64,000 nucleotides of DNA, taken from contig JAWLHB010000012.1 of assembly GCA_041690595.1 (NCBI GenBank), forward strand, positions 36,785-100,784, in the 5' to 3' direction. The stretch is from Lentisphaeria bacterium (GTDB lineage: Bacteria > Verrucomicrobiota > Lentisphaeria > JABSQK01 > JAWLHB01). The notes beneath the pieces are model-generated. The model had not been told where the DNA came from and did not search any database. It worked only from the letters and a program-made list of their open reading frames with translations. Shown here one piece after another: positions 1 through 64,000 of this stretch (positions are counted from its first letter, which is position 1; each line of letters begins with the position of its first letter). The translations under genes and the position numbers were made by a program.

Positions 1-1660
1 TGAAGCTTTCCCGGATCAGGAGCTGATGGAAGATCACGTAGAGGGGAGTCAGTGGCCACTCCGACCAATCCCGATTGGCCGTAAGGGAGTGTATCCAGAA
101 CTCACCGCCCCCCATGCCGATACGCAAGGCCAGCGGCGCCTCGCTGGCGAACTGCAGCCAGGTGGAGATGCCGGCACCGACGGCATCGCCGGGGAGCCCG
201 ATCGTGAGGCGCGCCTTGCCGCTGATGTCGGGAAGACGTCGCAGTGCGCCCCGGCTGCGACGCTCGATCGCATGCGGAAGCTCCGATGCGACGGGGCGGA
301 AGGTCTGGGTGGTTGGGAAGCGCTGCACTTCAAAGCGTAACGCCTGCAACGGCTTGAGGACATCCTGGCTCGACTCGATGCCCCCAGCGTCACCGGGATA
401 GAGACTCACGGTGCCCCCATTGCGTACATAGTCCTCGAGCTTGATTGCGAGATTGGCCGTGAAACGGGGCGGATTGGCGATCAGGACTGCCTGGTACTCC
501 GCCAGGTCGAGTGCCGGCAGGTCGTCCCACTCGATCACGTCGCTCCGAATAAGCGGATTTTCAAGATTCTGAGGATTCAGCGCCCGGTTCAGATAGAAGG
601 TGTCCGCCTGGAAGGGAACGGCCGCGCTCGTGCCGTTGACGAGCAGGACACGGACATGCTCCTGACGGGCCAGGGCAAAGTAATGGACATTGTCGACGTC
701 CAGCGGATCGTTGTCGAGCTGCAGACGCCCCGCGGCAAACGCCCCCTCGGCGGCGACAACGGCCTCGATAGCGAAGGGCATCCTGCCGGCCGGGGTCAGG
801 GGCAATCCAACTTGGGCAGCTTCCGCCTCGTCCAGAAAGAGATGCAGAGTGCTGGCGCCGGTGAAGCTGGCATCGGTATGAACCTCGCCTCGTACCAGCA
901 GATCACCGCCGCCGAGGATTGCCTCGGGAGCCAGCCGCACGTCGGTGATCCAGGAATTACCCGTCGTGGACCAGACACGATTGATGAAGAGACGCATGTC
1001 GTTCTCCTGAATCGCCTGGCCGAGAGCGGCGGCATCCTGGCGCTGCCACCCCGTCGCCTGGAAGTCACTGAAGGCATGCAGTTCGACGGTACCGGGGATT
1101 TTCTGCTCGGCCAACTGCGCGACCGTCGCCTGCAGATCGCGCACCAGATCGCCGGCACCGAATCCGCAGACAGCCTCCTGCAGCGCCTTCTGCACCAGGC
1201 CGTGGTTGGTGATGGGGGGAAAGATGACCCGTTCCCGGCCCGGCGCGGCGCCACTGACGATGAGAGCGACCCGATCGTCATCCTTGAGGGTCGCCAGGAC
1301 ATCGAGCGCCCAGTCGCGGGCGCGATCGAAGCGCGTGACATCCATCTCCCGACAGCGCATGCTGGCCGTGCCATCGAGAACGAGGACAACGGTTCTCGCG
1401 CCTTCCGGAAGCCAGCCCGCGGCACGCAGGCGCGGCCGCGCGAAGGCGAGAGCAAGGAGGATGATGATGAGCATGCGCAAGGCGAGGATGAGCACCTGCG
1501 TGAGGTGGCGGGACTTGCGTGTCTTGGCGATGGCCGTCTGAATGAAGCGCAGGGTGCTGAACGAGACGGGCTTCGGATTGCGCCGATTGAGCAGATGCAG
1601 CGCGATGGGGATCGCCGCGGCAGCCAGCGCAAACAGAAACAGGGGGTTTAGAAATGGCAT
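1..1660 (-). CDS. BatA-like protein: N-terminal double-transmembrane (aerotolerance-regulator N-terminal) domain followed by a vWA-like domain. 5'-complete; the 3' end runs off the window start
   Basis: Manual reverse-complement translation from ATG (forward 1658-1660) gives MPFLNPLFLFALAAAAIPIALHLLNRRNPKPVSFSTLRF...VVLVLDGTASM... It stays open to position 1, so it is partial and absent from the ORF track. The LDGTAS stretch is MIDAS-like. The listed + strand ORF 656..1651 is its antisense shadow. Confidence 0.65.
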   Translation of the reverse strand, partial: MPFLNPLFLFALAAAAIPIALHLLNRRNPKPVSFSTLRFIQTAIAKTRKSRHLTQVLILALRMLIIILLALAFARPRLRAAGWLPEGARTVVLVLDGTASMRCREMDVTRFDRARDWALDVLATLKDDDRVALIVSGAAPGRERVIFPPITNHGLVQKALQEAVCGFGAGDLVRDLQATVAQLAEQKIPGTVELHAFSDFQATGWQRQDAAALGQAIQENDMRLFINRVWSTTGNSWITDVRLAPEAILGGGDLLVRGEVHTDASFTGASTLHLFLDEAEAAQVGLPLTPAGRMPFAIEAVVAAEGAFAAGRLQLDNDPLDVDNVHYFALARQEHVRVLLVNGTSAAVPFQADTFYLNRALNPQNLENPLIRSDVIEWDDLPALDLAEYQAVLIANPPRFTANLAIKLEDYVRNGGTVSLYPGDAGGIESSQDVLKPLQALRFEVQRFPTTQTFRPVASELPHAIERRSRGALRRLPDISGKARLTIGLPGDAVGAGISTWLQFASEAPLALRIGMGGGEFWIHSLTANRDWSEWPLTPLYVIFHQLLIRESF

Positions 1661-1800
1661 GAATCCCTCCGGTCGTGCCCTATACTCGGTGACCTCCCTA
1701 ATTTATACCGCTATACGCGGAACGCCACTGATGCCAGTACTGCCCGTTAGAAGTCTTTCCCCGTTTAGCAACTCCGATCTGGGCCCAATGCACGTTTGGC

Positions 1801-2086
1801 CCTCAGCCCAGGGACAGCCCGGGGACAGGTACATTCCCTCAGCCCGGGGAGACAGCCCAGGGACAGGAGACAGCCCGGGGACAGGTACTTCCCTCAGCCC
1901 GGGGACAGGTACTTCCCTCAGCCCGGGGACAGGTGCTTCCCTCAGCCCGGGGACAGGTGCTTCCCTCAGCCCGGGGACAGGTGCTTCCCTCAGCCCGGGG
2001 ACAGGTGCTTCCCTCAGCCCGGGGACAGGTGCTTCCCTCAGCCCGGGGACAGGTACTTCCCTCAGCCCGGGGACAGGTACTTCCCT
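1801..2086. repeat. Tandem 24-bp repeat array (unit cagcccggggacaggt[a/g]cttccct). It has 9 perfect copies at 1871-2086 in the order 2x 'gta', 5x 'gtg', 2x 'gta', plus about 3 degenerate leading copies
   Basis: Read directly from the sequence. Copies abut with no spacers. The array lies in the divergent intergenic region between the BatA-like gene and the IS200-like gene. Confidence 0.9.
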
Positions 2087-2250
2087 TGTTTGCTATATTC
2101 TTTCGGTGGGTATAGATGCGGCTCGCGGCAGCTCCTGCACCACTTCCGGCATGTTTAGTCAACTGCTTGCATATTTCGTCACTCGGCGCTTGACAACGTT
2201 AAATACGGAGTCAAGTTGATGTCCATCACTACAAACAAAGGGGTTTAAAG

Positions 2251-3189
2251 ATGAGAATGGCGCGGATCAAGCATCGAGGCGGCGGCTGCTACTACCATCT
2301 GACAAACCGAACGGCAGGTAGCGAGAAAGACCGGCCCTTTGGTAAGGTTGAGAAGAAGAAGTTCGAGAATCAGGTGCATTCCCTGAGCACGCTGTATTCG
2401 CTGCAGGTGGTAACTCTTTGCGTCATGTGCAATCATTTTCACCTCACACTGTTTGTTCCAGGCGAACCTCCGAGCCGGAAAGAAGCCGCCCGCCGCTACA
2501 ACAAATTCTACAAGGACAGGCACCCCATCACCGCCGACTCGCCCATCGCCGCCGAACTGGCGCCGCGCCTCAATGACATCAGTCACTTCATGCACGATCT
2601 GCAGCAGCGTTTCACGGTCTGGTTCAACAAGAGCCGCCCGATCCGGCGTCGCGGCGCGCTGTGGGCCGGCAGGTTCAAGAGCGTCATCCTCCAACGCGGC
2701 ATGACCCTGTGGAACGCCATCAAGTACATCATCCTTAACCCCGTGCGCGCGAAGATGGTCAACGATCCTGCCGACTATCGCTTCAGCGACTGGGGGCATT
2801 GGCATGAAAGTGGACGACATCCCTTCGAATCCAACTTCGTGACCCACGTCTGTCGCAGCCTTGGCCATCGCGCCGATGGCTGGGATGCCAAGCGGCTTCA
2901 GTCTGAGCTGCGCACCGACCTCGCCCGCACCATGGCTGCCGACGCCGATGCCAACGCGATTCAGGCTGCCTGCGAGAGCGGAAAGAAGCGTCCGGCGCCG
3001 ATCCTGCGCGCCGATCGCCGGAATCGCTGCTGGAGCGATGGCGCGATCATCGGCGATCGGCAATTCGTCCACGAGGTAGCTGGTGCCGTCTACGGCAGCG
3101 ATGCCATCAAGAAGAAACGCCTTGGAAGCGGGCGCCTGCCCGATTCCGGCGAGCTGCTCTACAGCTTCCGCAGGCTGCGCAAGGACTGA
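2251..3189 (+). CDS. IS200/IS605-family (COG1943, RAYT-like) HuH-Y1 transposase, long form (312 aa)
   Basis: HuH motif in CNHFHLTLFVP. GALWAGRFKSVILQ and WNAIKYIILNPVRAKMVND match the Y-I-x-x-N-P-V-x-A-x-hydrophobic catalytic-Tyr helix typical of IS200/RAYT transposases. A GGGG stretch lies 9 nt upstream of the ATG. Confidence 0.75.
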   Translation: MRMARIKHRGGGCYYHLTNRTAGSEKDRPFGKVEKKKFENQVHSLSTLYSLQVVTLCVMCNHFHLTLFVPGEPPSRKEAARRYNKFYKDRHPITADSPIAAELAPRLNDISHFMHDLQQRFTVWFNKSRPIRRRGALWAGRFKSVILQRGMTLWNAIKYIILNPVRAKMVNDPADYRFSDWGHWHESGRHPFESNFVTHVCRSLGHRADGWDAKRLQSELRTDLARTMAADADANAIQAACESGKKRPAPILRADRRNRCWSDGAIIGDRQFVHEVAGAVYGSDAIKKKRLGSGRLPDSGELLYSFRRLRKD

Positions 3190-3299
3190 CGCCCGCCAGC
3201 TGAGCGGGCAGGGAGGCACGGCAGAGCAGACGACTCTCCGGGGTTGGACGGGTCAATGCCTGCTGCGTGCCCGCAGGCCACGTAAGTGCCTGTCGGGGG

Positions 3300-3890
3300 A
3301 GGACGTTCCCGGATGGGGGCACTGCCCATGGTCGGTGCCTGGCCGGGTTCTGCCGGCCACGCCAATTGAGAACGAGGTCGTCATGTGTCCGACTTCTGTT
3401 GTTGAGTGAAGTAGCGTGGTCGGGTTGAGGCGCTCAGACGAGAGGCGAAGAAGTGCCTGTGCCCGTGTTGTGCTCAGACGAGAGGCGAAGAAGCACCTGA
3501 CCCCGTGTTGAGGCGCTCAGGCGAGGGGCGTTCCGGGGGTAGGCGAGGCGAGAAGTACTTGGCGCCGGATTGAGGCGACGGGCCGAGAATTGGTAGTGAC
3601 AAGTACCTGTCCCCGGATTGAGGCGGCGGGCCGAGAATTGGTGGTCACCGCTGCGTTGCCGGGGGCACCGCAGGTGCCACTCAGGCGAGTGGCGTTCCCA
3701 GGAGGAATGGGGCACTGCCGATGATCGATGCCTGGCCCCGTTCTGAAAGCTACGCCAGTTGAGGGGGCGACCGCATCATCTGTGCAACATCCGAGGACGC
3801 AGATTGCTTGATTCGCGTGGAAGCTACCGCTGCATTGCCGAGGCGCCGCAGGTGCCACTCAGGCGAGCGGCGTTCCCAGCATGGGAGCGG
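3300..3890. repeat. Non-coding block of imperfect direct repeats: pairs of ~80-bp (3300-3395 vs 3700-3790), ~50-bp and ~35-bp segments, several carrying the hairpin GGCACCgcaGGTGCC
   Basis: Repeated strings are visible (e.g. gctcagacgagaggcgaagaag... twice; ggattgaggcgRcgggccgagaattggt twice; cgctgcRttgccgRggcRccgcaggtgccactcaggcgagYggcgttccc twice). Only short low-complexity ORFs lie here. Confidence 0.7.
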
Positions 3891-3909
3891 CGATCGAGAC
3901 TGATCCTGA

Positions 3910-4377
3910 TCAATACTGATCCTGATCGAGGAACCTGACGATTTCGCGCTGCAGCTTCGCCTGCCGTTCCGCGATTCTGTCGGCTGGCGTCTCACGGTAG
4001 ATGTCCGTGATGTCACCGGCACCCTCCTGGATGCGCTGGCACAGCTCGCGGGCGGTCAGGACGTCGCCATCGCCGAGGCCGAGGCGTTCCGCCCAACGCT
4101 GATCGAGCAGCAGGTTGTACTCGCGTTTGGAGCCAGGGGCCTGTGGACGAAAGGAGGTGTCGATCGTGTCGTCGCACAGCCCGTCGATGCTGTGGCAGCA
4201 TGGCCGGCAGATGTCATCGGCACCAAACTCCATGCGGAGTTCCACATCGCGTTCGGCGAGCACAGCCTTGGTGACGCTGTGCACTGCGTGGCCGTAGGGA
4301 TGGGGTGGCGGTGCCTCGACACCATCCCCGAAAGCCGTGATGATGTCGACGAAGTGATGTGGCTTAATAGCGATCAT
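3910..4377 (-). CDS. Cys/His-rich small protein, DUF1284-like (putative Fe-S/metal-binding)
   Basis: Translation MIAIKPHHFVDIITAFGDG...ICRPCCHSIDGLCDD. The ATG at 4377 has a GGAGGAG Shine-Dalgarno just upstream. Track ORF 3910..4413 starts further upstream at a weaker start. Confidence 0.55.
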   Translation of the reverse strand: MIAIKPHHFVDIITAFGDGVEAPPPHPYGHAVHSVTKAVLAERDVELRMEFGADDICRPCCHSIDGLCDDTIDTSFRPQAPGSKREYNLLLDQRWAERLGLGDGDVLTARELCQRIQEGAGDITDIYRETPADRIAERQAKLQREIVRFLDQDQY

Positions 4378-4458
4378 CGTCTCCTCCCGTGAATGGGTTG
4401 TCGATAGACCCACTGTTGCAGAAAGACTTCCGCCGCGCAGTACGGGTGGGCCACGGAC

Positions 4459-5457
4459 TCAGCCGATAATCATGGGCTGACGAGCCGGCTGAACGCCATC
4501 CTCGCAGCAAGTCTCGGCGATCTCGATCTGAACCTGCGAGAGGGCATCGATCAGCTCTTCGGGTGACTCGAAGCGGTCGTCAAGATTCTTGGCCATCAAC
4601 AATTCGAAGACTTCGGTGAGCTGGTAAGGAATGTTTGGGGCAATCTCGCTGGCGGGCGTCAGCGGTTCTTCAAGGTGCTTCCAGGCAATTTCCTCTGCGG
4701 TGCGTCCCGTGAAGGGCAGCCTGCCAGTGGTGAGGTGGTAGAAGGTGGCGCCCAGGCTGTACAAGTCGCTGCGCACGTCCATGTCGCTGCCGAGGACATG
4801 TTCCGGGCTCATGTACGGGACCGTGCCGACAATGGTGTCGCTGGACTGGACTTCCGAGAGTTCGCTGCAGCGGCAGGCCATCCGAAAGCCTGTAAGCTTG
4901 GCGTGGCCGGCATCGGCGAGAAAGATATTGGCCGGCTTGATGTCGCGATGCAGGAGATCGTGTTCCTGCCATGCATAATCGATGGCGCGCGCGATCTGCT
5001 GCATGAGCATGATGGCCTGGAAGGGAGGCAACGGACCATCGCTTTCGAGGACGGCTTCGAGATCGCGCCCTTCCAGGTACTCGACGGCGGCAAAGTAGTT
5101 CTCGTCCTCCTGGCCAAGGGCGTAGGCATGCACGATGTGGGGATGAAGTAGCCGCGCCATATAGCGCGCATCCGTAACGAACTGGTTCACCAAGACGGGG
5201 TTGCCCAGCAGCTCGCGCTTCAGGAGTTGCAGGATGACGACACGTTCCAGCGAGAGCTGGTGCGCCAGGTGCAACGTACAGATCCGCGCTTCTCCCAGCC
5301 CTGCCATCACCACGAAGTCGTTGATCACGATTCCCAGAGCAAGGCGCGATGCCGGTATCAGCGTCTCTTTCTGACAGAAGTCGCAGATGATGGTATCATT
5401 GAAGGTGACCGTCTGGCGGTCGAGAATCTTCTCACATTGAGAGCACAAAAAGCGCAT
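4459..5457 (-). CDS. Zinc-ribbon Ser/Thr protein-kinase-like protein, probably a pseudokinase
   Basis: N-terminal CSQCEKIL...CDFC zinc ribbon. Kinase catalytic loop HRDIKPANIF and activation segment GTVPYMSPE are present. DFG is replaced by TGF, and no clear VAIK lysine or GxGxxG loop was seen. Confidence 0.7.
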   Translation of the reverse strand: MRFLCSQCEKILDRQTVTFNDTIICDFCQKETLIPASRLALGIVINDFVVMAGLGEARICTLHLAHQLSLERVVILQLLKRELLGNPVLVNQFVTDARYMARLLHPHIVHAYALGQEDENYFAAVEYLEGRDLEAVLESDGPLPPFQAIMLMQQIARAIDYAWQEHDLLHRDIKPANIFLADAGHAKLTGFRMACRCSELSEVQSSDTIVGTVPYMSPEHVLGSDMDVRSDLYSLGATFYHLTTGRLPFTGRTAEEIAWKHLEEPLTPASEIAPNIPYQLTEVFELLMAKNLDDRFESPEELIDALSQVQIEIAETCCEDGVQPARQPMIIG

Positions 5458-5537
5458 GAGCTACCATGATGGCTGAGCCCGCGGCGCGGTGGTCTGCCTC
5501 TGACCTGACGCCGTAAGCCCGGGGATGTACCCGCGGT

Positions 5538-8500
5538 TCAGTTATCCAGGTTCTTGTAGTAGTCGGAGACGATACCCCTGTAGTCCTCGTCGATGTCCTG
5601 CAAGCCCGTGTCGTCGCCGGCGCTTCCGCCGGATGCCTCGCTGCTGGAGACGCTCATTGGCAGAACAGCTCCCGAAGCAAGCTCTGTCTGCGTTTCCTGC
5701 AACTGCTTCATGACGCGCTGCTGCAGGCTGGCGTATTCCTTCTGATCCTTGTCCATGCGCTCGACGCGCCGCATATCCCGGGCCGCCTCTCCCAGCGGTT
5801 CGGTATTGTTCATGTAGAGGAGTCGTGCGGTGGCGTACATGGCTTCTGTTTCCTGGCGGAGCGCCTGATTTGCGGAGGGGGCCTGCATGTGCATGTCGCG
5901 GCGCGGGGCGTTGCCGAACATCCCGATGGTTTCAGATTCGCCGCCGAGCTTGCCACCGCCGGTGGCCCGCGCATCCAGAGTCGAATCCTCGGCCTCTTCC
6001 ACCTGCCCCTTCTGCAGGGGATCATTGGTCTTGCGCGCATGCGTTTCGCGTCCTTCCAACCCCTTCACGGTGTTTTCGACAAGCTCGCCAGTAGACTGCC
6101 CTTCGCGGCCCGCGCCACTGCGGCCGGTCATCTCGTTGTCATTCGGCTTGGTGTTGCCGGACTTCCCTTTGGCCGAAAAATTGGGCATCGGCCCGTCCAT
6201 CACGCCCCACCCCATTTCGGCATCCGCCATCATCTGGTTGCCGGTACTGTCCTGGGACTGCATATCGATATCGGCCGATTGATCGAGGAGGTCGCCAACG
6301 ATGTCTTCAAGCTCTTCCGGCAGATCGACGAGAGGCATGTCGGGAAATTCGGCGGCATCGAAGCTTTCGAGATCCCACTTGATATTGTCAGGAATGTCCG
6401 GAAGCCACATTTCGACATCCTCGACACGTTCCTTGGTGTTCTTGATCGCTTCGAGCAAGCCATCTTCCTTCTGCACGGCAATCTCGACGCTGGGCGCGTT
6501 CTCGCTGTTGGCTGCCTGCTCCACGTCCTCGTACACTTCGCGCATCTTGCTGTTGAGATCGTTGCTGACCGGGAGTTCCGGGAACTGGTAGAGATCCTGA
6601 GCCATCTTCTCAATCTTCTCCTGCCACTGCTTCTGCTCCTCGTCAAGCTTCGCCAGTTCCGCCCGCACCTTGTCATCGAGATTGCCCCGGCGGGTAAGAT
6701 CCTTAGTCACTTCCACAATCTCGTTCTGGCGCTTCTCCATGTCGGCAAGCTGCTCGGCAATGTCTCGCAACGTCATCGAGGCATCGGCTATGGACTCGCG
6801 GGCCTTCTCGACGCGCCACTTGTTCATGATCTTGAGCGCTTCCGTCAGCAGGCGCAGCGCCTCTTCCTCGGCCTGGATGCCGGCGGCCCAGTTGACCTGA
6901 CTCAGCTCGTCGGCCGCGGTGAGCATCTTCTCGTAGAGTCGGCCGCTGGTGAGCAGCACATGAACGTTGGCCAACTGCCGGGCAAAGCTGTCTTCGCTTT
7001 CCGCGTTGGCCATACGCTTGACGGCTTCGATGAAGAGAATCGCTTCGTCAGCCAGTTGCTCCTGGCGCCGCACCAGGAGAGCGACACCGTCCCCCTGCAG
7101 TTCGGCCTGCATACCGCTCTTCGTATCGGCCAGAAGCTCGCGCTGACGAGCGACCATGCGCTGCAGCTGCCCCAGAAGATCCGTCTTGTCCTTGTAGGAC
7201 TGCTCGTTGGCAAGGGCCGTGGGCAGCCCCGTCAGCACAGCCAGAATGCGCGCCTGGAGGGCGATGGCTTCTGCGAGAGGCGCCATGCGCTCCCGGTCCG
7301 GCGCCCGCGTCAAGGCATCCAAGGCCGCAACCGCCTGCTGCATCTCATTGGTCTCCAGTTCCCTGAGCGTGATCAGGAGATCCCCGAGGACCGCATCGTG
7401 CGTCAGGAGTTCAGCAGCCAGCCGGCGAATCTCAACCTGGGCCACCAGAAGAGGCGCCATGGCGGCAACGTCGACAGTGCTACTGCCGCCGGCAAGCTGA
7501 GTCTGCAGTTTGCGGCTGCCGGACAGATTCTCTTTCTGGAGTTGGATCAGGCGAGCAACGGAGCGTTCGCTTTCTGCCCGTTTGCCCTGGACGGAGCGAC
7601 GCTCTTCGTCCGGCAGCGGGATGACGATATCCATGAGCCGTGAAGCTCCCTGCCGTGCCTCGGCGGCAGGTCCGGCATCACGCGCCAGGAGGCGGAAACG
7701 CAGGCGGGAACCAGCTTTCGCCCCCAGCGCCGCCAGGTCGACTGCGAAATGGCCACGCATCTCCCGGCGAAGCTCGTCATTGCGCTCGACCGCAATCTCC
7801 TGATCGGCCCCATCCTTCTCCACGCGTACACAGAGGACAGACGCAACGCCGTACTCGTCGCGCGCCACGAAAGGCAAGGCGATGCGCTCGCCGGGCGCCG
7901 CGGTGATCTGGCGCAGGTCGGTGGCAAAGTCGACCGTCGGCCCGAGGTCGGGCAGGATGGTCAACGGCAGAGGAATGCGGGCATCGAGTCCCGCCGTCGA
8001 TACCAACCTCAACTGAAGTGGAGCGGTGCCCGGCACCGGGAAGGTGACACGAAAATCGGCGGCATCGGCCACGGCAGCAGCCTGAAGCTCGCGTCCATCC
8101 TGCAGCACGACGACCTGGCGAAGAGGCTGGGAGGACTTGCCGGTGAGCTGTACCTCCGCGCCCACGGGAATCCCCCCCTCCGGCTGCTCCGAGCTGAGCC
8201 TGCGTCGCGGCAGAGAGGTATAGGCAGGCGGTTGCACGTCCGCCGCCCAGTTCACCAGGGAAGGCGGACTCTGCACGCCGATTGTGAAGCGGGGGGAGCG
8301 GGCATCATTGGCAATGAACCAGTAGGTGGTGCTGTCGAAAAGCAGGGGAGTCTCGGCGGTGAAGCTCAGGGGCTCTCCGTCGACGGCAACGAGCATGATC
8401 TGCTTTGCCTCGCCACGCTCCGGTTGCACGACCAGCATCGGCTTGCGCGGCACTTTCCCTTCCAGGCGAACGCGAATGAGAGCCTTTTCTCCACGTGGGA

Positions 8501-9101
8501 CAATGGTATTGCCTGGCAGCACGTCGGCAATGCGGGTGAGGCTGTATGGCTCCAGGCCACGCATCGGCATGAGCAGCCGCTGCACGGATACCTCCATGCC
8601 ACGCGGGTTGAGGGCGAAGACAAGGATACCGGCGCATAACGCCAGGGCGGAAGCGGTTGCCGTCATCTTCAGCCAGTGAAGCGGGAAGAGCTGCCAGGCA
8701 CTGATGTGGTCAAGCTGGACGGGCTGGGTTCCCATCAGGCTCTGCGCAAACCGTCGCTCACGCTCGTCGGCGGAGTTGGAAAACTGGACCACGTTGATCA
8801 GCCGGTTGCCCAACTCGGGGCTGCAGCTCTCGACGCGGCTGCACATGTGTTCGGCGGTCATGCGGCGCGTGGCGCTCCAGACGCACATGCCCAGCAACCC
8901 CAGCACAAAGATCCAGAGCATGGCCCAGCCCGTCCAGCAAAGGGCCGGCGACAGCTGGAAGGCCAGGTCACTGAGCACAAAGAGCAACACCGACCAGAGG
9001 GCGATGGCGACAATCCCCAGTCCGGCGGCAGTCATCAGCCAACCCTTGTAGCCTCGGCGCAAAGCAGTCAGCCTCGCCTGAATCTGGTCGAGCGAACTCA
9101 T
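5538..9101 (-). CDS. Large (~1187 aa) membrane-anchored coiled-coil protein of unknown function. It has 3-4 N-terminal TM helices, a long coiled-coil middle and a highly acidic C-terminus
   Basis: Long ORF with TM segments near the N-terminus (GLGIVAIALWSVLLFVL, LWIFVLGLLGMCVW, ASALALCAGILVFAL). ATG at 9101 chosen over GTG at 9182 because the extra 27 codons are AT-rich (TTA/CTA codons), atypical for this genome. Same strand and adjacent to the ABC/CPBP genes. Confidence 0.7.
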   Translation of the reverse strand: MSSLDQIQARLTALRRGYKGWLMTAAGLGIVAIALWSVLLFVLSDLAFQLSPALCWTGWAMLWIFVLGLLGMCVWSATRRMTAEHMCSRVESCSPELGNRLINVVQFSNSADERERRFAQSLMGTQPVQLDHISAWQLFPLHWLKMTATASALALCAGILVFALNPRGMEVSVQRLLMPMRGLEPYSLTRIADVLPGNTIVPRGEKALIRVRLEGKVPRKPMLVVQPERGEAKQIMLVAVDGEPLSFTAETPLLFDSTTYWFIANDARSPRFTIGVQSPPSLVNWAADVQPPAYTSLPRRRLSSEQPEGGIPVGAEVQLTGKSSQPLRQVVVLQDGRELQAAAVADAADFRVTFPVPGTAPLQLRLVSTAGLDARIPLPLTILPDLGPTVDFATDLRQITAAPGERIALPFVARDEYGVASVLCVRVEKDGADQEIAVERNDELRREMRGHFAVDLAALGAKAGSRLRFRLLARDAGPAAEARQGASRLMDIVIPLPDEERRSVQGKRAESERSVARLIQLQKENLSGSRKLQTQLAGGSSTVDVAAMAPLLVAQVEIRRLAAELLTHDAVLGDLLITLRELETNEMQQAVAALDALTRAPDRERMAPLAEAIALQARILAVLTGLPTALANEQSYKDKTDLLGQLQRMVARQRELLADTKSGMQAELQGDGVALLVRRQEQLADEAILFIEAVKRMANAESEDSFARQLANVHVLLTSGRLYEKMLTAADELSQVNWAAGIQAEEEALRLLTEALKIMNKWRVEKARESIADASMTLRDIAEQLADMEKRQNEIVEVTKDLTRRGNLDDKVRAELAKLDEEQKQWQEKIEKMAQDLYQFPELPVSNDLNSKMREVYEDVEQAANSENAPSVEIAVQKEDGLLEAIKNTKERVEDVEMWLPDIPDNIKWDLESFDAAEFPDMPLVDLPEELEDIVGDLLDQSADIDMQSQDSTGNQMMADAEMGWGVMDGPMPNFSAKGKSGNTKPNDNEMTGRSGAGREGQSTGELVENTVKGLEGRETHARKTNDPLQKGQVEEAEDSTLDARATGGGKLGGESETIGMFGNAPRRDMHMQAPSANQALRQETEAMYATARLLYMNNTEPLGEAARDMRRVERMDKDQKEYASLQQRVMKQLQETQTELASGAVLPMSVSSSEASGGSAGDDTGLQDIDEDYRGIVSDYYKNLDN

Positions 9102-9184
9102 GAAGTACCTCGTGATGCCGCGGAAGCGTATGCCCCTCAGTAGTAATAAACTATACGCTGTCCCAACGAAAGATCCAGCCACGA

Positions 9185-11344
9185 TCAGGTAATGCCGGTA
9201 ATGCCGGGGTCCCCCTCCTGAAGCGAGGCGCAGGGGCTTTCCTCTTCGCGCCCGATCACCAGCAGTCCCGCCACAAAGACAAGGATGGCGACCGCCATCC
9301 AGCGCCAGTCGAGGCCATCTCCCGCGGCACCGGTCAAACCCGGCAGCCAGTTGTACTTCATAGCCATGACACCAATGAAATTATTGATGCCGTGCACGAG
9401 CACGCCGGTCCACAGGGATCCTGTCTGGAAGACAACCCAGGTGATGACCAGTCCGAGCACCGCCGTAGGAAAGATGCGGTAGATGCTGAGGTGGAAGAAG
9501 CCGAACATCAGCGCGGTGAAGACGATGACAGTCCACTTGCCTAGCCTGCCGCGAAGACTCCCGAGAATCAAGCCGCGAAAGAAAAACTCTTCGCAGATGG
9601 CGGGAGAGATGCAGAAGGCGAGGAGCAATTGCCAATCCATCAGCCGCAGATCGTCAAGCCCAAGTGCTTCACGCATGCGCTCCTCGAACTCCAGCGGCAC
9701 CGGAAGCACCATGTTCTGCAACCAGGAGGCGAAGTGGCCAACCACAGCCCAGGCCGTCATCCCAATCAGCACCGCACCCAGAACTCCACGCCACCGGGGC
9801 CGACAGATCGACAGAGCCAGGTGAGGGTCGAGCTTGAGCATTCGCACCAGGAAGGCGACAGGCAGGAAGAGAAGAACCCATTGCGTGCCCAGCATGCCCC
9901 AGAAGATATCGGCCTCCTGCATCGCCGAACCAACATAATAGAGCAGCACCAACAGCACACCGAAGGCGATCAGGGCAAGCATGGGGCGGGGGCGCCGATG
10001 CCGAATCTCGACAAGATCGAGGACCTCCCCCACCGGGGTCTGTCCGCCCAGCAACACCTGCTCGTTCTGAAAGATCTTGACGGCCAGGGCAAGCGCACCC
10101 GCGGCGTAGAGGGTGTTGGCCAGCATGACCATGGCGATCAACCAGGCAGCGGGCGGCTCCTGCAACATCTCGCGCAACAGCAGCATGATGTTCAGACCGG
10201 GCGCCCAGCTCGTCGCCAGATCGAGCCGCACCGAGGGTAACGCCGCGATCGCCGCCGGCACGATGACCAGGATGTAGACCGGCGTCAGGTAATTCTGGGC
10301 CTCCTTGAAGCTGTGCGCGAAGACGGCGATGGCCAGCATCAGGGCCGAGAAGAAGACCGCGATCGGCACCAGCTGCACCAGCACCAGCAGCACGGTGGAA
10401 AAGTCGACATGAAAGATGAATTCCTCACTGCGGGGAGAACTGCGCAGCATCCAGGCAATAGCCATCGCCATACTCACCAGGTTCGCCAGGGCCGAAAGCA
10501 TCGCTACGGTGAAGACCGTGAAGAATTTGCCCATGATGATCTCGGTGGGACGTGCCGGTGCGGTCAGCAATGTCTGCATGGTGCCGCGTTCCTTCTCACC
10601 GGCAGTCAGATCGATGGCTGGATAAAATGCGCCGAGCATCACCATCACCATGAGGACCAGAGGGATGATCCTGCCGGCCAGAAAGCCCCCGCGCTTCTGG
10701 GCGGTGGCGGTATTCTGGGAATCGATGAGCACCGGCAGAAAGAAGCCCTCCGGCAACTCGGGGCGACGCTCGAGACGCTCGTCCCGCAAGGCTTCCCGCC
10801 AGACCAGCAGGGCATCTTCGATCCGGTTCTTGGCCGTCCGCGACTCATGGACGGTCTCGTCGTAGAGGATCGCGATCGGGACGCTGCCCTCCTCAGCCAG
10901 CACCTGCTCGATGTTCAGGGGCACCACCAGAACCGCATCGGTCCGGCTGCGATCGATCATGCGGCGGGCCCAGGTGACCATCTCCTCCGGGGCTTGGGTG
11001 CGCGCAAAGGGAAGAACGGCTTCCCCACCTTCTTCGTCCACCTTCGGCGGCAGGATCGGCATGGATTCGGGCGCTGCCGGCCCAAAGTCCGGCACCAGCG
11101 CCTCAAACGCCTCGGCGTCGGCGAGTTGTCGGCGCAAGCCGTACGGCAGTGGCCCCTTGATCCAGACCCGAACCTTCTGCTCCTGCATCTGCGACATCTG
11201 GTGGGTGACCACCTGCCCAAAGGCAATGATAAGCAACGGATACATGACCATCGGCAGCAGCAACATGACCAGCAGGGTTCGCCGGTCTCGCAACGTCTCC
11301 AGCAGCTCCTTGCGAAAAATGGTGGTGGCAATTCGCCAGCGCAT
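9185..11344 (-). CDS. Fusion protein: ABC-2-type transporter permease (N-terminal) plus CPBP/CAAX-type intramembrane metalloprotease domain (C-terminal)
   Basis: N-terminus MRWRIATTIFRKELLETLRDRRTL is typical of ABC-2 permeases. The C-terminus carries CPBP motifs EEFFFRG (EExxxR), FGFFHLS (FxxxH) and HGINNF (HxxxN). Its ATG overlaps the TGA of the upstream ATPase gene (ATGA). Confidence 0.8.
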   Translation of the reverse strand: MRWRIATTIFRKELLETLRDRRTLLVMLLLPMVMYPLLIIAFGQVVTHQMSQMQEQKVRVWIKGPLPYGLRRQLADAEAFEALVPDFGPAAPESMPILPPKVDEEGGEAVLPFARTQAPEEMVTWARRMIDRSRTDAVLVVPLNIEQVLAEEGSVPIAILYDETVHESRTAKNRIEDALLVWREALRDERLERRPELPEGFFLPVLIDSQNTATAQKRGGFLAGRIIPLVLMVMVMLGAFYPAIDLTAGEKERGTMQTLLTAPARPTEIIMGKFFTVFTVAMLSALANLVSMAMAIAWMLRSSPRSEEFIFHVDFSTVLLVLVQLVPIAVFFSALMLAIAVFAHSFKEAQNYLTPVYILVIVPAAIAALPSVRLDLATSWAPGLNIMLLLREMLQEPPAAWLIAMVMLANTLYAAGALALAVKIFQNEQVLLGGQTPVGEVLDLVEIRHRRPRPMLALIAFGVLLVLLYYVGSAMQEADIFWGMLGTQWVLLFLPVAFLVRMLKLDPHLALSICRPRWRGVLGAVLIGMTAWAVVGHFASWLQNMVLPVPLEFEERMREALGLDDLRLMDWQLLLAFCISPAICEEFFFRGLILGSLRGRLGKWTVIVFTALMFGFFHLSIYRIFPTAVLGLVITWVVFQTGSLWTGVLVHGINNFIGVMAMKYNWLPGLTGAAGDGLDWRWMAVAILVFVAGLLVIGREEESPCASLQEGDPGITGIT

Positions 11345-12075
11345 CAGATATCATCTCCTATCAGGCTGAGGAAGATCTCGGTGAGTGCCTGCCGGCCGGT
11401 CTGCTCCTGCAACTCCATCAGTGATCCTTCCGCCTTGACCACGCCGCGATGAATCAGAATGATCCGGTCGCACAGGTATTCCGCTTCACCCATGACGTGA
11501 GTGGAAAAGAGGACCGCCCTCCCCTCGGCTTTCGCCTGCAGAATGGCATCGAGGATGAACTTGCCGGTGACGATATCCAGCGCGGTGGTCGGCTCGTCCA
11601 GAATCAGGACGGGCGGATCATGCACGAGCGTCCGGGCGATATTGGCCTTCTGCTGCTGACCGGTCGAGAGGGTGCCGCATTGCCGATCGGCAAATCCCTC
11701 CATCTTGAGGTGCGAGAAGAGCCGCTCGGTGCGCTCCGCAATGAGGGAGTCGTCCATCTCGTGCAGGCGCCCGAAAAAGCGCAGCATCTCGCGTGGGGTC
11801 AGCCGTTTGTAAAGCTTGGTATCGCCAGTGAGAAATCCAAGCCGCTGCTTCACGTCGAGAGGCGAACGGAGGGTATCGAAGCCACATACGGCAGCGCGTC
11901 CATGAGTCGGTGCAAGAATGCCAGCCAGCATGCGGAGGCTCGTTGTCTTGCCGGCGCCATTCGGCCCGAGAAGCCCGACGACTTCCCCCCCATGCACATG
12001 GAGGTCGAGCCGCTTGAGCGCTTCCACGCTCCCATACTCCTTTCCCAGGTTGACTGCCTCAAGCAGCGGTTCCAT
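11344..12075 (-). CDS. ABC transporter ATP-binding protein
   Basis: Walker A GPNGAGKTT, ABC signature LSTGQQQK, Walker B LILDEPTTALD. ATG at 12075 (MEPLLEAVNLGKEYG) preferred over the TTG at 12114 used by the track. Confidence 0.85.
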   Translation of the reverse strand: MEPLLEAVNLGKEYGSVEALKRLDLHVHGGEVVGLLGPNGAGKTTSLRMLAGILAPTHGRAAVCGFDTLRSPLDVKQRLGFLTGDTKLYKRLTPREMLRFFGRLHEMDDSLIAERTERLFSHLKMEGFADRQCGTLSTGQQQKANIARTLVHDPPVLILDEPTTALDIVTGKFILDAILQAKAEGRAVLFSTHVMGEAEYLCDRIILIHRGVVKAEGSLMELQEQTGRQALTEIFLSLIGDDI

Positions 12076-12153
12076 GAGGTTATTCCCGCTCGTGCCGCGG
12101 GAGGCGCCACCCAACCGGAAGCGCCGGCGCCAATCGCCCGATCCCGTGCCGCA

Positions 12154-12738
12154 TCAATTATCGTTCTCCAACCCCTTGAGCTCGTCGCGAATCCGCGCCG
12201 CCTCTTCGTACTGCTCGGCCGTCACCGCTTCGCTCAAGCGCTGCTTCAGTTCTTCTCGGCGATCCAGCGGTTTGTCGGGCTCCTCTTCAGCGGCCCCAGC
12301 GGAGCGCGCCTGGCGGCCTTCCTGCGCCTGGCTGAGGCTGACGCTGTTCTCGCGCAGAATGTCTTCGCGGACGAAAATCGGGGCACTGTAACGCAACGCC
12401 ACGGCAATGGCATCGGAGGGACGCGAGTCGATGTCGAAGTCCTTGCCGTTCTTCTTGAGGAAGATGCGGGCATAGAACGTTCCTTCTTTCAGATCGCAGA
12501 CGTGGATCTTCTCGACGGTGCACTCGAGCGTGGAGAGGATGCTCTTGAGCAGATCGTGGGTCAAGGGGCGGGGGAAGGATTGCTTGTTGAAGGCGGCCGC
12601 TATCGAATGGGCTTCGGCCGCCCCGATGCAGATTGGCAAGACATGCTCATCCGAACCGCGGCGCAGCAGAATGATGAAATTGTAGTTGAAGAGCGAAATG
12701 TTCTCGATCTTCACTTCGACGTAGCGTTCGGCAGCCAT
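12154..12738 (-). CDS. Bifunctional nuclease (BFN/DUF151) domain protein with C-terminal UVR motif
   Basis: MAAERYVEVKIENI...SRPSDAIAVALRY (BFN-like) then REELKQRLSEAVTAEQYEEAARIRDELKGLE (UvrB/C-type UVR). The track ORF extends 146 aa further 5' in non-protein-like sequence. ATG at 12738 chosen. Confidence 0.7.
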   Translation of the reverse strand: MAAERYVEVKIENISLFNYNFIILLRRGSDEHVLPICIGAAEAHSIAAAFNKQSFPRPLTHDLLKSILSTLECTVEKIHVCDLKEGTFYARIFLKKNGKDFDIDSRPSDAIAVALRYSAPIFVREDILRENSVSLSQAQEGRQARSAGAAEEEPDKPLDRREELKQRLSEAVTAEQYEEAARIRDELKGLENDN

Positions 12739-12988
12739 AAAAGCAGAGTCCAGTGGGTTGATAAGTGGCACTCGGAAACTGATCGGGCAGCGCCCATGTG
12801 ACGACCTGCCTATATACATGTAAAACAGGCAGCCCGTTAATGCAAGGAAATGCGACATTTCGGCACCGTTGCCCCTGGCGCCGGCGCAGGTCGCGGCATC
12901 TTTTCCAGCAGCGACATTGTCAAGCGCGCAAGCGCTCGTAATGTATGCCGCAAAGCCAAGCGAGAATCTCATAATCAGGAGCAGCGAA

Positions 12989-13831
12989 ATGGAGAACGGC
13001 GTGAAGCGCATCACCGTAGCCAGCGGGCAGATACTCTGCGAAGTCGGCAACGTCGAGCACAACCTGCGGCAGATCGAGACCATGGCGCGGACGGTTGCGG
13101 CCCAGGGCGCAAGACTGATGCTGTGCGCCGAAGGGGCGCTCACCGGATACCTGCTCACAGACGAGGTCTTCGCCACCGCACCCGATGCCGGCGCTGCTCC
13201 CGTTCAACGCCTGCGTGAACTCAGCCGTGAGTTGGATATGGCCATTGTCGTCGGTAGCCTGGCACACAGCCCCGAAGGTCGCCGGGTCAGCGCCTTCATC
13301 GCGCTCCCCGACGGGCAGCTTCTCGTACAACAGAAGCACAAGCTGACGCCGAAGGAACTCGCCGCCAAGGTGGTGCCCGGCCCCGAGGAACGGATCGTTT
13401 TTGAGGTGGATGGGGTGCGTTGCGCCGTCTGCATCTGTGCCGACAGCGGCATCGAGAACATCTACAACAAGTTAGCGGCCAAAGGATGTCAGATCTACCT
13501 GGGACCGACCGCGGGCGGAGCCGGTCGGGACGACATGTGCACCGAGGTGGATCTGGATTCCGTCGAGGGCATGAATGCCTACGTATCCCGAATGGAGAAG
13601 GTCTGCTTTCTCGGCCATGCCATGCGGCAGTGCCGTCAACACCGGATGGCGTTGGTCTGCTGTAATCTTGCCGGAGACGACGGGATGAGCAACTACCATC
13701 CCGGACACAGCAGCATTGTGGATGCACGTGGCCGCTCCGTCGGGCTGATTCCCGGCGAGTACGTTCGCGAGTGGCTTCGCCCGCGGTGGCTCTGCGAGGA
13801 AATCGTGGTCGACCAGCCGCGCCAGGCTTAG
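12989..13831 (+). CDS. Carbon-nitrogen hydrolase (nitrilase/amidase superfamily) protein
   Basis: ITVASGQ...CAEGAL (Glu), QQKHKL (Lys), CAVCICADSG (Cys) match the C-N hydrolase triad context. ATG at 12989 is preceded by AGGAG. The track ORF starts 40 codons earlier. Confidence 0.7.
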   Translation: MENGVKRITVASGQILCEVGNVEHNLRQIETMARTVAAQGARLMLCAEGALTGYLLTDEVFATAPDAGAAPVQRLRELSRELDMAIVVGSLAHSPEGRRVSAFIALPDGQLLVQQKHKLTPKELAAKVVPGPEERIVFEVDGVRCAVCICADSGIENIYNKLAAKGCQIYLGPTAGGAGRDDMCTEVDLDSVEGMNAYVSRMEKVCFLGHAMRQCRQHRMALVCCNLAGDDGMSNYHPGHSSIVDARGRSVGLIPGEYVREWLRPRWLCEEIVVDQPRQA

Positions 13832-15057
13832 GCGGCGCTGTTGCGGGCGTTTCGCCAGTCGAAGGCGATGAGAAGGGTGAGGATCAGGTAGCAGGCCGGG
13901 ACGATGTAGAAGGCAACCCCCAGGCCCCAGTGATTGCCGATGAAGCCCATCAGCCAGGTGAAGACACCGCATCCGGGGACTCCCGCGCAGGAGAGCAGAA
14001 TGAAGAGCATGGTAGTGTCGACGTGCGGGAGGCGATCGACGGAATAGCTCTGCACGCTCGGCCAGAAAGGGGCCGTCGCCAACCCCGCGAGGAAGAGCAG
14101 GCCAAAGAAGCCCCAGAGCGAAGAGGATACCGGTATAGCGAGAGTGACGGCGATACCGAAGATTCCGGAGCCGACGATGAGGACGCGCAACTGATGCTGC
14201 TTGATCAGGTATCCCCAGCCGGTGCGCCCCAGCACCATGCCCGCGGCAAAACAGGCCGTGCCCACACCACCCGCCCAGGCCGCCTGAGCGAAGTGGAGCT
14301 GAATATAACTGGCGCACCAGAAGGTCAGGCAGAACTCGCCACCTCCCGCCACAAACATGGCCGTATAGAAGAGCCAGAAGCGCCGGAGGCGCAGAATGGC
14401 CACGGCCTGCTTCCACACCGTCGTCCAATGCAGCGGCTCCGGATGCTCCGGATAGCGTTGCCAGCGTGGCGAAGGAAAGAGAAGAATGAAGGCCGGGACG
14501 AGCGCCACCGCAGCCACCAGCCCGACAACAATCCGCCAGGAGACTCCCAGCGACAGCACGGCTCCGGCTGCCAGCACCGTGATAAGGACGCCAATCGGCC
14601 AGAAAGCGTGGGCAAAGTTGATGTAGCGCCCCGCTTCTTCCGGATGCAGATCGCGCACGAATGGGGTGGCCAGCCCTTCGATGACGCCCTCGCCGATTCC
14701 GGCCACAGCCAGAGCGACCAGCAGTACGCCGTAAGTGGGCGCCACCGCGCATAGCCCCATCCCAACCCCCATCAGCAGCACGGAGAAGCCGAAGGTGCGC
14801 CGCTTGCCCCAGCGCCCTGCCCAGAAGCCGCACAGGAGCATCGCCGCCACCATCGCCAGCGTCCGCCCCAGATGCAAGGCGCCGCCTGCCGTCATTCCCC
14901 CGCTTTCCAGCGCAAAGCCGAGATCCTCCGCCAGGGTGACCAGCACCACCGGCACGACAACAGTCCCCGACGAATACGCCAGAAAGGTGAGGAAGGTGGC
15001 ATGGTCATACGGACCGAAGCGCATGCGACGCGAGGCTGACATCATGGGCGGCAGCAT
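13828..15057 (-). CDS. MFS-family transporter
   Basis: 12-TM-like hydrophobic profile, MFS-typical loops (GRWGKRRT). Convergent with the C-N hydrolase gene, with a 4-bp overlap. Confidence 0.75.
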   Translation of the reverse strand: MLPPMMSASRRMRFGPYDHATFLTFLAYSSGTVVVPVVLVTLAEDLGFALESGGMTAGGALHLGRTLAMVAAMLLCGFWAGRWGKRRTFGFSVLLMGVGMGLCAVAPTYGVLLVALAVAGIGEGVIEGLATPFVRDLHPEEAGRYINFAHAFWPIGVLITVLAAGAVLSLGVSWRIVVGLVAAVALVPAFILLFPSPRWQRYPEHPEPLHWTTVWKQAVAILRLRRFWLFYTAMFVAGGGEFCLTFWCASYIQLHFAQAAWAGGVGTACFAAGMVLGRTGWGYLIKQHQLRVLIVGSGIFGIAVTLAIPVSSSLWGFFGLLFLAGLATAPFWPSVQSYSVDRLPHVDTTMLFILLSCAGVPGCGVFTWLMGFIGNHWGLGVAFYIVPACYLILTLLIAFDWRNARNSAA

Positions 15058-15090
15058 CCCTTCACCGGCTCGTGCCGCGAGACGGATCGT

Positions 15091-15600
15091 TTACCAGCGG
15101 CCAAGGTGCACCTTCGCTGCATCGAAGCGATCCTCGGGAGGCAGGGATTCGGCCGGATGCCCCAGCGCCACGACCGTCATCGGGACGATCTCCGGGGGCG
15201 CCCCCACAGCCTCACGCACGACCTGCACCAACTCCTCGATGGGGTAGACTCCCACCCACACAGCTCCCAGACCGCCGGCATGGGCCGCCAGCAACAGATT
15301 CTGTGTCGCCGCGCTGCAATCCTGCGGCCAGAAGCCCGGCATCTTCTCGCGTGCAGGTGCACCACAGACCACAATGGCCACTGGCGCTTGCGCGATCATG
15401 GCCGCCCCCGGATGAATGGCCGCAAGCTTGCCCCTGACGATCGAATCCGTAACCGTCACGAATTCCCATGTCTGCGCATTTCCGGCGGACGGCGCCGCCA
15501 TGGCGGCCCGCAACAGCCCCTCGATCGTCTCTTCACTCACCGGCTCCGACGTGTACTGCCGAATGCTGCGGCGGGTGAAGATGGCGTTCGTCAACTCCAT
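15091..15600 (-). CDS. Nitroreductase-family protein
   Basis: MELTNAIFTRRSIRQYTSEPVSEETIEGLLRAAMAAPSAGNAQTWEFVTV is a classic nitroreductase N-terminus. Confidence 0.8.
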   Translation of the reverse strand: MELTNAIFTRRSIRQYTSEPVSEETIEGLLRAAMAAPSAGNAQTWEFVTVTDSIVRGKLAAIHPGAAMIAQAPVAIVVCGAPAREKMPGFWPQDCSAATQNLLLAAHAGGLGAVWVGVYPIEELVQVVREAVGAPPEIVPMTVVALGHPAESLPPEDRFDAAKVHLGRW

Positions 15601-15622
15601 AACCTACCTCCCCAATGAGTTG

Positions 15623-16777
15623 TCACGCTTCCTCGTCGATTCCCGGCCAGCCGGGCGTGACAAACCGGCCGTCCTTCTGAAAGAGTTCGCCATCCGCTTC
15701 GATCGTGCCGCCCGTACGCATGTCGCAGACCATATCCCAATGCAGCCCGGAATCATTGCTGTTACCGGTCTCCGGATAACCCGCGCCCACCGCTAGGTGG
15801 AAGGTGCCACCGATCTTTTCATCGAAGAGGGTATTCTTGGTGAAGCGCTGAATCTGGTAGTTGGTCCCGATGGCGATTTCACCGACGGCGCTGGCGCCAT
15901 CGTCCATCTCGAGCATCTCTTTCAGATATGCCTCGTTCTTGCTGGCTCGGGCCTCCACGACCCGCCCCTTCTCGAAGGCCAACTCGACGCCTTCGACCTC
16001 TCGCCCCTTGTGGACGGCAGGGAAGGAGAAGCGGACATAGCCATTCACGCCACCGTCCTCGGCCCGCAGATTCGGGCCGGTGAAGACCTCACCATCCGGA
16101 AAGTTCTCGCGCCCGGCACAGTTGATCCAGGTCATCCCAGAGACATTCACGGTGAGGTCAGTGCCGTTGTCGGCGCGGAAGCGCACCTGTTGTTTCCCGT
16201 TCAGGTAATCGACGACGCGCTGCTGACGCTTCTCGATCCGCAACCAGGCTGCCGCGGGATCGGCAGCGTCCAGATGCCCTGCCGCAAAAACAAAATCCTC
16301 ATATTCGCGCAGGCTCATTTCCGCGTCCTGAGCATTGGCGGCTGTCGGGAAGAGGGTGCCGCACCAGCGCAGTTCAAGGTTGGCGGCGCGTTCCATGAAG
16401 ATCTTCATGATCGGACGCTGAGCGGCAGAAGCCATGCCTTGACGCCAGGCATCCACGGAGGTGAACGCACGCGTATTGACGTCCGCGCCGATGCTGATGC
16501 GGGCATCCACCCGCTTGATCTCTTCCACTTCCAGGTCGTTCAGGTAGGTGAGTTGCGCTTCGCTCGCCTGCCGGAGAAAGATCTCACGGAAAGATTCCGG
16601 CGTGCAGACGAAACGTACATGCGCTCCCGCCTGAATCAGCCGTTCGTATACGGCCTCCAGTAACGGCATCGCCTGCGGTTCGCCTTTGAGCACCACCAGA
16701 TCGCCGGCCTTTATGCGCGTGGAGTACCCGACCAGAACTTCCGCAAACTTATCAAGACGCTGATCACGCATGGTCAT
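15623..16777 (-). CDS. M29-family aminopeptidase (AmpS/aminopeptidase T-like)
   Basis: Overall similarity to thermophilic metalloprotease M29 (…NGTDLTVNVSG…VGEIAIGTN…GGTFHLAVG…). Confidence 0.7.
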   Translation of the reverse strand: MTMRDQRLDKFAEVLVGYSTRIKAGDLVVLKGEPQAMPLLEAVYERLIQAGAHVRFVCTPESFREIFLRQASEAQLTYLNDLEVEEIKRVDARISIGADVNTRAFTSVDAWRQGMASAAQRPIMKIFMERAANLELRWCGTLFPTAANAQDAEMSLREYEDFVFAAGHLDAADPAAAWLRIEKRQQRVVDYLNGKQQVRFRADNGTDLTVNVSGMTWINCAGRENFPDGEVFTGPNLRAEDGGVNGYVRFSFPAVHKGREVEGVELAFEKGRVVEARASKNEAYLKEMLEMDDGASAVGEIAIGTNYQIQRFTKNTLFDEKIGGTFHLAVGAGYPETGNSNDSGLHWDMVCDMRTGGTIEADGELFQKDGRFVTPGWPGIDEEA

Positions 16778-16837
16778 AATCCTTCAGTACCAGGCATGGA
16801 GAAGGCGGACGAGCCACAATCACCACCCGGCGCTCGT

Positions 16838-19285
16838 TTATTTTTCCTGGCGCAGGGTGTTGACATCCCAGATCACGACCCGCTGCTTGTCCCGCAGTGC
16901 CAGGAATCCTCCTTCACCCGAGAACCCCACCTGTTCCGGCTGGAATGGCGTTTCCAAGGACTGCCAGTCCTCGGTGCCGGGCTCCCAGAGCCATAGCCGG
17001 TTCCCACTCGCCAGTACGGCTACCAGCGGCGCGCGAAACGATACCGCCAGCCCCCGTATCGGACCTTCACCCACTGCCACCGGCGGCTCAAATTCCATGC
17101 TCTCCAGTTCGACCACGAGGAGACGATCGTCATCGGCAATGAATGCTTTTCCCTGTGAAGCAGAGACGGCCAAGGTGCGTCTTTCACTCACGCTGCCAAG
17201 GTCCAGTCGCCTGCTTTCGGCTCCAGTTTCCAGCGAATACTTCACCAGTGCCCCCGGCTCCAGCGCATAAAGGTGTTGCAGGTCCGCGCTCAGGCGCACG
17301 GAAAGCACACGCGCGGCCGATTGAATCAACATGCGCTGCGCTCCACTCGTCAAGTCAAAGACGCGCACCATGTCTCCCAGGCTCACCAGAATGGGCGACT
17401 CGCCATTGGTAACATGCAATTCACGGATGGCACTTTCCGCGGCGAGCGTGTGCAGCTTGCGTCCGGTAGCCATCTCCGTGATCAGAACACTGGCAGTTCC
17501 CTCCAGGTGGGAGGCGAGCACCGAACCGTCGGCACTGAGATCCGCGGTCGTGCCCGGAGTGGTGCGCAAGGTCTGGCCGCGACGGCGCAGATCGAGCACC
17601 CTGACCAAGTCGCGCTCCACGACCAGCAACATGGGCATTCTCGCCGCAAACTGGATATCCGTGAGCGATCGCTTGAAGGCAAGTGGCAGCATCGGCTTGT
17701 TGCGCATGATGAGGGCACCGCTCTCGGTCAGTTCCGCCACCTCTTCCGCCGGCTCAACCAGTTCCACAGCCTCGGGTTCAACGTCAGGCGCGGCCGCTTC
17801 ACCTTCAGCGGGAAGCGGCTCTTCCGGCGGAACCGCAACGTCAGGCGCGGCATCCTCCACCGGCGCTGCTTCCATGAGCGGCGGGGCAGACACGGGACCG
17901 GGTGTTTCATCCGGCGCGACAGCGGCTTCATCGGGTGGTGTCTGAGGCTCAGCCGTCTCTCCATCCTCCACCGCGACGGGCGCCTGCGCAGGTGTTTGCG
18001 CCACGGTCGGCGTTAACGGCTGGCTCGAAACCATGGTACCGGGCTGAACCATCTCGTCAGCTTCAGGAGCGATGACGACGGGATCTTCGACCGCCGGTGG
18101 GCCTTCACCAACCGCCGGACCAGGCTCCCGGTTGAAGAGGGTGATACCCGCCAGTACCGTCCAGACCACGATCAGCAGAATGATCACCGTGTACAACACC
18201 TGGCTGACGCGGTCCGGCCGTTTGCCGGCCAGCTCCTCATTCTCGATCTCGGCGCTGGTCTCGCTGGTAGCGACGTCCTGAGCTCCGGCGTTCTCGAGCA
18301 ACGCTTCCAAGCCGCCAAAGTATTCCATCTGAGCCCCTTGACTCTCTCCCTGCTGCACAGCCCGCTCAGCCTTAAGCCACCAGTTCAGCGGGTTGGACGT
18401 GTCATCAGGGTACTCATCGAGTGGCAGACCGGACTCGATGATATATTCTCTCTCCCGACGGACAAAGCCCAGCAGGTGCTTCCACAGGCGCTCACGAAAA
18501 ACTCTCGATGTCGTCTCCACGTGCAGATAAAACTGTATGCCGCGCTCGGCATCCGCCACGAAATACAATGGCGTCAGCTCGGGTCCCAGCAGGGGCAGCA
18601 CCCAGGGCTCCGTTGGCAGCGTCGCGCGATTGTCGTCCTGGCGATCCGGCGGCAGGAGGTCGAAGGCCCGCAAGACCTTGGCCAGGAAATAAGACTCGAT
18701 GCCGCTGATGGTTTCGCAGAACTGCCCGATGAAGCGATGGGTCTTCGAATTGCAGAAGAGAGACTCGTCATCGGTCGGCCACCACATGGCGTAGGTGCCG
18801 TTGGGGGCCCGCCCATTGTCCACCTCCCGGAAGAGATCGAGGCCGAAGGAGCGCAGGGGGTCGATCGGTTGGGCGGCAGGCAAGGGATGCGGCGCGTAGT
18901 AGACGGGCGGCATGTAGTCGAGGCGCTGCAGGGCATCCTGGACACCGGAGAAGTGAGCCCCCTCCATGGCGCCGGATTGGGCATAGACATACATCGCCAC
19001 GCCAAGATTGCCTTTGCGCAGCAGGAAGGGAACCTCCAGCACACCCTCCTCGAGAAGGATGCTGCGATTGAAGCCGATCGCTTCTACGCCGAGATCCGAG
19101 TCCGAAAAGGTCTTCTTGATGATCTTGTAGACCAGACGCGCATCCAGTTCGATGGGGCCTTGCGCGCTTTCCGGATCAGCCGGTCTCTCCCAGGGGATGG
19201 TGATGGTCGGCCAACCGGGATCGCTGCATTGCAGTATCAGCGAATTTTGCTGTCCAGTTTCTTCCTGCATATCATCGCCTGTCAT
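16838..19285 (-). CDS. Membrane-anchored protein with Pro/Ala/Glu-rich linker and C-terminal beta-propeller-like (WD40/PQQ-type) repeats
   Basis: One TM helix (VLYTVIILLIVVWTVLAGITL), a ~120-aa PAE-rich low-complexity stretch, and repeated VRVFDL/VVIWDV-type blades. Start moved to ATG 19285 (MTGDDMQEE) to avoid a 140-bp overlap with the neighbouring gene. Confidence 0.6.
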   Translation of the reverse strand: MTGDDMQEETGQQNSLILQCSDPGWPTITIPWERPADPESAQGPIELDARLVYKIIKKTFSDSDLGVEAIGFNRSILLEEGVLEVPFLLRKGNLGVAMYVYAQSGAMEGAHFSGVQDALQRLDYMPPVYYAPHPLPAAQPIDPLRSFGLDLFREVDNGRAPNGTYAMWWPTDDESLFCNSKTHRFIGQFCETISGIESYFLAKVLRAFDLLPPDRQDDNRATLPTEPWVLPLLGPELTPLYFVADAERGIQFYLHVETTSRVFRERLWKHLLGFVRREREYIIESGLPLDEYPDDTSNPLNWWLKAERAVQQGESQGAQMEYFGGLEALLENAGAQDVATSETSAEIENEELAGKRPDRVSQVLYTVIILLIVVWTVLAGITLFNREPGPAVGEGPPAVEDPVVIAPEADEMVQPGTMVSSQPLTPTVAQTPAQAPVAVEDGETAEPQTPPDEAAVAPDETPGPVSAPPLMEAAPVEDAAPDVAVPPEEPLPAEGEAAAPDVEPEAVELVEPAEEVAELTESGALIMRNKPMLPLAFKRSLTDIQFAARMPMLLVVERDLVRVLDLRRRGQTLRTTPGTTADLSADGSVLASHLEGTASVLITEMATGRKLHTLAAESAIRELHVTNGESPILVSLGDMVRVFDLTSGAQRMLIQSAARVLSVRLSADLQHLYALEPGALVKYSLETGAESRRLDLGSVSERRTLAVSASQGKAFIADDDRLLVVELESMEFEPPVAVGEGPIRGLAVSFRAPLVAVLASGNRLWLWEPGTEDWQSLETPFQPEQVGFSGEGGFLALRDKQRVVIWDVNTLRQEK

Positions 19286-19296
19286 TCGGGTGAAGG

Positions 19297-20685
19297 TTAT
19301 CCCGGTCCCGCAAAGGTGTAATAGGGTTCGTTGTTCAGGATCCGCTGAAGGTAAAGTGCCACCTCGAGCGCATGATAATCGCCCCACATGCTCGCCTCGC
19401 CACAGGGGATGCTGCTGCCCTCGGGCACATGGTCCCACCCGTTGGGACGGTGATAGATCGAGTGCAGAAGAAGCCCCTGATGGGCCGGATCCTCGCTCAG
19501 ATAGGGCTCATCGAAAAGCGTTTTCAGCACCTGCAGCCCAGCCTGCCAGTAGCGGTCACCCTTGGCGCGATCGCCGTGTTCCTGAAGGAAGCGCCCCAGG
19601 CGCAGGAGCCCCTGGCTGCCGATCGCCGCCGCCGAGCTGTCCACCGGTTCATGATCATTGTAAGGTTCGGCCGGTCGCTCGAGGTAATCGCCCATGGCCG
19701 CCAGCCCCGGCGCACCGGTATCCCAGTAGGGAATGCCGTCGATCGGGGTATGCTCGATGTAGAAGTCGCAGCTTGCCAGCGCGGGACGAAGCAGCATCTC
19801 GTTCACGCGTGCCCGCCCACCGAACGGCGCGAGCTGAGCATCGTCCAGCCTGCCGATGAACTCCAGCTCTTCCGCGAAGCCGCACATGATCCAGGCCAGC
19901 CCACGCGTCCACGTGCTGAACGGCGAATACCCCTGCTGCGAATTGGGACAACGGAAAACGCCGTTGTTGGTGTTGAAGATGCTCTCGTGCGCCACACGTC
20001 CATGCAGATCGTAGCTGTCTCGCCCTTCCCCGTAGAAGACCGCATAATCGGCAGTGACCCCGGCATGATGGAGCAGACGCTCGAGCAGGGAAACGTTGGC
20101 ATCCTGCTCCATCATCAGCGACTGCCCCAGCTCGTGCGCGACGGCCAGAGCGCGCAGGGAGCGAATGGTGTCGGCGAAAAGCGAGTGCGGCCCGTTGAAG
20201 GAGTAGATGTAACCACGCCCATCGGCAATTGGCGTCCAGCGTACGGCCTGAACAACCCCCGAGCACTTGAGCGCCATGCTGTAGAAATCCACATCACCGT
20301 CAGTGGCGGCGATCTTCCCTTCCCGCGCGAGACGCAGCAGGTTGCCATAGGTGCTGACATTATTGAAGCCGTGGTCGTGTACGCCCACATGCGTGACGTG
20401 CCCGGCCATGTTGTGTCGGGTATTCTCACGGCCCAATTGCAGAAATTCTTCATCGCCAGTGGCATCGAAGAGGAGCAGCGCACTGCCATATTGGAAGCCC
20501 TGCGTCCATTCGGTCCAGCCACGGGCCGTATAGCGGCCGGCGACAGTAAAGACCGGTGCGCCCGAGCCCAGCGGATAGTCATGATCGATCGCGCGTATTT
20601 TTCGCGGCGCCGCGGCAAAAACCCGAGCTAGCTGTGGCTGCAGGTCGGCCGCCTTCAAGTTTGGATCAAGCTGAATGATAATCAC
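19297..20685 (-). CDS. GH88/GH105-like unsaturated glucuronyl/rhamnogalacturonyl hydrolase-fold protein
   Basis: HDHGFNNVSTYGNLLRLA and overall alpha/alpha-toroid-like sequence. Family assignment is tentative. Confidence 0.5.
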   Translation of the reverse strand: MIIIQLDPNLKAADLQPQLARVFAAAPRKIRAIDHDYPLGSGAPVFTVAGRYTARGWTEWTQGFQYGSALLLFDATGDEEFLQLGRENTRHNMAGHVTHVGVHDHGFNNVSTYGNLLRLAREGKIAATDGDVDFYSMALKCSGVVQAVRWTPIADGRGYIYSFNGPHSLFADTIRSLRALAVAHELGQSLMMEQDANVSLLERLLHHAGVTADYAVFYGEGRDSYDLHGRVAHESIFNTNNGVFRCPNSQQGYSPFSTWTRGLAWIMCGFAEELEFIGRLDDAQLAPFGGRARVNEMLLRPALASCDFYIEHTPIDGIPYWDTGAPGLAAMGDYLERPAEPYNDHEPVDSSAAAIGSQGLLRLGRFLQEHGDRAKGDRYWQAGLQVLKTLFDEPYLSEDPAHQGLLLHSIYHRPNGWDHVPEGSSIPCGEASMWGDYHALEVALYLQRILNNEPYYTFAGPG

Positions 20686-20915
20686 ACCTGCCAGATAAGA
20701 TTTTCATGACCTCGTCTGCATAAAGAGGCGTGTGCAGCCCTATCCGCCGCCCCGCCTGGATATCCTTAACAAGCATAGCGCATCAACCGCAGAAGTACAA
20801 ATCCCTGCCCCACGATAAGGAAAAAGTTCTTTACCCGCGGCGGTAGCCTCCCGTTGCTCTCGCATCGTCGCCCTTCGGCATGCCGGATTTGTACGAGATT
20901 CTCTCGGGCGCTGGG

Positions 20916-20944
20916 TTGCAATCGTGCAAAGCAGAGGTAAATTA
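20916..20944 (+). promoter_or_regulatory. Sigma70-like promoter candidate for tRNA-Gly (TTGCAA - 17 nt - TAAATT)
   Basis: Hexamers are visible ~20-45 nt upstream of the tRNA 5' end. Weak -10. Confidence 0.3.
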
Positions 20945-20963
20945 GCCTCAGTTTCTCGTCTGA

Positions 20964-21037
20964 GCGGGTATAGCATAGTGGTAATGCTCCAGCCTTCCAA
21001 GCTGATTAGAAGGGTTCGATTCCCTTTACCCGCTCCA
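20964..21037 (+). tRNA. tRNA-Gly (anticodon TCC), 74 nt with encoded CCA
   Basis: Manual cloverleaf: acceptor GCGGGTA/TACCCGC, D-arm GCAT-AGTGGTA-ATGC, anticodon loop CTTCCAA (U33, TCC, A37), T-arm AAGGG-TTCGATT-CCCTT, discriminator U, CCA. One C·A mismatch at the top of the anticodon stem. Confidence 0.85.
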
Positions 21038-21226
21038 CTTCCCCCCTCCGACCTCCGCAACTCCCTGCCTCCCCAGCAGGATACCTTGCCCAGCTCCCCA
21101 CCCTTCCGCCATTGGCGCAGTGGTGTTTGACTTGCCGCTACCGGCGGAATGCTCGATTAGCTAGCTATTGCCAGCCCCATTCCAGGGCGCCGGAAAGCGA
21201 TTTACGCCCGATAGGCGGTTTGCGCA

Positions 21227-21256
21227 GAGCGGGCGGATTCTTATACCCGCTCCACT
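21227..21256 (+). repeat. Relic duplicate of the tRNA-Gly termini. The 13-bp TACCCGCTCCACT is an exact direct repeat of the tRNA 3' end (21027-21039), preceded by GAGCGGG, forming a mini acceptor-stem hairpin
   Basis: Exact 13-bp repeat 210 bp downstream of the tRNA. gagcgggcggattcttatacccgctcca mimics the tRNA 5' and 3' ends with the body deleted. Confidence 0.6.
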
Positions 21257-21286
21257 CTTCTTCACGCGCACTGTCAGCCATCACCC

Positions 21287-22951
21287 TCAGGCTTCGGCCG
21301 TGAGCGAGAACAACTGCTCGGCGCGGACTTTTACCGCTTCCAGATCGTCAAGGAAGTTTTGCCGCGCCTGTTCCAGGAATTGACCGGCAAGCTGCTGGTA
21401 GTAGCTCAACCCAGCCAGGAAGTTGGTGGCGAATGCTTCCTTGAAGCGGACCGTGCCGAACTGCTCCTTGAGCCACAATTCGCTGTCGACCCGGGCAAAG
21501 AGCCCAAGGTACTGCCGCGCTTCCTCGATGAACATGTGGGGACGCTTCTTGTCGTCCATGACCGAGAGACGGCCGTAGATATGATCGACAAGCTCTTCGA
21601 GCGAGAGCTGGCGGCTGAAGTACTTGATGTTTGGCCCCGGGCAGACAGCGGCGGGCGAAGGACTGGGCAGCCCCTTGCTGACATACGCGCTCGTGCCCAG
21701 CTCATGACAGATGCACGAGCGGGCCAGCAGTTCATCGCGAAGCTGAGGATCGACGGAATCGTCTTTCAGCTTCGCCTTGATGAATTGGCGGGATGCGGTG
21801 CACAGGGGCAGGCCCCCGACCTCCGTATTCAGCCGGGCATAGCCTTTTGGACAGGTGGTGCCGGGCTTGCCGGCCTGATTCCGTTTGAGGCGCGCCTGCT
21901 CACTGGTGGAGGTCATCAGCGTCCAGAAGGGAATCCCCAGCGGCGATGCCGCACTCAGCATCGTGTCTCCCTCTTTAGCCTCACACAGGAGCTTCAGATG
22001 ATGCTGGTCGATGTTCACCACTTCCGGCACAAGCAGGAATGGCGTCCCCCAGCCGGTGCGATCGCAGCCATAGTGATCGATCAGGAACTTATGCTCGAGA
22101 TAGGTGCCGACTCCGCCCTGCGCGGTCAGCATCTGCCGCGGACGGCATTCAAGCTTTCTGCCGGTGCGCTTTTCGAGCCCGCGCTGCCAGATGGTATACA
22201 GCGACTCATACAGCGTCTCGCGGTTCTCCTGGAAGTCCGCCAGAGCCGGGCCCAGCAGGATACCGGGGGTCGGATAAGCATGACCGCCGCAGTTCAAACC
22301 GGACTCCACCCGAAACTCGGAAACCCATAGCCCGAGCTTTGCCAGCATCGTTCCCTGGATGCGCGCCGAGCGATAATCGCTCACCTTCAGCGCGAGCTTC
22401 TTGCTGAAGTGGCCGTCCGCATCTGGATGCAGTTGTTCGTGCGCGGCCAGAAAGTCATACAAACCCTTATTGACGCCGGCCGACAAGACGAGCGTTCCGT
22501 GCGCCCGGCTCTCGAGGTAGCCTTGGGCCGCGGAAAGAGCATCGGAGAGGGGCATGCTGCCGCGATCGGGATAGGTGGTCCGATCCGCATCCAGCGCAAC
22601 CATGATGTTGGCGTCGATGCTGCCGCGGGGAAGATCCTCGCCGACGTCCGGCAGCAGGCGCCGATAGCGTGCGACAAGCTCCGGCTTGCTCGCCTTCCAC
22701 GCTTCCTCAATCAGATCTTCCAGCAGATCCAGATACAGCCGAATGCGTTCGGCCCGACAGTCGATACCCGGCAGCGCCTGTGGCTCTCTGCCAAAACGTT
22801 CGCAGTAGTGCTTGTAGTAGTGCTCGATGAGCACATCATCCACCAGTGAGATGGTGGAGTCGATGCCAAGCGGCGCAACTTTGAGTGGGGTATCGAGCGT
22901 AAAGCCAGTTCCCATGACGGGAATATGAAACGTATGGTGCATCGTGGTCAT
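21287..22951 (-). CDS. Hypothetical protein (554 aa), no recognised domain
   Basis: Long ORF with protein-like composition. Preceded by a 630-bp ORF-free leader. Confidence 0.6.
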   Translation of the reverse strand: MTTMHHTFHIPVMGTGFTLDTPLKVAPLGIDSTISLVDDVLIEHYYKHYCERFGREPQALPGIDCRAERIRLYLDLLEDLIEEAWKASKPELVARYRRLLPDVGEDLPRGSIDANIMVALDADRTTYPDRGSMPLSDALSAAQGYLESRAHGTLVLSAGVNKGLYDFLAAHEQLHPDADGHFSKKLALKVSDYRSARIQGTMLAKLGLWVSEFRVESGLNCGGHAYPTPGILLGPALADFQENRETLYESLYTIWQRGLEKRTGRKLECRPRQMLTAQGGVGTYLEHKFLIDHYGCDRTGWGTPFLLVPEVVNIDQHHLKLLCEAKEGDTMLSAASPLGIPFWTLMTSTSEQARLKRNQAGKPGTTCPKGYARLNTEVGGLPLCTASRQFIKAKLKDDSVDPQLRDELLARSCICHELGTSAYVSKGLPSPSPAAVCPGPNIKYFSRQLSLEELVDHIYGRLSVMDDKKRPHMFIEEARQYLGLFARVDSELWLKEQFGTVRFKEAFATNFLAGLSYYQQLAGQFLEQARQNFLDDLEAVKVRAEQLFSLTAEA

Positions 22952-23585
22952 GAATGGATCTGTGATTGGCCTTCCGCTCGGCGGTTGAGTCGCTGCATGG
23001 TAACTCTCTTCCGGATCCAGGCGAAAGCGGCTGTTTTCGCGTCTCGATCCAGGCGGAAACCCCGCCCGGGGTGCTCCCCATGCTCAGGAACGACGGTACA
23101 AGCAGGCGAGTGACCATCATCGTGCAGGTGTTTAACCATCCATGCACCTGATCAGCGTCGCAACAGCACGTCTTCCCCGAGCACCCACAATCACCATCCT
23201 ACGGATTCAACCCTTGCGTTACAAACACTTCGCGACAACTCATACTCCAACCAACATGAGACCACTCTTGTGAGTAACCGCATGAGCCAGGGTGATGATC
23301 TGGAAAATCGCAAATCCCAATATCTTACCTTACACCGGTTTATCAAGTCCGGCTGGAAGAAATAGGCGGATGATCGACGGCAACAGAGGTTGGGCCAGCG
23401 CGTCACTCGCCGGGGATTGGCTCAATTCGAATATTACGAAACCGCACGTGGCCCCCAACCCGGCTCTTGCCGCGATTGTAGAGGTAGAGCTGCATCACGC
23501 CTTGGTCGGTTGTGGCAAACTCCATGCTCACTGGGCTCCAGGTATCGGGGGAAAATCATGATCGCAAGACAACCGTAAAATACGT

Positions 23586-26567
23586 TCAGCGGTAGTAGAT
23601 CTTGAGGTAATCGGTCGACGCCAGCGGCAGGCTGCATTCGATCCGCTCGCCCTCCACGGAGAAGGGCAGCTCTCCCTGGTGTATGCTTTCCACCCGCGCG
23701 ATCGGCTTCGACACCTGTATAGAGAGGGCCAAGGTGTAGATCGGCGAGAGTGTGTAGTTGGCCAGCGGGATGACGATACCCTCCTCGCAGGTCATGTAGA
23801 CCGCGTCGATAAGCGGCACGCTGCACCGCACCGGCGGATCGACCGCGGCATCGCGCACCGGCTGCAGCAACGCCTCACGTAGCGCCGCCGGATACTCCCA
23901 CGGATTCGCCGAACGCTCCAGGATGGCGCGCCTGGCCTGGCCCGCCTCGTCGAGAGTAGCGGGGTCGGCATCCTGCAGGGCCTTCCTGGCCACCAATGCC
24001 TCGCGCATGTAGTCGAGTGCCGGCAGGAAGCCGAGGCAGTGGATTGTGCCCTGGCCGCTCTTGCCGGTTACCCAGGCCGGTGTATCGTCCGCAAAAGTGC
24101 CAAGCACCGTAGCACCCTCCCGCGGCAGCATGGCCTGCCGGACGGAGAGCACGTTGAAGTGGGCCGCTCCAGCGGTCACCGTATCCTGCGCGTTGAGCGT
24201 GGGCAGGTAACGTCCGGAGGAGCGGAAGGACTGCGGCGTTGTTGCCTCGGCGCGCTCGGCGGGAAGAATGGCTGATATATTCCGCAGTGGACGGTCGTAC
24301 TCGTCGCGGCTGGCGGCGTCGGCAGTGGCCATCAGCGTCCCCCCCTGCCCCACCCACTCGACCAGATTCTCGCCGGCAGCGCGGGTCAGATTCGGTCCCG
24401 ACAGATAGCAGACGTCATAGCCGTCGAGCAAACCTTTGACGACCTGCTCTTCAGAGAGGATATCGACCGGTATCTGCCCATGCGCGAGGGCCATCCAGGT
24501 GAACATGCGGTCGAAGCCGTAGGCAAGGTTGCGGTCGATCTGCCAGGCATCCGTTGCGGAAGAATAGAGGATGGCAACCCGCGCCGGCGCCGGCATTGCC
24601 GGCAACAACAGATCTTCGGCGCCGCCGATCTCCCGCACCAGCTCCGCGTGTGGCACCCACATTGCCGGCTTCGCCTGCCAGCAGTGACTGCGCCATGCCG
24701 GCCCCCCTTCATGGCTGCCCCAGTAGACCCCATACGAAAAGCTCTTGAGAATCTTGGTGCCACGCGCGACATTCCCCGCGGCCTTCAGTTTGACGTCGAG
24801 CGGCCGACGGCCCGCGTGCGCGATCAGGTAATGGCCGATCACCTGCCCCCTTTCTCGTGCCGCCGCGCGCATGAGATCCACGTTGTAGGCGCCGCACTGG
24901 TAGCTCGCCGCACCGTTAGCCCAGTCTTCTCCCCAGATCGCATTCTGACCGCCATCGTTGAGCAACTCGAAATAGTCGACGCCCTGGCTGTAGAAGTTCC
25001 CGTGATAGGTAGCTCCATCACTGAAATTGACCAGAACGGGAAAGGAACCGCCGACGGCCGCTTCGAGCGCCCGGCGCTGCACCGCGATGAAATCGCCAAG
25101 CGCCTGCGTCCGGAAACGCTGACTGAAGTAATAGAGGGCCGGGAAGGCTTCGCGTTGAGCCAGCGTCACCGGACGAACCGCCTCCCAATCCGCCACCAGC
25201 AGCTCCTCCGGCGTCAGCGAAAGCCCCTCCAGCCAGGACCGGAAAGCCACGATATAGGCTTCATCCTCGGCGATGAAGTCGAGCGGTTGCCCGGTTGGCT
25301 CGTCCATGACCATCGAGTAGACGACGTCGCTGGGAGGCTTGCCGGTTGCCGCCCATTCGGCGGCCCGCTCCGCGGCGCGTGCCGCTATCTTCTCGTGGTC
25401 CGGCCGGCAATAAGAGCCATCCTGCATCTGCCAGGTGCCTCCCGCCAGGCGCGACTTCGTCCAATTGGAGAAGCCGAAGTAGCCCAGAGTCTTCATTTCG
25501 CGGTCATGAACCGCCTGATCGACCGGGGTGCCGTACCCGCCGATGCCCACGGCCACGAAGAAGGGGAAATGCTCCGGATGCTTGCCGATGGTCGGCCAGG
25601 GCGTCTCGTCGGCAAGCTTGCCCGTCTTCTCCGCAAACTCCTGATCGCGAAGCAGCCGGGAGCGGTGAAGCTCGGTTGTCAGGTCTGGTGGACAGACGAC
25701 GACCAGGCCGTTCGGCTGGGCCGCGACCTGCATCGTGCGAACGATCGCGTCGTCGCTCGGGGCGGTGGCGAATTCAAAGGTGGCGTGCAGCATCTCCTCG
25801 CGCTCATGGTACGAATGCCGCATGGTGAAATTGAGGATGGCCCCGCTGTCCTGGTAGAGCATCGGGGTGATATTGCACCAGGGCGTCTTCTCACCTGCCT
25901 TGAGGCGTGCCGCCGGCGGCGGCCGCAGACCATCGAGGAAGCCTGCCTTCGAGAGAGTATGGTGCCCGTACCATGGCGCCCGATAATGATCGGCAAAGAT
26001 ATGCACATAAACCGGTCGCGAATACGCGTCGCCAAGCGTCACCCGCAGATACGTCTGTATGCCATGATTCAGATGATCCGGCGTCAACTCCAGATCCGTT
26101 GTCAGCAGGACGCAATCGACGTGGCGGGTGTACCCGCTGAGGCTTTCGCTGGGGGCCTTGGAGAGGCTCAACTCCACCGGCCCGGCAGGCAGCTCACATT
26201 CGAAAGAGTCCCAGATGAACTCCTGCCGCTTGCCGTCCTCGCGCTCCTCTCCGTCGAAGATCTTGCTGCCCAGCAATTTATCATCCTGCAGCACCTCCAC
26301 CTGGAAGGTCCCGCGCCAGCGATGCCAGTAGCTGTGTCGCACCCAGACTCGCCACGTGCCGCCTTCCGGAAGGTCGACCTGCCGACGCGCCGTTGCATCC
26401 TTGTCGCCAGTCGCTCCGTGCAACGTCCACAGTTTCGAGGCCAGACGATTCTCCGCCGGCGTCCAACCTGACGATTCAACGGTGAAGTCCTCCGCCTCCA
26501 GAAAGATCGTCTCGGCGCTCACCTGCAACGTCATACACACGAACATGGCCAACAAGAGTCGGGGCAT
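23586..26567 (-). CDS. Secreted 993-aa protein, probably a glycoside-hydrolase-like enzyme (family not assigned)
   Basis: Signal peptide MPRLLLAMFVCMTLQVSAET. Large multidomain composition typical of CAZymes. CAZyme neighbourhood. Confidence 0.65.
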   Translation of the reverse strand: MPRLLLAMFVCMTLQVSAETIFLEAEDFTVESSGWTPAENRLASKLWTLHGATGDKDATARRQVDLPEGGTWRVWVRHSYWHRWRGTFQVEVLQDDKLLGSKIFDGEEREDGKRQEFIWDSFECELPAGPVELSLSKAPSESLSGYTRHVDCVLLTTDLELTPDHLNHGIQTYLRVTLGDAYSRPVYVHIFADHYRAPWYGHHTLSKAGFLDGLRPPPAARLKAGEKTPWCNITPMLYQDSGAILNFTMRHSYHEREEMLHATFEFATAPSDDAIVRTMQVAAQPNGLVVVCPPDLTTELHRSRLLRDQEFAEKTGKLADETPWPTIGKHPEHFPFFVAVGIGGYGTPVDQAVHDREMKTLGYFGFSNWTKSRLAGGTWQMQDGSYCRPDHEKIAARAAERAAEWAATGKPPSDVVYSMVMDEPTGQPLDFIAEDEAYIVAFRSWLEGLSLTPEELLVADWEAVRPVTLAQREAFPALYYFSQRFRTQALGDFIAVQRRALEAAVGGSFPVLVNFSDGATYHGNFYSQGVDYFELLNDGGQNAIWGEDWANGAASYQCGAYNVDLMRAAARERGQVIGHYLIAHAGRRPLDVKLKAAGNVARGTKILKSFSYGVYWGSHEGGPAWRSHCWQAKPAMWVPHAELVREIGGAEDLLLPAMPAPARVAILYSSATDAWQIDRNLAYGFDRMFTWMALAHGQIPVDILSEEQVVKGLLDGYDVCYLSGPNLTRAAGENLVEWVGQGGTLMATADAASRDEYDRPLRNISAILPAERAEATTPQSFRSSGRYLPTLNAQDTVTAGAAHFNVLSVRQAMLPREGATVLGTFADDTPAWVTGKSGQGTIHCLGFLPALDYMREALVARKALQDADPATLDEAGQARRAILERSANPWEYPAALREALLQPVRDAAVDPPVRCSVPLIDAVYMTCEEGIVIPLANYTLSPIYTLALSIQVSKPIARVESIHQGELPFSVEGERIECSLPLASTDYLKIYYR

Positions 26568-26678
26568 AGGTCAATACTCCAGCCGATTAGAGATGATCAG
26601 GTCATTGACGGGTAGTATACCCGCGACATCCCTGCCAGGTCAACTGCATCAGGAGGATCGATGAATCAATCCGAAAGA

Positions 26679-28655
26679 TCACCCGCGAATGACGAGAATC
26701 TCGTGCACATGGACCCTTTCCAGCTGCGTCGAGAGCCAGCCGTCCGCATATCGCCAGTCAACCCGCCGCGCTCCGGGCTCAAGCGTCACCTGACGAGGTC
26801 GATCCTCGACGCGCACACGCACGGCCACCCCTTTGGCCGGCGGCACCTCTTCCACCAGGTGCAGACGATCCGTAAGTGTCGGATTCACGGCGCGATTCAC
26901 CACGTGCACGGCCAGGAAGCCATCGCCCCGGCGCAGAGTGACTTCAATGCTCGGTGACGAGCTGACCTCCACCCGCCGCTGTACGCTGTTTGCCTTCAGC
27001 AGCTCCGCGGCAAAGCGCCGCAGTCGCGGTTGATGGGAAAGATAGTAGGCGCGCATGATGCGGCCATGCACCGCCAGGATGCGCCCTTTTCCGATCTCGC
27101 GCATGGTTACCGCCGGATAAGCTGTCTCGTCCTTTCCCGGCTGCTGATTGGTCATGATGGAAACGCCTGCCACGGAATCCGTCATCCGCACTGGTTGCCA
27201 CGGACCGGCCAGTGCCGCGCATTCGCCATCGACCGGCAGATACCAGTTCCCGGCGACCAGCTCTCCGGCCGCCTCCACACCGACGAGGCGCGGACACATC
27301 GTCGCCAGATGCTCCCCGCTCATCAGGACAATTCCACCCGCCGCCGCATACCCTTCGAGCGCCGCCAGCATCTCGTCGGTCAGCTTCTCCTGCTCTCCCA
27401 CCACGATCAGCGCGTACCGGTCCATGCGCGCCAGCAGCCGGCTGTCGTCGAGCACATCCACATGATACTGATTCTCGACAAGAAGGTGCAGCGCTCCCTC
27501 GGCGCCGAAGTGGCTCTCACCAAGACAGAACGGCATGGGATTGTGAGCCCAGACGTGGCCGTCGCTCAGGAGTACCGCCGCTTCCGGCACGGATTCTGTC
27601 CGCAGGGAGAACGCTTCGCGAGCGCGACAGAAGCGGGCAACCTCCGCGAGAATGTCCTGATGCCAGGCGGTAAGCCAGCCGCTGCGCTGCGGCTGGTTGT
27701 AGATGAAGACCGCGCCACCACACGAGAGAACCTCGGCGCTCTCCTGGCAGAGATGGGTCACCGACTTGATCTGCCACGGCAACTCCTGGCTGGGGCGGCA
27801 GAAGGCCCATGCCATGAGATTCCAGGGCATGCCATGCCCGTCGATGTAGCGCCCTTCCATCTCCGCCCGTTCACATCCGAAGGAGGGCGTGAAATCGCCG
27901 GAGAGATAATCCACCGATACCGTCACCTCGCCAGGTTGGCGCATCGAGTACATCCAGTTGCTGCAGACCGCGCAGGAGGGTTTGTGCGCGTGGACAGCGT
28001 CGACATACTGCCGCACGTACTCCACAAAGGTGTCGCGTTGAAAGGCGCGCCATGTCGGCCACGCTTCATGCTCCTGAGTCTCGGGTGGCGTGTCGAGACC
28101 AGTGCGGCGCAGGAACTCGGCGCGGCAGCGCTCGCAGTAGCAGTCACGCACGGCCCAGTTGTCGCCATCTACCCAGAATCCATCGACATCGTAGCGATCG
28201 ATGAGCTCGATCATCTGGGGAATCATCAACTCGTGGAGGTAGGGGCCGCGGGGACAGACGATGCCGCTGTCATTCGCTCTGGGCTGGATCGGCTCTCCGT
28301 GGCAATCGAGTGCCGCCCATTCGGGATGCAGCTCGACGGCACGGCTGTCCCAGATCCCCGAATAGTGTACAGAGAGGGGGATTCCGAGATCTCGCGTCAC
28401 GTCGCGATGGATGCGCAATGCGTCCCTGACAATGCCCGGCGAAGGCGAACCGACGCGGGTCGGCCAGCTGGCATAGCCCGGATGCCCCTTGCAGTCGCAC
28501 TGCACGAAATCAGGGGCCACCTTCTGGAGCTGCTCACGCAGATGCTCGTGCGTCAACTCTGCACCAAGCTGCGTATCGGCAGCGCCTGCATGCAGATCGT
28601 AATGCAGCCCGAAGGCCACCCTTTTCCACCAGCCATCGCGTCCGGGTGTCGTCAT
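26679..28655 (-). CDS. GH29-like alpha-L-fucosidase
   Basis: FVQCDCKGHPGYASWPT...RDALRIHRDVTRDLGIPLSVHYSGIWD parallels the GH29 Y-V-V-L-T-x-K-H-H-D-G-F/W-P-S...R-D-L-V...Y-Y-S-x-x-D-W pattern. ATG at 28655 preferred over GTG 28769, whose extra codons are AT-rich. Confidence 0.55.
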   Translation of the reverse strand: MTTPGRDGWWKRVAFGLHYDLHAGAADTQLGAELTHEHLREQLQKVAPDFVQCDCKGHPGYASWPTRVGSPSPGIVRDALRIHRDVTRDLGIPLSVHYSGIWDSRAVELHPEWAALDCHGEPIQPRANDSGIVCPRGPYLHELMIPQMIELIDRYDVDGFWVDGDNWAVRDCYCERCRAEFLRRTGLDTPPETQEHEAWPTWRAFQRDTFVEYVRQYVDAVHAHKPSCAVCSNWMYSMRQPGEVTVSVDYLSGDFTPSFGCERAEMEGRYIDGHGMPWNLMAWAFCRPSQELPWQIKSVTHLCQESAEVLSCGGAVFIYNQPQRSGWLTAWHQDILAEVARFCRAREAFSLRTESVPEAAVLLSDGHVWAHNPMPFCLGESHFGAEGALHLLVENQYHVDVLDDSRLLARMDRYALIVVGEQEKLTDEMLAALEGYAAAGGIVLMSGEHLATMCPRLVGVEAAGELVAGNWYLPVDGECAALAGPWQPVRMTDSVAGVSIMTNQQPGKDETAYPAVTMREIGKGRILAVHGRIMRAYYLSHQPRLRRFAAELLKANSVQRRVEVSSSPSIEVTLRRGDGFLAVHVVNRAVNPTLTDRLHLVEEVPPAKGVAVRVRVEDRPRQVTLEPGARRVDWRYADGWLSTQLERVHVHEILVIRG

Positions 28656-28844
28656 TCTTGCTTTCCATGTCAACAGGTTGGGTCGTTCAAACAACGCTTC
28701 CACCCGGTACAATAACGTCTCCCCCCCTGCCCACAATGAAGGAATCGAAAATCCCGAAAATCCATCCACTCATTGAATTGCGGGGCTCACCGCGGCTAAA
28801 CTATTCCGCCGATCTGGAACCAGCACCTGAACAGGGAGATACGG

Positions 28845-29684
28845 ATGAGAGGAATGCAGGATCGTCTCGATGAATACCGGGAGCAAGGGTACACCATCTT
28901 CAGCCAGCTCTTCGATGCGGCAACGCTCCACCGCTGGCGCGACGCGTTCCCTGACCTTGCCGCCCGGTCGACCCCACCCGGCGGCAGCCCGCCAATCTGG
29001 TTGCGCAACTGCATCGAACTCTCCCCGAACCTCTTTCTCCACGCCGTCGCGCATCCGGAACTGCTGGACTTTGCGGAGGCGGTCATGGGCCCTTTCGTGC
29101 AGTTGGACAACCTGACCTTTGTCGCCTTCCCCTCAGTAAGTCACGATGAGGCCAGGGGCAAAGTCAGCGGGTGGCACCGGGATATCTGGGCCGAAGTGCC
29201 GCGGACGACGGACTACACGCGTCCCCTCGCCTGCAACGCCATCTGCTATCTGCAGGATATGACGCCGGAATACGGCCCCCTCCGCGTCATCCCCGGTTCG
29301 CATCGGCGCCCCACTCTCATTGCCGGAGACGCAAGACAACGTCCACACCCAGACGAAATCTGCGTGCCCGTCAAAGCTGGCGATGTCGTCTTCACCCATA
29401 ACGGGCTGCTGCACAGCGGCACCCCCAACACCACCGGGAAGCCGCGCTTCTTCTTCAGCATCTACTACAACCTGGTCTGGCTCAAACACCGCGACAACCA
29501 CAGCGGCTTCTGCACCCAGCAGATTGTCGAAAGCGCCCGAAAACGCAACGACCGTCGCCTCATGCGGCTCTTTGGCGTCGACGATTGCTTCATCCACCGA
29601 GCCAATAGCGGCTTCTGCGTGCCCGACGAAGAGCAGTGGCAGAAATGGAGCGACGAGGACCGCGCCGTCCTGCGCCAGGAGTGA
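28845..29684 (+). CDS. Phytanoyl-CoA dioxygenase (PhyH)-family Fe(II)/2-oxoglutarate oxygenase
   Basis: GWHRDIW (HxD), RVIPGSHR, HNGLLHSGTPN motifs. GGGAG lies 8 nt upstream of the ATG. Confidence 0.7.
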   Translation: MRGMQDRLDEYREQGYTIFSQLFDAATLHRWRDAFPDLAARSTPPGGSPPIWLRNCIELSPNLFLHAVAHPELLDFAEAVMGPFVQLDNLTFVAFPSVSHDEARGKVSGWHRDIWAEVPRTTDYTRPLACNAICYLQDMTPEYGPLRVIPGSHRRPTLIAGDARQRPHPDEICVPVKAGDVVFTHNGLLHSGTPNTTGKPRFFFSIYYNLVWLKHRDNHSGFCTQQIVESARKRNDRRLMRLFGVDDCFIHRANSGFCVPDEEQWQKWSDEDRAVLRQE

Positions 29685-29700
29685 TTCGCACTCTCGCCAG

Positions 29701-30984
29701 TCAGGATGTCTGCAATTGCCACCAGCTCCAGAGCCAATGGGTGACGGCATCGCCGCTGTAGACGTGGCGCATCCAGGCCAGCTCGTCCGGAAACTGTCGC
29801 CCATCCATATCCACAAACCAGAAGAGCCGATCGCCGGAGAGCTTTTCCAGAATATGCCGCGCCATCTCCCTGCCGCCGCACTCTGGCAGCCACGCCTCGA
29901 TGCCGACCGCGGCTCGCGCGAACATGGCCGCATGCATGGCTGAGCGGATCCAACCGACGAAGCCAAAGTAGCGCCAGTGGTCGTGCGTGGGAAGGTGCAG
30001 GAGCTGGCGGACCTCCTCGATCCTTCCCGTGGCGGGTTCATAAAGGGCAGCGCCCATGGCATTGCCGTCGTCGGCTATCCAGCGGCGATCCCGTTCGTAC
30101 ATGGCCTCCACCTTCCGCAACCAAAGCTGACGATGCGGGGCATCATGCTTGAGCAGCGGCAGGAGGCTGACAAAGCCCGACTCGGTAGTCTCTGGGTTGA
30201 GGCGGATCAGGCGAGGAGCGCCAGCGACCTCGAAGGGGAAAGCGGGCGGGCGCGACTGGGCATCCGCCAGCACCTCATCCCAGGTGAGTTCGCCATACGG
30301 CAGACGCTCCGTCACGGCCGGCAGGCGGCACAGGCGTTCGAACTCATCGCGAAATTCCACCTCGCCGCTGTGCACCCAGGCGAGCCAGGCAAATCCGGGA
30401 AAGCGCGCCAACGGCCATTGCAGAGGCTGACCGAAATAGGGGTAAGCGTAATTCTTACGCATCCAGAAGCGCACCATCTGCGTGATCATCGCGCGGCACT
30501 GATCGGCCTCCTCGGGGATCGCATGGGGAAGGAAGTCGTCCAGGGCATTGAGGGTGTAGATGTACTGGTCGCTGGAAATTTCGTGGCTGAGCCTGCCTCC
30601 GTAGCACTTGCAGTAGAAGCCTTCCTCGACCGCCTGCGACAAATTGTACAGCCAGCAGATGCCGCGAAAGGTCCGTCGCGCCCGCGCCAGAGCCTGCTCT
30701 TCGCCGGTGGCATCGTACTTGCAGAGCATCGCCGACAGGTAGGCGCCCGAGCACATGCCCACGTTTTCGTAGCCAATGTAGTCAGCAAAGTCGTCCCAGC
30801 TACGGCCTGGATACTCGTGAATATTGCATCCGTCGAAGTCTCCAGGCTGGAAGGGCGCCCTGCTCCGCATATCCATGGCGGAGCGGACCAGGCCGCGAGC
30901 ATCGACGAGGCAATTCTCGACTTCCGCTTCGAATTCAGCGGCACGCTGAGGCAGGACGGCACGCTGAGGCAAGACGATACTCAT
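29701..30984 (-). CDS. Hypothetical protein (427 aa). Its N-terminus carries a tandem in-frame 6-aa duplication (VLPQRA x2)
   Basis: ORF with protein-like composition. 4-bp overlap (ATGA) with the upstream DUF4838-like gene suggests co-transcription. Confidence 0.6.
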   Translation of the reverse strand: MSIVLPQRAVLPQRAAEFEAEVENCLVDARGLVRSAMDMRSRAPFQPGDFDGCNIHEYPGRSWDDFADYIGYENVGMCSGAYLSAMLCKYDATGEEQALARARRTFRGICWLYNLSQAVEEGFYCKCYGGRLSHEISSDQYIYTLNALDDFLPHAIPEEADQCRAMITQMVRFWMRKNYAYPYFGQPLQWPLARFPGFAWLAWVHSGEVEFRDEFERLCRLPAVTERLPYGELTWDEVLADAQSRPPAFPFEVAGAPRLIRLNPETTESGFVSLLPLLKHDAPHRQLWLRKVEAMYERDRRWIADDGNAMGAALYEPATGRIEEVRQLLHLPTHDHWRYFGFVGWIRSAMHAAMFARAAVGIEAWLPECGGREMARHILEKLSGDRLFWFVDMDGRQFPDELAWMRHVYSGDAVTHWLWSWWQLQTS

Positions 30985-33587
30985 TCGGCAGCCACCAGCT
31001 TGCGAAATGAGACATCGTCCACATGAATCGTCTCGTCATCGTGGAGGGAGCTGACGAGGATGAAGAGGACGGCCGTGGCGGCGCCGTCGGGAATTCTGGC
31101 GAGGCATTGCAGGGGAACCCAGCGGTTCAGCTCGTTGCATTCGTCAGCGAAACGGATGCCTTGCTGAGTCCACCGTCCGTTCGCGTCGAGCCAGCGCACT
31201 TCGAGCTTCACCTTCGGCTTGTCTTCGCGCGTAACCTCGGCGCTGTTCATCACCTGAGCTTCTACGAGATAGGTTTCACCCGGCTGCACGCCGGGAACCG
31301 TGGTGATATAGCAGCCGTCGCCGATGCCGCGGATGCGGCCGGCGCGCTCACCGCCGTGGGTCATGTCCGTGGCAACGTCGAATGCGCCCGTGTCGAAGAC
31401 CCGCTGCCAGTAGGTCCAGCCGTGGGCCGGAGAGGGGCGCCAATCGAGGTTCGGCGGGAAGTCGAACTCTTGCGCCAGCTCTTCGAAACCGGGATTGACG
31501 ACCAGATTGTCGCCGGTAGCCAGTCTTCCGGCAAGGTAGCTGAAGGTCATCTCGCGAAGGTCGTCCGCGGCGAAGGCGACGACCTGGCGCGCGATCTTCT
31601 CCCGCACGCGTGGATCGAAGCTCGCCTCACGGGCATGCAGATCGGCCAGCGCTGGAGCAATGGCGCTGCCGACCTTCTGCTTCCACGCCTCGCGCACGGC
31701 GACGCAGGTGTCACTGAGGTAGCGTCGCGAATGGGACGGATCGCTGGCAATCGTCTCCCGGTAGAGCTGCTCATGTCGCCGCAGGATAACGTCGATCTTC
31801 TCCAAACATTGGAGCTGCTGCAGCGCGGCGACGTCGTCTGTGGGCGCCTCGCCAAGGCGATCAGCCAGGCAAAGTGCGTCGAGCATGTCAAGAAAGAGCA
31901 TGAGTCCGCGACTGACATAGGCAACCCGCTGCGCCTCCTTCCCCTTCTGCCCATTATAGCCGATGCTGACGCCCTCGACAGCGGCGTGGGCAGCCTCCAG
32001 CAACTGTCGCATCTTCGCCAGATCGGTGGCGGTGTAGGGTCGGAACTGATCCAGCTTGTAGTGTTCGTAGAGAAAACCACCGGAGCGCGGCCGCAAGTGA
32101 ATCTCCTCGAAAAGGGCGTAGAGACTTGCCATCGGCGCCGCGGCCGGACCGAAGAGAGTGGTGAAATACTCATCGAGCAGGGCATCCACATCCAGAGTCA
32201 CATCCCAGAGCAGGCGCATCTCGACATACCCCATGGGGCCGCGCCAGGGCCAGCCGGGCGCCGATTCGCTGTGGATGTTGGTGAAGCCACGCTCGTGCTT
32301 GTCCTTCAATTGCCGATCGAGCAGGTGCGGAAAATAGGCCGGCACCAGCTTGGCAAGGCCGGTGTAGTAGTACAGGCCCATCGTGATCCCCTTCTCCTGC
32401 CATCCCTCGACCAACTCGGCATCGCGGGCGCGAAGCTCCGCATCGAAATACTCGGAGATATCGTTCACCAGCACGACATGCACATTCTTCTCCATCGGTC
32501 CGACGGGCGGCGGCGTCACGTCGTTGTAAGCGATCAGGCCGATGTAGCGATCGGGAAACTCCGCATGCACGCGCCGAGCAACTTCGTTGACGAAGTGGTA
32601 GTACATGTCCGACGCCACCCGAGCCTTGCGAAAGGTGCGCTCCGGCTGAAGGTTGGCGCATGACTCGCAGTCGCAGATGGCCGCCGAATCATTAATCCCC
32701 AGAGAGAAGGAATGATGATACGGTCTGGAGCGGAAGTAAGCGCGTGCCGCCTCGGCGGCAATCTCGATGACCTCCTCGTTCGACCAACAGATAGCGAAAT
32801 GGTGGGATTGCCGATCCGCGCGCGTACGCTTGCCGTTACGCATCGCATAATACTCCGGATGCTCTTCATAGTAGCGGCTCGGCGGAAAGAGTCGCCACAC
32901 GTTGTGGCTGGAGTTGCCAAAGGGCTCGCCCGTATCCTGAAACTCCTTCCCCCGCATCCGGCGAGCCCAACGATAGGCCGGATGCTCGATCCGCGAGTCG
33001 AAGCTCACGGTGCGGCCGGCGAAGGAAGGCTCCACCCGTTTGTCCAGCGCGCCGATCGCAAGGGAAGCCTGCCTCGGCACGACGGTGAAGAGGCTCTGTG
33101 GGCCAAACCAGCGCACTCCCAACTCATCCTGCAGAAATCCATAGACGCCGTTGGCCGTACCTTTGCTCGACGAGCCGAAGATCAGCAGGTCGCTGCCGAC
33201 CGTTCGGTAAACGTAGGCGGGATACGGGAGCCCGGCAGCTTCCTCCTGCAGCCCGTACTCCTCGACTGCCGCCGTTCCCAGCAGAATCCGGACAGGGGCT
33301 TTGGCCGCGGCGATCTCCGGCACCACCTTTACCTGGAACTTGGGGTTCCAGATTGCCGCCATCTCGTCCAGGTGCGCGGCCAGCTCCGCGGCGGCATCTC
33401 CCACCACCTTTGCCGGCAAGGAATAGTGGATCTCGGAGAAGGCCATGGTGGCGATCAGGCTGATGCCGTCCTCCTTGCCGGTTACGATCACGCATTGTGC
33501 CTTTCCCTCGGATGCGAGGAGCAGCTCTTCGGCACCGGCAACCGTATGCAGGGCCAGGGTCAGAAGCAGTATCATCCATCGATTCAT
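30981..33587 (-). CDS. DUF4838-like putative glycoside hydrolase with C-terminal CBM-like beta-sandwich domain. Secreted
   Basis: Signal peptide MNRWMILLLTLALHTVAGAEE from ATG 33587. The C-terminal NPGFEE...W...sandwich resembles CBM4/9-type modules. The track ORF starts 67 codons upstream in non-protein-like sequence. Confidence 0.55.
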   Translation of the reverse strand: MNRWMILLLTLALHTVAGAEELLLASEGKAQCVIVTGKEDGISLIATMAFSEIHYSLPAKVVGDAAAELAAHLDEMAAIWNPKFQVKVVPEIAAAKAPVRILLGTAAVEEYGLQEEAAGLPYPAYVYRTVGSDLLIFGSSSKGTANGVYGFLQDELGVRWFGPQSLFTVVPRQASLAIGALDKRVEPSFAGRTVSFDSRIEHPAYRWARRMRGKEFQDTGEPFGNSSHNVWRLFPPSRYYEEHPEYYAMRNGKRTRADRQSHHFAICWSNEEVIEIAAEAARAYFRSRPYHHSFSLGINDSAAICDCESCANLQPERTFRKARVASDMYYHFVNEVARRVHAEFPDRYIGLIAYNDVTPPPVGPMEKNVHVVLVNDISEYFDAELRARDAELVEGWQEKGITMGLYYYTGLAKLVPAYFPHLLDRQLKDKHERGFTNIHSESAPGWPWRGPMGYVEMRLLWDVTLDVDALLDEYFTTLFGPAAAPMASLYALFEEIHLRPRSGGFLYEHYKLDQFRPYTATDLAKMRQLLEAAHAAVEGVSIGYNGQKGKEAQRVAYVSRGLMLFLDMLDALCLADRLGEAPTDDVAALQQLQCLEKIDVILRRHEQLYRETIASDPSHSRRYLSDTCVAVREAWKQKVGSAIAPALADLHAREASFDPRVREKIARQVVAFAADDLREMTFSYLAGRLATGDNLVVNPGFEELAQEFDFPPNLDWRPSPAHGWTYWQRVFDTGAFDVATDMTHGGERAGRIRGIGDGCYITTVPGVQPGETYLVEAQVMNSAEVTREDKPKVKLEVRWLDANGRWTQQGIRFADECNELNRWVPLQCLARIPDGAATAVLFILVSSLHDDETIHVDDVSFRKLVAAE

Positions 33588-33612
33588 CACAGATTTCTCT
33601 CCACGTTGAGCT

Positions 33613-34320
33613 TCAGTCCAGTTCCAAGGTAAAATCCGCGGCAGCGACGTCAGTGGAGCGCACCGCGCCCACATGCCCCCCCACCCGCAGCAGGACGACA
33701 CGATTGCTATGGCGCGCGCCGTAAGTCTGCAGGGCGATCTGCAGAGTGGCGGAGGCGGGAATGCCGCTGTAGCCGAGGAGATAACCACGATAGTCCATCA
33801 TCCAGATAGTGTCGGTATCGGCAATGTGGGAATCCTTGGCAATGTCATTCGGATAGGGAGCGATGGGATTGAGATAGTTGCAGGGAGGGGTCTCTTTGTC
33901 GCCGGGCTGGCGATGGTAATCGACATTATTCAAGGCATAGGACATGGCGGGCATCGTGCTCCAGCGTTCCCACACCTGATACGGCCCAAAGCTGTCGGTC
34001 AGGGTGTAGGAGACCACCTCCTTGACCTCAGGGCAGCGACGGATGTCATCGCTTGCCCCTTCGCTCTTGAGCTTCTCCGTATACCGCTCCTGAGGCTCGA
34101 AAGTTGGCCAGATCGAGAGGTTGGTGCTGACAAAGTAGCCGTCACTTCCGCCCATGTAGGATAGATGAGCCAGGCCCCACTGCCGAAGGTTGTTGATGCA
34201 GGAGGTGGTTCGTGCGGCTGTTCGTGCCTTGGTCAACGCGGGAAGCAGCAGAGAAGCCAGTATGGCAATAATAGCGACCACCACAAGTAATTCGATCAAG
34301 GTGAAGTGAAACTTACGCAT
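33613..34320 (-). CDS. Prepilin-type N-terminal cleavage/methylation-domain protein, DUF1559-like (PVC-group pseudopilin-like)
   Basis: [33 protein letters not shown]..., C-terminal H-x9-GG-H (variant of H-X9-DG). AGGAGG lies 9 nt upstream of ATG 34320. The track ORF is extended 26 codons. Confidence 0.8.
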
Positions 34321-35431
34321 GGGAGGGTTCCTCCTGCTGGGCAGTGGGTTCGACGATGTGAGGTGGCAGGTACTCTTCGGTGGCCGCCGATCTGTCACCC
34401 TCGATCAGGGCCACAACTTTTCGTGCTGCGCGACGACCGATCTCGACCATCGGCCGCATCACATAGGGAAACGGACGCACGTCGCCGACCATGGCACGCG
34501 GCCCGAGGTCGTAACCGATCCACTCCAGCGACGTGCCACGCTCGCGCGCGAATCGGTCCAGGTAGAAGGGAAAACGCCCCGACGTGACAATCGCAGTCTG
34601 ATTCCGCAGGGAGTCGAGCATCTGATGGGTCGCCGCCAACGCCAGTTCATCGTTGACACCGGCGAGACTGTGGACTGGCAATTGCAGCGGAGAATGTGAA
34701 GGTTCGGCTCCATGATCGGCCATGGCGCGGCAGTACCCACGATACCGCAATCGGCCGATGCGATCGCCAGTGCTGGAGAAGTAATGAATGCGCCGGTGGC
34801 CGCGTTGGAGCAGGTAACGGGTCGCCATGTAGCCCCCCGCTTCGTCGTCATTGCAGACACAGGGAATGCCGCCATCGGCGAAACAGCGATCCATCAGAAC
34901 CACTGGAAGGCCACCTTCATACAGCGCCAGAAGGTGGCGACGATTTCCGACCTCTCCGGTCTCCGCGCAATCGGGGGCCCGCCGAAAGCAGGGCTGCACC
35001 ACCAGGCCGTCCAGTGGTTTGGCCACAAGCTCTCGCAACTTGACGACTTCGCGCGTCACCAGGTCGCCGGAGACCGAGTAGACCAGGTGAAAGCCCGCCT
35101 CCTCCATCGCCTCTGCCGCCGCATCGGTGAGCGGCCCAGTGCTATAGGCATCCGTCACCGAGGCCAGCAGACCGCCGATCAGGTGCGATTTAACCCGGGA
35201 ATGCTGCCGGTCGGGGTCGAGCACACGATATCCCTTTCCTGGCACAGCCGCGATCAGGTCACGCTGCTTCAGCAGATCCAGCCCCAGCCGAATCGTCTCA
35301 CGGCTCACCGACAGCTTTCCCCCAAGCACCCGCTCGCCAGGCAGAAAACTCCCGGCTGCGTACGTCCCCCTCCGGATGCGATCCGCGAGTACTTCCGCCA
35401 CCTGTTCATACTTGGTTCTCAGTATCTGCAC
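34313..35431 (-). CDS. Transcriptional regulator: GntR-type N-terminal HTH plus LacI/periplasmic-binding-protein-like sugar-binding domain
   Basis: N-terminus [41 protein letters not shown] is GntR-like. The remainder resembles LacI-family ligand domains. Overlaps the start of the prepilin-like gene by 8 bp. Confidence 0.7.
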
Positions 35432-35575
35432 CGCAAACCCCCTTCTTGCCAGACCGGTCTGGTTTTGCTTCCGGTAGTATAGTCAGTGCAGATCGCAATG
35501 TCAACCGCAAGAATAAAATCGCCCGCACGCGTTTGATAACGTGCGGGCGTGACTGATGCAGAGGAAGTGGATGGA

Positions 35576-36817
35576 TCAACGGGCGACGTTGTCGGGGACG
35601 CTGTCTCTGGATCTCAACTCGTCGACCGGATGCTCACCTTCGGTCTCCAGCCGGTAATCCTCTCCGCCATTGTTTTCGATATGCTCGGAGATCACCTGCT
35701 GACTGGCAACGCTGCCATCGGCGTTGACCTTCTTCTGATACTTGAAGAAGCGATGGCTCTTGGGCAAATCCTCGACGGGAACATAGTCAGCCCCGTCCCC
35801 CGTCCAGTTCGTCTGCGCCGCTATGATCTCGCGCACATACTCCTTATTGGACTGGAAGCGGACCAGCTCCGGGAGCTCTGCCGGAAGCAGGTCTTCAGCC
35901 GAGCGCTTTTCGTGTTTTTCGAGCAGCTCGATATCGGCGTGCAAATGCCCGATCTCCATATCGAGCAGATGCTCCCACAGCTTCTTGATGCGGGAATCCG
36001 TCTCCGTCTCCATGCATGAGTAATAGAGGTAGGCCTCGTTGTAATCGTGCATGAGCCAGCGCTCCAGCCAGGAGGCGCTTGGATCGGCCAGAGACTCGTA
36101 GTGGGTGACATGCTGCTCCTCGATCTGCGCGATCTCCAGATACAGTCCGCGGCCAAGCTCCGATGGGTAGCGGTTGCCTACATTCATGTAGTAGTTCATC
36201 GTCTGCTGCTCTGCCGCCACAATCGTCATGACATGCATCTTGGTCAGGATATCGGCCTTGTCATTATCAATTGGCAGGCGCACATCATCGAAGGGGTGGC
36301 GATGCTCCGCGATGGTGGGGCGCCCCGGCATGATCTCCGTCAGCTCGCCGACCAGATCTTCCGCCAGGATGCCATCGTCCATCGCCAGCAGATTCGCGTA
36401 CCGGTAGAGATGGTCGAAGTCCTCCAGCAAGGCAAAATCGAGCGCCTGCTTGACCTTCTTGTCCGGCTCGGTACGGGCCAGCCATGCGGTAAGATCGACG
36501 GCCACCTGCTCATAGCCGATCGTTGCCTCGAGAATCGACTCGGCGGGCGGCAAAAGCCAGTTGACCATCTTCTGCTGTTGCTGCTCGAGGCGACGCGCCA
36601 TCGCCAGCTTTCGCTTGATGTCGCCATCGGTCTCGTGCCGCGCGAACTGGTGGAGGAAGAAAGCCGCCTCCACTTCGGCGCCATTCATCATGATGATGCG
36701 GGTGCGTGTATACGGATGAACGTCCGCGGGGTCGTACGGCTTGCTGTTCAGCTCGGCCCAGCTGTGGCCCTGTTTCTCCAGGGGTATGCCCTTCTCGTCA
36801 AGTGGATTGAAACCCAT
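35576..36817 (-). CDS. Ferritin-like superfamily (diiron-carboxylate-type) protein
   Basis: ExxH-type motifs (IEEQHVTHYE, MEIGHLHADIE) plus additional conserved Glu. ATG 36817 (MGFNPLDEKG) has GAGGAG 8 nt upstream. The track ORF is extended 31 codons. Confidence 0.5.
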   Translation of the reverse strand: MGFNPLDEKGIPLEKQGHSWAELNSKPYDPADVHPYTRTRIIMMNGAEVEAAFFLHQFARHETDGDIKRKLAMARRLEQQQQKMVNWLLPPAESILEATIGYEQVAVDLTAWLARTEPDKKVKQALDFALLEDFDHLYRYANLLAMDDGILAEDLVGELTEIMPGRPTIAEHRHPFDDVRLPIDNDKADILTKMHVMTIVAAEQQTMNYYMNVGNRYPSELGRGLYLEIAQIEEQHVTHYESLADPSASWLERWLMHDYNEAYLYYSCMETETDSRIKKLWEHLLDMEIGHLHADIELLEKHEKRSAEDLLPAELPELVRFQSNKEYVREIIAAQTNWTGDGADYVPVEDLPKSHRFFKYQKKVNADGSVASQQVISEHIENNGGEDYRLETEGEHPVDELRSRDSVPDNVAR

Positions 36818-37134
36818 GGCTCTGCTCCTCATAGGTAGATTTGCAACACTTGTGGCGATTGCCACTACTTCAATGTAGAAATGGTCACGACACGAAACCA
36901 AAGAAGGCAACCACCTGCCATACCCGAGGACGTTTTCTTCGCCTCAACTGGAGAGCTGGCGACCACGATCCCGACGATCCGGAAAATGTGAACGTTGCCA
37001 CGAAAGCAGTTCGCCCCCCAGCCATCCTGGCAGCTGATGAAGCCTCGCACGCGGGCGCTTGATAATGAGGCCCGCTCTGGCATATTGACTGCCTGCAATC
37101 AGCCAGTTACACACCTTCAGCATAAGGATCGACC

Positions 37135-38973
37135 ATGAGCAACAACCTCCGCAGCGCGGCCACCACCCAGGGACGGCGCATGGCCGGCGCCCGCAGTCTG
37201 TGGCGTGCCAACGGCATGAAGGAAGAGCACTTCGGACAGCCTGTCATCGCCATCGTCAACAGCTTCACCCAGTTCGTGCCCGGCCACGTCCACCTCCACC
37301 ACATCGGCCAGCACCTGAAGACGATCATCGAGAGCAAGGGTTGCTTCGCGGCTGAGTTCAACACGATCGCCATTGACGACGGCATCGCCATGGGGCATGA
37401 CGGCATGCTCTACTCACTGCCCTCCCGCGACCTCATTGCCGACAGTGTCGAGTACATGGTCAACGCCCACAAGGTGGACGCCATGATCTGCATCAGCAAC
37501 TGCGACAAGATCACCCCCGGCATGCTCATGGCCGCCATGCGGCTCAACATCCCCGCCATCTTCGTCTCCGGCGGCCCCATGGAAGCCGGCGATGTCGGCG
37601 ACGATCGCAAGTACGACCTCGTGGATGCCATGGTCATGGCGGCGGACGAATCCGTAAGCGACGAAAAGATGGCGCAGATCGAACAGGCTGCCTGCCCGAC
37701 CTGCGGCTCCTGCTCCGGCATGTTCACCGCCAACTCCATGAACTGCCTCAATGAAGCACTGGGTCTCGCCCTGCCCGGCAACGGCACCATCGTCGCTACC
37801 CACAAGAACCGGATGCGCCTCTTCGAGCGCGCCGCCGAACGTATCGTCGACATGGCCTATGCCGTCTATCGCGACGGCGATACCTCTCTGCTGCCCCGCT
37901 CCATCGCCACCCGCGAAGCCTTCCTCAACGCCATGTCCCTGGACATCGCCATGGGCGGCTCGACCAATACCGTCCTGCATCTCCTCGCCATCGCGCATGA
38001 AGCCGAGGTCGACTTCTCGGTGCAGGATATCGATCGCCTGTCGCGCCGGATTCCGGTCCTCTGCAAGGTGGCCCCCAGCTCCGCCTATCACGTCGAAGAC
38101 GTCGGCCGTGCCGGCGGCATCATGGCCATCCTCGCCCGGCTCAACGACGCCGGCCTCATCGACGGCAGCGTCAAGCGCGTCGAAGGGCAGACCCTGGCCG
38201 ACGTACTCGCCGAGTACGATGTCGATGGCAACCCGTCCGCAGCCGCCCTTCAAGTCTATCGGTCGGCTCCCGGCTACATCGGCCGCAATCTGGTCATGGG
38301 CTCACAGGAAGCCACGTACAAGGCGCTGGATCTCGATCGCGTCAACGGCTGCATCCGTTCAGCCGAGCACCCTTACAGCCCCGATGGCGGCCTGGCGATC
38401 CTCTTTGGCAACATCGCCCGCAACGGTTGCATCGTCAAGACTGCCGGTGTCGACGCCTCCATTCTGAACTTCACCGGCACGGCCGTGGTCTGCGAGTCGC
38501 AGGAAGATGCCTGCAACGCGATCCTCCACGGCAAGGTCAAGGAAGGTGACGTGCTGATCATCCGCTATGAAGGGCCACGCGGCGGCCCCGGCATGCAGGA
38601 AATGCTCTACCCGACCTCGTACCTCAAGTCGCGCAAGATCGACAAGCATTGCGCACTGGTTACCGACGGACGCTTTTCCGGGGGCACCTCAGGTCTTTCC
38701 ATTGGTCATGTCTCTCCCGAAGCGGCTGCCGGCGGCGAGATCGGCCTGGTGGAGAATGGCGATAAGATCGTCATCAGCATTCCGGAGCGCCGTATCGACG
38801 TGCAGGTCACCGAAGCCGAACTGGAGGCTCGCCGCCAGAAGCAGCAGGCTCGCGGTGTCAATGCCTATACGCCAATGGAACGGCGGCGCAAGATCTCACG
38901 CGCGCTGCAGACCTACGCACTGCTGGCCACCTCCGCCGACAAGGGCGCAGTCCGCGCACTTCCCACGTCCTGA
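37135..38973 (+). CDS. ilvD: Dihydroxy-acid dehydratase
   Basis: Near-canonical IlvD sequence throughout (…IAIVNSF…[12 protein letters not shown]…SGGPMEAG…TDGRFSGG…). Confidence 0.95.
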
Positions 38974-39060
38974 ACCCAAGTGATCTTTGTGAAGTACTGC
39001 GTGTTGTCGTTGACGTAAGGTGCACGCCACTATACGTTAGCCGCCAACTGTTCTGGATCT

Positions 39061-39108
39061 GGCCTCCCGGCCACACCATCGCCCATGATGCGTGGCGACC
39101 GGGAGGCC
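39061..39108 (+). promoter_or_regulatory. Perfect 10-bp inverted repeat GGCCTCCCGG...CCGGGAGGCC enclosing the first ATG of the sensor-kinase ORF in its loop, followed by a T-rich run. Possible ilvD terminator and/or translational control element
   Basis: Read directly from the sequence. An inner imperfect pairing TCGCC/GGCGA extends the stem. Confidence 0.4.
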
Positions 39109-42100
39109 AGGGTTCTGGTTTACCCGAAGGCAGCAATTCCCGGCATGATTCCCAAGACGGCCCATCCACGCGCGCAGGATACCACCCTCAAGCTGGCCTT
39201 CATTGTCTTGGGATTGTCACTGTTGCCCAGCCTCTTTCTCAGCATGGGGCTGCTGGAGTTCAACCTCAAGCTGCCCGTGATCAGCGAAGTCTTCCGCGTC
39301 ACCGGCAGCGACTTCGCCCGCATGGAGATCGTCTATGAAGCGATGGCGACCAGCTTCGTCAGCACCCTGCTGACGTGGTCCACCTTCTGCATCGCCATCA
39401 TTACTGCCGCGCTGGCCATTCTCCACTTCTACATCGAACGGGATGCCGCCACCCCGATCATTGGCATTGCCTTCTTCTGCGTCGCCATCCTCGAGGCGAT
39501 CTTCACCATCTTCTCCGCTCAGCTCTTTCAGTACCAGGTCGGTCTTGAGCGGATGTTGCCGGCGTTGTGGACGAGCGGGCGGCTGCTGCATGCCGCCATC
39601 ATGATCGGCGGTGCCAGCTATGTACTCTGGCGCGGCACCAAACGCTTCGAAGGGCAAATCAGCGTGGTGCTGGTCGGCTGCGTCGTCTTTGCCTGCATCG
39701 CCGGTCTCGTCACGCAGACCGTCCTTCCCCATGCCGAATGGCTGCCCCAGATGATCTATCCCGATGAGGTGGTCAGCCGCCCCTTCGACCTCATCCCACT
39801 GGGCCTGTATGCCATGGCCGGTCTCCTTATCTATCCCCGCTTTCACCGCAAGGTCGGCAGCACCTTCTCCCTCGCCCTCATCCTCAGCGTCATTCCCGAC
39901 ATCGTCACCCAAATCCACATGGCCTTCGGCTCGCGAGTCCTCTTCGACGACCATTACATTGTGGCCGGCCTCCTCAAGAATTTCGCCTACATGATCCCCC
40001 TCGTGGGACTCATGTGGAACTACATGCACACCCATCGCAAGGTCCAGGACAACGTCGCCAAGCTGGAACGGGAGATGGAAGAGCGCTCCCGTGCCGAGGC
40101 CAACTGGGCCGAAAGCGAACGGCGCCTCCGCAACTTCCTCGACAACGCCAGAGATCTCATCCAGATCACCAGCGACGCCGGCGAATTTCGCTTCGTCAAT
40201 CGCGCCTGGCAGAAAGCCCTCGGCTATGACGATGATGCCCTGCGGAAGCTCCGTCTGGAGAGCATCGTCGTGCCTGGCGAACGCGACCTGATCCGCGACT
40301 ACTTCCACAAGGTCCTCCATTCCCGCGAGGACGAAGACGCCGGCGAGATCGTCGTCCACCTCCTCGCTCAGGATGGCACCGAGATTCTCGCCGAAGGGAC
40401 AGCCAATCCCCTTTATGATGAAGACCGCACCCCGGCCATCTATGCCAGCTTCCGGGATATCACCGAGCGCCACCGCGCCCTCGAAAGCCTGCGCACCACT
40501 CAGGGAGAACTCGACCGCTTCTTCTCGCTCTCCGTCGACATGCTTTGCATCGTCGACTGCGACGGCGTCCTCAAGCGCGTCAGCCCCGCCTGGACCGAAG
40601 TTCTGGGCTACCAGCAGCGCGAACTCGAGGAACGCCGATGCGTCGAACTCATTCATCCCGATGAACGGGCCGCCACCCTGCGGGCCTTCAGTCAGCTTCA
40701 GGAGGGCACCACCCGCGTCTCCTTCGAATGCCGCCTCATCGGCGCCGACGGCAAGGAGAAATGGTTCAATTGGGCGGCCTGCATGTACCCGGAGCGCAAG
40801 CTCATCTATGCCGCCGTCCGCGACGAAACAGAACGCAAGCGTTTCGAGGCGGAGCTGATCAACGCCAAGCTCGAGGCCGACGGCGCCAACCAGTCCAAGA
40901 GCGCCTTCCTCGCCAGCATGAGCCACGAAATCCGCACGCCACTCAATGCCATCCTCGGCATGGCCGACCTGCTCGGCGAAGCGGATCTCCCCGCCGACCA
41001 GCGCAAGTACGTCGACGTCCTCAAAGGCTCCGGCTCTTCGCTCCTCAACCTGATCAACGACATCCTCGACCTCTCCAAGGTCGAGGCAGGACAGCTCGAG
41101 ATCGAAGCCATCGAGTTCGAGCTGCACGAGCTCGTAGAAAATGTCGCCCAGTTGCTCAGCACACGCGCCGACGAGAAGGGCGTGCAGTTGCTGGTGCATA
41201 TCGAGCGCGAGCTGCCGCAGCGGGTGGTCGGCGATCCCGGTCGCCTCCGCCAGATCCTCATCAACCTCATCGGCAATGCCATCAAGTTCACCGAACGCGG
41301 CGAAGTCTGTATCAAGGCGGAACGGGGCAAGCGAGAGGGGGATACCATGCAACTGCTCTTCAGCGTCGCCGACACTGGCATCGGCATTCCCGCCGACCGC
41401 ATCGACCGCGTCTTCGAGAGCTTTACCCAGGCAGACAGTTCTGTCGCCCGCAAGTATGGCGGCACCGGGCTTGGCCTCGCCATCAGCAAGCGCCTGGTTG
41501 CCATGATGGGGGGCACCATCAACGCGGAAAGCACGGTCGGCGAGGGCACCACCTTCCACTTCTCCGTCCAGATTGGTCTACCCGACTTGGAGAGTCATCC
41601 CTCCACCATCAAGATGATCATGCCCCCACCCGTCATTCGCGGCACCCGCGCCATGATCATCGACGACAACCTGACCAGCCTGAAGATCCTGGAGAGCCTC
41701 CTCTCTGAACTCAAGCTCGACGTCTCGCTGGCGGAAGACGTGGAATCGGCCATGCAGACAATGGAGGCAGCGCAACAGGCGCAAAAACCCTACAAGTACG
41801 TCCTGATCGACTCGGGCGGTGTCAACCTTCATGGCCTGGGCGCGGTCGGCCGCGTGCGCAATGCTCAGCTGGCCGAGATCGTTATGGTGATGGTATCGTC
41901 TCATCGGGCGCATGAGGTCAAGGCTGCCCTGCGGCGTCATCCGGGCATCATCTACCTCATCAAACCGATACACCGCGGCGAGTTGTATCGCGCCTTCGCC
42001 ACTCGCATGGAGCGCCCAAAACGCCTCACCTCACCTTCGAGCATCCCTCACGCGCAGCCCCCTCCCCCGCCCGCCGCGAAGGAGACCAAACCCTCCATGC

Positions 42101-42498
42101 GCATCATGCTTGCCGAAGACACCGAAGACAACCGCGTCCTCTTCACCATCTACCTCAAGTCCACGCCACACACCGTCGACATCGCCAGAAACGGCTGTGA
42201 AGCAGTCGACCTCTTCCGTCAGAATCACTATGACCTGATTCTGATGGACATCGAGATGCCCGAGATGAACGGCTATGATGCCACCGCCGAGATCCGCCGC
42301 ATCGAAGAGGAGCGCCTGGCCGGGGAACCGGACCGCGAGCCTGTGCCCATCATCGCCTTGACTGCCCATGCGATGAATGCCGACAAAGAGAAATGTCTCG
42401 CCTCCGGCTTCGACCTCTTCCTTACCAAGCCCATCCGCAAGAGCGCCCTGCTCGAGACGATCAACGACTATCAGCCGGATGCCGCCCCACCCTCGTGA
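39085..42498 (+). CDS. Hybrid sensor histidine kinase/response regulator: multi-TM N-terminal sensor, two PAS-like regions, HisKA, HATPase_c, a degenerate receiver and a canonical C-terminal receiver
   Basis: ASMSHEIRTPLNAILGMADLL (H-box), GTGLGLAISKRLV (G2), C-terminal MRIMLAEDTEDNRVL...DLILMDIEMPEMNGY receiver. Start uncertain: 39085 lies inside a hairpin and 39145 is an alternative. Confidence 0.85.
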   Translation: MMRGDREARVLVYPKAAIPGMIPKTAHPRAQDTTLKLAFIVLGLSLLPSLFLSMGLLEFNLKLPVISEVFRVTGSDFARMEIVYEAMATSFVSTLLTWSTFCIAIITAALAILHFYIERDAATPIIGIAFFCVAILEAIFTIFSAQLFQYQVGLERMLPALWTSGRLLHAAIMIGGASYVLWRGTKRFEGQISVVLVGCVVFACIAGLVTQTVLPHAEWLPQMIYPDEVVSRPFDLIPLGLYAMAGLLIYPRFHRKVGSTFSLALILSVIPDIVTQIHMAFGSRVLFDDHYIVAGLLKNFAYMIPLVGLMWNYMHTHRKVQDNVAKLEREMEERSRAEANWAESERRLRNFLDNARDLIQITSDAGEFRFVNRAWQKALGYDDDALRKLRLESIVVPGERDLIRDYFHKVLHSREDEDAGEIVVHLLAQDGTEILAEGTANPLYDEDRTPAIYASFRDITERHRALESLRTTQGELDRFFSLSVDMLCIVDCDGVLKRVSPAWTEVLGYQQRELEERRCVELIHPDERAATLRAFSQLQEGTTRVSFECRLIGADGKEKWFNWAACMYPERKLIYAAVRDETERKRFEAELINAKLEADGANQSKSAFLASMSHEIRTPLNAILGMADLLGEADLPADQRKYVDVLKGSGSSLLNLINDILDLSKVEAGQLEIEAIEFELHELVENVAQLLSTRADEKGVQLLVHIERELPQRVVGDPGRLRQILINLIGNAIKFTERGEVCIKAERGKREGDTMQLLFSVADTGIGIPADRIDRVFESFTQADSSVARKYGGTGLGLAISKRLVAMMGGTINAESTVGEGTTFHFSVQIGLPDLESHPSTIKMIMPPPVIRGTRAMIIDDNLTSLKILESLLSELKLDVSLAEDVESAMQTMEAAQQAQKPYKYVLIDSGGVNLHGLGAVGRVRNAQLAEIVMVMVSSHRAHEVKAALRRHPGIIYLIKPIHRGELYRAFATRMERPKRLTSPSSIPHAQPPPPPAAKETKPSMRIMLAEDTEDNRVLFTIYLKSTPHTVDIARNGCEAVDLFRQNHYDLILMDIEMPEMNGYDATAEIRRIEEERLAGEPDREPVPIIALTAHAMNADKEKCLASGFDLFLTKPIRKSALLETINDYQPDAAPPS

Positions 42499-42511
42499 TC
42501 CGTCAGCCCCG

Positions 42512-43213
42512 TTACAGGCGCGGCTTGTCCTGCGTATTCAGCCGCTTCATGCCCCCCACCCGCTCTGCCTCTTCGATCATCTCGCCCGCCTCCAGCGTCA
42601 AATCATGCCGCGGCCAGCGCTTGATAAACTCATCCAGATACTTGATCGTCAGTTCCACATCCTTGGTATCGAAGTAGACTTTGCCAAGGTAGAAGTAGGA
42701 TAACGCCTGTTCCTCCTCCGGAAGCTGATCGAGAGAGTTCTCCAGCAGTGAAATAGCCTCCTCGGGCCGCCGATAGACGATATGGATGCGCGCCGCCAGG
42801 ATCACCATTTTCGGCGCATACTTCTGATCCAGCAAGATGCCGGTGTAGGTGTTCTCAACCGCCATGATCATCAACTGCGGCAGATACGCAGCGGCGACAC
42901 CCGCCAAAAGAATGCCGAAGAGCAGGAGTCGCTTGATCAAGCGCTTGACCCGCAGCTGCATGTCATAGCGGCTGCGTTCACGCTTGCGCCGCCCCCGCGC
43001 CGTGGCGATACCCTCGTCCTCCACCATCGTCATTTCGGCCAAGTCGGGCTCCGCCGTCATCGGCATCGGCGCCGTGCGGGAGGCGCAGCTTTTGCACATG
43101 TACTTGCTGCCGCGATAGGTCATGCACCTCTCGCAGTAAGCCGCTCCGCACTTCGGGCACACCCCCACCGCCGGATACTGCTTGTGATTCAGACAACTGG
43201 TTAACGACGGCAT
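42512..43213 (-). CDS. Zinc-ribbon membrane protein with TPR-like C-terminal region (hypothetical)
   Basis: CPKCGAAYCERC...CKSC zinc ribbon, one TM helix (LLLFGILLAGVAAAYL). Confidence 0.6.
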   Translation of the reverse strand: MPSLTSCLNHKQYPAVGVCPKCGAAYCERCMTYRGSKYMCKSCASRTAPMPMTAEPDLAEMTMVEDEGIATARGRRKRERSRYDMQLRVKRLIKRLLLFGILLAGVAAAYLPQLMIMAVENTYTGILLDQKYAPKMVILAARIHIVYRRPEEAISLLENSLDQLPEEEQALSYFYLGKVYFDTKDVELTIKYLDEFIKRWPRHDLTLEAGEMIEEAERVGGMKRLNTQDKPRL

Positions 43214-43459
43214 ACGCGATCACACTTCCCTGCAGGACGACTGCACCTGTTGGGCCGGCGCCTCCGGCTGATACCTCGACGACGCCTAACCATAGCCGCT
43301 GCCATCCCGCTCTGCAAGAAGAGACCAAGCATTCGAATCTTTCGCCAGCGCCCACCACCGGTCACCTCTTTTTCGGCCGCAGGCTGACAAGGCGACCCGC
43401 CGCGGTTACTGTTATTCCCTCCTCCACTTTCTTATCGCTATTCAGCTACAGGAACCGCC

Positions 43460-45445
43460 ATGACAGCATCCGATCTCTCGACAAAGAAGTTAGCCATGTA
43501 TGAGGCCTCCGCCCGCCTCGACCTCCTCACCCCGCCCCGACCCGCCACCGATGACGAGCTTGCCCAGGCCGCCGAGATCCGCGATGGCAGCATCCGCTTC
43601 AATGCCAATCAACCCGCCGATGTTCCCAAGACCCTCCTCCTCGTCGGCAGGAAAATGATCGATTGGAGCGGCGGCCATCTCCATCACCAGGAATGGCCAA
43701 CCCAGTTGAGTCGCTTCTTCATGCTCGGCCCCCTCATGAAAGCCTACCGGGCAACCGGCGACGCCGCCTTCGCCGAAGCCGCCCACGATTACATCGATGA
43801 CTGGATCGACAGCTTCGACGCAGAAGACATCGGCCTCCGGGGCAACACCTGCATGGATATCGGCATCCGTCTCGGTACCCACGGCGGTGGCGGCTGGGCG
43901 CCGGCCCTTGCCCTCTTCATGGATATTTGGAGCGATGCCTTCATTGACAAGGTTCTCCGCTCCATCGAGCAACAGGCACAAATCCTCTGGAAGCGCGGCA
44001 TTCCCTCCAGACCATGGGGAAACCATCGCATCTTCGGTTTGGACGGCCTCCTTCACGTCTGCCTCCGCCTGCCTTTCCTGCCTGACGCCGACCAGATGCT
44101 GGAGTGCGCCCGAAACGGACTCCAGCACGCCGCCAAAAGCCAGTTCCTCGAAGATGGCGCGCACATCGAAGCCACTCTCGGCTATCATCAGCACATGGCG
44201 CAGACCTTCATCTACATGCACCGGCTCGGCCAGGCCTTTCCTGAGCTGGGCATCAACCTGCCGACCGACCGCCTCCTCAAAGCCGCCGAGTATTACCTGC
44301 ATACCCAGCCCACCGGTATCAACGATACCTCTGCCTCCTGGCAGGATCGCGCCTGCCCCGACGCCTGGGCAACCGCGCGCGCCTGGCGGGAAGCGCTCAC
44401 CGGGGTGGCCGATCCCACGTGGCAGCCTGCCCGCGATGCCCACTTCGCCAGCGTCGGCCAGTGCTTTGCCCGCTCCTCATGGGAGCCCGGTGCCGACTTC
44501 CTCGCCTTCGATGCCGGCCCCTATTCCGGTGCACACGCGCATCTTGCCAGGCTGGGCCTGGTCTTCCGTTCCGGCGGCCGCCTCTGGATTGCCGATCCCG
44601 GCACCTTCGACTACGAAATGTCCAATCCATATGCCATCTACGGCCGCTCCACCCCCGCCCACTCCACCCTCAACCTCAATGGATTGAATCAGGGGCTCGG
44701 CGATGCGCGGATGCCCCAGGCCGTCATCCGTGACGACCTCGTCTTCCTGCACGGGATCTATCCCGGCGGCTACTGGAGCGGCGAGTATTCCTGGGGCTTC
44801 CAGCAGGGGCTGGGCACCGGCATCCATGGGCGCCATGAGCGTCTGGTCCTCTGGATCCGCGACGACTATCTGCTTGTCTTCGATGCCCTCATGGGCGATC
44901 GCGGCAGTACCGTCGAGAATGTCTGGCAGATGGCGCCAGTCAAGGGCTGGACGCACGATCCCGAGACCCTCTCCTGGCAATCGCGCGGCGAACCCGTCAA
45001 TTTCCACCTGCAGATGCTTCTTCCTCCCGGCGATGTACGGATGCAGATTCACCAAGGCGAGCAGGATCCCCTGCGCGGCTGGTTCTGCGAAGCCTACTCC
45101 AAGGGCTTTATCCCCGCGCCTCAGATCGTCTTCCGCTACGACACCGACTCCACCTTCCATGCCACCTTGGCCATGCCCCTCAGCGAAGGACGCCAACCGC
45201 CAGTCGTGCGAAGCTCCGCCGCCGCCGGCGACCGCGAGTTGGAGCTTGCCTGGCCGGATGGCAGCGTCGACTGGATCGGCATCTCCCAGAGCCTCTGCGT
45301 ACCTCTGGGCGAAGATGGACCCGCCGTCACCGACAGCCCCCTCGTCTGGATCCGCCTCGATCCCGAAGGCACCCCCCGCCGCCACTTCATGATGAATGGC
45401 ACCTACCTGCGTTTCCGCGGCCAGACCCTCGTCAGCGCCACCTGA
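43460..45445 (+). CDS. Heparinase II/III-like polysaccharide lyase family protein
   Basis: FDAGPYSGAHAHLARLGLVFRSGGRLWIADPGTFDY matches the Hepar_II_III GHAHxD...DPGTxxY core. AGGAA lies 8 nt upstream of the ATG. Confidence 0.65.
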   Translation: MTASDLSTKKLAMYEASARLDLLTPPRPATDDELAQAAEIRDGSIRFNANQPADVPKTLLLVGRKMIDWSGGHLHHQEWPTQLSRFFMLGPLMKAYRATGDAAFAEAAHDYIDDWIDSFDAEDIGLRGNTCMDIGIRLGTHGGGGWAPALALFMDIWSDAFIDKVLRSIEQQAQILWKRGIPSRPWGNHRIFGLDGLLHVCLRLPFLPDADQMLECARNGLQHAAKSQFLEDGAHIEATLGYHQHMAQTFIYMHRLGQAFPELGINLPTDRLLKAAEYYLHTQPTGINDTSASWQDRACPDAWATARAWREALTGVADPTWQPARDAHFASVGQCFARSSWEPGADFLAFDAGPYSGAHAHLARLGLVFRSGGRLWIADPGTFDYEMSNPYAIYGRSTPAHSTLNLNGLNQGLGDARMPQAVIRDDLVFLHGIYPGGYWSGEYSWGFQQGLGTGIHGRHERLVLWIRDDYLLVFDALMGDRGSTVENVWQMAPVKGWTHDPETLSWQSRGEPVNFHLQMLLPPGDVRMQIHQGEQDPLRGWFCEAYSKGFIPAPQIVFRYDTDSTFHATLAMPLSEGRQPPVVRSSAAAGDRELELAWPDGSVDWIGISQSLCVPLGEDGPAVTDSPLVWIRLDPEGTPRRHFMMNGTYLRFRGQTLVSAT

Positions 45446-45510
45446 AAGCGAAAGGCCCCCGCCGCTTCATTGATGCGACGGGGGCCGATCGGCCAGATTA
45501 AGAGCCTCGA

Positions 45511-46779
45511 TCAGAACTTGTAGATCGCGTCCATCTGGTAGAGGTTCGCCTCATTCTCCCCCTCGATTTGCTCGAGAAGCATGGCCGTGGCACCTAGTGA
45601 GAAGTTCTTGGTGAGCTTGTAGCTGGCGCTCAACTTGTGGCCTTCCACATTCGTGTTGTAGAGCCCGGCGGTATCGCCGAAGTCGGAATCCTTGAGGAAA
45701 GGCGGCGCCGAATCGGCCTCCACATAGCCGTAGGCATAGCCCAGGCTCCAACTGCCGACCTTTGCGCCGATGCCGGCCGTCCAACCCAGATCCTCATCTT
45801 CAGGCGTCAACCCTGACACATTGCTGGCAGTGCCGTCCGCGCCAAAGTTGCTCCAGACGTCGCCGAAGAGCGACAGGGTCGCCTTGTCCAGCTTCAGCGA
45901 AAGCTCCCCGTACAGGTCGCCGATATGGTAGTCATACTCCGAACTGAACGGCGTGAGCAGCTCGCTGGTCTGCGCATCATAGTAGTAGTATGCCGCCGCA
46001 ACCTTCGCCTTCATACCCTTGCCAAGATCGCCACCCCAGCCGAGCTGCGCTGCCACCAGCGATGCATTGTCGCCGTTGCTGTCGCCGTTATCGCTGGCAT
46101 AGAGCACCTTGTATGCGCCCATCGTGGCAAAGAACCCGGCCATGTCACCAGTCACCGTTGCGCCAGCGGGCCGGACATCGCCGTCCCAAAGCAGAAATGA
46201 CGAGACAAAGGGGTTCGACTGCTGGCCCAGGATCACCGCCACCTTGCCGTCATCACCCTTCCACGTGTGCTTCGCATAGGCATAGTCGATCCGCAGGTCG
46301 CCGGTATCGAAGGGGCCACTGTCCGACCAAGTGTCGTTTGTACTCGTCGCGTCCGATCCGCCCGACGCCACCCCGACCCCGATCTCCCAGCCTTCCTCGG
46401 CGGCCCAAACGCCCCCAAGCCGGAGCCGGGTACGGAAGCGATCGCGAGTCGTCTCCGTGCTCTTGTCCACATCCCGTGCCTCATACCGCAGGCGAAGATC
46501 GCCCTTGATCTTCAGATTCGAGATGTGATCGCTCAGCTTGATGCCCCCGCCACTGCTACGCTGCGAAGGATCCACCGCCCGATCCACTTCCTCGCGGATC
46601 TGTCGCGAAAGCTGACCCTGATTCTCATTGAGCTGTCGACGCATGCTCTGGATCTCCGACTGCTGCTGCCGGATCTCCTGTTGCATCTGCTCGATCTTCT
46701 TCAGGATCTCATCATTCTCAATCGCCCACAACGAGGCGCTCAGCGCCAAGGTCACAGTCAGTACAAAAAATCTCTTCAT
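45511..46779 (-). CDS. Outer-membrane beta-barrel porin-like protein with N-terminal Gln-rich coiled coil
   Basis: Signal peptide MKRFFVLTVTLALSASLWA, alternating amphipathic beta-strand pattern, C-terminal aromatic residue (…IYKF). Confidence 0.6.
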   Translation of the reverse strand: MKRFFVLTVTLALSASLWAIENDEILKKIEQMQQEIRQQQSEIQSMRRQLNENQGQLSRQIREEVDRAVDPSQRSSGGGIKLSDHISNLKIKGDLRLRYEARDVDKSTETTRDRFRTRLRLGGVWAAEEGWEIGVGVASGGSDATSTNDTWSDSGPFDTGDLRIDYAYAKHTWKGDDGKVAVILGQQSNPFVSSFLLWDGDVRPAGATVTGDMAGFFATMGAYKVLYASDNGDSNGDNASLVAAQLGWGGDLGKGMKAKVAAAYYYYDAQTSELLTPFSSEYDYHIGDLYGELSLKLDKATLSLFGDVWSNFGADGTASNVSGLTPEDEDLGWTAGIGAKVGSWSLGYAYGYVEADSAPPFLKDSDFGDTAGLYNTNVEGHKLSASYKLTKNFSLGATAMLLEQIEGENEANLYQMDAIYKF

Positions 46780-47214
46780 GATTTTCCCTCACTCCTTAAG
46801 GTATTACCGAGATGATCTTCACAACACCCTCGCCTCTCAACTGGGGTTTGACGAGCCCCCGCACGTTCCACACCAGCCTCCCTTGGTTTCGCGTTCCACT
46901 GCATCTGGTTCAGCAAACGAGTATACCCTAAGGCTCTCTCAGCACTCCCGCTCGGCGCTACGGTTAAGACCCCGTAAAGATCCCGCTAATCCCCCATTTG
47001 CCCCTCACCCAGCATTGCTCCAACGGAAGGAGGAGGACACTCGACAACCGCAACAGGCACTCAAACATCCTGTACATTTCGATGTTCTTCAAGCGTCAAC
47101 GGACAGGACACCCACTTTGATCCCCTGAGCGTGAGAAATTGGGTGCTCTGCTGGTTTCTTCTGGAACGCAACCTATACTAAACGTCGTTGAAGCATCCAC
47201 ACTATAACGAGAGC

Positions 47215-48270
47215 ATGAACATGGCAATTGGTCATCTGGAGGCCAGACTATTCACCGTTTTCTCGAAGATCGACTTGGACTTCTCTCCCGGTATCAACGT
47301 CATCATCGGAGAGAATAGCACGGGCAAATCACACCTGATGAAATTGCTTTACGCCGTGAGCCAAGTGCTCTTCACCTCCGAGAAAGAAGGTGAGCGCAAG
47401 CTGCTTGAAGCCGAACTCCACAAGAAACTGGTGAACACGTTTAAGCCGGATGAGGGAAAGCTGGGGCGGCTTGTGCAACGTAGCCGTGGTCGAGCCACAG
47501 CGAGAATGAATATCAGGTTCGGCACTGGTGGTTTCAGCTTTCGATACACCACGCTCTCCAATCTTGCCATTGAGCAGGTCGGTGCAAGACAAGAGGATAA
47601 TCCTATCTTCATACCCTCTCGGGAGGTCCTTGCCATCTACCCCGGCTTTGTGCAAGCCTACGAGAATCGGGAACTGGCATTCGATGAAACGTACCGGGAC
47701 ATATGCGTCGCGTTGAGCGGCTCCCTTACGCGAGGCCCACGGCAAGAGAAGATCCAGGACCTCGTATCGCCACTTGAAAAGCGTCTCGGTGGTAAGGTCG
47801 TACTGGACAACGATCGCTTCTTCGTCAAGGCCAGAGATGGTAATATCGAGGCACACTTGCTCGCGGAAGGTCTTCGCAAGCTCGCCAGTATAGTCTTCCT
47901 CATCAACAATGGCTCGCTCACCGAGCGCAGTATTCTTTTCTGGGACGAACCGGAAGCCAATTTGAATCCCACCCTCGTCAAGCTGCTCTGCGATGTCCTG
48001 CGCCAGCTTGCCAATAGCGGCATGCAAATTTTCCTCGCTAGCCACGATTACCTGCTCACTCAGGAGCTGGCCTTGGCATCCGAGTACAAGACAGAGCCCC
48101 ATGTGCCAATCCGCTTCTTTGCCCATAGCCGCAACGCAGAGGGCCACGTTGACATAGAACAAGCCGATGATCTCGCCGAGTTACGTAACAACGCCATTCT
48201 GGAGGAGTTCGCCGCACACTACGACCGGGAAGCCATGCTCTTTGCAGAACGTGCGGAGGTCCAGAGATGA
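47215..48270 (+). CDS. AAA_21/ABC-type (SMC/RecF-like) ATPase of the kind found in abortive-infection/defence modules
   Basis: Walker A GENSTGKS, signature-like LAEGLRKL, Walker B SILFWDEPEANLNP, H-loop IFLASHD. The track ORF starts at TTG 47188. ATG 47215 or 47221 is more likely. Visibly lower G+C than the flanks. Confidence 0.7.
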   Translation: MNMAIGHLEARLFTVFSKIDLDFSPGINVIIGENSTGKSHLMKLLYAVSQVLFTSEKEGERKLLEAELHKKLVNTFKPDEGKLGRLVQRSRGRATARMNIRFGTGGFSFRYTTLSNLAIEQVGARQEDNPIFIPSREVLAIYPGFVQAYENRELAFDETYRDICVALSGSLTRGPRQEKIQDLVSPLEKRLGGKVVLDNDRFFVKARDGNIEAHLLAEGLRKLASIVFLINNGSLTERSILFWDEPEANLNPTLVKLLCDVLRQLANSGMQIFLASHDYLLTQELALASEYKTEPHVPIRFFAHSRNAEGHVDIEQADDLAELRNNAILEEFAAHYDREAMLFAERAEVQR

Positions 48271-48842
48271 GCCAGGAAATAGTCGAAAAGCAGATAAAGT
48301 ACGTCTTTGGGGATTCCTGGCGAATTTTTAAGTACGACGAGCATCCTTTTTATACCGGCCGGCTGGTTCCACTAGCGGGAAAGGTCAAGAAGAAGACCGT
48401 CTCCACCACCGGCATCGATCTTGCTGGAAGCTGCGGCAATCGTCTATTCCTAGTCGAAATCAAGGATTTCGCAGGATTTCCACGTGAGCGAGCACGCATC
48501 ACCAGCGGCGAACTGGCACTGGAAATCGCCATCAAGGTGCGTGACTCCATCGCCGGCCTGATCGCCGGGGCTCACCACCCCAACTGCAAGCCTCACAAGA
48601 CATGGGAGGCCGTCGCTGATCACCTCTGCAACGCTCCCCACGCCATTCAAATTATTCTTTGGCTCGAGGTCGACATGCTGCCACCAGCCCTCAAGCATAA
48701 GCAGATGATGAGCACCTTTGGCAACCAGCTCAAGCAAAACATTCGCAATTGGTTACCAGCTAGCGTCTTCGTGCTCAATTTGCAGACGTACGAATCCATA
48801 ATACCAGACATGGAAGCTTTCCGCTTGAGCATGCCGGGATGA
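48267..48842 (+). CDS. Small (191 aa) protein of unknown family with a PD-(D/E)xK-like motif (putative nuclease partner of the ATPase)
   Basis: Start overlaps the ATPase stop (ATGA). TGIDLAGSCGNRLFLVEIKDF gives D-x12-E-x-K spacing typical of restriction-endonuclease-fold nucleases, with an upstream acidic YDEH. I recognised no other family. Confidence 0.5.
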   Translation: MSQEIVEKQIKYVFGDSWRIFKYDEHPFYTGRLVPLAGKVKKKTVSTTGIDLAGSCGNRLFLVEIKDFAGFPRERARITSGELALEIAIKVRDSIAGLIAGAHHPNCKPHKTWEAVADHLCNAPHAIQIILWLEVDMLPPALKHKQMMSTFGNQLKQNIRNWLPASVFVLNLQTYESIIPDMEAFRLSMPG

Positions 48843-48944
48843 ACTGGCCACTTTCGAATCGGCCAATACCAGCATCGCGAAACTGTCGGCAAAACTTCAT
48901 CGTAGTGTTTGACCTGCAACTCGCAGAAGATGCGATCTTTCGGC

Positions 48945-50312
48945 TCAGGAGCCTGTGCGCTTTGCGAGGCGGAGGGTGAAGGTGGAACCCTTTTCGAGCT
49001 GGCTTTCGACGGTGACGGTGCCACCGTGGACGCGCATGATGTGTTTCACGATCGACAAGCCAAGGCCGGTGCCGCCGCTCTGCCGGTCGCGGGATCGGTC
49101 CACGCGGTGAAAGCGCTCGAAGATGCGCTCCAAGTGTTCGCGGGGAATGCCGATGCCTTCGTCGCGCACCGTCAGGACGGCATGCTGCTGCTCCTCGCGC
49201 AGGCGAATCGTCACGGTCGCGCCATCCGGGCTGTACTTCACCGCATTGTCGATCAGATTGGCGATGGCCTGCTCGAGGAGGCGATGATTTGCGTAGACCT
49301 GGCATGGATCCAGCTCGACGATGGCGGCGATATTGCGCTCGCGCATCTTCGCTTCGTAAGGGCGCAGGGCATTGGCTGTCGTCACGGCCAGATCCTTCCG
49401 CTCGAACTCCTGGGCCACCCATCGGTCGGCTTGCTCCAGGCGCGAGAGGGTCAGCAGGTCATCGACGATGGCGTTGAGGCGCTCCGCCTGCTGCGCGATA
49501 ATGGTGACGAAGCGCATGGCCTGCTCGGGCGCCCCCTCCAGGCAGCCGCCCAGAGTTTCGATGAAGCCCTTGATGGAGGTGATCGGCGTTTTCAGCTCGT
49601 GGGAGACATTCGCCACGAACTCTTTGCGCATCTCTTCGAGGCGGCGCACCCGGGTGACGTCGTGCATCACCACCAGCGCTCCGGGGGCGGCCCCCTGCTC
49701 ATGGACGAATCGTACACCCGATAGCCGATAGACCGTGACAACGTCCGCCGTACCGCGAACCTCCATCTCCTGCTGCAGGTGATCGGCACCCTCCGTAAGC
49801 AGCTCATCGACGAAGTGGGTAAAGGTGGCATTGCGCACCACGGAAAAGAGGGGTCGTCCGGCAATGGATTCCTCATCGGACAAGCCGAAATAGAGATGGG
49901 CCGCCTGGTTCATCGCCAGGAGGTTCACCTCGTTATCGACCGCCAGAATGCCTTCTCGCATACCGGTGAAGAGGGCGATCCACTGCTGCTTCTCCAGTTG
50001 GAGATCGCTCACCTGGGTCTCCAGCGCTTCCGCCATCTCGTCGAAGGCAGCGGTCAAGGGAGCCAGCTCCAGCCACGGATTGGCCGGACTTCGCGCGCGC
50101 CAATCCCCCTTTCCCAGGCGCAGCAGCCGATCCTCGAGTTGCGCCTGCCAGTAGGTCAGGAGCCGGATCAGGAGGAGACTGACGAGCAAAATGCCGATAA
50201 TCGCCGTCACCGCCCCGATGAAGGGGCTCCAGAACAAGGCGCAGCCGCCCGCCAGCAGCAGAACCAGCAGGAGTCGATTCGCCAACCACCAGTATAGGGA
50301 TTGCCTGCGCAT
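48945..50312 (-). CDS. phoR: Phosphate-regulon sensor histidine kinase
   Basis: TM-PAS-HisKA (VANVSHELKTPITSIKGF)-HATPase. Immediately downstream of phoB/phoU/pst genes. Confidence 0.8.
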   Translation of the reverse strand: MRRQSLYWWLANRLLLVLLLAGGCALFWSPFIGAVTAIIGILLVSLLLIRLLTYWQAQLEDRLLRLGKGDWRARSPANPWLELAPLTAAFDEMAEALETQVSDLQLEKQQWIALFTGMREGILAVDNEVNLLAMNQAAHLYFGLSDEESIAGRPLFSVVRNATFTHFVDELLTEGADHLQQEMEVRGTADVVTVYRLSGVRFVHEQGAAPGALVVMHDVTRVRRLEEMRKEFVANVSHELKTPITSIKGFIETLGGCLEGAPEQAMRFVTIIAQQAERLNAIVDDLLTLSRLEQADRWVAQEFERKDLAVTTANALRPYEAKMRERNIAAIVELDPCQVYANHRLLEQAIANLIDNAVKYSPDGATVTIRLREEQQHAVLTVRDEGIGIPREHLERIFERFHRVDRSRDRQSGGTGLGLSIVKHIMRVHGGTVTVESQLEKGSTFTLRLAKRTGS

Positions 50313-50315
50313 GAA

Positions 50316-51011
50316 TCAATCCTTGAACCTGTAGCCGACTCCCCGGACCGTTTCGATCACCACTGCGTGATCGCCCAGTTTACGCCTCAGGGAGACGATG
50401 TGGACATCCACCGTTCGCTCGGTGATCAGGACGTCCTCGCCCTGCGCCTCGTCGATGATGCGCTGCCGTGTGTAGACACGCCCTGGGTTGGACGCCAGGA
50501 AGCGCAGGATCTTGAACTCGATCGGCGTCAAACAGGCTTCCTGTCCATGTACCAGCACTTCGTGCCGATTGGGGTTGATGGTGATGCTGCCGCGCGTCAG
50601 CACCGGCTGATCCTCGGTCGACGCGGGCTCACTCTCGGCCCGACGCCGCAGGACCGCCTTGAGGCGCGCCAGGAGCACCCTAGGGCTAAATGGCTTGGTG
50701 ACATAGTCATCGGCCCCGACTCCCAGCCCGATCACCTCATCCGTCTCCTCGCTTTTCGCGGTCAGCATGACTACCGGAACTCGCTTCAGGCGGTCGTCGC
50801 TGCGCAGCTTGTAGCATACCTGATAGCCATCGATGCCGGGCAGCATGAGGTCGAGGATGATCAGATCGGGTGGGTGGGCCTGGGCCAGGCGCAGGCCAAG
50901 CTCGCCATCGCCAGCCAGCTCCACGTCATAGCCGTCATTCTCCAGATTGAATTTGAGCAGCTCGCGGATCGACTCTTCGTCTTCAACGACCAGCACTCTG
51001 GTTTTTGCCAT
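50316..51011 (-). CDS. phoB: Phosphate-regulon response regulator (OmpR/PhoB winged-helix)
   Basis: Receiver (VLVVEDEESIRELL...DLIILDLMLPGIDG) plus OmpR-type C-terminal domain (…VSLRRKLGDHAVVIETVRGVGYRF). Confidence 0.8.
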   Translation of the reverse strand: MAKTRVLVVEDEESIRELLKFNLENDGYDVELAGDGELGLRLAQAHPPDLIILDLMLPGIDGYQVCYKLRSDDRLKRVPVVMLTAKSEETDEVIGLGVGADDYVTKPFSPRVLLARLKAVLRRRAESEPASTEDQPVLTRGSITINPNRHEVLVHGQEACLTPIEFKILRFLASNPGRVYTRQRIIDEAQGEDVLITERTVDVHIVSLRRKLGDHAVVIETVRGVGYRFKD

Positions 51012-51716
51012 CTATCCCTCCCTTGCCTGCCGTCTGGGCAGGTCATTCCTGTTGTTCTCGTCTTCCAGATGGTGACGAATGATGCGTCCTTCCACCATGT
51101 AGAAGACATCCTCCGCGATATTGGTGGCATAGTCGGCGATACGCTCAACGCTGCGGGAGACAGAGATCAGGAAAAGATAAGCCGGCGCGTTCTCCGGCTC
51201 CGCGATCACCTGCCGCCGAAGCCCGTGGATCAACTCCACATTCAATTCATCAATAGCGTCATCCTGCCGGCAGACCTGCCGCGCCAGGGTTGAATCCGCA
51301 TTGACCATCGCATTCAGGCTGAGCCGCACCTGGTTGAGTGCCTTGGTGAAAATGGTGCGAAAACGATCGGGCACCGTGACTGGATCGAGCTTGGCGATCT
51401 CGATCACGTACTCGGCGATGTTGACCGACAGATCCCCCATCCGCTCCAGGTCGTTGTTCATCTTGAGGACCCCGACCACCATGCGCAGATCGGCGGCCAC
51501 CGGCTGATAGAGCGCCATGATCTTCAGGCAGTCCTCCTCGATGTCCACCTCCAACTCGTCAATCACGGTATCGTTGGCGACGACCGCCCGGGCCTTGGCG
51601 GTATCGAGATCGGCCAGGGCCTCGTAACTCAGTTCGATGCTCTGCTCCACCTCGGCGCTAAGCTCGACGATGCGCTTCTTGAGCTTAGTGGTTTCGCGCT
51701 GCAAATGTGTTATCAT
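51012..51716 (-). CDS. phoU: Phosphate-transport system regulatory protein PhoU
   Basis: Two PhoU repeats (…DDAIDELNVEL…, …DLERMGDLSVNIAEYV…). Confidence 0.85.
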   Translation of the reverse strand: MITHLQRETTKLKKRIVELSAEVEQSIELSYEALADLDTAKARAVVANDTVIDELEVDIEEDCLKIMALYQPVAADLRMVVGVLKMNNDLERMGDLSVNIAEYVIEIAKLDPVTVPDRFRTIFTKALNQVRLSLNAMVNADSTLARQVCRQDDAIDELNVELIHGLRRQVIAEPENAPAYLFLISVSRSVERIADYATNIAEDVFYMVEGRIIRHHLEDENNRNDLPRRQAREG

Positions 51717-51737
51717 GCCATATCTACCTTGTGAGGG

Positions 51738-52523
51738 TTATCCAAAGCGTCCAGAGATGTAGTCTTCCGTCTGTCTCTCGCCGGGATTGCGGAAGATCTT
51801 CTCGGTGAAATCGTACTCGATGAGCTTGCCCAAGTAAAAGAATGCGGTACGATCGGAAACGCGTGATGCCTGCTGCATGTTGTGCGTCACAATAACGATG
51901 GTAAAGTCTTGCTTCAACTCCAGGATGAGTTCCTCGATGCGACTGGTGGCGATGGGATCGAGGGCGCTGCATGGTTCGTCCATGAGAACGATCTCGGGCT
52001 CGTTGGCAATCGCTCTTGCGATGCAGAGGCGCTGCATCTGCCCGCCCGACATGCTCAGCGCGCTCTCGTCCAGCCGGTCTTTGACCTCGTCCCAGAGAGC
52101 TGCCGAACGCAGGCTGCGCTCGACGACCTCGTCCAGATCGCGCTTCTGTTTGCGACCGGCCACCCGCAGCCCGAAGACCACATTTTCATAGATCGACTTG
52201 GGAAAGGGATTCGACTTCTGGAAGACCATCCCCACCCGTCGGCGCAGCCCGATGACATCACGCAGTGGATCGTAGACGCTGTGCCCGTTGATCAGAATAT
52301 CCCCGTGATGATGAACCCCGTCGATCAGGTCGTTCATGCGGTTAATGCTCCGCAGCAGGGTAGATTTACCGCACCCGGACGGGCCGATGAAGGCGACGAT
52401 TTCGCGCTCCGGAATCTTCAGATTGTTCCCGAAGAGAACCTGATTATCGCCGTACCAGAAGTCGTAGTTCTGGATATCGATGATCGGGTTCTCGATGGTG
52501 GTTGCCGCACTCTTGTTGATCAT
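51738..52523 (-). CDS. pstB: Phosphate ABC transporter ATP-binding protein
   Basis: [25 protein letters not shown]-type signature, Walker B. ATG 52523 with upstream GGAG preferred over 52556. Confidence 0.9.
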
Positions 52524-52536
52524 GCTTGTAACTCCG

Positions 52537-54246
52537 TCAAAAAGCGCTGGTTGCATACTTGCGCCGCAAGTGTTCTCGAATGATGATGGCGGTCAGGTTG
52601 AGCACCACCACCAGCGCGATAAGCAGAAGCGCCGTCGCGAAAACCATGGGTTTGGCCGCCTCGGCGTCAGGTGATTGAAAACCGAGATCGTAGATGTGAA
52701 AGCCCAGGTGCATGAACTTCTGGTCGAGGTGGATAAACGGATAGTTGCTGTTGACGGGCAGTTCCGGGGCAATCTTCACCACGCCTACCAGCATCAGCGG
52801 CGCCACCTCGCCCGCGCCGCGGGCCATGGCCAGAATGACGCCGGTCAGGACGCCGGGCGCCGCCGCCGGCAGAACGACCCGCTGAATGGTCTGCCAACGC
52901 GAAGCGCCGCAGGCCAGGGCGCCTTCCCGCGTTCCCCGCGGCACCGCCGCCAGCGCTTCCTCCGAGGCGACGATGACCACTGGCACCGTCAGCAGCGCCA
53001 GCGTCAGCGAGGCCCAAAGAATGCCTCCCGTGCCGAAGGTGGCGGTCGGCAGCCGGTCCGCATAGAACAGCTCGTCGATCGTACCACCCATCCCCCAGAC
53101 AAAGAAGCCGAGTCCGAAGACACCGAAGACGATCGAGGGCACGCCAGCCAGATTGTTGATGGCGATGCGTACCATGGCGACCATCGTCCCCTGTTTGGCA
53201 TACTCCCGCAGGTAGATCGCGGCCACCACCCCGAAAGGGGTCACCAGCATGCTCATCAGTACCGTCATCACGAAGGTACCGAAGATAGCCGGCCAGATGC
53301 CCCCTTCGGTATTCGCCTCCCGCGGCTCCTCCGAGACGAAGCGCCATATCTGCCAGAGGAAGTGGCCCAGCCGCTGCAGCAGGTTCATCTCGTTCGGGTA
53401 GGTGTAGTCGATCACCTCCCCCATGCTGATCTCGTGTTCGCCACCGCTGACCAGCCGATAAACCAGCCGCTGCCGGTTCAGCTTTTCGCGTAATTCTTTC
53501 AATTGCGCTTCGAGGACCTCGAACTCCACCTGCAACGCGGCCAGGCGGGCTGTCAGCGCCTCCCGTTTCGGCGTGTCGGTCGCACCGCCCGATGCCTCGG
53601 CACGATTCATGGAGCGCAGCTCCAGGTTGATCGCGGTCATCGCCGTATTGATGCGGCCGATCTCCTTTCGATCCAGCTGGTGAATCTGCCGCCGCCCATC
53701 GCTCACCTCATCCAGTGCCGCCGCCAGCGCCTCGCGAAAGCCGTCCGACGCGGCTTTTATCTCGGTGCCGTCAGCCGAACGCAGGGCCACGGGCAACGCG
53801 AGCACATCGCCATACTCAGCCCGTTCGATGGCGATGGCATCCGGCAGCAGTTCCATCTCCGCGATGAAGCTGGTGTCAATCCAGATAAAGGAGCCGTCAT
53901 AGAGCTCGCGGCTGCCAATGAAGAACTGCGTCTCTTTCTGAGCGGGAGCGAGATCTCCTTGCGCATCCATCTCCCGGCTCATCTTCCGGCGGCTCTCCAC
54001 GAGCACTCCCGCGAAGCGCGGCTCCTCGCCGAATCGTCGCTGCAGCGCCGTCAGCACCGGCTCTGGAAGATCCTTCGCCAGTTCCACGGCCATGATCGGC
54101 TTCGGCCAGAAGACGTTGAGCCCCTTGACGACGATCAGCCCCAGCATCAGGACAATCATGAGCAGCCCGATCGTGATGCCCATCGACGTCAGCCATACCC
54201 AGGCTTCCCCCTTCGGCTGAACCAACTGTTTGCCTTTCTCAGTCAT
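52537..54246 (-). CDS. pstA: Phosphate ABC transporter permease PstA, long form with N-terminal coiled-coil/periplasmic insertion
   Basis: C-terminal region matches PstA (…[17 protein letters not shown]…). ATG 54246 with GGGAG 7 nt upstream chosen. Confidence 0.8.
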
Positions 54247-54265
54247 ACAATCTCCCGCCCCGAAG

Positions 54266-56542
54266 CTAGATAGTCTTGTACTTGCCACGCAGGTGCTGAC
54301 GCAGCAGCTCTGCCATGGTATTGACGATGAAGGTCATGAGGAAGAGCAGAAATCCACCCAGAAAGAGTGTGCGGTAGAGGGTTCCTTCTTTCGGCGCTTC
54401 CGGCAGCTCGACGGCGATATTGGCGGAGAGCGTGCGCATGCCCGAGAAGATGTTGAGGTCGAGGAGCGGGGTATTGCCCGTCGCCATCAGGACAATCATG
54501 GTCTCGCCAACCGCCCGCCCCAGGCCGATCATAATCGCGGAGAAGATGCCCGCCGACGCGGTGGGCAGCACCACCCTTAACGCCGTCTGCCAGCGACTAG
54601 CGCCCAATGCCAGCGAGGCGCTGCTCAGGCTCCGCGGCACGTTCGACAGCGCATCCTCCGCGATGGTGAAGATGATCGGGATGACGGCGAAACCCATGAT
54701 AAAGCCGACCACCAGCGCATTGCGCTGCTCGAAGCGGTTCCCCGTCACCGCCGGCCACCAGAGTCGGAAATCAGCCACCTTCCGCCCGGCGTCCGTCTCG
54801 ATGACGAAAAAGATGCGCTCGATGACGGGTCCCAGATACCAGGCCGCGATCCAGGTCAGCACCAGGATCGGCAGAAAGCCGATGAACTCGAATCCATCGG
54901 GACAAAGCAGGCGTGTCCGCTTTGGCAGCCTTGACCAGAGCGCGCCAGAGAACATCGCTACCACGGGTATCGCGATCACGAAGAGCAGAAAGCTCGGCAC
55001 CCGCGTCTCGACGATCGGCGCCAGCCACAGCGCCGCCAGAAAACCCAGGACTACCGACGGCAGCGACGCCATGATCTCCATCGTCGGCTTCACGTAGCTC
55101 TTGAATTTGGGATGTTGAAACTGGGAGACGTATATCGCCCCCAGCAGCGCTATCGGCACCGCGAAGAGCAGCGCGTAGATCGTCCCCTTGAAGGTCCCGA
55201 CGATCAGCGGTATCATCGACAACTTCGGCTCGAAATCGTCGCTCGCGCCCGTTGACTGCCATTTGTACTCGGGCTCGGGATTTCCTTCGTACCAGATGCG
55301 GCTGAAGTAGGCGGCGAAGCCGGCTTCCGGATGGGGATCGTTCAGCGAGAAGAGGTGCAAGTTGGACTGATTATCGAGCAGCAGGATCCTGTCGTACTTG
55401 CCGGAGACTGCCGCCAGCCGCGGCTCATAGTCGAGCCGCTTCTTCCAGCGAACGGATGCCGTCGTCGCATAACGCAGGCTCACCTGGTTGCCATGGCCGA
55501 TAAGGAAGCCCTTGTTCCGCAAGCTTTTGGCGTAGACACTGGGCGCCCCTTCCAGCGGCGGAAACTCCTTCGTCTTTCCCCAGAGCATCTTGCCGACATC
55601 GTCGTGCATATAGAGGCTGAAGCCATAGCTCACCCCGTCGCTGTTGGTGAAGAGCACCGTCGTGTCGCCGAAGAGAAAGTTCATTTTTGCCAGCGGGGCA
55701 GCGTCGCTGCCCTCGAAGGGGCGAATCAGTTGCCGCAGCTCCACTTCGCCCGCCACAAACTGGAAGTAAGCCACCTCGTCGCGATCGTTCCGCACAAGGA
55801 TGCTGCGCCCATTCTGGCTGACCAGCACCTCTTGCGGCACACCGGGCAGCTCCGCCGTCAGATCCATCATCAGGCCGACTTCGATCTCCCCCGGCCCCAT
55901 CAGCGACATCGTCTGCGTCAGGGTGGCCATACGCAAGTGCCTCTCTCCGTCCGCGCCTTCCGTGATGCCGACGATCACCTTGCTCCGATCGGCCCCCGCA
56001 TAGGCGATCGCCAAAATCGCCTCGCCCCGCTCCCCCAGCGGATACATGTTGCCGGGCCGAAGCTCGACATCCACAACCCGGCTGCCTGTCGAGAAGTTGG
56101 CCGAGTAGACGATGTCCACGATGACGAACTCACCCAGCGCCGTTCCGTAGATCAACTGCTGCGTCTCCTGCCCATACGTCACCGAGGTCACCTGGTGATC
56201 GCGGAGGAAGTCAAGCTCTGGAACCAGCGTTTCCGTCCCTTCGTCGAGTCCCGGAAAGAGCAGCCGACCATCCCGGCGAAGAACGAAGGGCCGCTCGGTC
56301 CATTCATCCACGCCCAGCGCCAGGTAATCACCCGGGGGGATGGCCGCGGTGCGCAGTTCCTTGATCTGCGCACCGCGGAAGAGCGGCAGAATTTCAAGCA
56401 GGATGAAGACGAAGATGAGCATCACGGTGAGGATAACCAGAAGACCGCCCGCGCGGATGAACTGGTTCATGAACTTGTCCGCCATCAGCGTCACCTTCGA
56501 CGCCGCGAAGCGGTTCTCCCATTGCTTGTCTCGCTTCATCAT
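54266..56542 (-). CDS. pstC: Phosphate ABC transporter permease PstC, long form (~758 aa) with large extracytoplasmic insertion
   Basis: C-terminal permease core (…GLGRAVGETMIVLMATGN…) is typical of PstC. The N-terminal half is an extra beta-rich domain. Confidence 0.8.
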   Translation of the reverse strand: MMKRDKQWENRFAASKVTLMADKFMNQFIRAGGLLVILTVMLIFVFILLEILPLFRGAQIKELRTAAIPPGDYLALGVDEWTERPFVLRRDGRLLFPGLDEGTETLVPELDFLRDHQVTSVTYGQETQQLIYGTALGEFVIVDIVYSANFSTGSRVVDVELRPGNMYPLGERGEAILAIAYAGADRSKVIVGITEGADGERHLRMATLTQTMSLMGPGEIEVGLMMDLTAELPGVPQEVLVSQNGRSILVRNDRDEVAYFQFVAGEVELRQLIRPFEGSDAAPLAKMNFLFGDTTVLFTNSDGVSYGFSLYMHDDVGKMLWGKTKEFPPLEGAPSVYAKSLRNKGFLIGHGNQVSLRYATTASVRWKKRLDYEPRLAAVSGKYDRILLLDNQSNLHLFSLNDPHPEAGFAAYFSRIWYEGNPEPEYKWQSTGASDDFEPKLSMIPLIVGTFKGTIYALLFAVPIALLGAIYVSQFQHPKFKSYVKPTMEIMASLPSVVLGFLAALWLAPIVETRVPSFLLFVIAIPVVAMFSGALWSRLPKRTRLLCPDGFEFIGFLPILVLTWIAAWYLGPVIERIFFVIETDAGRKVADFRLWWPAVTGNRFEQRNALVVGFIMGFAVIPIIFTIAEDALSNVPRSLSSASLALGASRWQTALRVVLPTASAGIFSAIMIGLGRAVGETMIVLMATGNTPLLDLNIFSGMRTLSANIAVELPEAPKEGTLYRTLFLGGFLLFLMTFIVNTMAELLRQHLRGKYKTI

Positions 56543-56560
56543 CCGATATCGACCCCGCGG

Positions 56561-57517
56561 TTACTGGAGTTGGTCGAGTGTCTGTTTGGCAATGGAAGCC
56601 GGGATGGGGAAATAGCCATCCTTGACGACGATTTCCTGCCCTTCCTTGCTCAGGACGAAGGTGAAGAACTCCTTCACCAGCAGATCGATCTTTTCGTTCG
56701 GCGAATCATTGACATAGACATAGAGGAAACGCGCCAGCGGATACTTGCCGTTCAGCGCATTCTCGGATGTGGGCTCAGCCCCCTCGCCGCCTTCCTTGGA
56801 CAGCTTTACCGCCCGCACACCGGAGGTCATGTAGCCGATTCCCGAGTAACCGATGCCACCCAGATCGCTCGCGATCCCCTGCACCACGGCGGAAGATCCG
56901 GGCTGCTCCTTGACCGTCCCGCGGAAGTCCCCCTTGGCGAGCGCGTTCTCCTTGAAGAAGCCGTAGGTTCCCGAGGCGCTGTTGCGGCCATAGAGGGAGA
57001 TCGGCAGGGCTGCCCACTGTCCCGTCAGCCCCAGATCGCCCCAGTTCGTTATCTCCTTGCCCCCGAGCTTGCGGGTGCTCGAGAACATGCCGTCGATCTC
57101 CTTCATGCTCAACGATTCAATCGGGTTGTCCTTGTGCACGAAAACGGCCAGCGCGTCAATGGCCACCTTGATCTCCGTCGGTTTGTAGCCGTGCTGCGCC
57201 TCGAACTTGTCCAGCTCGGTCGATTTCATGGCGCGGCTCATGGGCCCCAGTTGCGCGGTACCCTCGATCAATGCCGGTGGGGCGGTGGACGATCCCTTGC
57301 CTTCGATCCCGATGCGGACATTGGGGTAGATCTTGCGGAACCCCTCCGCCCAGAGCGCCATCAGGTTGTTCAGCGTATCCGAGCCCACGCTGTTGAGATT
57401 GCCAGACACGCCACTGACCGGCTTGTACGACGGAAGATCCGGATCGACCTTCACTTGCGCGCTCGCCAGCCCCAGCGTCAACACCATGACATAAAGAGAA
57501 ACTATCACTTTCTTCAT
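56561..57517 (-). CDS. pstS: Phosphate-binding protein PstS (periplasmic)
   Basis: Signal peptide MKKVIVSLYVMVLTLGLASA from ATG 57517 (AGGAG 8 nt upstream). …SGTYGFF… PBP motif. Confidence 0.85.
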   Translation of the reverse strand: MKKVIVSLYVMVLTLGLASAQVKVDPDLPSYKPVSGVSGNLNSVGSDTLNNLMALWAEGFRKIYPNVRIGIEGKGSSTAPPALIEGTAQLGPMSRAMKSTELDKFEAQHGYKPTEIKVAIDALAVFVHKDNPIESLSMKEIDGMFSSTRKLGGKEITNWGDLGLTGQWAALPISLYGRNSASGTYGFFKENALAKGDFRGTVKEQPGSSAVVQGIASDLGGIGYSGIGYMTSGVRAVKLSKEGGEGAEPTSENALNGKYPLARFLYVYVNDSPNEKIDLLVKEFFTFVLSKEGQEIVVKDGYFPIPASIAKQTLDQLQ

Positions 57518-57642
57518 TTGCAGGACTCCTCTACCAAATGTAGGTTTCGCAGGATTCGAGAAGGGGATAGATGATATCATCCCTTCCAGAAGTAGTATGC
57601 CCCCACTCTGCCTGGCTACCATGGCTTCAGCGCAAGGGATGA

Positions 57643-57672
57643 GTTAAGGAACCGTTAAGGAATTATTAAGAC
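57643..57672. promoter_or_regulatory. Pho-box-like element: GTTAAGGAA repeated at 11-bp phase (GTTAAGGAAcc GTTAAGGAAtt aTTAAGacg) in the divergent pstS/nagA-like promoter region
   Basis: Two exact 9-mers and a third partial copy at exact 11-bp spacing (57643, 57654, 57665), ~125-150 bp upstream of the pstS start. Confidence 0.45.
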
Positions 57673-57673
57673 G

Positions 57674-58885
57674 ATGGATTCGAGTACGTATCGCGGCAGA
57701 CTTGCCAATGGGGAAGCGGTGGAACTGCACGTGCGGGATGAGCGCATCACCTCCCTCACCTCCCTGCCGCCCGATTCCTCGCTGCCATGGCTCTTCACCC
57801 CACTCGTCGACTTGCAGCACAATGGCGCCCTCGGCATGTATTACCACAACCTGCCGACGGTCGACGCCCCCGCGGCCCTGAACGCCATCGCCCGCCATCT
57901 GCGCCGGCACGGCGTCGGTCGCTGCATGCTCACTTTCGCCACAGCCCCTTTCGACCAACTCATCGAGGCGGCCCGTCAAGTGGGGCTCGCCCTCGATGCC
58001 GACCCTGACCTGGCGCGCCTCTTCCCCGGCATCTTCCATGAAGGACTCTACATGTCCCGGCTCGAAGGGTGGCGCGGCGCTCATCCCCTACCCTACCTGC
58101 GGCCGCCCGATTATGCCGAACTGCGACAGGTCGATGCTGCTTCCGGTGGCCGTATCCGCATGGTCAACATCGCGCCCGAGCTGGAGGGGGGCATGGATTT
58201 CATCCACGATGCCATCGCCGATGGCAAAGCCGTCACCCTCGGGCACTGCCGGCCCGATCGCGACATCGTGGATCGTGCCATCGCGGCTGGAGCCCGCTGG
58301 GTGACGCACTTCGGCAATGGCGCCGCCACCACCATCCATCGCTTCGACAATCCCTTCTGGATCTTTCTGGATCGTCCGGAACTGACGATGGGGATCATCT
58401 GCGATGGCTTCCACCTGCCGCGTGAAATCGTGAGCGTCGCGATGCGCTGCAAAGGCAGGGCCAACTGCATCCCTGTCTCCGATGCCAGCGGCTATGCCGG
58501 CTGCCCGCCCGGCATCTATACCGACTCCACCTATCGGGATTTCGTCATCGAACCCAATGGACACCTGCACCTGGCCGACAGTGAAATTCTGATGGGCGCC
58601 TGGTTTCAGCTCGATCGGGCGGTCGAGTTCCTCGTTCAGCAGCTCGACTTCTCCCTGCCCGAAGCGTGGGATCAATGCAGCCGCGTTCCGGCCGAAGCCG
58701 CCGGCCTTTCGCTGCCTGAGCTTGCTCCCGGTGGCGAGGCCAGCTTCGTCATCGCCAGATGGGAGAGCGACCGCCTTCTCATCGAACAATCGATCGATCG
58801 CGGCCGCCCCCTGCTCGAGGCGCCCATCCGTACCAACGAGTCAAGCCCCTCCATCCGCGCTTTGCCCCATCGCGAACTCGCCTGA
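57674..58885 (+). CDS. NagA-like amidohydrolase (N-acetylglucosamine-6-phosphate deacetylase family, single-metal Q-x-N subtype)
   Basis: LVDLQHNGALG (as in E. coli NagA DVQLNG), GHCRPDRDIVDRAIAAGARWVTHFGNGA, ICDGFHL. Confidence 0.6.
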   Translation: MDSSTYRGRLANGEAVELHVRDERITSLTSLPPDSSLPWLFTPLVDLQHNGALGMYYHNLPTVDAPAALNAIARHLRRHGVGRCMLTFATAPFDQLIEAARQVGLALDADPDLARLFPGIFHEGLYMSRLEGWRGAHPLPYLRPPDYAELRQVDAASGGRIRMVNIAPELEGGMDFIHDAIADGKAVTLGHCRPDRDIVDRAIAAGARWVTHFGNGAATTIHRFDNPFWIFLDRPELTMGIICDGFHLPREIVSVAMRCKGRANCIPVSDASGYAGCPPGIYTDSTYRDFVIEPNGHLHLADSEILMGAWFQLDRAVEFLVQQLDFSLPEAWDQCSRVPAEAAGLSLPELAPGGEASFVIARWESDRLLIEQSIDRGRPLLEAPIRTNESSPSIRALPHRELA

Positions 58886-59018
58886 CCCGGCGAGCCCCCC
58901 TCTGCCAGCGTCCGTTACACGGCACTGAAATTTGCCGCGCGCGTTCACCTGCTGCCGTTGCAAAGCCGCGCAAGAACGCTACAGTGGAGCCTTCGCCCAC
59001 CAACCACGCAAGACTACC

Positions 59019-60137
59019 ATGAGCGCCACGCGTCGATTTCTCCGAGCCGTTGTCGATTCGCCTGGAATCGTATTTTGCGTATTGCTGGCGCTTACCGGCT
59101 GCCTGGCCATCTTCAACGCCACCTTCCATACGCCTCATCCCTACTACTTTGTCTATCGCCAGCTGGTCTGGCTGGGGTTGGGAACGGTCGCCATGCTCGG
59201 GCTCAGCATGCTGCGCCCCGCGATGCTGCGGGCCGCGACGCTGCCGCTGACCATCGGCACACTGGTGCTGCTCTATGCCTTGCTTCCGCTTGGTGAAACA
59301 ATCAACGGCATGCGGGGATGGTACAAGCTCGACCTGCCGAGCTTGGAGCCTGTCTTCTCGCCCATCCTCATTCAGCCGGGTGAGCTTGCCAAACCAGTCT
59401 TCATCCTCTCCCTCGCCTATCTGCTCCCCCTCTCCGGCGCGGCATTGGGGCCGACATGGCGCCAGTATCTCTGCTACATGGCGCTGGGCTGCATCTGGCT
59501 TCTTCCCATCTTCATGCAGCCCGACTTCGGCACCCTCACCGTCTACGTCATGGCCTTCTTCATCGTCTACTGGGTGCAGGGTGGACGCTTGCAGCATCTG
59601 GCGGTGAGCGCGCTGGCCGCCATTGTCGTGGCCGTCGTCGCCATCCGGTTGCACCCGTACGTGCTCACCCGCTTCCAGGGGTTCGCCAACCCCGCGGCTG
59701 ACCCGCGCGGTGCGGGCTGGCACATTCTCCAGTTCCAGGCCACCCTCGCCAATGGCGGCCTCACTGGCAGCGGCCAACCCGTTTGGGCACAGAACTACCT
59801 GCCCCTCGGCTACAGCGATTCCATCTTCGCCACCCTCGCCGAAAGTGTCGGCTTTCTCGGGCTGACCCCAGTCCTCCTGCTGCTGGCCGGCTGGCTCCTG
59901 TACACCATGCGCCTTTCACACCGCCAGGACGATCGCCGACAGGCGGCCGTCGTTCTGGGACTCGGTACCATGATAGCCGCACAAGCACTGCTCCACATCA
60001 GCGTCACCCTCGGTATTCTGCCGCCGACGGGCATCACGTTCCCGCTTCTCAGCTACGGCGGCAGTTCCCTGCTGGCCACCATGATGAGTGTCGGCATCAT
60101 CCTCGCTCATGCCAAGAAAGCTGTACCTCCAATTTGA
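59019..60137 (+). CDS. SEDS-family peptidoglycan glycosyltransferase (FtsW/RodA-like)
   Basis: ~10-TM profile with conserved SEDS segments (…PSLEPVFSPILIQPGELAKP…, …GYSDSIFATLAE…). ATG 59019 chosen; the track ORF starts 29 codons earlier. Confidence 0.75.
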   Translation: MSATRRFLRAVVDSPGIVFCVLLALTGCLAIFNATFHTPHPYYFVYRQLVWLGLGTVAMLGLSMLRPAMLRAATLPLTIGTLVLLYALLPLGETINGMRGWYKLDLPSLEPVFSPILIQPGELAKPVFILSLAYLLPLSGAALGPTWRQYLCYMALGCIWLLPIFMQPDFGTLTVYVMAFFIVYWVQGGRLQHLAVSALAAIVVAVVAIRLHPYVLTRFQGFANPAADPRGAGWHILQFQATLANGGLTGSGQPVWAQNYLPLGYSDSIFATLAESVGFLGLTPVLLLLAGWLLYTMRLSHRQDDRRQAAVVLGLGTMIAAQALLHISVTLGILPPTGITFPLLSYGGSSLLATMMSVGIILAHAKKAVPPI

Positions 60138-60254
60138 ATTTCACCGTCGCGGCACTACATTCACCTCTTCATCAAAATCGTCCCAATAGGGTTCTTTTTC
60201 GGGCTGCATGCGACCCGCAGCCATAACCTCTGGTTGAAACGAGAGTTTTACGAT

Positions 60255-60593
60255 ATGCCGACTTACGAATACCGCTGTCAGGACTGCAGCCATGAGTTTG
60301 AGCTCGTTCAGCGCATGTCTGACGATCCCCTGAGCCTGTGCCCCGAATGCGGCGGCAACGTCAAACGGCTGATCGGCAAAGGCGCCGGCATTATTTTCAA
60401 GGGCAGCGGCTTCTACCAAACGGATTATCGCAGCGACAGCTACCACAAGGAAGCTGCAAAGGAGAAGCCGGACAGCAGCAGCGGTGGCAGTGACAAGAAG
60501 ACCACCCCAGCGGCCCCCGCGACCTCCACTTCGACATCCACATCCACGTCCACCACCACCAGCAGTTCCACCACTCCCAAAAGCGCCGATTAG
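60255..60593 (+). CDS. FmdB-family zinc-ribbon protein with Ser/Thr-rich C-terminal tail
   Basis: MPTYEYRCQDCSHEFELVQRMSDDPLSLCPECGG is the canonical FmdB motif. Tail TSTSTSTSTSTTTSSSTT. Confidence 0.8.
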   Translation: MPTYEYRCQDCSHEFELVQRMSDDPLSLCPECGGNVKRLIGKGAGIIFKGSGFYQTDYRSDSYHKEAAKEKPDSSSGGSDKKTTPAAPATSTSTSTSTSTTTSSSTTPKSAD

Positions 60594-60644
60594 GCACTGC
60601 TGACGGGGGACGGGGGACAGACCTTACTTCCTGGATTTCTTAAA

Positions 60645-61388
60645 ATGATCAAATGCCCCAATTGCGAAGCCGACAATCTCCTAGGCGCCATCTTCTGCCG
60701 TGGCTGCGGCAAGAAACTGGACATCGACAACCTCAAGCCGGATCAGTTGGAAAGCAAGCCGAAGAAGGTGGCGAAGAGCGCCGCGCACATTGTGCGCAAC
60801 ATCATCATGCTGGTCGTGCTGGTCGTCGTCATTGGCGGCATCGCGCTCGCGCTGCTTCCGCCGAAGATTTCGGCCACGGGTGAACTGGCCGACGCCGCAA
60901 GCGCCACTGCCATGACCAAGATGGGGAATCTGCAGGAAGGCAGGGCTCGCGAGGCCGAAGTGACCGAAGACGAGATTACCTATGCTGCCCGGCGCATCCT
61001 CAAGTTGACCGAAGACGACAAGAGCGCCCTGGCCAAGAAAAATGCTGAAGAAGGCATAACTCAAAATGTGCTGGCGGATGACGTCTTCGTCTCTCTTCCC
61101 CAGCCCGGAGAGGTTCATGTCATCCTCAAGGAACGACTGTTTGACGCCGTGACGATCTTCTATACCATGATCGTATCCGTCAGCGAAGGCGAAGAGGGCA
61201 TCGTCCTTACCCCCACAGGCTACAAAGTAGGCCGGCTACCCATGGCTGGGCCAATGAACGACATCGTGCGCGATCGTTTTGTTGCCGCCGCCCATGCCGA
61301 GACCAACTACAGCAAGTGGGAAGAGGGAATCTTCAAGACCGCGAAGAAGGCGGAGATTGAGCCTGGCAAGGTGAAGATCTCCCGCTGA
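60645..61388 (+). CDS. Zinc-ribbon membrane protein (hypothetical)
   Basis: MIKCPNCEADNLLGAIFCRGCG zinc ribbon, then TM helix IIMLVVLVVVIGGIALALL. Confidence 0.6.
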   Translation: MIKCPNCEADNLLGAIFCRGCGKKLDIDNLKPDQLESKPKKVAKSAAHIVRNIIMLVVLVVVIGGIALALLPPKISATGELADAASATAMTKMGNLQEGRAREAEVTEDEITYAARRILKLTEDDKSALAKKNAEEGITQNVLADDVFVSLPQPGEVHVILKERLFDAVTIFYTMIVSVSEGEEGIVLTPTGYKVGRLPMAGPMNDIVRDRFVAAAHAETNYSKWEEGIFKTAKKAEIEPGKVKISR

Positions 61389-61394
61389 GTCCGG

Positions 61395-62099
61395 TCAGAA
61401 GTCGCGGACTGAGCCGTTGGTGCGCCAAGTATTGAACTCTCCTTCCGTCATCGGCCGGATCGTCCAACTGGCGAAGAGAAAGTTGAGCTTGCCGCCGTGC
61501 CGCATCCATTGTGCGGGAGCGAGTGCGTTGGTCGCCCACGAATAGTCGAAGTCGGACTTGTGATAGTAGACGGTCTCGCTGCGGTGCGTCTCACCGTCGC
61601 CGCAGATCATGTCATTCTCCGGCCGCATGAGCCGTGTCACCTTCTGGGGCGGATTACCCCAGCTCGATGTGGCCGCATTCCACCAACCGGTCTTGCTGTG
61701 CCAGATATAGCTTGGTATGCCTCCTTTCATCCAGGCGTACGGGTAGTACTCGCCACGCTTGCTGCCGCTCCACAGATAGTCGGCTCCCGCGCGTCCGATC
61801 GAGGTCGTGGGATCGCTGGGGCATTTCCACAGCTCCGGATCCATGTAGCCGAAGGAGATCAGATCCCTGAAGCCGCCCGCCTGATTGCGCCCGCTCAGCG
61901 GCAGACTGCTGTCGTTGTCGTCGGCATAGAGAATGACCCCCAGCCCGATCTGCTTCAGGTTGTTGATGCAGACCGTTTCGCGGGCCTTCTCGCGCGCCCG
62001 AGTCAGCGCCGGCAACAGCAGCGACGCGAGAATCGCAATAATCGCCACCACGACCAGAAGTTCAATCAAGGTAAAACGATGCGTTGCCGAATACTTCAT
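61395..62099 (-). CDS. Prepilin-type N-terminal cleavage/methylation-domain protein, DUF1559-like (second paralog)
   Basis: [48 protein letters not shown] lies 8 nt upstream of ATG 62099. Confidence 0.8.
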
Positions 62100-62170
62100 C
62101 GTATTCTCCTCCTGCTGTTGTTAGTATAACGAAATCACGCCATCAGTTCAAGATGATCAAACCAGCCGCG

Positions 62171-64000
62171 TCAGGGGAAGAGCTCCTCCAGGCTGGCCAG
62201 ATCCAGCTCGGCGATGGCCTCGGGTGAAAGAAAGCACACGTCGGCGAGCGCTCGTGGCGCGGCCGGGTCGCTCCGCGTACTGAAGCTCCATTGCGTGAAT
62301 GGCCCGTGAAGCTTCGGCAACTGACCGGTCAGCGCCTCGCTCACGTCCGCTCCGGCCGCGGGTGGATAGGTGGCGGGCATCAGGCTCAGCCGGCGGTAGG
62401 CAACCGCCCCTTCCTTATCCAAGCGGTACAGGCGAATCCGCAGGCTGGCACTTCCAGCCGCATACTCCGGCACCACGATCTCCACCTCCCGCCGGTTCCA
62501 ATCCGCCGAGCGTCCGCTGAAGATCGACCAGGAATCACTCCGCTCTTCCTCCCGCGCCAGCCCCTGCACAAAGACCAGCGCCAGCGCATTTCCTTTGGTC
62601 TCGACACTGAATCGGTAGCGCCCCCCGGAAGCGACCGGCAACAGCGGCGTGCTGGCCACCCCGTATCCGTCGGTGAATTCCCGCCCTTCCGGCCACTGCT
62701 GCTCGTCGCCGATCAGGTTCAGAGGAAAGAGCCGGGCTCTGCCCCCGGGGCCAATCACCAGTCGCTGCTCGCGCAGCAGGGTATCCGCCCACGTCACCGT
62801 CTCGTTTCCCTGCGTGAAGGATGGATGCTCTACCGCACGCTCCAGGGGCCGCAGCTCGAGCGCGCCATCCATGGGGGTCTCCTCGAAGTACCTCGGCTCG
62901 ATCCAGCCATCCCCGCCGCGCGTGAGGCGATGGCGTGCGAATGGCTCGACCGGCGCGTCAATGGGCATGGTAAAAACCTGTCCGCCGGCGGTTGTCGCCT
63001 GAAGGAGCAGCGCTTCAGGTTGATCCGTCTTCACCTCAGCCGACCATACCTCTCCGGCGGCCAGGCGATCACGCTTGAGGCCCGCCGGCATGATGGCAAG
63101 GTCACGCAGCAGTGCCGGGCCCGGCTCGCCGCCGAACCAGCGCGGATCCCGCGTGTTGTTAATCTGCACGACCAGGCGATCTTCATTCCGCGCCACTCCC
63201 GCCGAGGGCAGAAGGTACCGATCGATCAGGTCACGACCGATGCCGTAGTCCCAGGCGACACGGCGCATCCGATCGTCGGCAGTCCAGTAGCTCTTGCCAT
63301 CGAGATAGGGCAGTCGATTCCAGACGAAGCCCTCCTCTTTCCCTGCCCCCGCATAAACAAAGAGTCCAAGGTTCTTCGGGTGTTCGACCCGGGCCATCGT
63401 TACCATCTCATCAAAGGAGCACATCCGCATTTTCCCAATGGTCGATACCTGGCTGAAGAAGTAGCAGGCGTAACGTTCGACCATGTCCAGAGTCTGTTTC
63501 CGCCAAATCTCTTCCTTGTTCGGATAGCCGAAGATACCATCACAGACGCCGGGCAGGAGGATCTGCTCATAGGTGACGGGCACGATCCGCTTCGGGACCG
63601 GCTGGCCCGGTTGCCAGTCGGTATGACTGAGATTATTGAAGCCTGTCGCCTGCCAGTAGAGGACCAGGCGCCCCTCGCCGGCGCTCTTCATCGCGCCGTG
63701 GATCTCGGCCAGCGCCGCGGCGTAGCGTTCGCCCCACCAGAGCCGGAAGCGATCGCTCTCCCATGTCATCGGCTCGCCGATCGCCTGCTCGATCGATTCC
63801 CGCCATGCCTCCAGTTCCTCCGGCGGCGCCTCCCCCTCAACCCAGTGACGCATGAAGCATTCCGTGAAGTGGCCCGGCAGCTCTTCGAGGAAGGTGAGCC
63901 CGACGACATTTTCCGGCTTGTCTATCCCGTCCAGAATCAGCCGTATCTGCCGCCTGGCCTCGCCGAGCAACCGCTCGCGCGCTTCCGCCTCGAAGCTGTA
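62171..64000 (-). CDS. Hypothetical protein, 3'-complete, 5' end beyond the window
   Basis: The frame stays open from 63970 to position 64000 (…YSFEAEARERLLGEARRQ…). The track start at 63970 is a TTG. Confidence 0.55.
   Translation of the reverse strand, partial: YSFEAEARERLLGEARRQIRLILDGIDKPENVVGLTFLEELPGHFTECFMRHWVEGEAPPEELEAWRESIEQAIGEPMTWESDRFRLWWGERYAAALAEIHGAMKSAGEGRLVLYWQATGFNNLSHTDWQPGQPVPKRIVPVTYEQILLPGVCDGIFGYPNKEEIWRKQTLDMVERYACYFFSQVSTIGKMRMCSFDEMVTMARVEHPKNLGLFVYAGAGKEEGFVWNRLPYLDGKSYWTADDRMRRVAWDYGIGRDLIDRYLLPSAGVARNEDRLVVQINNTRDPRWFGGEPGPALLRDLAIMPAGLKRDRLAAGEVWSAEVKTDQPEALLLQATTAGGQVFTMPIDAPVEPFARHRLTRGGDGWIEPRYFEETPMDGALELRPLERAVEHPSFTQGNETVTWADTLLREQRLVIGPGGRARLFPLNLIGDEQQWPEGREFTDGYGVASTPLLPVASGGRYRFSVETKGNALALVFVQGLAREEERSDSWSIFSGRSADWNRREVEIVVPEYAAGSASLRIRLYRLDKEGAVAYRRLSLMPATYPPAAGADVSEALTGQLPKLHGPFTQWSFSTRSDPAAPRALADVCFLSPEAIAELDLASLEELFP

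What the first reader, a model, noticed from the sequence alone, without database searches (positions are those of the whole stretch)
46780..48944. Compositional islet (~2.1 kb) with lower G+C than the flanks
By eye the 435-bp intergenic region plus the two genes are roughly 48-52% G+C, against >60% in the porin and phoR genes on either side. This points to recent horizontal acquisition of the ATPase/nuclease pair. I could not compute exact values.
Basis: seen in the sequence. Interest (0 to 1): 0.5.

Follow-up and report, generated by a model that had tools for sequence, protein, structure and literature searches.

The report
Inserted two-gene anti-phage defence cassette
The low-G+C patch is real and holds a two-gene ATPase-plus-nuclease cassette of a known anti-phage type (HEC-02), inserted by horizontal transfer between a phosphate-sensor gene and a phosphate-regulated porin gene; it is an ordinary small defence islet.

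Summary
Window 46780-48944 is 53.4% G+C against 61.3% for the whole window. It is the lowest of all 2.2-kb stretches (z about -4.4). Both genes have GC3 of 0.646 against 0.772±0.028 in 29 neighbouring genes, with atypical codon and tetranucleotide usage.

The pair is gene A (47221-48270, SMC/Rad50-head-type ABC ATPase) and gene B (48267-48842, 191 aa). B has a restriction-endonuclease-like fold and a conserved D51...E64-x-K66 motif. Both match PADLOC models for HEC-02 (1e-98 and 8e-18). HEC-02 is a two-gene system shown by Payne et al. to protect E. coli from phages, with both genes required.

The same A+B pair occurs in unrelated contexts across phyla and on plasmids, once embedded in a BREX system. 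The two nearest relatives found have phoR directly followed by the porin, with no pair. So horizontal insertion is supported.

"Recent" is not shown: the closest A homologue is 68% identical, and no repeats, integrase or tRNA flank the insert. The porin-proximal intergenic DNA carries a Pho-box-like site and is probably native, so the insert is smaller than the compositional dip. This is a new, divergent member of a known kind, of low-to-moderate interest.

The parts
47221..48270 (+). Gene A: 349-aa ABC ATPase of the SMC/Rad50-head type without coiled coil (HEC-02 ATPase). An in-frame ATG at 47215 and a TTG at 47188 are alternative starts.
48267..48842 (+). Gene B: 191-aa PD-(D/E)xK (restriction-endonuclease-like) protein, the predicted nuclease effector (HEC-02 nuclease partner). 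Its start overlaps the stop of A by 4 bp (ATGA).
46981..47220 (.). Upstream non-coding stretch that probably came in with the cassette (promoter region of A). The left edge of the insert lies somewhere in here and is not resolved.
   Evidence: It lies between the Pho-box-like site of the porin promoter at 46963-46980 and the start of A. Non-coding DNA between phoR and the porin totals 543 bp here against 283-321 bp in relatives. No sigma-70-like match was found on the + strand, so the promoter is inferred.
48843..48944 (.). 102-bp spacer between the convergent stops of B and phoR; right edge of the insert.
   Evidence: 51.0% G+C. The change-point right edge is 48895-49065. No terminator-like hairpin was found in it.
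46963..46980 (-). Pho-box-like direct repeat (TCTTTAC-GGGG-TCTTAAC), 184-201 bp upstream of the porin ATG. It is native regulatory DNA, not part of the insert, and serves as a boundary marker.
   Evidence: The pattern TCTTWAC-N4-TCTTWAC with <=2 mismatches has 3 matches in 64 kb against 0.16 expected. The other two overlap at 57643-57671(-), directly upstream of pstS (56561-57622). A 2-mismatch match lies in the phoR-porin spacer of L093 at 7731-7748, and the block aligns across the three spacers.

Best explanation
The islet is a horizontally acquired two-gene anti-phage cassette of the HEC-02 type. It is inserted, in the opposite orientation, into the spacer between phoR and a Pho-regulated porin gene at the end of a conserved pstSCAB-phoU-phoB-phoR-porin cluster.

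Gene A encodes an ABC ATPase built like an SMC/Rad50 head, with intact Walker A, Walker B and H-loop. Gene B is translationally coupled to A and encodes a small PD-(D/E)xK nuclease with a conserved D51...E64-x-K66 catalytic motif.

Inferred mechanism, by analogy with Septu PtuAB, retron-Septu and PARIS AriAB: A forms an ATP-dependent dimer or oligomer that binds B and keeps it inactive. A cue from infection (phage DNA or DNA ends, a phage protein, or a change in nucleotide state) switches the ATPase. B is then released or activated and cuts nucleic acid, most likely DNA, which stops phage replication.

Status of each step:
- Shown here: composition, gene identities, folds, motifs, conserved pairing and absence from the syntenic site in relatives.
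- Shown by others for a family member: phage protection, and the need for both genes.
- Inferred: A-B complex formation, the trigger, the substrate, and whether the cell survives.
For: Composition: 53.4% against 61.3% G+C, the window minimum. GC3 0.646 against 0.772±0.028 and codon z about -4.2 to -4.6. Tetranucleotide distance z +5.15.

Pairing: every A homologue examined (Verrucomicrobiota MAG, Phycisphaerae, Chondromyces and others) is followed by a 165-197-aa B-family gene, usually with a 4-bp overlap.

Mobility: the neighbourhoods are unrelated. One is next to JetD. One lies between brxC and pglX on Methylomonas plasmid pLM6. One is beside toxin-antitoxin genes on a Paracoccus plasmid.

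Synteny: L093 (PstB 83%, PhoB 74%, PhoR 59% identical) and L090 both have phoR followed directly by the porin, with 283 and 321 bp between and no A or B.

Function of the family: Payne et al., bioRxiv 10.1101/2024.01.29.577857, report that HEC-02 (ABC ATPase plus NERD-like PD-(D/E)xK protein) lowered plaquing of phages in E. coli and that both genes were needed.
Against: - No experiment exists on this locus. The tested HEC-02 representative is a different, distant sequence.
- No integrase, transposase, tRNA or flanking direct or inverted repeats mark an insertion.
- The comparison genomes are only family- or order-level relatives, so loss in those lineages cannot be formally excluded.
- The window has no other recognisable defence genes next to the pair, so there is no defence-island support here.
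- The ATPase-as-sensor model is borrowed from other systems. A is more conserved than B, which fits a rapidly evolving sensor less well.
Confidence: 0.8

Rival explanations
1. The pair is ancestral to this lineage and not acquired. Its low G+C and odd codon usage reflect weak expression and weak codon selection, and the relatives examined have lost it.
For: No mobility genes, repeats or tRNA at the borders. The relatives used for synteny are distant. Pairs of this family are lower in G+C than their flanks in every locus examined, which could be an intrinsic property of the genes.
Against: The gene order phoR-porin with a short spacer is shared by two separately diverged relatives. The pair is oriented against the cluster. 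Homologues are scattered over many phyla in unrelated contexts and on plasmids. Tetranucleotide usage also differs, not only third codon positions.
Confidence: 0.07
2. The pair is not an immune system. It would instead be a toxin-antitoxin or addiction module (the Pfam label of AAA_21 is 'putative AbiEii toxin'), or a small DNA-repair ATPase-nuclease machine analogous to SbcCD or RecF-type proteins.
For: Pfam AAA_21/AAA_15/SMC_N hits. The best structural matches of A are Smc and Rad50 heads. One plasmid homologue sits beside toxin-antitoxin genes.
Against: The specific match is to HEC-02 models at 1e-98, against about 1e-18 or weaker for everything else. A family member was shown to protect against phages with both genes required. 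A lacks the coiled coil of Rad50/SbcC, and B is not an Mre11/SbcD phosphoesterase. The patchy, mobile distribution and the embedding in BREX suit defence rather than housekeeping repair.
Confidence: 0.1
3. Gene A is an accessory ATP-binding subunit of the neighbouring phosphate ABC transporter, and the pair belongs functionally to the Pho regulon.
For: Location inside the pst-pho-porin cluster. Weak NCBIfam hits to transporter ATPases at 1e-7 to 1e-8, far below their cut-offs.
Confidence: 0.01

Closest known systems
HEC-02 (Hma-embedded candidate 02; Payne et al., bioRxiv 10.1101/2024.01.29.577857; PADLOC-DB v2)
   Same: Two adjacent co-oriented genes: an ABC ATPase of about 350 aa plus a small NERD-like PD-(D/E)xK protein with a (D/E)xK motif. 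Both window proteins match the PADLOC HEC-02 models (1e-98 and 8e-18). The published family member needs both genes for phage protection.
   Different: Here the pair stands alone between housekeeping genes rather than embedded in an Hma, BREX or other defence system. B is very divergent: no relative is above 42% identity and it has no Pfam NERD or DUF6661 hit of its own. No functional data exist for this branch, and the mechanism of HEC-02 itself is unknown.
Septu (PtuA ABC ATPase + PtuB HNH nuclease) and the Septu-type retron effectors (retron Eco7/Ec83)
   Different: The partner nuclease is PD-(D/E)xK, not HNH. No retron reverse transcriptase or non-coding RNA is present (Rfam found only one tRNA in the window). 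PADLOC does not place A in Septu.
PARIS (AriA ABC ATPase + AriB TOPRIM nuclease)
   Different: The effector fold differs (TOPRIM in PARIS, PD-(D/E)xK here). A is about 350 aa against about 500 aa for AriA. The matches are about 80 orders of magnitude weaker than to HEC-02.
NERD domain proteins (Pfam PF08378) and DUF6661 (PF20366)
   Same: PD-(D/E)xK superfamily with a D...(D/E)xK motif. 47 of 110 B relatives hit DUF6661 and 6 hit NERD weakly.
   Different: The window's B reaches neither family at E<=0.1, so it can be called a remote relative only.

Membership tests
HEC-02 (PADLOC) | ATPase component matches the HEC-02 ATPase profile | tested here: met
   PDLC04213 1.1e-98 over residues 12-349 of 360, covering profile positions 1-330 of 337. 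PDLC04146 2.1e-91. Next-best family AriA 1.8e-18.
HEC-02 (PADLOC) | Small partner matches the HEC-02 nuclease profile | tested here: met
   PDLC04228 7.7e-18 (residues 5-182, profile positions 3-195 of 199). PDLC04145 7.8e-17.
HEC-02 (PADLOC) | The two genes are adjacent and co-oriented (one operon) | tested here: met
   The stop of A and the start of B overlap by 4 bp, at 48267-48270. The same arrangement holds in 7 other loci.
HEC-02 (PADLOC) | ATPase is of the ABC (not AAA+) clade, with intact nucleotide-binding motifs | tested here: met
HEC-02 (PADLOC) | Partner carries the PD-(D/E)xK signature on a restriction-endonuclease-like fold | tested here: met
HEC-02 (PADLOC) | Embedded within another defence system (the way the family was discovered; not required for membership) | tested here: not met
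   The flanks are a porin and phoR. A plasmid homologue is embedded between brxC and pglX.
HEC-02 (PADLOC) | Protects against phage, with both genes required | not testable with these tools
   Reported for one representative in E. coli. Nothing is known for this sequence.
Horizontally acquired genomic islet | Base composition, codon usage and oligonucleotide usage differ from the host background | tested here: met
   z -4.4, -4.5 and +5.15.
Horizontally acquired genomic islet | Absent from the orthologous site in related genomes | tested here: met
   L093 and L090 have phoR then the porin, 283 and 321 bp apart, with no A or B by tblastn. The relatives are distant. No close relative exists in the GTDB species set, where the best PhoR match is 39%.
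Horizontally acquired genomic islet | Mobility signatures (integrase or transposase, tRNA target, flanking direct repeats) | tested here: not met
   There are no convincing flanking repeats. The only tRNA is at 20964-21037. There is no recombinase ORF within or next to the islet.
Horizontally acquired genomic islet | Recent arrival (near-identical copy elsewhere, or presence/absence among strains) | tested here: inconclusive
   The closest A is 68% identical and the closest B 38-42%. No strain-level genomes are available.
NERD (Pfam PF08378) | Sequence match to the NERD profile | tested here: not met
   No Pfam family at E<=0.1 for B. Only 6 of 110 relatives match, the best at 2.6e-4.
Septu | PtuA-type ATPase plus HNH nuclease PtuB | tested here: not met

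The most novel reading that the evidence does not exclude
The cassette may have been wired into the phosphate-starvation response. It sits divergently from, and about 240 bp away from, the Pho-box-controlled porin promoter, at the end of the pst-pho operon. PhoB might then co-regulate anti-phage defence with phosphate limitation.

A second, independent reading concerns roles within the pair. In 26 of 28 locus comparisons the nuclease partner B diverges faster than the ATPase A. B, rather than the ATPase, might therefore be the specificity or target-recognition subunit, or the subunit under phage counter-pressure. That would invert the usual 'ATPase senses, nuclease executes' picture.
Probability: 0.1. 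Interest if true: 0.5.

Novelty: new member of a known kind. Interest (0 to 1): 0.27.

Why it matters
This is a clean, well-bounded example of how a minimal two-gene immune cassette lands in a neutral intergenic spot without any visible mobility machinery. It leaves the neighbouring Pho-regulated promoter intact.

It extends the HEC-02 family to a deep-branching, uncultured, high-G+C lineage, with a nuclease partner that has no relative above 42% identity. It also adds three observations that could guide mechanistic work on a system whose mode of action is still unknown:
- A and B are strictly paired across phyla.
- The conserved residues are now mapped: D51/E64/K66, and K90/D93 in a 'KVRD' helix in B; Walker A, Walker B and H-loop in A.
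- The ATPase evolves more slowly than the nuclease.

Beyond that it is a routine defence islet.

Tried and rejected
- Locating the source genome or close relatives. Exact-sequence look-ups of A and B found no retrievable contig. The proteins are singletons from one 196,816-bp NCBI contig. A scan of GTDB species genomes with PhoR gave nothing above 39% identity. Strain- or genus-level presence/absence could therefore not be tested.
- Word-indexed homologue search for B found only itself. The exhaustive HMMER search was needed.
- Insertion scars. Searches for direct and inverted repeats, terminators and promoters around the borders gave only chance-level matches. There is no tRNA nearby.
- Alignment of the porin-upstream spacer with those of relatives is mostly uninformative, except for the Pho-box-like block.
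- The B profile against PDB sequences gave a weak hit (E 0.02) of residues 100-175 to HlyU/ArsR-type regulators. I rejected it as chance, because the confident model shows that stretch as the alpha-beta-alpha-beta continuation of the nuclease core, not a winged helix.
- Foldseek of B against the PDB gave no significant match. The afdb50 library was unavailable.
- Phage carriage. There were only two short unannotated metagenomic 'phage' fragments with 35-36% identical A homologues, so there is no evidence that this cassette is phage-borne.
- The transporter-subunit idea for A was rejected (see the rival explanations).

Full report

Yes. The stretch 46780-48944 is 53.4% G+C, against 61.3% for the whole 64-kb window. 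The individual parts are:

| Part | G+C |
|---|---|
| Left intergenic region | 53.1% |
| Gene A | 53.7% |
| Gene B | 53.0% |
| Right spacer | 51.0% |
| phoR | 63.0% |
| Porin gene | 59.7% |

Among all 2165-bp windows (mean 61.2%, sd 1.77%) the global minimum starts at 46751, so the islet is the most extreme stretch present, z about -4.4.

- In 29 reference genes of the window, GC3 is 0.772±0.028 (minimum 0.702). A and B both have GC3 of 0.646 (z -4.55).
- Their synonymous-codon log-likelihood under the window's usage is 4.2 and 4.6 sd below the gene distribution.
- The tetranucleotide frequency distance to the window is z +5.15, rank 2 of 619, and all top windows overlap the islet. The correlation of tetranucleotide z-scores is 0.39 against a mean of 0.59.

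A two-state change-point fit places the right edge at 48895-49065, matching the phoR stop codon at 48945. It places the left edge at 46430-46765, inside the 5' end of the porin gene. The dip on the left therefore mixes foreign DNA with ordinary AT-richer native promoter and signal-peptide DNA.

**2. What the genes are**

Gene A (47221-48270, + strand; 349 aa, as in the identical database gene call P0002):
- It hits Pfam AAA_21, AAA_15 and SMC_N.
- It hits the PADLOC HEC-02 ATPase models at 1.1e-98 and 2.1e-91. The next family, AriA, is at 1.8e-18.
- In 58 homologues the Walker A (G30-x-N32-x-x-G35-K36), Walker B (D242-E243), H-loop (H275) and a signature-like E216-G217-x-R219-K220 are invariant.

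Gene B (48267-48842, + strand; 191 aa; its ATG overlaps the TGA of A):
- It has no Pfam or NCBIfam hit but matches the PADLOC HEC-02 partner models at 7.7e-18 and 7.8e-17.
- The word-indexed search found only itself. The exhaustive search found 461 cluster representatives, nearly all 175-200 aa, the closest 42% identical.
- In an alignment of 110 of them, F14 and E64 are invariant. D51, K66, W18, D24, K90, D93 and W162 are at least 90% conserved.
- D51...E64-x-K66 is the classical PD-(D/E)xK signature. In the confident model (pLDDT 93.7) D51 sits just before strand 52-56, and E64-x-K66 lies within the next strand 59-67.
- Of the 110 relatives, 47 hit Pfam DUF6661 and 6 hit NERD weakly.

The nuclease call rests on fold plus motif, not on any assay.

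**3. The pair is a unit, and it is mobile**

A has more than 4,600 homologues at E<=1e-3 from many phyla: Verrucomicrobiota, Phycisphaerae, Chondromyces, Accumulibacter and Nanopelagicales. In every locus examined the A homologue is immediately followed by a 165-197-aa gene that belongs to the B family.

The neighbourhoods have nothing in common:
- next to JetD and an AAA_14 gene in a Verrucomicrobiota MAG;
- among sugar-metabolism genes;
- among VWA and AMP-binding genes in Chondromyces;
- among sulfur-transport and HSP20 genes in Phycisphaerae;
- between brxC and pglX of a BREX-1 system on Methylomonas plasmid pLM6;
- beside toxin-antitoxin genes on a small Paracoccus plasmid.

In all of these loci the pair is lower in G+C than its flanks, by roughly 1 to 11 points.

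**4. Synteny test**

The window carries pstS-pstC-pstA-pstB-phoU-phoB-phoR on the minus strand, then the islet, then a Porin_5 porin on the same strand.

No close relative of the source genome could be found. The best PhoR match among GTDB species genomes is 39%. The two nearest contigs recovered through the porin are these:

| Locus | Identity to the window | Gap between phoR and porin |
|---|---|---|
| L093 | PstB 83%, PhoB 74%, PhoU 68%, PhoR 59%, porin 47% | 283 bp |
| L090 | porin 54%, PstB 62%, PhoB 53% | 321 bp |

Both have phoR followed directly by the porin, and no A or B anywhere in about 17-21 kb. A third relative places the porin just upstream of pstS, which also ties this porin to phosphate uptake. 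The simplest reading is that the pair was inserted into the phoR-porin spacer in the lineage of the window.

**5. Where the insert begins**

The direct repeat TCTTTAC-GGGG-TCTTAAC at 46963-46980 (minus strand) lies 184-201 bp upstream of the porin ATG. The pattern TCTTWAC-N4-TCTTWAC with up to 2 mismatches has only three matches in the window against 0.16 expected. The other two overlap at 57643-57671, directly upstream of pstS. A 2-mismatch match lies in the phoR-porin spacer of L093, and the block aligns across the three spacers.

Seven-base direct repeats at 11-bp phase are the architecture of PhoB boxes; this is established knowledge for PhoB/OmpR-type regulators, and the assignment here is an inference. 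So the porin-proximal part of the 441-bp intergenic region is native promoter DNA. The left edge of the insert lies somewhere in 46981-47220. The foreign segment is therefore about 1.7-2.0 kb, not 2.17 kb.

No direct or inverted repeats, integrase, transposase or tRNA mark the borders. The mechanism of insertion is unknown.

**6. How it most likely works**

Payne et al. (bioRxiv 10.1101/2024.01.29.577857) defined HEC-02 as an ABC ATPase plus a NERD-like PD-(D/E)xK protein found embedded in Hma systems. They reported that one representative reduced plaquing of coliphages and that both genes were required. How the ATPase senses infection was left open.

Combining that with the folds found here and with solved relatives of the ATPase (Septu PtuA, retron-Septu, PARIS AriA), my working model is as follows:
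- A forms an ATP-dependent dimer or oligomer that binds B and restrains it.
- An infection cue alters the ATPase state.
- B is then freed or activated and cuts nucleic acid, probably DNA.

Fold, motifs, pairing and translational coupling are shown here. The phage-defence phenotype is shown only for a distant family member. Complex formation, trigger, substrate and cell fate are inferred.

One observation cuts slightly against a simple 'ATPase is the fast-evolving sensor' picture. A is consistently more conserved than B, with mean pairwise identity 46% against 35% and A above B in 26 of 28 locus pairs. The window's closest A is 68-69% identical while its partner B is only 38%.

**7. Rivals**

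- An ancestral pair that was lost in the relatives is possible, but it is disfavoured by the opposite orientation, the shared phoR-porin adjacency in two relatives and the scattered distribution of the family.
- A toxin-antitoxin or DNA-repair role is suggested only by generic Pfam labels and by the SMC/Rad50-like fold. The specific profile matches and the published phenotype favour defence.
- A role as a phosphate-transporter subunit is effectively excluded.

**8. Novelty and verdict**

This is a new, divergent member of a known kind, HEC-02, in an uncultured high-G+C bacterium. The flanking genes (a heparinase-like enzyme, a Porin_5 porin, and best hits among Kiritimatiellota, Lentisphaerota and Verrucomicrobiota MAGs) suggest the PVC group, but the taxon was not determined.

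Horizontal acquisition is well supported. Recency is not. The finding is sound but ordinary, and I score interest at about 0.27. The most novel readings still open are coupling of defence to the Pho regulon, and the nuclease as the specificity subunit. Both are speculative.

Noticed in passing
window 46963-46980 (-) and 57643-57671 (-): Pho-box-like 7-bp direct repeats at 11-bp phase (TCTTWAC-N4-TCTTWAC). There is one pair upstream of the porin and three tandem repeats immediately upstream of pstS. That is 3 matches against 0.16 expected in the window, which suggests the porin belongs to the Pho regulon.
   Followed up: partly
window about 1200-3800: A second compositional oddity. It has the lowest tetranucleotide z-score correlation in the window (0.35) and G+C of 58.3% at 2001-3000. 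ORF 2251-3189 (+) has a weak Y1/IS200-like transposase hit (6e-6). The coding frames here are unclear, because several long ORFs have GC3 below GC1.
   Followed up: partly
window 16838-19438 (-): An 866-aa ORF with the lowest GC3 of the reference genes (0.702) and clearly atypical codon usage (model z -6.8). It has no meaningful Pfam hit and may be another acquired gene.
   Followed up: no
window 52537-54288 and 54266-56542 (-); L093 1-3636: The PstA-like (583 aa) and PstC-like (758 aa) permeases are about twice the usual length. The same long forms occur in the relative L093, so this is a lineage trait rather than an ORF-calling artefact.
   Followed up: partly
window 47221-48842 versus L001, L004, L006, L007, L095, L096, L097: The ATPase A evolves more slowly than its nuclease partner B: mean pairwise identity 46% against 35%, with A above B in 26 of 28 comparisons. 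The closest A is 68-69% identical but its partner B only 38%.
   Followed up: yes
L001, L002, L004, L006, L007, L009, L097: In every other locus examined the HEC-02-like pair is lower in G+C than its flanks, by roughly 1-11 points. Low G+C is therefore a family-wide feature and not, by itself, evidence of a recent transfer.
   Followed up: partly
L095 (Methylomonas koyamae plasmid pLM6) 6998-8613: An A/B-family pair sits between brxC and pglX of a BREX-1 system. A further PDDEXK nuclease gene lies between pglX and pglZ. This is a textbook case of defence genes embedded in another defence system.
   Followed up: partly
window 48267-48842, residues 100-175 of B: The family profile gives a weak sequence match (E 0.02) to HlyU/ArsR-type transcription activators in the PDB. 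I judged it to be chance, because the predicted structure shows the nuclease core there.
   Followed up: yes
window 43460-45445 (+): A heparinase II/III-like gene lies next to the porin. Together with the porin's best hits, it hints at a polysaccharide-degrading PVC-group (Kiritimatiellota- or Lentisphaerota-like) source organism. The taxon was not determined.
   Followed up: no

Follow-up and report, generated by a model that had tools for sequence, protein, structure and literature searches.

The two overlapping genes at positions 47,215 to 48,842 of a 64,000-nucleotide stretch of Lentisphaeria bacterium DNA (contig JAWLHB010000012.1; the whole stretch is referred to here as the window) very probably represent a horizontally transferred, stand-alone copy of HEC-02 (Hma-embedded candidate 02), an anti-phage system made up of two genes. 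In the work of Payne et al. (bioRxiv 10.1101/2024.01.29.577857), HEC-02 of Dickeya dianthicola led to fewer phage plaques in E. coli, both genes were required, and HEC-02B was described as a NERD-like PD-(D/E)xK nuclease. The window pair belongs to this already described and validated family and does not represent a new system. Judged from sequence, anti-phage defence is the best reading of its role. The initial annotation had regarded the pair as uncharacterised and as fitting none of the known systems that it considered; this view is superseded by the matches of both proteins to HEC-02 models and to the tested Dickeya pair, while the kind of system it had suspected, a defence module made of an ATPase and a small PD-(D/E)xK-type protein, is borne out by family membership. 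The source labels "AAA family ATPase" and "hypothetical protein" can now become a HEC-02 defence pair.

Assignment to HEC-02

HMM searches with Pfam and PADLOC, which had been proposed as a check, were run on both proteins and yielded AAA_21/AAA_15 and HEC-02 models. Against PADLOC-DB v2, the ATPase aligns with the HEC-02 model PDLC04213 from residue 3 to 340 (profile positions 1–330 of 337; E 9.8e-99) and with two further HEC-02 models, PDLC04146 (1.9e-91) and PDLC04214 (1.3e-67). The small protein matches PDLC04228 (7.7e-18; residues 5–182 on profile positions 3–195 of 199) and PDLC04145 (7.8e-17). Among the PADLOC matches listed, the remaining defence models cover P-loop or Walker B fragments only, at 1e-18 or weaker. 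The genes are adjacent and transcribed in the same direction, which is the HEC-02 arrangement.

The experimentally tested representative is the pair of Dickeya dianthicola NCPPB 3534 (WP_024108366.1 / WP_024108365.1). Both loci share the two-gene architecture and gene order, overlapping genes, homology over essentially the full length, the ABC ATPase motifs, and the D...ExK motif in a small NERD-like protein. The identity amounts to only 37% for the ATPase (E 8e-74) and 28% for the small protein (BLASTP E 9e-17), across different phyla; Dickeya HEC-02B aligns with the profile of the window B family at an hhalign probability of 100%. The window pair also differs in its surroundings: it has no Hma, BREX or restriction–modification (RM) system around it and is placed singly between phoR and a porin gene. 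Its host is a high-G+C bacterium, and among the ATPase relatives whose source is named, the nearest belong to Verrucomicrobiota and Planctomycetota, not to Enterobacterales as with the Dickeya pair. Among the related genome loci listed, the best identity is 54%.

Organization of the gene pair

Both ORFs are genuine genes, and chance ORFs are excluded; more than 4000 homologues were found for the ATPase and more than 1700 for the small protein. An antisense ORF at 47329–48162 (277 aa) was taken as a shadow ORF of a high-G+C gene. The NCBI protein identical to the window ATPase (P0002) has 349 aa, which places the likely true start at the ATG at 47221. The ATGA overlap described in the initial annotation was found as stated, and a GGAGG sequence precedes the second ATG by 7 nt, still inside the terminal part of the ATPase gene (Table 1). 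The two genes would be co-transcribed and translationally coupled through these two elements. Of 57 homologous pairs, 24 show the same 4-nt overlap, and ORF calling gives an overlap in 45.

Table 1. Features of the HEC-02 locus and its neighbours (window positions).
Feature	Position	Strand	Details
Porin_5 porin gene	45511–46779	−	Upstream neighbour
Low-G+C islet	46780–48944		G+C 0.534; 435-nt upstream spacer, pair and 102-nt downstream spacer
HEC-02A ATPase gene	47215 (ATG)–48270	+	351 aa; ORF opens with TTG at 47188
Walker A / P-loop GENSTGKS	47308–47331	+	Residues 32–39
ABC-signature-like AEGLRK	47863–47880	+	Residues 217–222
Walker B plus D-loop region ILFWDEPE	47932–47955	+	Residues 240–247
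H-loop ASHD	48037–48048	+	Residues 275–278
Shine–Dalgarno-like GGAGG for second gene	48255–48259	+	Read from the sequence; putative function
ATGA start/stop overlap of both genes	48267–48270	+	From ORFs and sequence
HEC-02B small ORF	48267–48842	+	191 aa; NERD-like PD-(D/E)xK putative nuclease effector
D24	48336–48338	+	Invariant; just before helix 27–38; candidate first active-site acidic residue
D51, "D" of PD	48417–48419	+	Invariant; opens strand 52–56
E64-I-K66, (D/E)xK motif	48456–48464	+	E64 and K66 invariant; end of strand 59–66
K90-V-R92-D93 (KVRD)	48534–48545	+	In helix 80–102; family-specific conserved motif
phoR-phoB-phoU-pstB-pstA-pstC-pstS	48945–57622	−	Downstream neighbour

The ATPase HEC-02A

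All motifs that the initial annotation had assigned to a 351-aa AAA_21/ABC-type ATPase were located, and their key residues are invariant across 58 family members: G32, N34, G37 and K38 in Walker A; L241, W243, D244, E245, P246 and E247 in ILFWDEPE; and H277 and D278 in the H-loop. The same holds for E218, G219, R221 and K222 of AEGLRK, which, because of its position just before Walker B, is probably the ABC signature motif. Pfam matches the protein to AAA_21 (6e-17) and AAA_15 (5e-15), and the fold is clearly of the ABC rather than the AAA+ type. The nearest folds are SMC/Rad50 heads and the PtuA ATPases of Septu and retrons. HEC-02A consists of the head only, without a coiled coil, and has a conserved C-terminal helix, N326...Y336. 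A sequence search of the PDB with the ATPase returned generic ABC transporter nucleotide-binding domains only, and a PHROGs search linked it only to unannotated ATPase families and the small protein to none.

A housekeeping repair or recombination pair, in which a RecF/RecN/SbcCD-like ATPase would act with a resolvase-type nuclease, was also weighed. This is highly improbable. With the NCBIfam RecF model (TIGR00611), the ATPase reaches 21.6 bits where the cutoff is 172, and on this score RecF was rejected; the Rad50 models give 20–22 bits against 700–1000, and the SMC_N score (36.8) stays under the Pfam gathering score of 40. A RecF-like match, which the initial annotation had named as contrary to a defence role, was therefore not obtained. 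Furthermore, the pair has a patchy distribution across phyla and lacks conserved synteny, its G+C and GC3 are foreign, related loci have defence genes as neighbours, and a homologue has been validated as a defence system.

The small protein HEC-02B

In the small protein, GIDLAG begins at residue 49 and LVEIKDF at residue 62, which gives the D-x12-E-x-K spacing noted in the initial annotation. D51, E64 and K66 proved to be the conserved core of the protein's family, being invariant in both sets in which B-family conservation was judged (32 and 64 members). E64-I-K66 is aligned with EVK of the tested Dickeya HEC-02B. The family has its own invariant set, comprising D24, D51, E64, K66 and K90 together with D67, R92, D93 and E134; in the alignments, K90 never varies, and R92 and D93 vary little or not at all. 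The window protein belongs to a longer subtype (about 180–195 aa), in which the loop ahead of D51 contains an insertion; this is lineage-specific and has a lower pLDDT. In the representative library, the relative nearest to the window protein shares 42% identity with it. A word-indexed homologue search with this protein alone recovered only itself, and it took a full HMMER scan and a profile search to find homologues.

The initial annotation recognised no family for this protein. This stands for Pfam, where no family matches, and no longer holds in view of the PADLOC HEC-02 models. Pfam NERD (PF08378) does not match at E ≤ 1, and the gathering threshold is not reached; weak NERD matches appear in 32 of 64 relatives (best E 5.9e-4), and a few B-family members match DUF6661. 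The family is separate from NERD, Upx, HamA of Hachiman, Can2/Card1 and NucC; it has no Pfam model, and an N-terminal three-stranded sheet and the KVRD helix motif set it apart from NERD and the other defence PD-(D/E)xK nucleases.

The suspected PD-(D/E)xK fold is modestly supported. The model contains a restriction-endonuclease-like core, in which an aspartate opens one strand and the following strand carries (D/E)xK; a Foldseek search of the model against the PDB returned nothing significant, and a PDB sequence search gave no solved relative. In the literature searched, no biochemical demonstration of HEC-02B nuclease activity was found.

Conserved pairing among relatives

Of 80 genomes with an ATPase homologue, drawn from more than 10 phyla, 73 have a B-family gene immediately after it on the same strand, in most cases overlapping; at least ten phyla retain the two genes as a pair. 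The pairing across genomes that the initial annotation had proposed to look for is therefore present. Across loci, A and B vary together in their identity to the window proteins (Spearman 0.44, p 0.001). The flanking genes are not conserved, the largest cross-locus cluster having 4 members among 316 neighbouring proteins. The flanks of some relatives contain defence genes of RM, BREX, DISARM, Hma and Wadjet systems, including type I/III/IIG methyltransferases, DrmMI/DrmD, PglX, HmaABC and JetD, so that among relatives the context is variable and in some cases rich in defence genes. One related pair is located inside a plasmid BREX-1 operon, where the small ORF matches the B profile in its N-terminal half only. 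Relatives are sometimes mislabelled as "cysteinyl-tRNA synthetase" or "hemin importer ATP-binding subunit".

Comparison with other systems and proposed mechanism

The initial annotation had set the pair apart from Septu, PARIS and AbiE, and the small protein indeed lacks the partner domains of all three. It has no HNH domain, and the PADLOC matches listed include neither PtuA nor PtuB, which removes Septu itself. OLD, Gabija GajA and PARIS AriA–AriB combine an ABC ATPase with a TOPRIM nuclease, whereas the window effector is not of the TOPRIM/DUF4435 type; no TOPRIM/DUF4435 match was obtained, and the AriA and GajA models cover only the Walker A or Walker B segment. PD-T4-4, cited as a nuclease–NTPase system (ATPase and PD-(D/E)xK nuclease; 10.1101/2025.07.10.664194) and reported to form higher-order complexes, resembles the window pair in joining a P-loop/ABC-type NTPase to a PD-(D/E)xK nuclease. 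It was rejected, as the ATPase matches PD-T4-4_A only partially (2.7e-11, residues 177–285 of 351) and the small protein does not match the PD-T4-4 nuclease model. AbiL was considered and rejected on membership tests.

An AbiE-like toxin–antitoxin module, with an "AAA_21 / AbiEii" ATPase as toxin and the small protein as antitoxin, or the reverse, is suggested by the Pfam description of AAA_21 ("putative AbiEii toxin") and by the small overlapping genes in a two-gene operon. Its probability is nonetheless very slight. Neither protein has an AbiEi antitoxin or AbiEii nucleotidyltransferase domain in Pfam, that description being the only mention of AbiEii, and no AbiE model occurs among the best 25 PADLOC matches listed for the ATPase or the three for the small protein. 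The small protein keeps a putative nuclease active site rather than a DNA-binding antitoxin fold, and the ATPase has a complete ABC catalytic set.

For HEC-02, no published mechanism was found in the literature searched. Septu, including the PtuAB of retron I-A/Eco7, resembles the window pair in that an ABC ATPase is teamed with a small nuclease and has a C-terminal helical extension; through these likenesses it offers the best mechanistic model at present. In Septu PtuAB and in Gabija, which are ATPase–nuclease pairs, DNA cleavage is lowered by ATP; in Septu, the nuclease is bound and controlled by an oligomer of the ATPase, PtuA holding PtuB through its own C-terminal extension, and ATP reduces DNA nicking (PMC12819146). 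The differences are an effector that is PD-(D/E)xK/NERD-like rather than HNH as in PtuB, and a sequence identity of about 14% in the structural alignment. As the ATPase is nearest to Septu PtuA in structure, a concrete and testable model for HEC-02 can be proposed.

By analogy with Septu, the ATPase most likely senses infection and controls the nuclease effector. In the proposed complex of A and B, the ATPase would be both sensor and regulator and would restrain the nuclease. Infection would alter the ATP-bound or oligomeric state of A, candidate triggers being declining ATP and a protein or a DNA structure of the phage. This change would license B to cut DNA through D24, D51, E64 and K66 with a divalent metal, which would halt replication of the phage, perhaps with loss of the cell itself. 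For the window pair, we only infer complex formation, trigger, abortive outcome and whether the substrate is DNA or RNA and belongs to phage or host, and there is a slight chance that the trigger or substrate of HEC-02 is unlike those of Septu or Gabija. The pair could instead mainly restrict plasmids or other mobile DNA, or stabilise a mobile element, in the manner of the SMC-like ABC ATPase systems Wadjet and Lamassu acting on foreign or aberrant DNA. This is unlikely, since the 351-aa ATPase is a head without the coiled-coil arms for DNA entrapment and the tested HEC-02 homologue reduced phage plaquing.

Genomic context and origin

The lower-G+C islet that the initial annotation had seen between the porin gene and phoR is in fact the lowest-G+C part of the 64-kb window. 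The pair has a G+C of 0.537, compared with 0.612 ± 0.020 for all 1628-nt windows, and the ten lowest of these all begin at 46601–47201, which places them on the pair and the spacer upstream of it. In the pair, GC3 amounts to 0.65, versus 0.74–0.82 in seven neighbouring genes. This composition indicates a foreign origin and horizontal acquisition of the pair. The locus has no mobile-element marks in the form of a tRNA, an integrase, or flanking direct or inverted repeats, and an Rfam search of it gave no match. No defence island surrounds it, the neighbours being the porin gene and the pho/pst operon. In the metagenomes scanned, the nearest PhoR relative is only 40% identical, for which reason there was no sister locus for an empty-site test.

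Consensus scans for promoters and terminators found nothing above shuffled expectation, and expression of the pair is accordingly only putative. Together with the isolated position outside any defence island and the replacement by alanine of R69 in the family consensus KDFR (84–90% conserved), the lack of a recognisable sigma-70 promoter or terminator could point to a decaying or silent remnant, acquired by transfer and since deprived of expression or function. Such a loss is very unlikely: both ORFs have their full length, neither protein lacks any residue that is invariant in its family, and the coupling signal (GGAGG and ATGA) is intact, while a consensus scan is ill-suited to non-proteobacterial promoters.

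The 435-nt upstream region is common to the HEC-02 pair and the divergently transcribed porin gene. Matches to the E. coli-type Pho box (CTGTCAT-N4-CTGTCAT) are no more frequent than by chance, and the region carries an 11-bp-periodic GTTAAGR repeat. It is improbable that this repeat, with a candidate PhoB site at 46963–46995, is a PhoB box which also drives the HEC-02 operon of a divergent PVC-type copy inside the pho regulon cluster; if it were, phosphate starvation would switch immunity on. A repeat of the same kind is located directly upstream of pstS.

Identity of the Pair

The overlapping ATPase and small-protein genes of the window (HEC-02A and HEC-02B) form a divergent, stand-alone member of the known HEC-02 family in a poorly sampled high-G+C bacterium. 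In searches with the PADLOC-DB v2 models, the ATPase matched the HEC-02 ATPase model PDLC04213 over its whole length (E 1e-98, residues 3-340), and the small protein matched PDLC04228 (7.7e-18, residues 5-182) and PDLC04145 (7.8e-17). Other defense models (AriA, GajA, mad3, NsnB, PD-T4-4_A, AbiLi, Old) matched P-loop/Walker B segments only, at E 1e-18 or weaker. The likely defense role and the architecture, recognized in the initial annotation from sequence alone, are borne out; the description "uncharacterised" does not hold, as PADLOC has listed HEC-02 from 2023 onward and a 2024 preprint validated the system. Payne et al. describe it as an ABC ATPase with a NERD-like PD-(D/E)xK protein, embedded in Hma systems, yet widespread independently of Hma; the system of Dickeya dianthicola NCPPB 3534 made plaquing orders of magnitude less efficient for at least two coliphages, and protection needed both genes (bioRxiv 10.1101/2024.01.29.577857). 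Compared with the Dickeya sequences (Table S2 of that preprint), the window ATPase shows 37% identity across 335 residues (E 8e-74); for the whole small protein, identity is 28% (E 9e-17). In that alignment the Dickeya D and EVK stand opposite D51 and E64-x-K66, and the Dickeya small protein matches the window-based family profile with an hhalign probability of 100%.

The A and B labels in PADLOC-DB v2 are inconsistent between models: the window ATPase matches the HEC-02A-named PDLC04213 and PDLC04214 and also the HEC-02B-named PDLC04146, and the small protein matches the HEC-02B-named PDLC04228 and PDLC04220 and also the HEC-02A-named PDLC04145. Caution is needed with component names that PADLOC assigns automatically. 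Public annotations of the family are misleading: several HEC-02B homologs (P0198, P0223, P0235, and the tested Dickeya protein WP_024108365.1) are named "cysteinyl-tRNA synthetase", and HEC-02A homologs (P0066, P0030, and others) "hemin importer ATP-binding subunit" or "energy-coupling factor transporter EcfA2".

Genes and Predicted Structures

ORF calling confirmed the ATGA-overlapping frames, and all motifs quoted in the initial annotation are present. The database copy of the ATPase (P0002) has 349 aa, which makes the ATG at 47221 the probable true start.

Features of the HEC-02 locus and its surroundings in the window
Feature	Position	Strand	Basis or remark
Hybrid histidine kinase gene	39085-42498	+	upstream of porin gene
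Heparinase II/III-like protein gene	43460-45445	+	upstream of porin gene
Porin_5 porin gene	45511-46779	-	neighbor on one side
Direct 7-mer repeats	46963-46995	+	11-bp periodicity
ATPase ORF	47188 (TTG) or 47215 (ATG) to 48270	+	ORF calling
GGAGG, 7 nt 5' of second start codon	48255-48259	+	read from sequence
ATGA overlap of both genes	48267-48270	+	read from sequence
Small-protein ORF, 191 aa	48267-48842	+	ORF calling
phoR-phoB-phoU-pstB-pstA-pstC-pstS	48945-57622	-	neighbor on other side
pstS-like gene	56561-57622	-	
Direct 7-mer repeats	57643-57671	+	11-bp periodicity
GENSTGKS	ATPase residues 32-39	+	read from sequence
ILFWDEPE	ATPase residues 240-247	+	read from sequence
ASHD	ATPase residues 275-278	+	read from sequence
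D51-x12-E64-x-K66	small protein	+	read from sequence

The Pfam search assigned the ATPase to AAA_21 (6e-17) and AAA_15 (5e-15) and the small protein to no family. The reading of the pair as a toxin-antitoxin or AbiE module derives from the wording of the AAA_21 description and nothing else.

The AlphaFold model of the small protein is confident (pLDDT 87.3, pTM 0.85) and fits the PD-(D/E)xK core suspected initially, which lends modest support to a restriction-endonuclease fold. It comprises a three-stranded N-terminal sheet, helix 27-38, and later beta-alpha-beta elements; D51 opens strand 52-56, E64 and K66 close strand 59-66, and KVRD sits on the long helix 80-102. In family alignments D24, D51, E64, K66, and K90 are invariant, and D67, R92, D93, and E134 invariant or nearly so. 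Because the window protein has no Pfam NERD match and 32 of 64 relatives match weakly, the specific "NERD" label is regarded as a distant relationship. Compared with most family members, the window protein (gene 48267-48839) carries an extra lysine-rich insertion, KVKKKTVS, at residues 39-50 before D51, in a low-confidence loop of the model, and residue 69 is alanine (KDFR to KDFA), where 84-90% of the family have arginine. The ATPase is modeled as an ABC head without coiled coil (pLDDT 89.4, pTM 0.90); all ABC motifs are invariant in its family, as are the C-terminal helix residues N326 and Y336. With active-site residues intact in the window pair, we consider a silent remnant unlikely.

Conservation and Foreign Composition

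Scanning a single genome for each species returned 572 loci with an ATPase relative. The best 80 of these were examined; they come from Planctomycetota, Verrucomicrobiota, Myxococcota, Acidobacteriota, Chloroflexota, Bacteroidota, Cyanobacteria, Pseudomonadota, Actinomycetota, and others. The ORF directly 3' of the ATPase encodes a small-protein homolog in 59/80 loci by single-sequence phmmer and in 73/80 by profile, on the same strand every time, so that the pairing anticipated in the initial annotation is present; several downstream copies seem frameshifted or cut at a contig end. The genes overlap in 45 of 57 pairs (ORF calling), exactly by ATGA in 24. Mean identity to the window proteins is 31% for the small protein versus 45% for the ATPase, and the former evolves faster. 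The two identities correlate (Spearman 0.44, p 0.001), as would be expected of a co-inherited unit. The families exceed 4171 ATPase and 1725 small-protein cluster representatives; in a single-sequence search, 461 clusters (50% identity) match the small protein, whose nearest relative there shares only 42%.

Gene content around the pair varies from locus to locus: of 316 proteins encoded no more than three genes away, at most 4 fall into one cross-locus cluster. At some loci the nearest neighbors are, among others, methyltransferases of types I, III, and IIG, SoFic, HmaA/B/C, PglX, DrmMI/DrmD, and JetD, in line with the proposed variable or defense context. An anti-plasmid role of the pair is judged unlikely. 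ATPase homologs occur on 10 plasmids and 2 phage-labeled contigs. On Methylomonas koyamae plasmid pLM6 (NZ_CP023670.1, 8998-10613; locus L161), an ATPase homolog (38% identity) and a 165-aa ORF lie within a BREX-1 operon, flanked by brxC and pglX. Only the N-terminal half of this ORF is recognized by the B profile (probability 93%), so it may represent a distinct HEC-02 subtype. An additional "PDDEXK nuclease domain" gene lies there between pglX and pglZ.

The lower-G+C islet between porin and phoR noted initially is real: the pair has a G+C of 0.537 versus 0.612 +/- 0.020 in equal-size windows, the ten lowest-G+C windows of this length lie without exception on the pair and the spacer preceding it, and GC3 is 0.65 versus 0.74-0.82 in seven neighbors. 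Searches for a tRNA gene, flanking repeats, or an Rfam family that would mark the islet found none. This foreign composition, the patchy distribution, the absent synteny, and the sub-threshold RecF and Rad50 scores contradict a housekeeping repair role of the RecF-like kind considered initially.

Mechanistic Considerations

The analysis of the pair and its relatives establishes family membership, intact active-site residues, the ABC fold and, more modestly, the restriction-endonuclease fold, coupled-translation signals, co-inheritance, and foreign composition. The best structural analog of HEC-02, another pairing of ABC ATPase and nuclease, is Septu PtuAB, in which the ATPase oligomer holds the nuclease via a C-terminal extension and DNA nicking drops with rising ATP; Gabija behaves similarly (PMC12819146). 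By analogy, HEC-02A would sense infection and hold HEC-02B in check; a phage cue or altered nucleotide state would then free the nuclease to cleave DNA. Literature and PDB sequence searches found no mechanistic paper or solved structure for HEC-02, and for working out its mechanism the locus offers no advantage over the Dickeya system.

Surroundings of the Locus

The defense pair breaks an otherwise contiguous-looking phosphate-starvation cluster (45511-57622, - strand) ordered pstS, PstC/PstA-type permeases, pstB, phoU, phoB, phoR, inserted pair, and Porin_5 porin. The two permeases are unusually long (758 and 583 aa), and the porin carries a coiled-coil-like N-terminal segment. Of the two 7-mer repeat sites, GTTAAGGaaccGTTAAGGaattATTAAGA lies directly upstream of the pstS-like gene and GTTAAGAccccGTAAAGAtcccGCTAATC inside the spacer separating the porin gene from the HEC-02 ATPase gene. 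With up to one mismatch allowed, the pattern GTTAAGRNNNNGTWAAGR, derived post hoc from these sites, finds only the two in 64 kb (0.03 expected), and the repeat looks like a lineage-specific Pho box. The copy in the spacer, across which the HEC-02 operon and the porin gene diverge, probably serves the porin gene, whose orientation to the repeat matches that of pstS.

The hybrid histidine kinase (1137 aa; multiple PAS, HisKA, HATPase_c, receiver) and the heparinase-like gene are unrelated to the defense pair. The nearest named ATPase relatives are labeled Verrucomicrobiota and Planctomycetota; together with the heparinase-like gene, these labels may, speculatively, fit a polysaccharide-degrading PVC-type host.

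Follow-up and report, generated by a model that had tools for sequence, protein, structure and literature searches.

The 64,000-nucleotide stretch of Lentisphaeria bacterium DNA analyzed here (contig JAWLHB010000012.1; the window) carries two adjacent genes that we consider likely to form a horizontally acquired HEC-02-type anti-phage cassette, made of an ABC ATPase and a putative nuclease effector. By sequence, the cassette appears to be a divergent new copy of a system that has already been described and validated. HEC-02 (Hma-embedded candidate 02) was reported by Payne, Hughes, Fineran and Jackson, who tested the pair of Dickeya dianthicola NCPPB 3534 (WP_024108366.1 and WP_024108365.1). 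This pair guards E. coli against phages, the plaquing efficiency falling by orders of magnitude, and both genes are necessary for defence (bioRxiv 10.1101/2024.01.29.577857, Fig. S3). The same authors described HEC-02B as a NERD-like protein with a (D/E/Q)xK motif.

The ATPase gene comes first and the small gene second, both on the forward strand and sharing four nucleotides. The open reading frame of the ATPase opens mechanically at a TTG (47188), but the alignments place its start at a downstream ATG, in agreement with the length of the NCBI-derived entry for this protein (Table 1). The small gene is preceded by a GGAGG sequence separated from its ATG by 7 nt. The open reading frame, the motif, the Cys/His stretch and the overlap with the ATPase stop codon described in the sequence-only reading are all present at their coordinates. 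That reading also took the overlap to imply stoichiometric co-expression. The ATGA overlap and the internal Shine-Dalgarno sequence do suggest that the translation of the two genes is coupled, but an overlap does not fix a stoichiometry, and this part of the claim was overstated. Nor did that reading identify the pair as HEC-02, a defence system with prior experimental validation. Three opposite-strand open reading frames that overlap the small gene (48350-48550, 48450-48737 and 48647-49024) were dismissed because the forward frame has 461 homologous representatives. At the locus, no Rfam RNA was found, nor any promoter or terminator that was convincing beyond chance.

Table 1 Features of the HEC-02-type cassette and its surroundings, in window coordinates.
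Feature	Position	Strand	Remarks
Low-GC stretch (cassette and upstream intergenic region)	46600..48999		GC 0.51-0.55, against 0.60-0.68 in the flanks
Gene for the HEC-02A-type ABC (OLD-like) ATPase, 349 aa	47221..48270	+	ATG 47221 is where the alignments to homologues and models begin
GGAGG, putative Shine-Dalgarno sequence of the small gene	48255..48259	+	Within the 3′ end of the ATPase gene; read from the sequence
ATGA start/stop overlap	48267..48270	+	Small-gene ATG 48267-48269; ATPase TGA 48268-48270
Gene for the HEC-02B-type small PD-(D/E)xK (NERD-like, DUF6661-related) nuclease-fold protein, 191 aa	48267..48842	+	ATG start
Lys-rich 8-residue insertion G38-V45 (GKVKKKTV)	48378..48401	+	Extra beta-hairpin; subclade feature
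Catalytic-type motif D51-x12-E64-x-K66	48417..48464	+	Beta-hairpin 52-56/59-67, from conservation and the AF2 model; D51 (in TGIDLAG) 48417-48419, E64 and K66 (in VEIKD) 48456-48458 and 48462-48464
Conserved motif K90-V-R92-D93	48534..48545	+	Long helix 82-103, after the ExK strand
His/Cys cluster H103, H104, C107, H110, H119, C121, H125	48573..48641	+	HHPNCKPH...HLC...H; lineage-specific

Both proteins were recovered by the PADLOC models of the system over nearly their full length. The ATPase matched HEC-02A (PDLC04213) with an E-value of 1.1e-98 (residues 12-349 on positions 1-330 of 337), and the small protein matched HEC-02B (PDLC04228) with an E-value of 7.7e-18 (residues 5-182 on positions 3-195 of 199). 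In BLASTP comparisons with the tested Dickeya proteins, the ATPase showed 37% identity (E 6e-74) and the small protein 28% (E 9e-17), the latter with the same D-x12-ExK spacing and 99.8% by hhalign. The two pairs share the order of an ABC ATPase followed by a small NERD-like protein, full-length homology of both partners and intact ATPase motifs. They differ in that the small protein of the window is 22 residues longer, with the Lys-rich hairpin 38-45 and the His/Cys-rich segment 103-125, while the Dickeya protein has His at the family's W18 and replacements at W132 and W162. The setting differs as well, the cassette lying outside Hachiman or any other defence system. Embedding in such a system was the discovery criterion for HEC-02, whereas the PADLOC model does not require it.

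The small protein is divergent, none of its relatives exceeding 42% identity. No match to it was found in Pfam, NCBIfam or PHROGs, and a word-indexed protein search recovered only the protein itself; its relatives came from an exhaustive phmmer search. The NERD model (PF08378) did not match it at E ≤ 1 and matched 24 of the 130 aligned relatives weakly (best 1.1e-4), three relatives being labelled "NERD domain-containing protein" in UniRef. We therefore describe the small protein, on profile evidence, as NERD-like and not as a formal NERD member. Likewise, the DUF6661 model (PF20366) gave no match at E ≤ 1, placing the protein beyond the reach of the current model, but it matched 65 of the 130 relatives (best 9e-10), is precomputed on many of the database relatives and describes proteins of similar size (about 180-200 aa), so that the relationship appears to be transitive only. 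No mention of DUF6661 was found in the literature searched. A PDB sequence search with the protein or the family profile returned nothing meaningful, the weak FtsX and HlyU matches being put down to chance, and tblastn found no match to the small protein in the phage and plasmid collections.

The ATPase has Pfam matches to AAA_21, AAA_15 and SMC_N. In its 349-residue numbering, Walker A (G35/K36), Walker B (D242/E243), a signature-like E216-G217-x-R219-K220 and the H-loop H275 are invariant in 43 homologues. HEC-02 was by far its best PADLOC model, those for AriA, GajA and Old following at 1e-18 to 1e-8. These features are those expected of an ABC ATPase of the OLD-like clade whose motifs for ATP binding and hydrolysis are intact.

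The sequence-only reading had assigned the small protein to the PD-(D/E)xK superfamily from its D-x12-ExK motif. By itself the motif is no evidence, because shuffling the protein yields a relaxed form, D-x(8-30)-[DE]xK, 56% of the time (and the exact spacing 3% of the time). It becomes meaningful because its residues are conserved among the 130 relatives: D51 in 128, E64 in 130 and K66 in 119, the adjacent D67 being kept in 116 and an upstream Asp, D24, in 128. The D51/E64/K66 motif is also invariant in an alignment of 13 partner proteins that includes the validated Dickeya protein. Further downstream, K90 (129/130), R92 (108/130) and D93 (124/130) form a second conserved motif, which presumably has a functional role. 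The Lys-rich insertion, on the other hand, is gapped in 111-114 of the 130 relatives and is shared with the small proteins paired with the ATPase's nearest relatives (loci L092, L093, L094, L001 and L004).

The AF2 model of the small protein (pLDDT 93.9, pTM 0.89) shows helix 27-33, strands that include the 52-56/59-67 hairpin, further helices and then strand 127-134, with the Lys-rich insertion forming strands 37-40 and 43-46. This topology contains the alpha-beta-beta-beta-alpha-beta core of the PD-(D/E)xK superfamily and is compatible with a restriction-endonuclease-like fold. D51 lies just before strand 52-56, and E64 and K66 lie within strand 59-67, the strand positions expected in the superfamily. 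The superfamily assignment was thus borne out by both fold and conservation, and the identification of the small protein as a PD-(D/E)xK-fold putative nuclease is supported. Its best structural matches include Can2, Card1 and HamA. Matches in a viral fold library were weak, the best being an uncharacterised Salmonella phage protein (E 1.6e-3), and other endonuclease-like proteins appeared only at E > 0.01.

A further proposal, that the C-terminal His/Cys cluster is a metal site, fared differently. The clustering is real and non-random within the protein's own sequence: 7 of its 10 Cys/His residues fall within 23 residues, a density reached by 128 of 200,000 shuffles for a stretch that was chosen post hoc. 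In the AF2 model the cluster occupies the end of helix 82-103, loop 104-110, helix 111-122 and the loop carrying H125, so that a local chelate by H103, H104, C107 and H110, at the helix end and in the next loop, is geometrically conceivable. A functional site, for instance for Zn, might then aid catalysis, folding or regulation. However, conservation is lacking at all seven positions. At position 103, 95 of the 130 relatives have Arg and 19 have His; at each of the other six, no more than 13 have Cys or His (H104 is shared by 6, H119 by 9 and C121 by 13), and none of C107, H110 and H125 ranks within the top six residues of its alignment column. Across the family the stretch holds on average 1.5 Cys/His residues and at most 5, compared with 7 here, and the cluster is missing both from the validated Dickeya protein and from the small proteins paired with the closest relatives of the ATPase. 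Model confidence is also comparatively low in this region (10-residue block means of 86-91 over residues 101-150, where most of the protein reaches 94-97). A functional metal site is therefore very unlikely, and we regard the cluster as a private decoration on a variable surface helix-loop-helix, outside the family mechanism.

A more elaborate reading would make the protein a subtype of its own, in which metal binding or redox sensing beside the catalytic sheet would fall to H103, H104, C107 and H110, possibly joined by H119 and C121, while the Lys-rich hairpin 38-45 would serve as an extra nucleic-acid-binding arm. If true, this would describe a doubly controlled nuclease in a poorly sampled lineage, gated by the ATPase and by the metal or redox status of the cell. 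We consider it very unlikely.

The association of the small protein with the ATPase extends beyond this window. The pair was found adjacent, on one strand and in the same order in 14 of the 14 other loci examined, which upholds the earlier description of the small protein as a partner and makes it an obligate genomic one. The overlap is mostly of 4 nt, as in L001, L003, L004-L006 and L008, and the junction is tight in the remaining loci too, the extremes being 14 nt of overlap and 14 nt of separation. The distribution of the pair is patchy and its neighbourhoods are unrelated across these loci, one relative pair lying within a BREX-1 operon, between brxC and pglX. In the window, the cassette stands out by its low GC content and is outside any defence island, flanked by housekeeping genes: a Porin_5 porin gene, a heparinase II/III-like gene, and genes for a PhoR-like kinase, a PhoB-like regulator, PhoU and a PstB-like protein, the cassette sitting between the porin gene and phoR. 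An exact DNA search of species-representative genomes gave no match. In a search for host relatives with an empty site, the closest PhoR among species representatives was 39% identical.

This setting bears on whether the pair is a toxin-antitoxin or addiction module, whose main role would be to stabilize the mobile DNA carrying it and not to sense phages. The AAA_21 match of the ATPase carries the label "putative AbiEii toxin", the cassette is of low GC content and presumably horizontally acquired, the ATPase matched 10 plasmids in the plasmid collection, and toxin-antitoxin genes lie close to the pair in L091 and L009. Yet the AAA_21 label reflects a shared ABC fold and not AbiEii orthology, the match to HEC-02 (1e-98) far exceeding even that to AriA (1e-18). 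Neither mobile-element genes nor direct or inverted repeats of note were found flanking the cassette, and the homologous Dickeya pair gives phage-specific protection when both genes are present. An addiction module is accordingly quite improbable.

It might also be that the small protein is an inert nuclease-fold adaptor, acting for example as a nucleic-acid sensor or scaffold, the true effector being the ATPase or a host factor encoded elsewhere. The nuclease activity of family members is predicted, ExT replaces ExK in 11 of the 130 relatives, and the structural likeness to active nucleases is distant. Against this, D51, E64, K66 and D67 are near-invariant among relatives that are only 26-37% identical to the small protein, the pattern expected of an active site under purifying selection, and the Pfam search revealed no further, effector-type domain in the ATPase, making an inert adaptor highly improbable. 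A housekeeping DNA repair or recombination module, in which a structure-specific nuclease akin to Hjc/NucS would work with an ATPase of the Rad50/RecF kind, is more improbable still, given the patchy distribution in unrelated neighbourhoods, the atypical GC content, the pair embedded in BREX, the phage defence phenotype of the homologue and Rad50/RecF matches confined to about 45 residues of the P-loop region. Hence the AbiEii-type toxin, the repair pair, the inert adaptor and the Cys/His metal-site protein were all considered and rejected.

We therefore return to an HEC-02-type defence cassette, for which PARIS, Gabija, Lamassu and Hachiman suggest a mechanism by analogy. Both proteins would be co-produced by translational coupling and then form a complex, in which sensing of the infection, or gating, would be the task of the ATPase, while the small protein would serve as nuclease effector. 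Perception of a phage cue would release or activate the nuclease, whose D51, E64 and K66 would form a metal-dependent phosphodiesterase site. The activated enzyme would cut nucleic acid, most likely DNA, and so halt the replication of the phage, perhaps at the cell's expense.

An ABC ATPase sensor with a separately encoded nuclease effector is an arrangement that the cassette would share with PARIS (AriA/AriB), Gabija (GajA/GajB) and the OLD-ABC and REase pairs of BREX loci, where dyads of an OLD-type ABC ATPase and a PD-(D/E)xK protein have been described as backup effectors (PMC12839542, citing Krishnan et al. 2020). It differs from the PARIS and Gabija dyads in that the predicted fold of the effector is PD-(D/E)xK and not TOPRIM. 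Its ATPase, at 349 aa, is much shorter than GajA and Old, and resembles AriA in sequence only at the ATPase motifs. The small protein shares the restriction-endonuclease-like core with D...ExK with NERD (PF08378), Can2/Card1 and the Hachiman protein HamA; the NERD-related nucleases Can2/Card1 and HamA are defence effectors restrained by a partner domain or protein.

These results extend HEC-02 with a divergent cassette whose host belongs to a sparsely sampled bacterial lineage, as the low identity of the host's PhoR to any species representative indicates. The cassette stands alone among housekeeping genes, which fits the remark of Payne et al. that, for most candidates of this kind, there is no enrichment close to other defence genes (bioRxiv 10.1101/2024.01.29.577857). 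For the HEC-02B family as a whole, the eye-catching His/Cys cluster is a poor guide for experiments, whereas the alignment pinpoints the residues worth mutating in any member: D24, D51, E64, K66, D67, K90 and D93.

The small protein encoded directly downstream of the ABC (OLD-like) ATPase gene was not recognized by Pfam, NCBIfam or PHROGs, but in the PADLOC defence library the HEC-02B model PDLC04228 matched it over nearly its full length (7.7e-18), a second HEC-02 model matched it at 7.8e-17, and the HEC-02A model matched the upstream ATPase at 1.1e-98. HEC-02, an ABC ATPase with a NERD-like PD-(D/E)xK protein, was discovered embedded in Hachiman systems, and in E. coli several phages plaque orders of magnitude less efficiently in its presence, both genes being required for protection (Payne, Hughes, Fineran and Jackson, bioRxiv 10.1101/2024.01.29.577857). 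From the supplementary table of that study, the proteins of the Dickeya dianthicola NCPPB 3534 pair tested there were taken for direct comparison with the window pair. HEC-02A aligned end to end with the window ATPase (37% identity, E 6e-74), and HEC-02B aligned with the small protein (28% identity, E 9e-17), the D-x12-ExK spacing being identical; hhalign of the small-protein family profile against Dickeya HEC-02B gave a probability of 99.8%. The window cassette is a divergent new member of this known, experimentally validated defence system.

Two naming irregularities were met. The names of PDLC04145 and PDLC04146 are swapped in PADLOC relative to the remaining HEC-02 models, the former ('HEC-02A') matching the small nuclease-fold protein and the latter ('HEC-02B') the ATPase. 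The validated Dickeya HEC-02B (WP_024108365.1), a 169-aa nuclease-fold protein, carries the RefSeq product name 'cysteinyl-tRNA synthetase' (Payne et al. supplementary table 2), an evident misannotation.

The pairing is obligate among the loci compared: in 14 of 14 other loci (L001-L009 and L090-L094, from 11 look-ups), the ATPase is directly followed on the same strand by a partner of 165-197 aa, usually with a 4-nt overlap as in the window. These loci belong to Planctomycetota, Myxococcota, Desulfobacterota, Thiomargarita, Verrucomicrobiota, a cyanobacterial plasmid and a Methylomonas plasmid, and the genes around the pair differ from locus to locus. This upholds the partnership proposed in the sequence-only reading. 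On Methylomonas koyamae plasmid pLM6 (L090:8998-10613), a HEC-02-like pair, whose partner is homologous to the small-protein family (hhalign 96.7%), lies between brxC and pglX within a BREX-1 operon, in agreement with a 2026 survey (PMC12839542) in which pairs of an OLD-type ABC ATPase and a PD-(D/E)xK nuclease are described as backup effectors of BREX loci. Between pglX and pglZ, the same operon has another 'PDDEXK nuclease domain' gene. In Desulfonema ishimotonii (BEXT01000001.1, L008:3925-5546), the pair is embedded in a non-defence operon of type II secretion/pilus type, between a T2SSE ATPase gene (2387-3922) and a T2SSF gene (5606-6835). In a Verrucomicrobiota MAG (CAYZLQ010000264.1, L093:202-2681), the pair whose ATPase ranks second in closeness (58% identity) has genes of JetD_C/DUF2399 and AAA_14/DUF4143 type as neighbours, an arrangement that may be a small defence island.

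The open reading frame, its motifs and its overlap with the end of the ATPase gene were all found as described from the sequence. The overlap (ATGA), with a GGAGG 7 nt upstream of the small-gene ATG and within the ATPase gene, argues for tight translational coupling, although the proposed 'stoichiometric' co-expression over-reads it. The mechanical ORF of the ATPase starts at TTG 47188, whereas homologues, PADLOC models and the 349-aa database entry start at ATG 47221; ATG 47215 is a third candidate. More than 4,400 ATPase relatives were found at E<=1e-10, and the ATPase motifs were checked in 43 homologues including Dickeya HEC-02A.

Features of the HEC-02 cassette and its surroundings (residues on the 191-aa small protein and the 349-aa ATPase)
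Feature	Position	Strand	Remark
ATPase gene	47221..48270	+	349 aa
Small-protein ORF	48267..48842	+	191 aa
ATGA overlap	ATG 48267-48269 of small gene on TGA 48268-48270 of ATPase gene	+	
Lys-rich insertion GKVKKKTV	48378-48401, residues 38-45 of small protein		extra beta-hairpin in model
Walker A	G35/K36		invariant in 43 homologues
Signature-like motif	E216-G217-x-R219-K220		invariant in 43 homologues
Walker B	D242-E243		invariant in 43 homologues
H-loop	H275		invariant in 43 homologues
Phosphate-regulon-type gene run	48945-56542	-	convergent to cassette
Double-CxxC protein gene	42512-43213	-	233 aa

A word-indexed search with the small protein matched only itself; phmmer, run exhaustively, retrieved 461 relatives from 1.84 billion representatives at E<=1e-3, of which 134 also passed E<=1e-10, and the closest one shares 42% identity. 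The small protein contains TGIDLAG (D51) and VEIKD (E64, K66), that is, D-x12-ExK. By itself this motif carries little weight, since the relaxed pattern D-x(8-30)-[DE]xK arises in 56% of shuffles of the protein. Among 130 aligned full-length relatives, E64 is kept in all 130, K90 in 129, D24 and D51 in 128 each, D93 in 124, K66 in 119 (Thr in 11), D67 in 116, E7 in 115 and E134 in 111; W18, F14 and W162 are also conserved. Pfam DUF6661, of which no mention was found in papers of the searchable library, is matched by 65 of these relatives (best 9e-10) and NERD weakly by 24 (best 1e-4); three relatives are labelled 'NERD domain-containing protein' in UniRef.

The AlphaFold2 model built with this alignment (pLDDT 93.9, pTM 0.89) comprises three N-terminal strands, helix 27-33, an inserted hairpin (37-40/43-46), hairpin 52-56/59-67, helices 72-80, 82-103 and 111-122, strand 127-134, helix 141-160 and strands 166-170 and 182-186. 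D51 is modelled just ahead of the first strand of hairpin 52-56/59-67 and E64/K66 within the second, the canonical PD-(D/E)xK placement in this prediction. The best structural matches were the Upx restriction endonuclease and N.BspD6I (score 7.5 each), FokI (6.8), AF1548 (5.9) and a XisH-like protein (5.7), followed by BstEII, Hna, Can2, Card1, NucS, HamA, SduA, McrC and RecB. Foldseek gave weak matches only, led by Can2 (E 0.023) and HamA (E 0.026); no solved structure of a close relative was found, and the likeness to solved structures is distant. The modelled fold is compatible with a restriction-endonuclease core, so the refuting observation named in the sequence-only reading did not occur, and the PD-(D/E)xK reading is upheld.

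A possible metal site had also been proposed at HHPNCKPH...HLC; with one further His (HHPNCKPH...HLC...H), the cluster comprises H103, H104, C107, H110, H119, C121 and H125. Seven of the protein's ten Cys/His residues fall within 23 residues, which is unusual for this sequence taken singly (matched by 128 of 200,000 shuffles, the segment being chosen post hoc). The cluster is not a family feature, and none of the seven residues is conserved in the alignment: position 103 is Arg in 95 of 130 relatives and His in 19, 6 relatives have H104, 9 have H119 and 13 have C121, and C107, H110 and H125 do not rank among the six most frequent residues at their sites. Relatives average 1.5 Cys/His in this stretch (maximum 5, against 7 here), and the cluster is absent from the small proteins paired with the ATPases most similar to that of the window (L092, L093, L094) and from the validated Dickeya protein. 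In the model it spans the end of helix 82-103, loop 104-110, helix 111-122 and the loop after; residues 101-150 are among the less confident parts (10-residue block means 86-91). The metal-site idea is not supported; a private site in the window protein alone is conceivable, though unlikely.

A Porin_5 gene lies on one side of the cassette and a convergent gene for a PhoR-like kinase on the other, followed by genes for a PhoB-like regulator, PhoU and pst-type transporters. Pfam supports the PhoR-like histidine kinase, PhoB-like response regulator, PhoU and PstB-like ABC ATPase; the names PstA and PstC were given by eye only, to two large ORFs for permeases (583 and 758 aa). No GTDB species representative shares more than 39% identity with the PhoR-like kinase, which marks the host lineage as too sparsely sampled to provide an empty-site comparison. 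The GC content of the cassette (0.51-0.55, against 0.60-0.68 around it) fits horizontal acquisition; no repeats, RNA genes or mobile-element genes were found flanking it. Elsewhere in the window, the 233-aa protein carries a double CxxC motif (CPKCGAAYCERC...CKSC) in its N-terminal part and a TPR-like region in its C-terminal part, and a membrane segment is predicted as well; it has no Pfam match at E<=1e-5.

Compared with its HEC-02 kin, the window cassette differs in the Lys-rich hairpin and in the His/Cys-rich stretch 103-125. The latter is unique to the window protein; the former is shared only by small proteins whose ATPases are nearest to that of the window (L092, L093, L094, L001, L004), is therefore a subclade marker, and could possibly contact nucleic acid. 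A literature search found no later paper on the HEC-02 mechanism, and the window locus does not by itself open that question or hold a surprise for the specialist. Analogy with PARIS, Gabija, Lamassu and Hachiman suggests that the ATPase and small protein would form a complex, with the ABC ATPase as sensor of a phage cue and the PD-(D/E)xK protein as the nuclease effector that is released or activated, most likely against DNA; abortive infection may be part of HEC-02-type defence.

Follow-up and report, generated by a model that had tools for sequence, protein, structure and literature searches.

The array of phased direct repeats at 57643-57672 of the analysed DNA (a stretch of 64,000 nucleotides, here called the window) is most likely a Pho box, through which the phosphate-starvation response regulator PhoB would control the pstSCAB-phoU-phoBR operon for phosphate uptake in an uncultured bacterium of the PVC group, and it is most likely an ordinary example of a well-known type of control element in a little-studied lineage. 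The sequence features that characterize such an element are present, namely an 11-bp phase, the orientation, a pstS target, the conservation of the motif among related promoters and, in the pstS operon itself after phoU, the genes of a cognate PhoB/PhoR system. The array and the genes that flank it are as follows.

57643 to 57672, minus strand: Pho-box-like array upstream of pstS, with the units CTTAAT (57670-57665), CTTAAC (57659-57654) and CTTAAC (57648-57643).
56561 to 57517, minus strand: pstS, a phosphate-binding protein gene and the first gene of the operon (Pfam PBP_like_2, 9.5e-35).
48945 to 56542, minus strand: the rest of the operon, pstC to phoR, assigned with Pfam.
54266 to 56542, minus strand: pstC, coding for a long product of 758 aa.
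52537 to 54288, minus strand: pstA, also coding for a long product (583 aa).
51738 to 52556, minus strand: pstB, assigned with Pfam.
51012 to 51716, minus strand: phoU, which passes TIGR02135.
50316 to 51011, minus strand: phoB, for which the best NCBIfam model is TIGR02154 PhoB (253 bits).
48945 to 50312, minus strand: phoR, with PnpS and PhoR as best matches.
57674 to 58885, plus strand: divergent gene for a NagA-like amidohydrolase, whose 5' leader and ribosome-binding region overlap the array.

On the plus strand, 57643-57672 reads GTTAAGGAA-CC-GTTAAGGAA-TT-ATTAAGAC. The two exact 9-mers lie at 57643-57651 and 57654-57662 and have no further exact copy in the 64-kb window, and a third, partial copy, identical at 6 of 8 positions, follows at 57665-57672, all three copies keeping an 11-bp period. 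A preliminary description of this DNA had reported the two exact copies and the partial third at 11-bp spacing, had placed the array about 125-150 bp 5' of pstS and directly against a nagA-like ATG, and had given the gene order as pstS-pstC-pstA-pstB-phoU-phoB-phoR, and each of these statements holds. By measurement, the array lies 126-155 bp 5' of the pstS ATG at 57517, a start codon that is preceded by GAGGAG and that yields a 318-aa product identical to the NCBI-called protein P0001. Its other end is 2 nt from ATG 57674 of the NagA-like gene, a start backed by the alignment of 11 homologues with a common N-terminal xYxGR motif, and the gene order is borne out by both Pfam and NCBIfam. The choice of GTTAAGGAA as the functional unit has to be given up, since the minus strand, which is the sense strand for pstS, gives (T)CCTTAAC instead. 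Read in the sense of pstS, the array is CTTAAT-aattc-CTTAAC-ggttc-CTTAAC in a notation of 6+5 nucleotides, or CTTAATAA-ttc-CTTAACGG-ttc-CTTAACTC in a notation of 8+3. A search of the pstS leader against Rfam gave no match. Copies of GTTAAGGAA with a single mismatch, found at 20762 and 20814 near a tRNA-Gly gene, were set aside as lone units that form no phased array. The 3' end of the tRNA-Gly(TCC) gene (20964-21037) is repeated exactly 217 bp downstream as the 13-mer TACCCGCTCCACT (copies at 21027-21039 and 21244-21256, plus strand; about 0.06 copies expected by chance), and this repeat may be the relic of an attachment site used by an element that integrated or was excised.

The phosphate-binding protein encoded next to the array is assigned with some margin, at 271.5 bits against NCBIfam TIGR02136 (cut-off 206.6), whereas the 253 bits of PhoB, a protein identical to P0242 of the NCBI-called set, fall below the equivalog cut-off of TIGR02154 (296.2 bits). 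A search of the PDB returned generic OmpR-family relatives only (RegX3, RpaA, MtrA), which are uninformative on DNA specificity.

A scan of both strands of the 64 kb for three CTTAAC units at a period of 11, scored as matches out of 18, returned only two loci with a score of at least 14: the pstS site, which is the top match of the window at 17/18, and a site 5' of a Porin_5 gene, at 15/18. The scan consensus was taken from the pstS site itself, and the independent evidence consists of the porin site and of other loci only. In 200 shuffles a score of at least 15 was never reached, and scores of at least 14 occurred on average 0.035 times per window. The preliminary description had proposed looking for the motif 5' of other phosphate-starvation genes; this search gave the one further site at the porin gene, and genes at which the rest of the proposal could be followed (phoA, phoX, phoD, ppk, ugp) are absent from the 64 kb.

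46963 to 46990, minus strand: second Pho-box-like array, with the units ATTAGC (46990-46985), CTTTAC (46979-46974) and CTTAAC (46968-46963).
45511 to 46779, minus strand: gene for a Porin_5-family outer-membrane porin (Pfam PF16930, 2.3e-26).

Written with its linkers, the second array is ATTAGC-gggat-CTTTAC-ggggt-CTTAAC. It is located 184-211 bp 5' of the porin ATG and is co-oriented with the porin gene, as the first array is with pstS. No NCBIfam model was found for the porin. Its homologues lie directly after phoR in locus L081 (15906-17237; 47% identity) and immediately 5' of pstS in L169 (12692-13999), in L003 from Kiritimatiellia (1756-2856) and in L002 from Verrucomicrobia (1757-2899), and because this gene order is conserved in related loci, the porin can be tied to the phosphate system. 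It is thus likely, judging from gene order and the second array, to be a member of the Pho regulon, and the comparison suggests that it serves as the phosphate-starvation porin of the PVC-type group.

Between phoR and the porin gene of the window, at 47188-48842 on the plus strand, there is a two-gene cassette whose strand is opposite to that of its neighbours and whose GC content is 0.56, relative to about 0.61 elsewhere. The product of the first gene is an AAA_21/AAA_15 ATPase of 360 aa with HEC-02A as its best PADLOC match (1.1e-98); that of the second, 191 aa long and lacking a Pfam match, is hit by the PADLOC models HEC-02B and HEC-02A at 8e-18 and 8e-17. Because the porin gene follows phoR directly in L081, the cassette is an insertion, and it resembles a candidate anti-phage system of the HEC-02 type gained by horizontal transfer.

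Comparative evidence comes also from other loci. Related loci were picked by the similarity of either PstS or PhoB, the nearest loci with usable DNA being taken, and units were read in the sense of the gene that follows them. PhoB similarity reflected relatedness better than PstS similarity, which was a poor indicator of it. A PstS search of genome contigs gave 80 loci of 59-69% identity from many phyla, among which TTAA-N7-TTAA was found 5' of pstS in L043 only, and in L082-L084, with PstS proteins of 69-70% identity, the synteny differs and the motif is missing 5' of pstS. A metagenome scan with TTAAYNNNNNNCTTAACGGNNNCTTMAM matched at least 80 loci, none of which, among the matches listed, adjoined a pstS, phoU or porin gene by tblastn; these matches are chance-level noise. 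Phased C(C/T)T(A/C)AC units are carried by nine related PVC loci (L081, L167, L168, L169, L003, L002, L019, L049 and L043), where they sit 5' of pstS, porin or phoB genes in promoters that are otherwise unalignable. These sites, together with a tenth locus that has a weaker one, are listed here with percent identity of PhoB where it applies; a distance in nt separates the last unit from the -10-like hexamer that follows.

L081 (PhoB 74%), 5' of pstS: CTTCAC/ATTAAC/TTTAGT/CCTCAC.
L081 (PhoB 74%), 5' of the porin gene: ATTAAT/CTTAAC/CTTCAA, containing the decamer CTTAACGGTT, identical to the window.
L167 (PhoB 64%), 5' of pstS: CTTAAC/CTTAAC/TTTAAT/GTTCAC, then 15 nt and TATACA.
L168 (PhoB 62%), 5' of pstS: CTTAAT/CTTAAC/ATTAAT/GTTCAC, then 14 nt and TAGTAT.
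L169 (PhoB 61%), 5' of phoB: CCTCAC/TCTAGC/CCTCAC, then 8 nt and TATAGT.
L169 (PhoB 61%), 5' of the porin gene: CCTAAC/ATTTGC/CCTCAC.
L169 (PhoB 61%), 5' of pstS: TCTCAC/CTTAAC/GCTAAC.
L003 (Kiritimatiellia), 5' of a porin-pstS operon: TTTCAC/TCTCGC/CCTCAC/CCTAAC.
L002 (Verrucomicrobia), 5' of a porin-pstS operon: ATTTAT/TCTCGC/CCTCAT/CCTAAC.
L019, L049 and L043 (planctomycetes), 5' of pstS: phased pairs CTTCAT/CTTCAC, CTTCAT/ATTCAC and ATTAAC/CTTAAC, respectively.
L165 (PhoB 72%), 5' of pstC: a weak two-unit site only.

The position and orientation of the pstS array are matched in L081, L167, L168 and L169. In L167 and L168, which lie outside the definition of the query, the best match of the whole locus is the region upstream of pstS, with 15/18 against three CTTAAC units and 17/18 against the looser CTTMAY; for these two, shuffles predict 0.003-0.013 matches per locus with a score of 14 or more. 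The recurrence of the phased triplet 5' of the Porin_5 gene and in related loci supports the original reading of the array as a Pho box. A 15/18 match was also met in L084, a locus of unrelated synteny, where it lies antisense within the phoB coding region (7315-7342, plus strand). It was taken as a chance match, and such scores can arise singly outside promoters.

An operator for another regulator of the OmpR family, or for some other tandem-binding factor, such as a regulator of envelope stress or of porins, which would happen to control both pstS and the porin gene, is an unlikely alternative. In its favour, 11-bp phased direct repeats are generic for the OmpR/PhoB family and porins are classic OmpR targets. 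The regulator of the operon could itself be questioned on its score, 253 bits against a cut-off of 296, and its scores against the MtrA, CreB and RpaB models are comparable. Against such an operator, each of the related loci has the motif with its pst and pho genes, the phoB gene of L169 included. Autoregulation of phoB occurs in E. coli, and the array 5' of phoB in L169 would be its parallel. Moreover, the operon-encoded PhoB is the sole response regulator conserved in all of these loci, and the core of the array matches a validated Pho box, that of cyanobacteria.

The array might instead serve the NagA-like gene, as part of its leader and Shine-Dalgarno region or as the operator of a sugar regulator, in which case it would stem from an 11-bp tandem duplication and play no part in the phosphate response. 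Its end 2 nt before a homologue-backed start codon invites this explanation, as does the AAGGA contained in each copy and placed, in the second of them, 12 nt from ATG 57674. We consider it very improbable. The phased motif is found at pstS and porin genes in L081, L167, L168 and L169 with no NagA-like neighbour, it is found 5' of the porin gene of the window itself, and it is missing upstream of the NagA-like homologues in L170-L172; because it is present without a NagA-like neighbour and absent in L170-L172, the motif follows pstS rather than the NagA-like gene. The NagA-like protein, for its part, scores 102 bits against the NCBIfam nagA model, relative to a cut-off of 225.65.

As to chance, the repeat by itself is statistically unremarkable and within expectation: when the window was shuffled 300 times with its dinucleotide composition preserved, an exact 9-bp repeat at offset 11 turned up once or more in 29% of the shuffles (on average 0.33 per window), and 14 or more matches within 19 bp at this offset turned up in 58%. 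By our own arithmetic, the chance of such a repeat within the 156-bp pstS intergenic region is about 0.33 x 156/64,000 = 8e-4, and the repeat rises above chance only because of its place in the pstS control region and because of the comparative evidence. Period 11 is also specific, as strict CTTAAC triplets scoring at least 14/18 gave 8 matches at this period, in 4 of 5 loci, relative to 1 match altogether at periods 7-10 and 12-15. (The degenerate triplet CTTMAY was dropped as a statistic; it catches codon periodicity at periods 9, 12 and 15.) A tandem repeat without function, produced by chance or by slippage, is accordingly hardly credible in spite of the frequency of such repeats in shuffled DNA, given the location in the pstS control region, an independent second site expected less than 0.005 times per window, the retention of motif, phase and orientation in related promoters that otherwise cannot be aligned, and the specificity for period 11. 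Among several offset-9 repeats met during the calibration of chance is an exact 9-bp tandem repeat, CACCTCCCT-CACCTCCCT, at 57747-57765 on the plus strand in the coding region of the NagA-like gene, where it specifies the peptide TSL-TSL.

The geometry of the promoter that a PhoB-bound array would serve can be read in two ways, which depend on two further elements.

57632 to 57637, minus strand: CCTTGC, which may be a degenerate fourth unit that keeps the phase of the three strong ones (tentative).
57594 to 57599, minus strand: alternative -10-like hexamer, CATACT, 43 nt 3' of the last strong unit.

Beyond CCTTGC, after 13 nt, comes TGG-TAGCCA (57621-57613), which resembles an extended -10 element, and the two together would tentatively reproduce the layout of L167 and L168, where the last unit (GTTCAC) precedes a -10-like hexamer by 14-15 nt. 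In L169 phoB and the L081 porin promoter the last in-phase unit is 8-10 nt before such a hexamer, and all four of these layouts are classical, with the Pho box in the -35 region. The window matches a -35 layout only if CCTTGC and TGG-TAGCCA are used; otherwise a gap of 43 nt is left. CATACT is the better -10-like hexamer of the two, and the porin promoter of the window is similarly arranged, with TATACT 37 nt after the last unit. With CATACT as the -10 element, the array would lie not over -35 but at about -56 to -84, which is atypical for PhoB. A scan of 57400-57800 for consensus sigma-70 promoters found none. At 57593-57599 two -10-like hexamers on opposite strands overlap, TAGTAT at 57593-57598 of the plus strand and CATACT at 57599-57594 of the minus strand. 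Were the two both in use, divergent transcripts would start back-to-back, and the leader of the NagA-like gene would cross the Pho-box array.

In this family of regulators, each 11-nt unit takes up one PhoB effector domain, and the domains, arranged head-to-tail, contact RNA polymerase. We propose that phosphate limitation would lead PhoR to phosphorylate PhoB, the effector domains of which would then occupy the array head-to-tail along one face of the helix, one for each 11-bp unit, each unit consisting of a 6-8 bp core of the CTTAAC type and a linker of 3-5 bp. PhoB bound in this way would recruit RNA polymerase, or stabilise it, so that pstS is transcribed leftward, and it would probably activate the nearby Porin_5 gene as well, via the second, weaker array. 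On the other side, because the array ends 2 nt before ATG 57674, PhoB would sit on the leader of the NagA-like gene, covering its ribosome-binding region also, and it may repress that gene. We infer PhoB binding, activation, the position of the promoter and the effect on the NagA-like gene from what is established for this family.

A more far-reaching possibility, which we regard as doubtful, is that the array acts as a bifunctional, bidirectional operator, at which phosphorylated PhoB would activate pstS leftward and also block either transcription through the NagA-like gene and the FtsW/RodA gene that lies downstream of it on the plus strand, or the initiation of their translation. The same low probability attaches to the companion idea that PhoB of this lineage would activate from upstream, at about -56 to -84, in a class-I-like manner, an idea suggested by the similar distances, 37-43 nt, to TATACT at the porin gene and to CATACT at pstS. 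If the bifunctional operator were real, it would link phosphate starvation directly to the metabolism of amino sugars and of the cell wall.

Pho boxes are textbook elements, and the proposed mechanism adds nothing new to what is understood of them. The use of these observations lies elsewhere: the C(C/T)T(A/C)AC arrays of three to four units, from about a dozen promoters, provide a usable seed matrix for the prediction of Pho regulons in the PVC group, suited to PVC genomes assembled from samples of environments in which the scavenging of phosphorus matters ecologically. In our search of the literature, no Pho box was found defined for free-living PVC bacteria (Planctomycetes, Verrucomicrobia, Lentisphaerae and Kiritimatiellia), and the only experimentally derived PhoB motif found for the PVC group was that of Waddlia chondrophila, a member of the Chlamydiae, for which ChIP-seq gave (T/A)NTNAA(G/A)AAANTGN(T/A)AAATTT (PMC4989314). 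The authors of that study called the PhoB regulons of other PVC members undefined (PMC4989314). The Waddlia motif is unlike the CTTAAC array; its targets are not pst genes, and its regulator is specialised for an intracellular lifestyle.

[quoted passage not shown] The box of E. coli has two 11-bp units, each with CTGTCAT and a 4-bp A/T-rich linker, 10 bp 5' of the -10 element (PMC4415409), and PhoB was found bound head-to-tail on it by Blanco et al. 2002, according to the summary of that work in PMC4415409. The array of the window shares with the E. coli box the 11-bp phased direct repeats, their co-orientation, the pstS target and a cognate PhoB/PhoR pair, and four of the related promoters (L167, L168, L169 phoB and L081 porin) also resemble it in having the last in-phase unit 8-15 nt from a -10-like hexamer. 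In contrast, its CCTTAAC is identical to CTGTCAT at only three to four of seven positions, its linkers are GGTT and AATT rather than A/T-rich, and, unless the weak TGG-TAGCCA is used, 43 nt separate the array from the nearest -10-like hexamer of good quality. The PHO box of Streptomyces coelicolor, which is bound by PhoP, consists of 11-nt direct-repeat units with the core GTTCACC (PMC4415409). Units of 11 nt in variable number are common to it and to the arrays described here, and its core recurs in part among the relatives, GTTCAC being the unit closest to the promoter in L167 and L168, and CTTCAC occurring in L081, L019 and L049. The units of the window itself have TTAAC, not TTCAC, and both the phylum and the name of the regulator differ.

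The preliminary description had held that the consensus differs from the E. coli CTGTCAT and would define a lineage-specific Pho box. The first part stands and the second does not, the core being of the cyanobacterial SphR type. Because TTAAC, TTCAC and GTCAC units are mixed in the pstS promoters of Acidobacteria, Rokubacteria and other phyla, what seemed a consensus of one lineage is a shift of preference within a continuum rather than a new box. SphR is the PhoB orthologue of Synechocystis PCC 6803, and the part of PMC1906773 that deals with its box, tracing it to Suzuki et al. 2004, describes at least three tandem 8-bp units of CTTAACCT, separated by 3-bp linkers and located 47-403 bp 5' of start codons. 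Of the known boxes it offers a close parallel, as the window has a CTTAAC core (17/18), three 8-bp units with 3-bp linkers on the sense strand 5' of pstS, and a distance of 126-155 bp that lies inside the published range. It departs from CTTAACCT at unit positions 7-8, which are GG, TC or AA instead of CT, and its relatives mix in CCTCAC and GTTCAC units. Nor is the host a cyanobacterium; that it belongs to the PVC group is indicated by a DUF1559/N_methyl protein, by NagA-like homologues labelled Lentisphaerae or Verrucomicrobia, and by PhoB relatives labelled Planctomycetes or Phycisphaerae. The likeness to the SphR box would thus be one in how the element works and not one of lineage membership.
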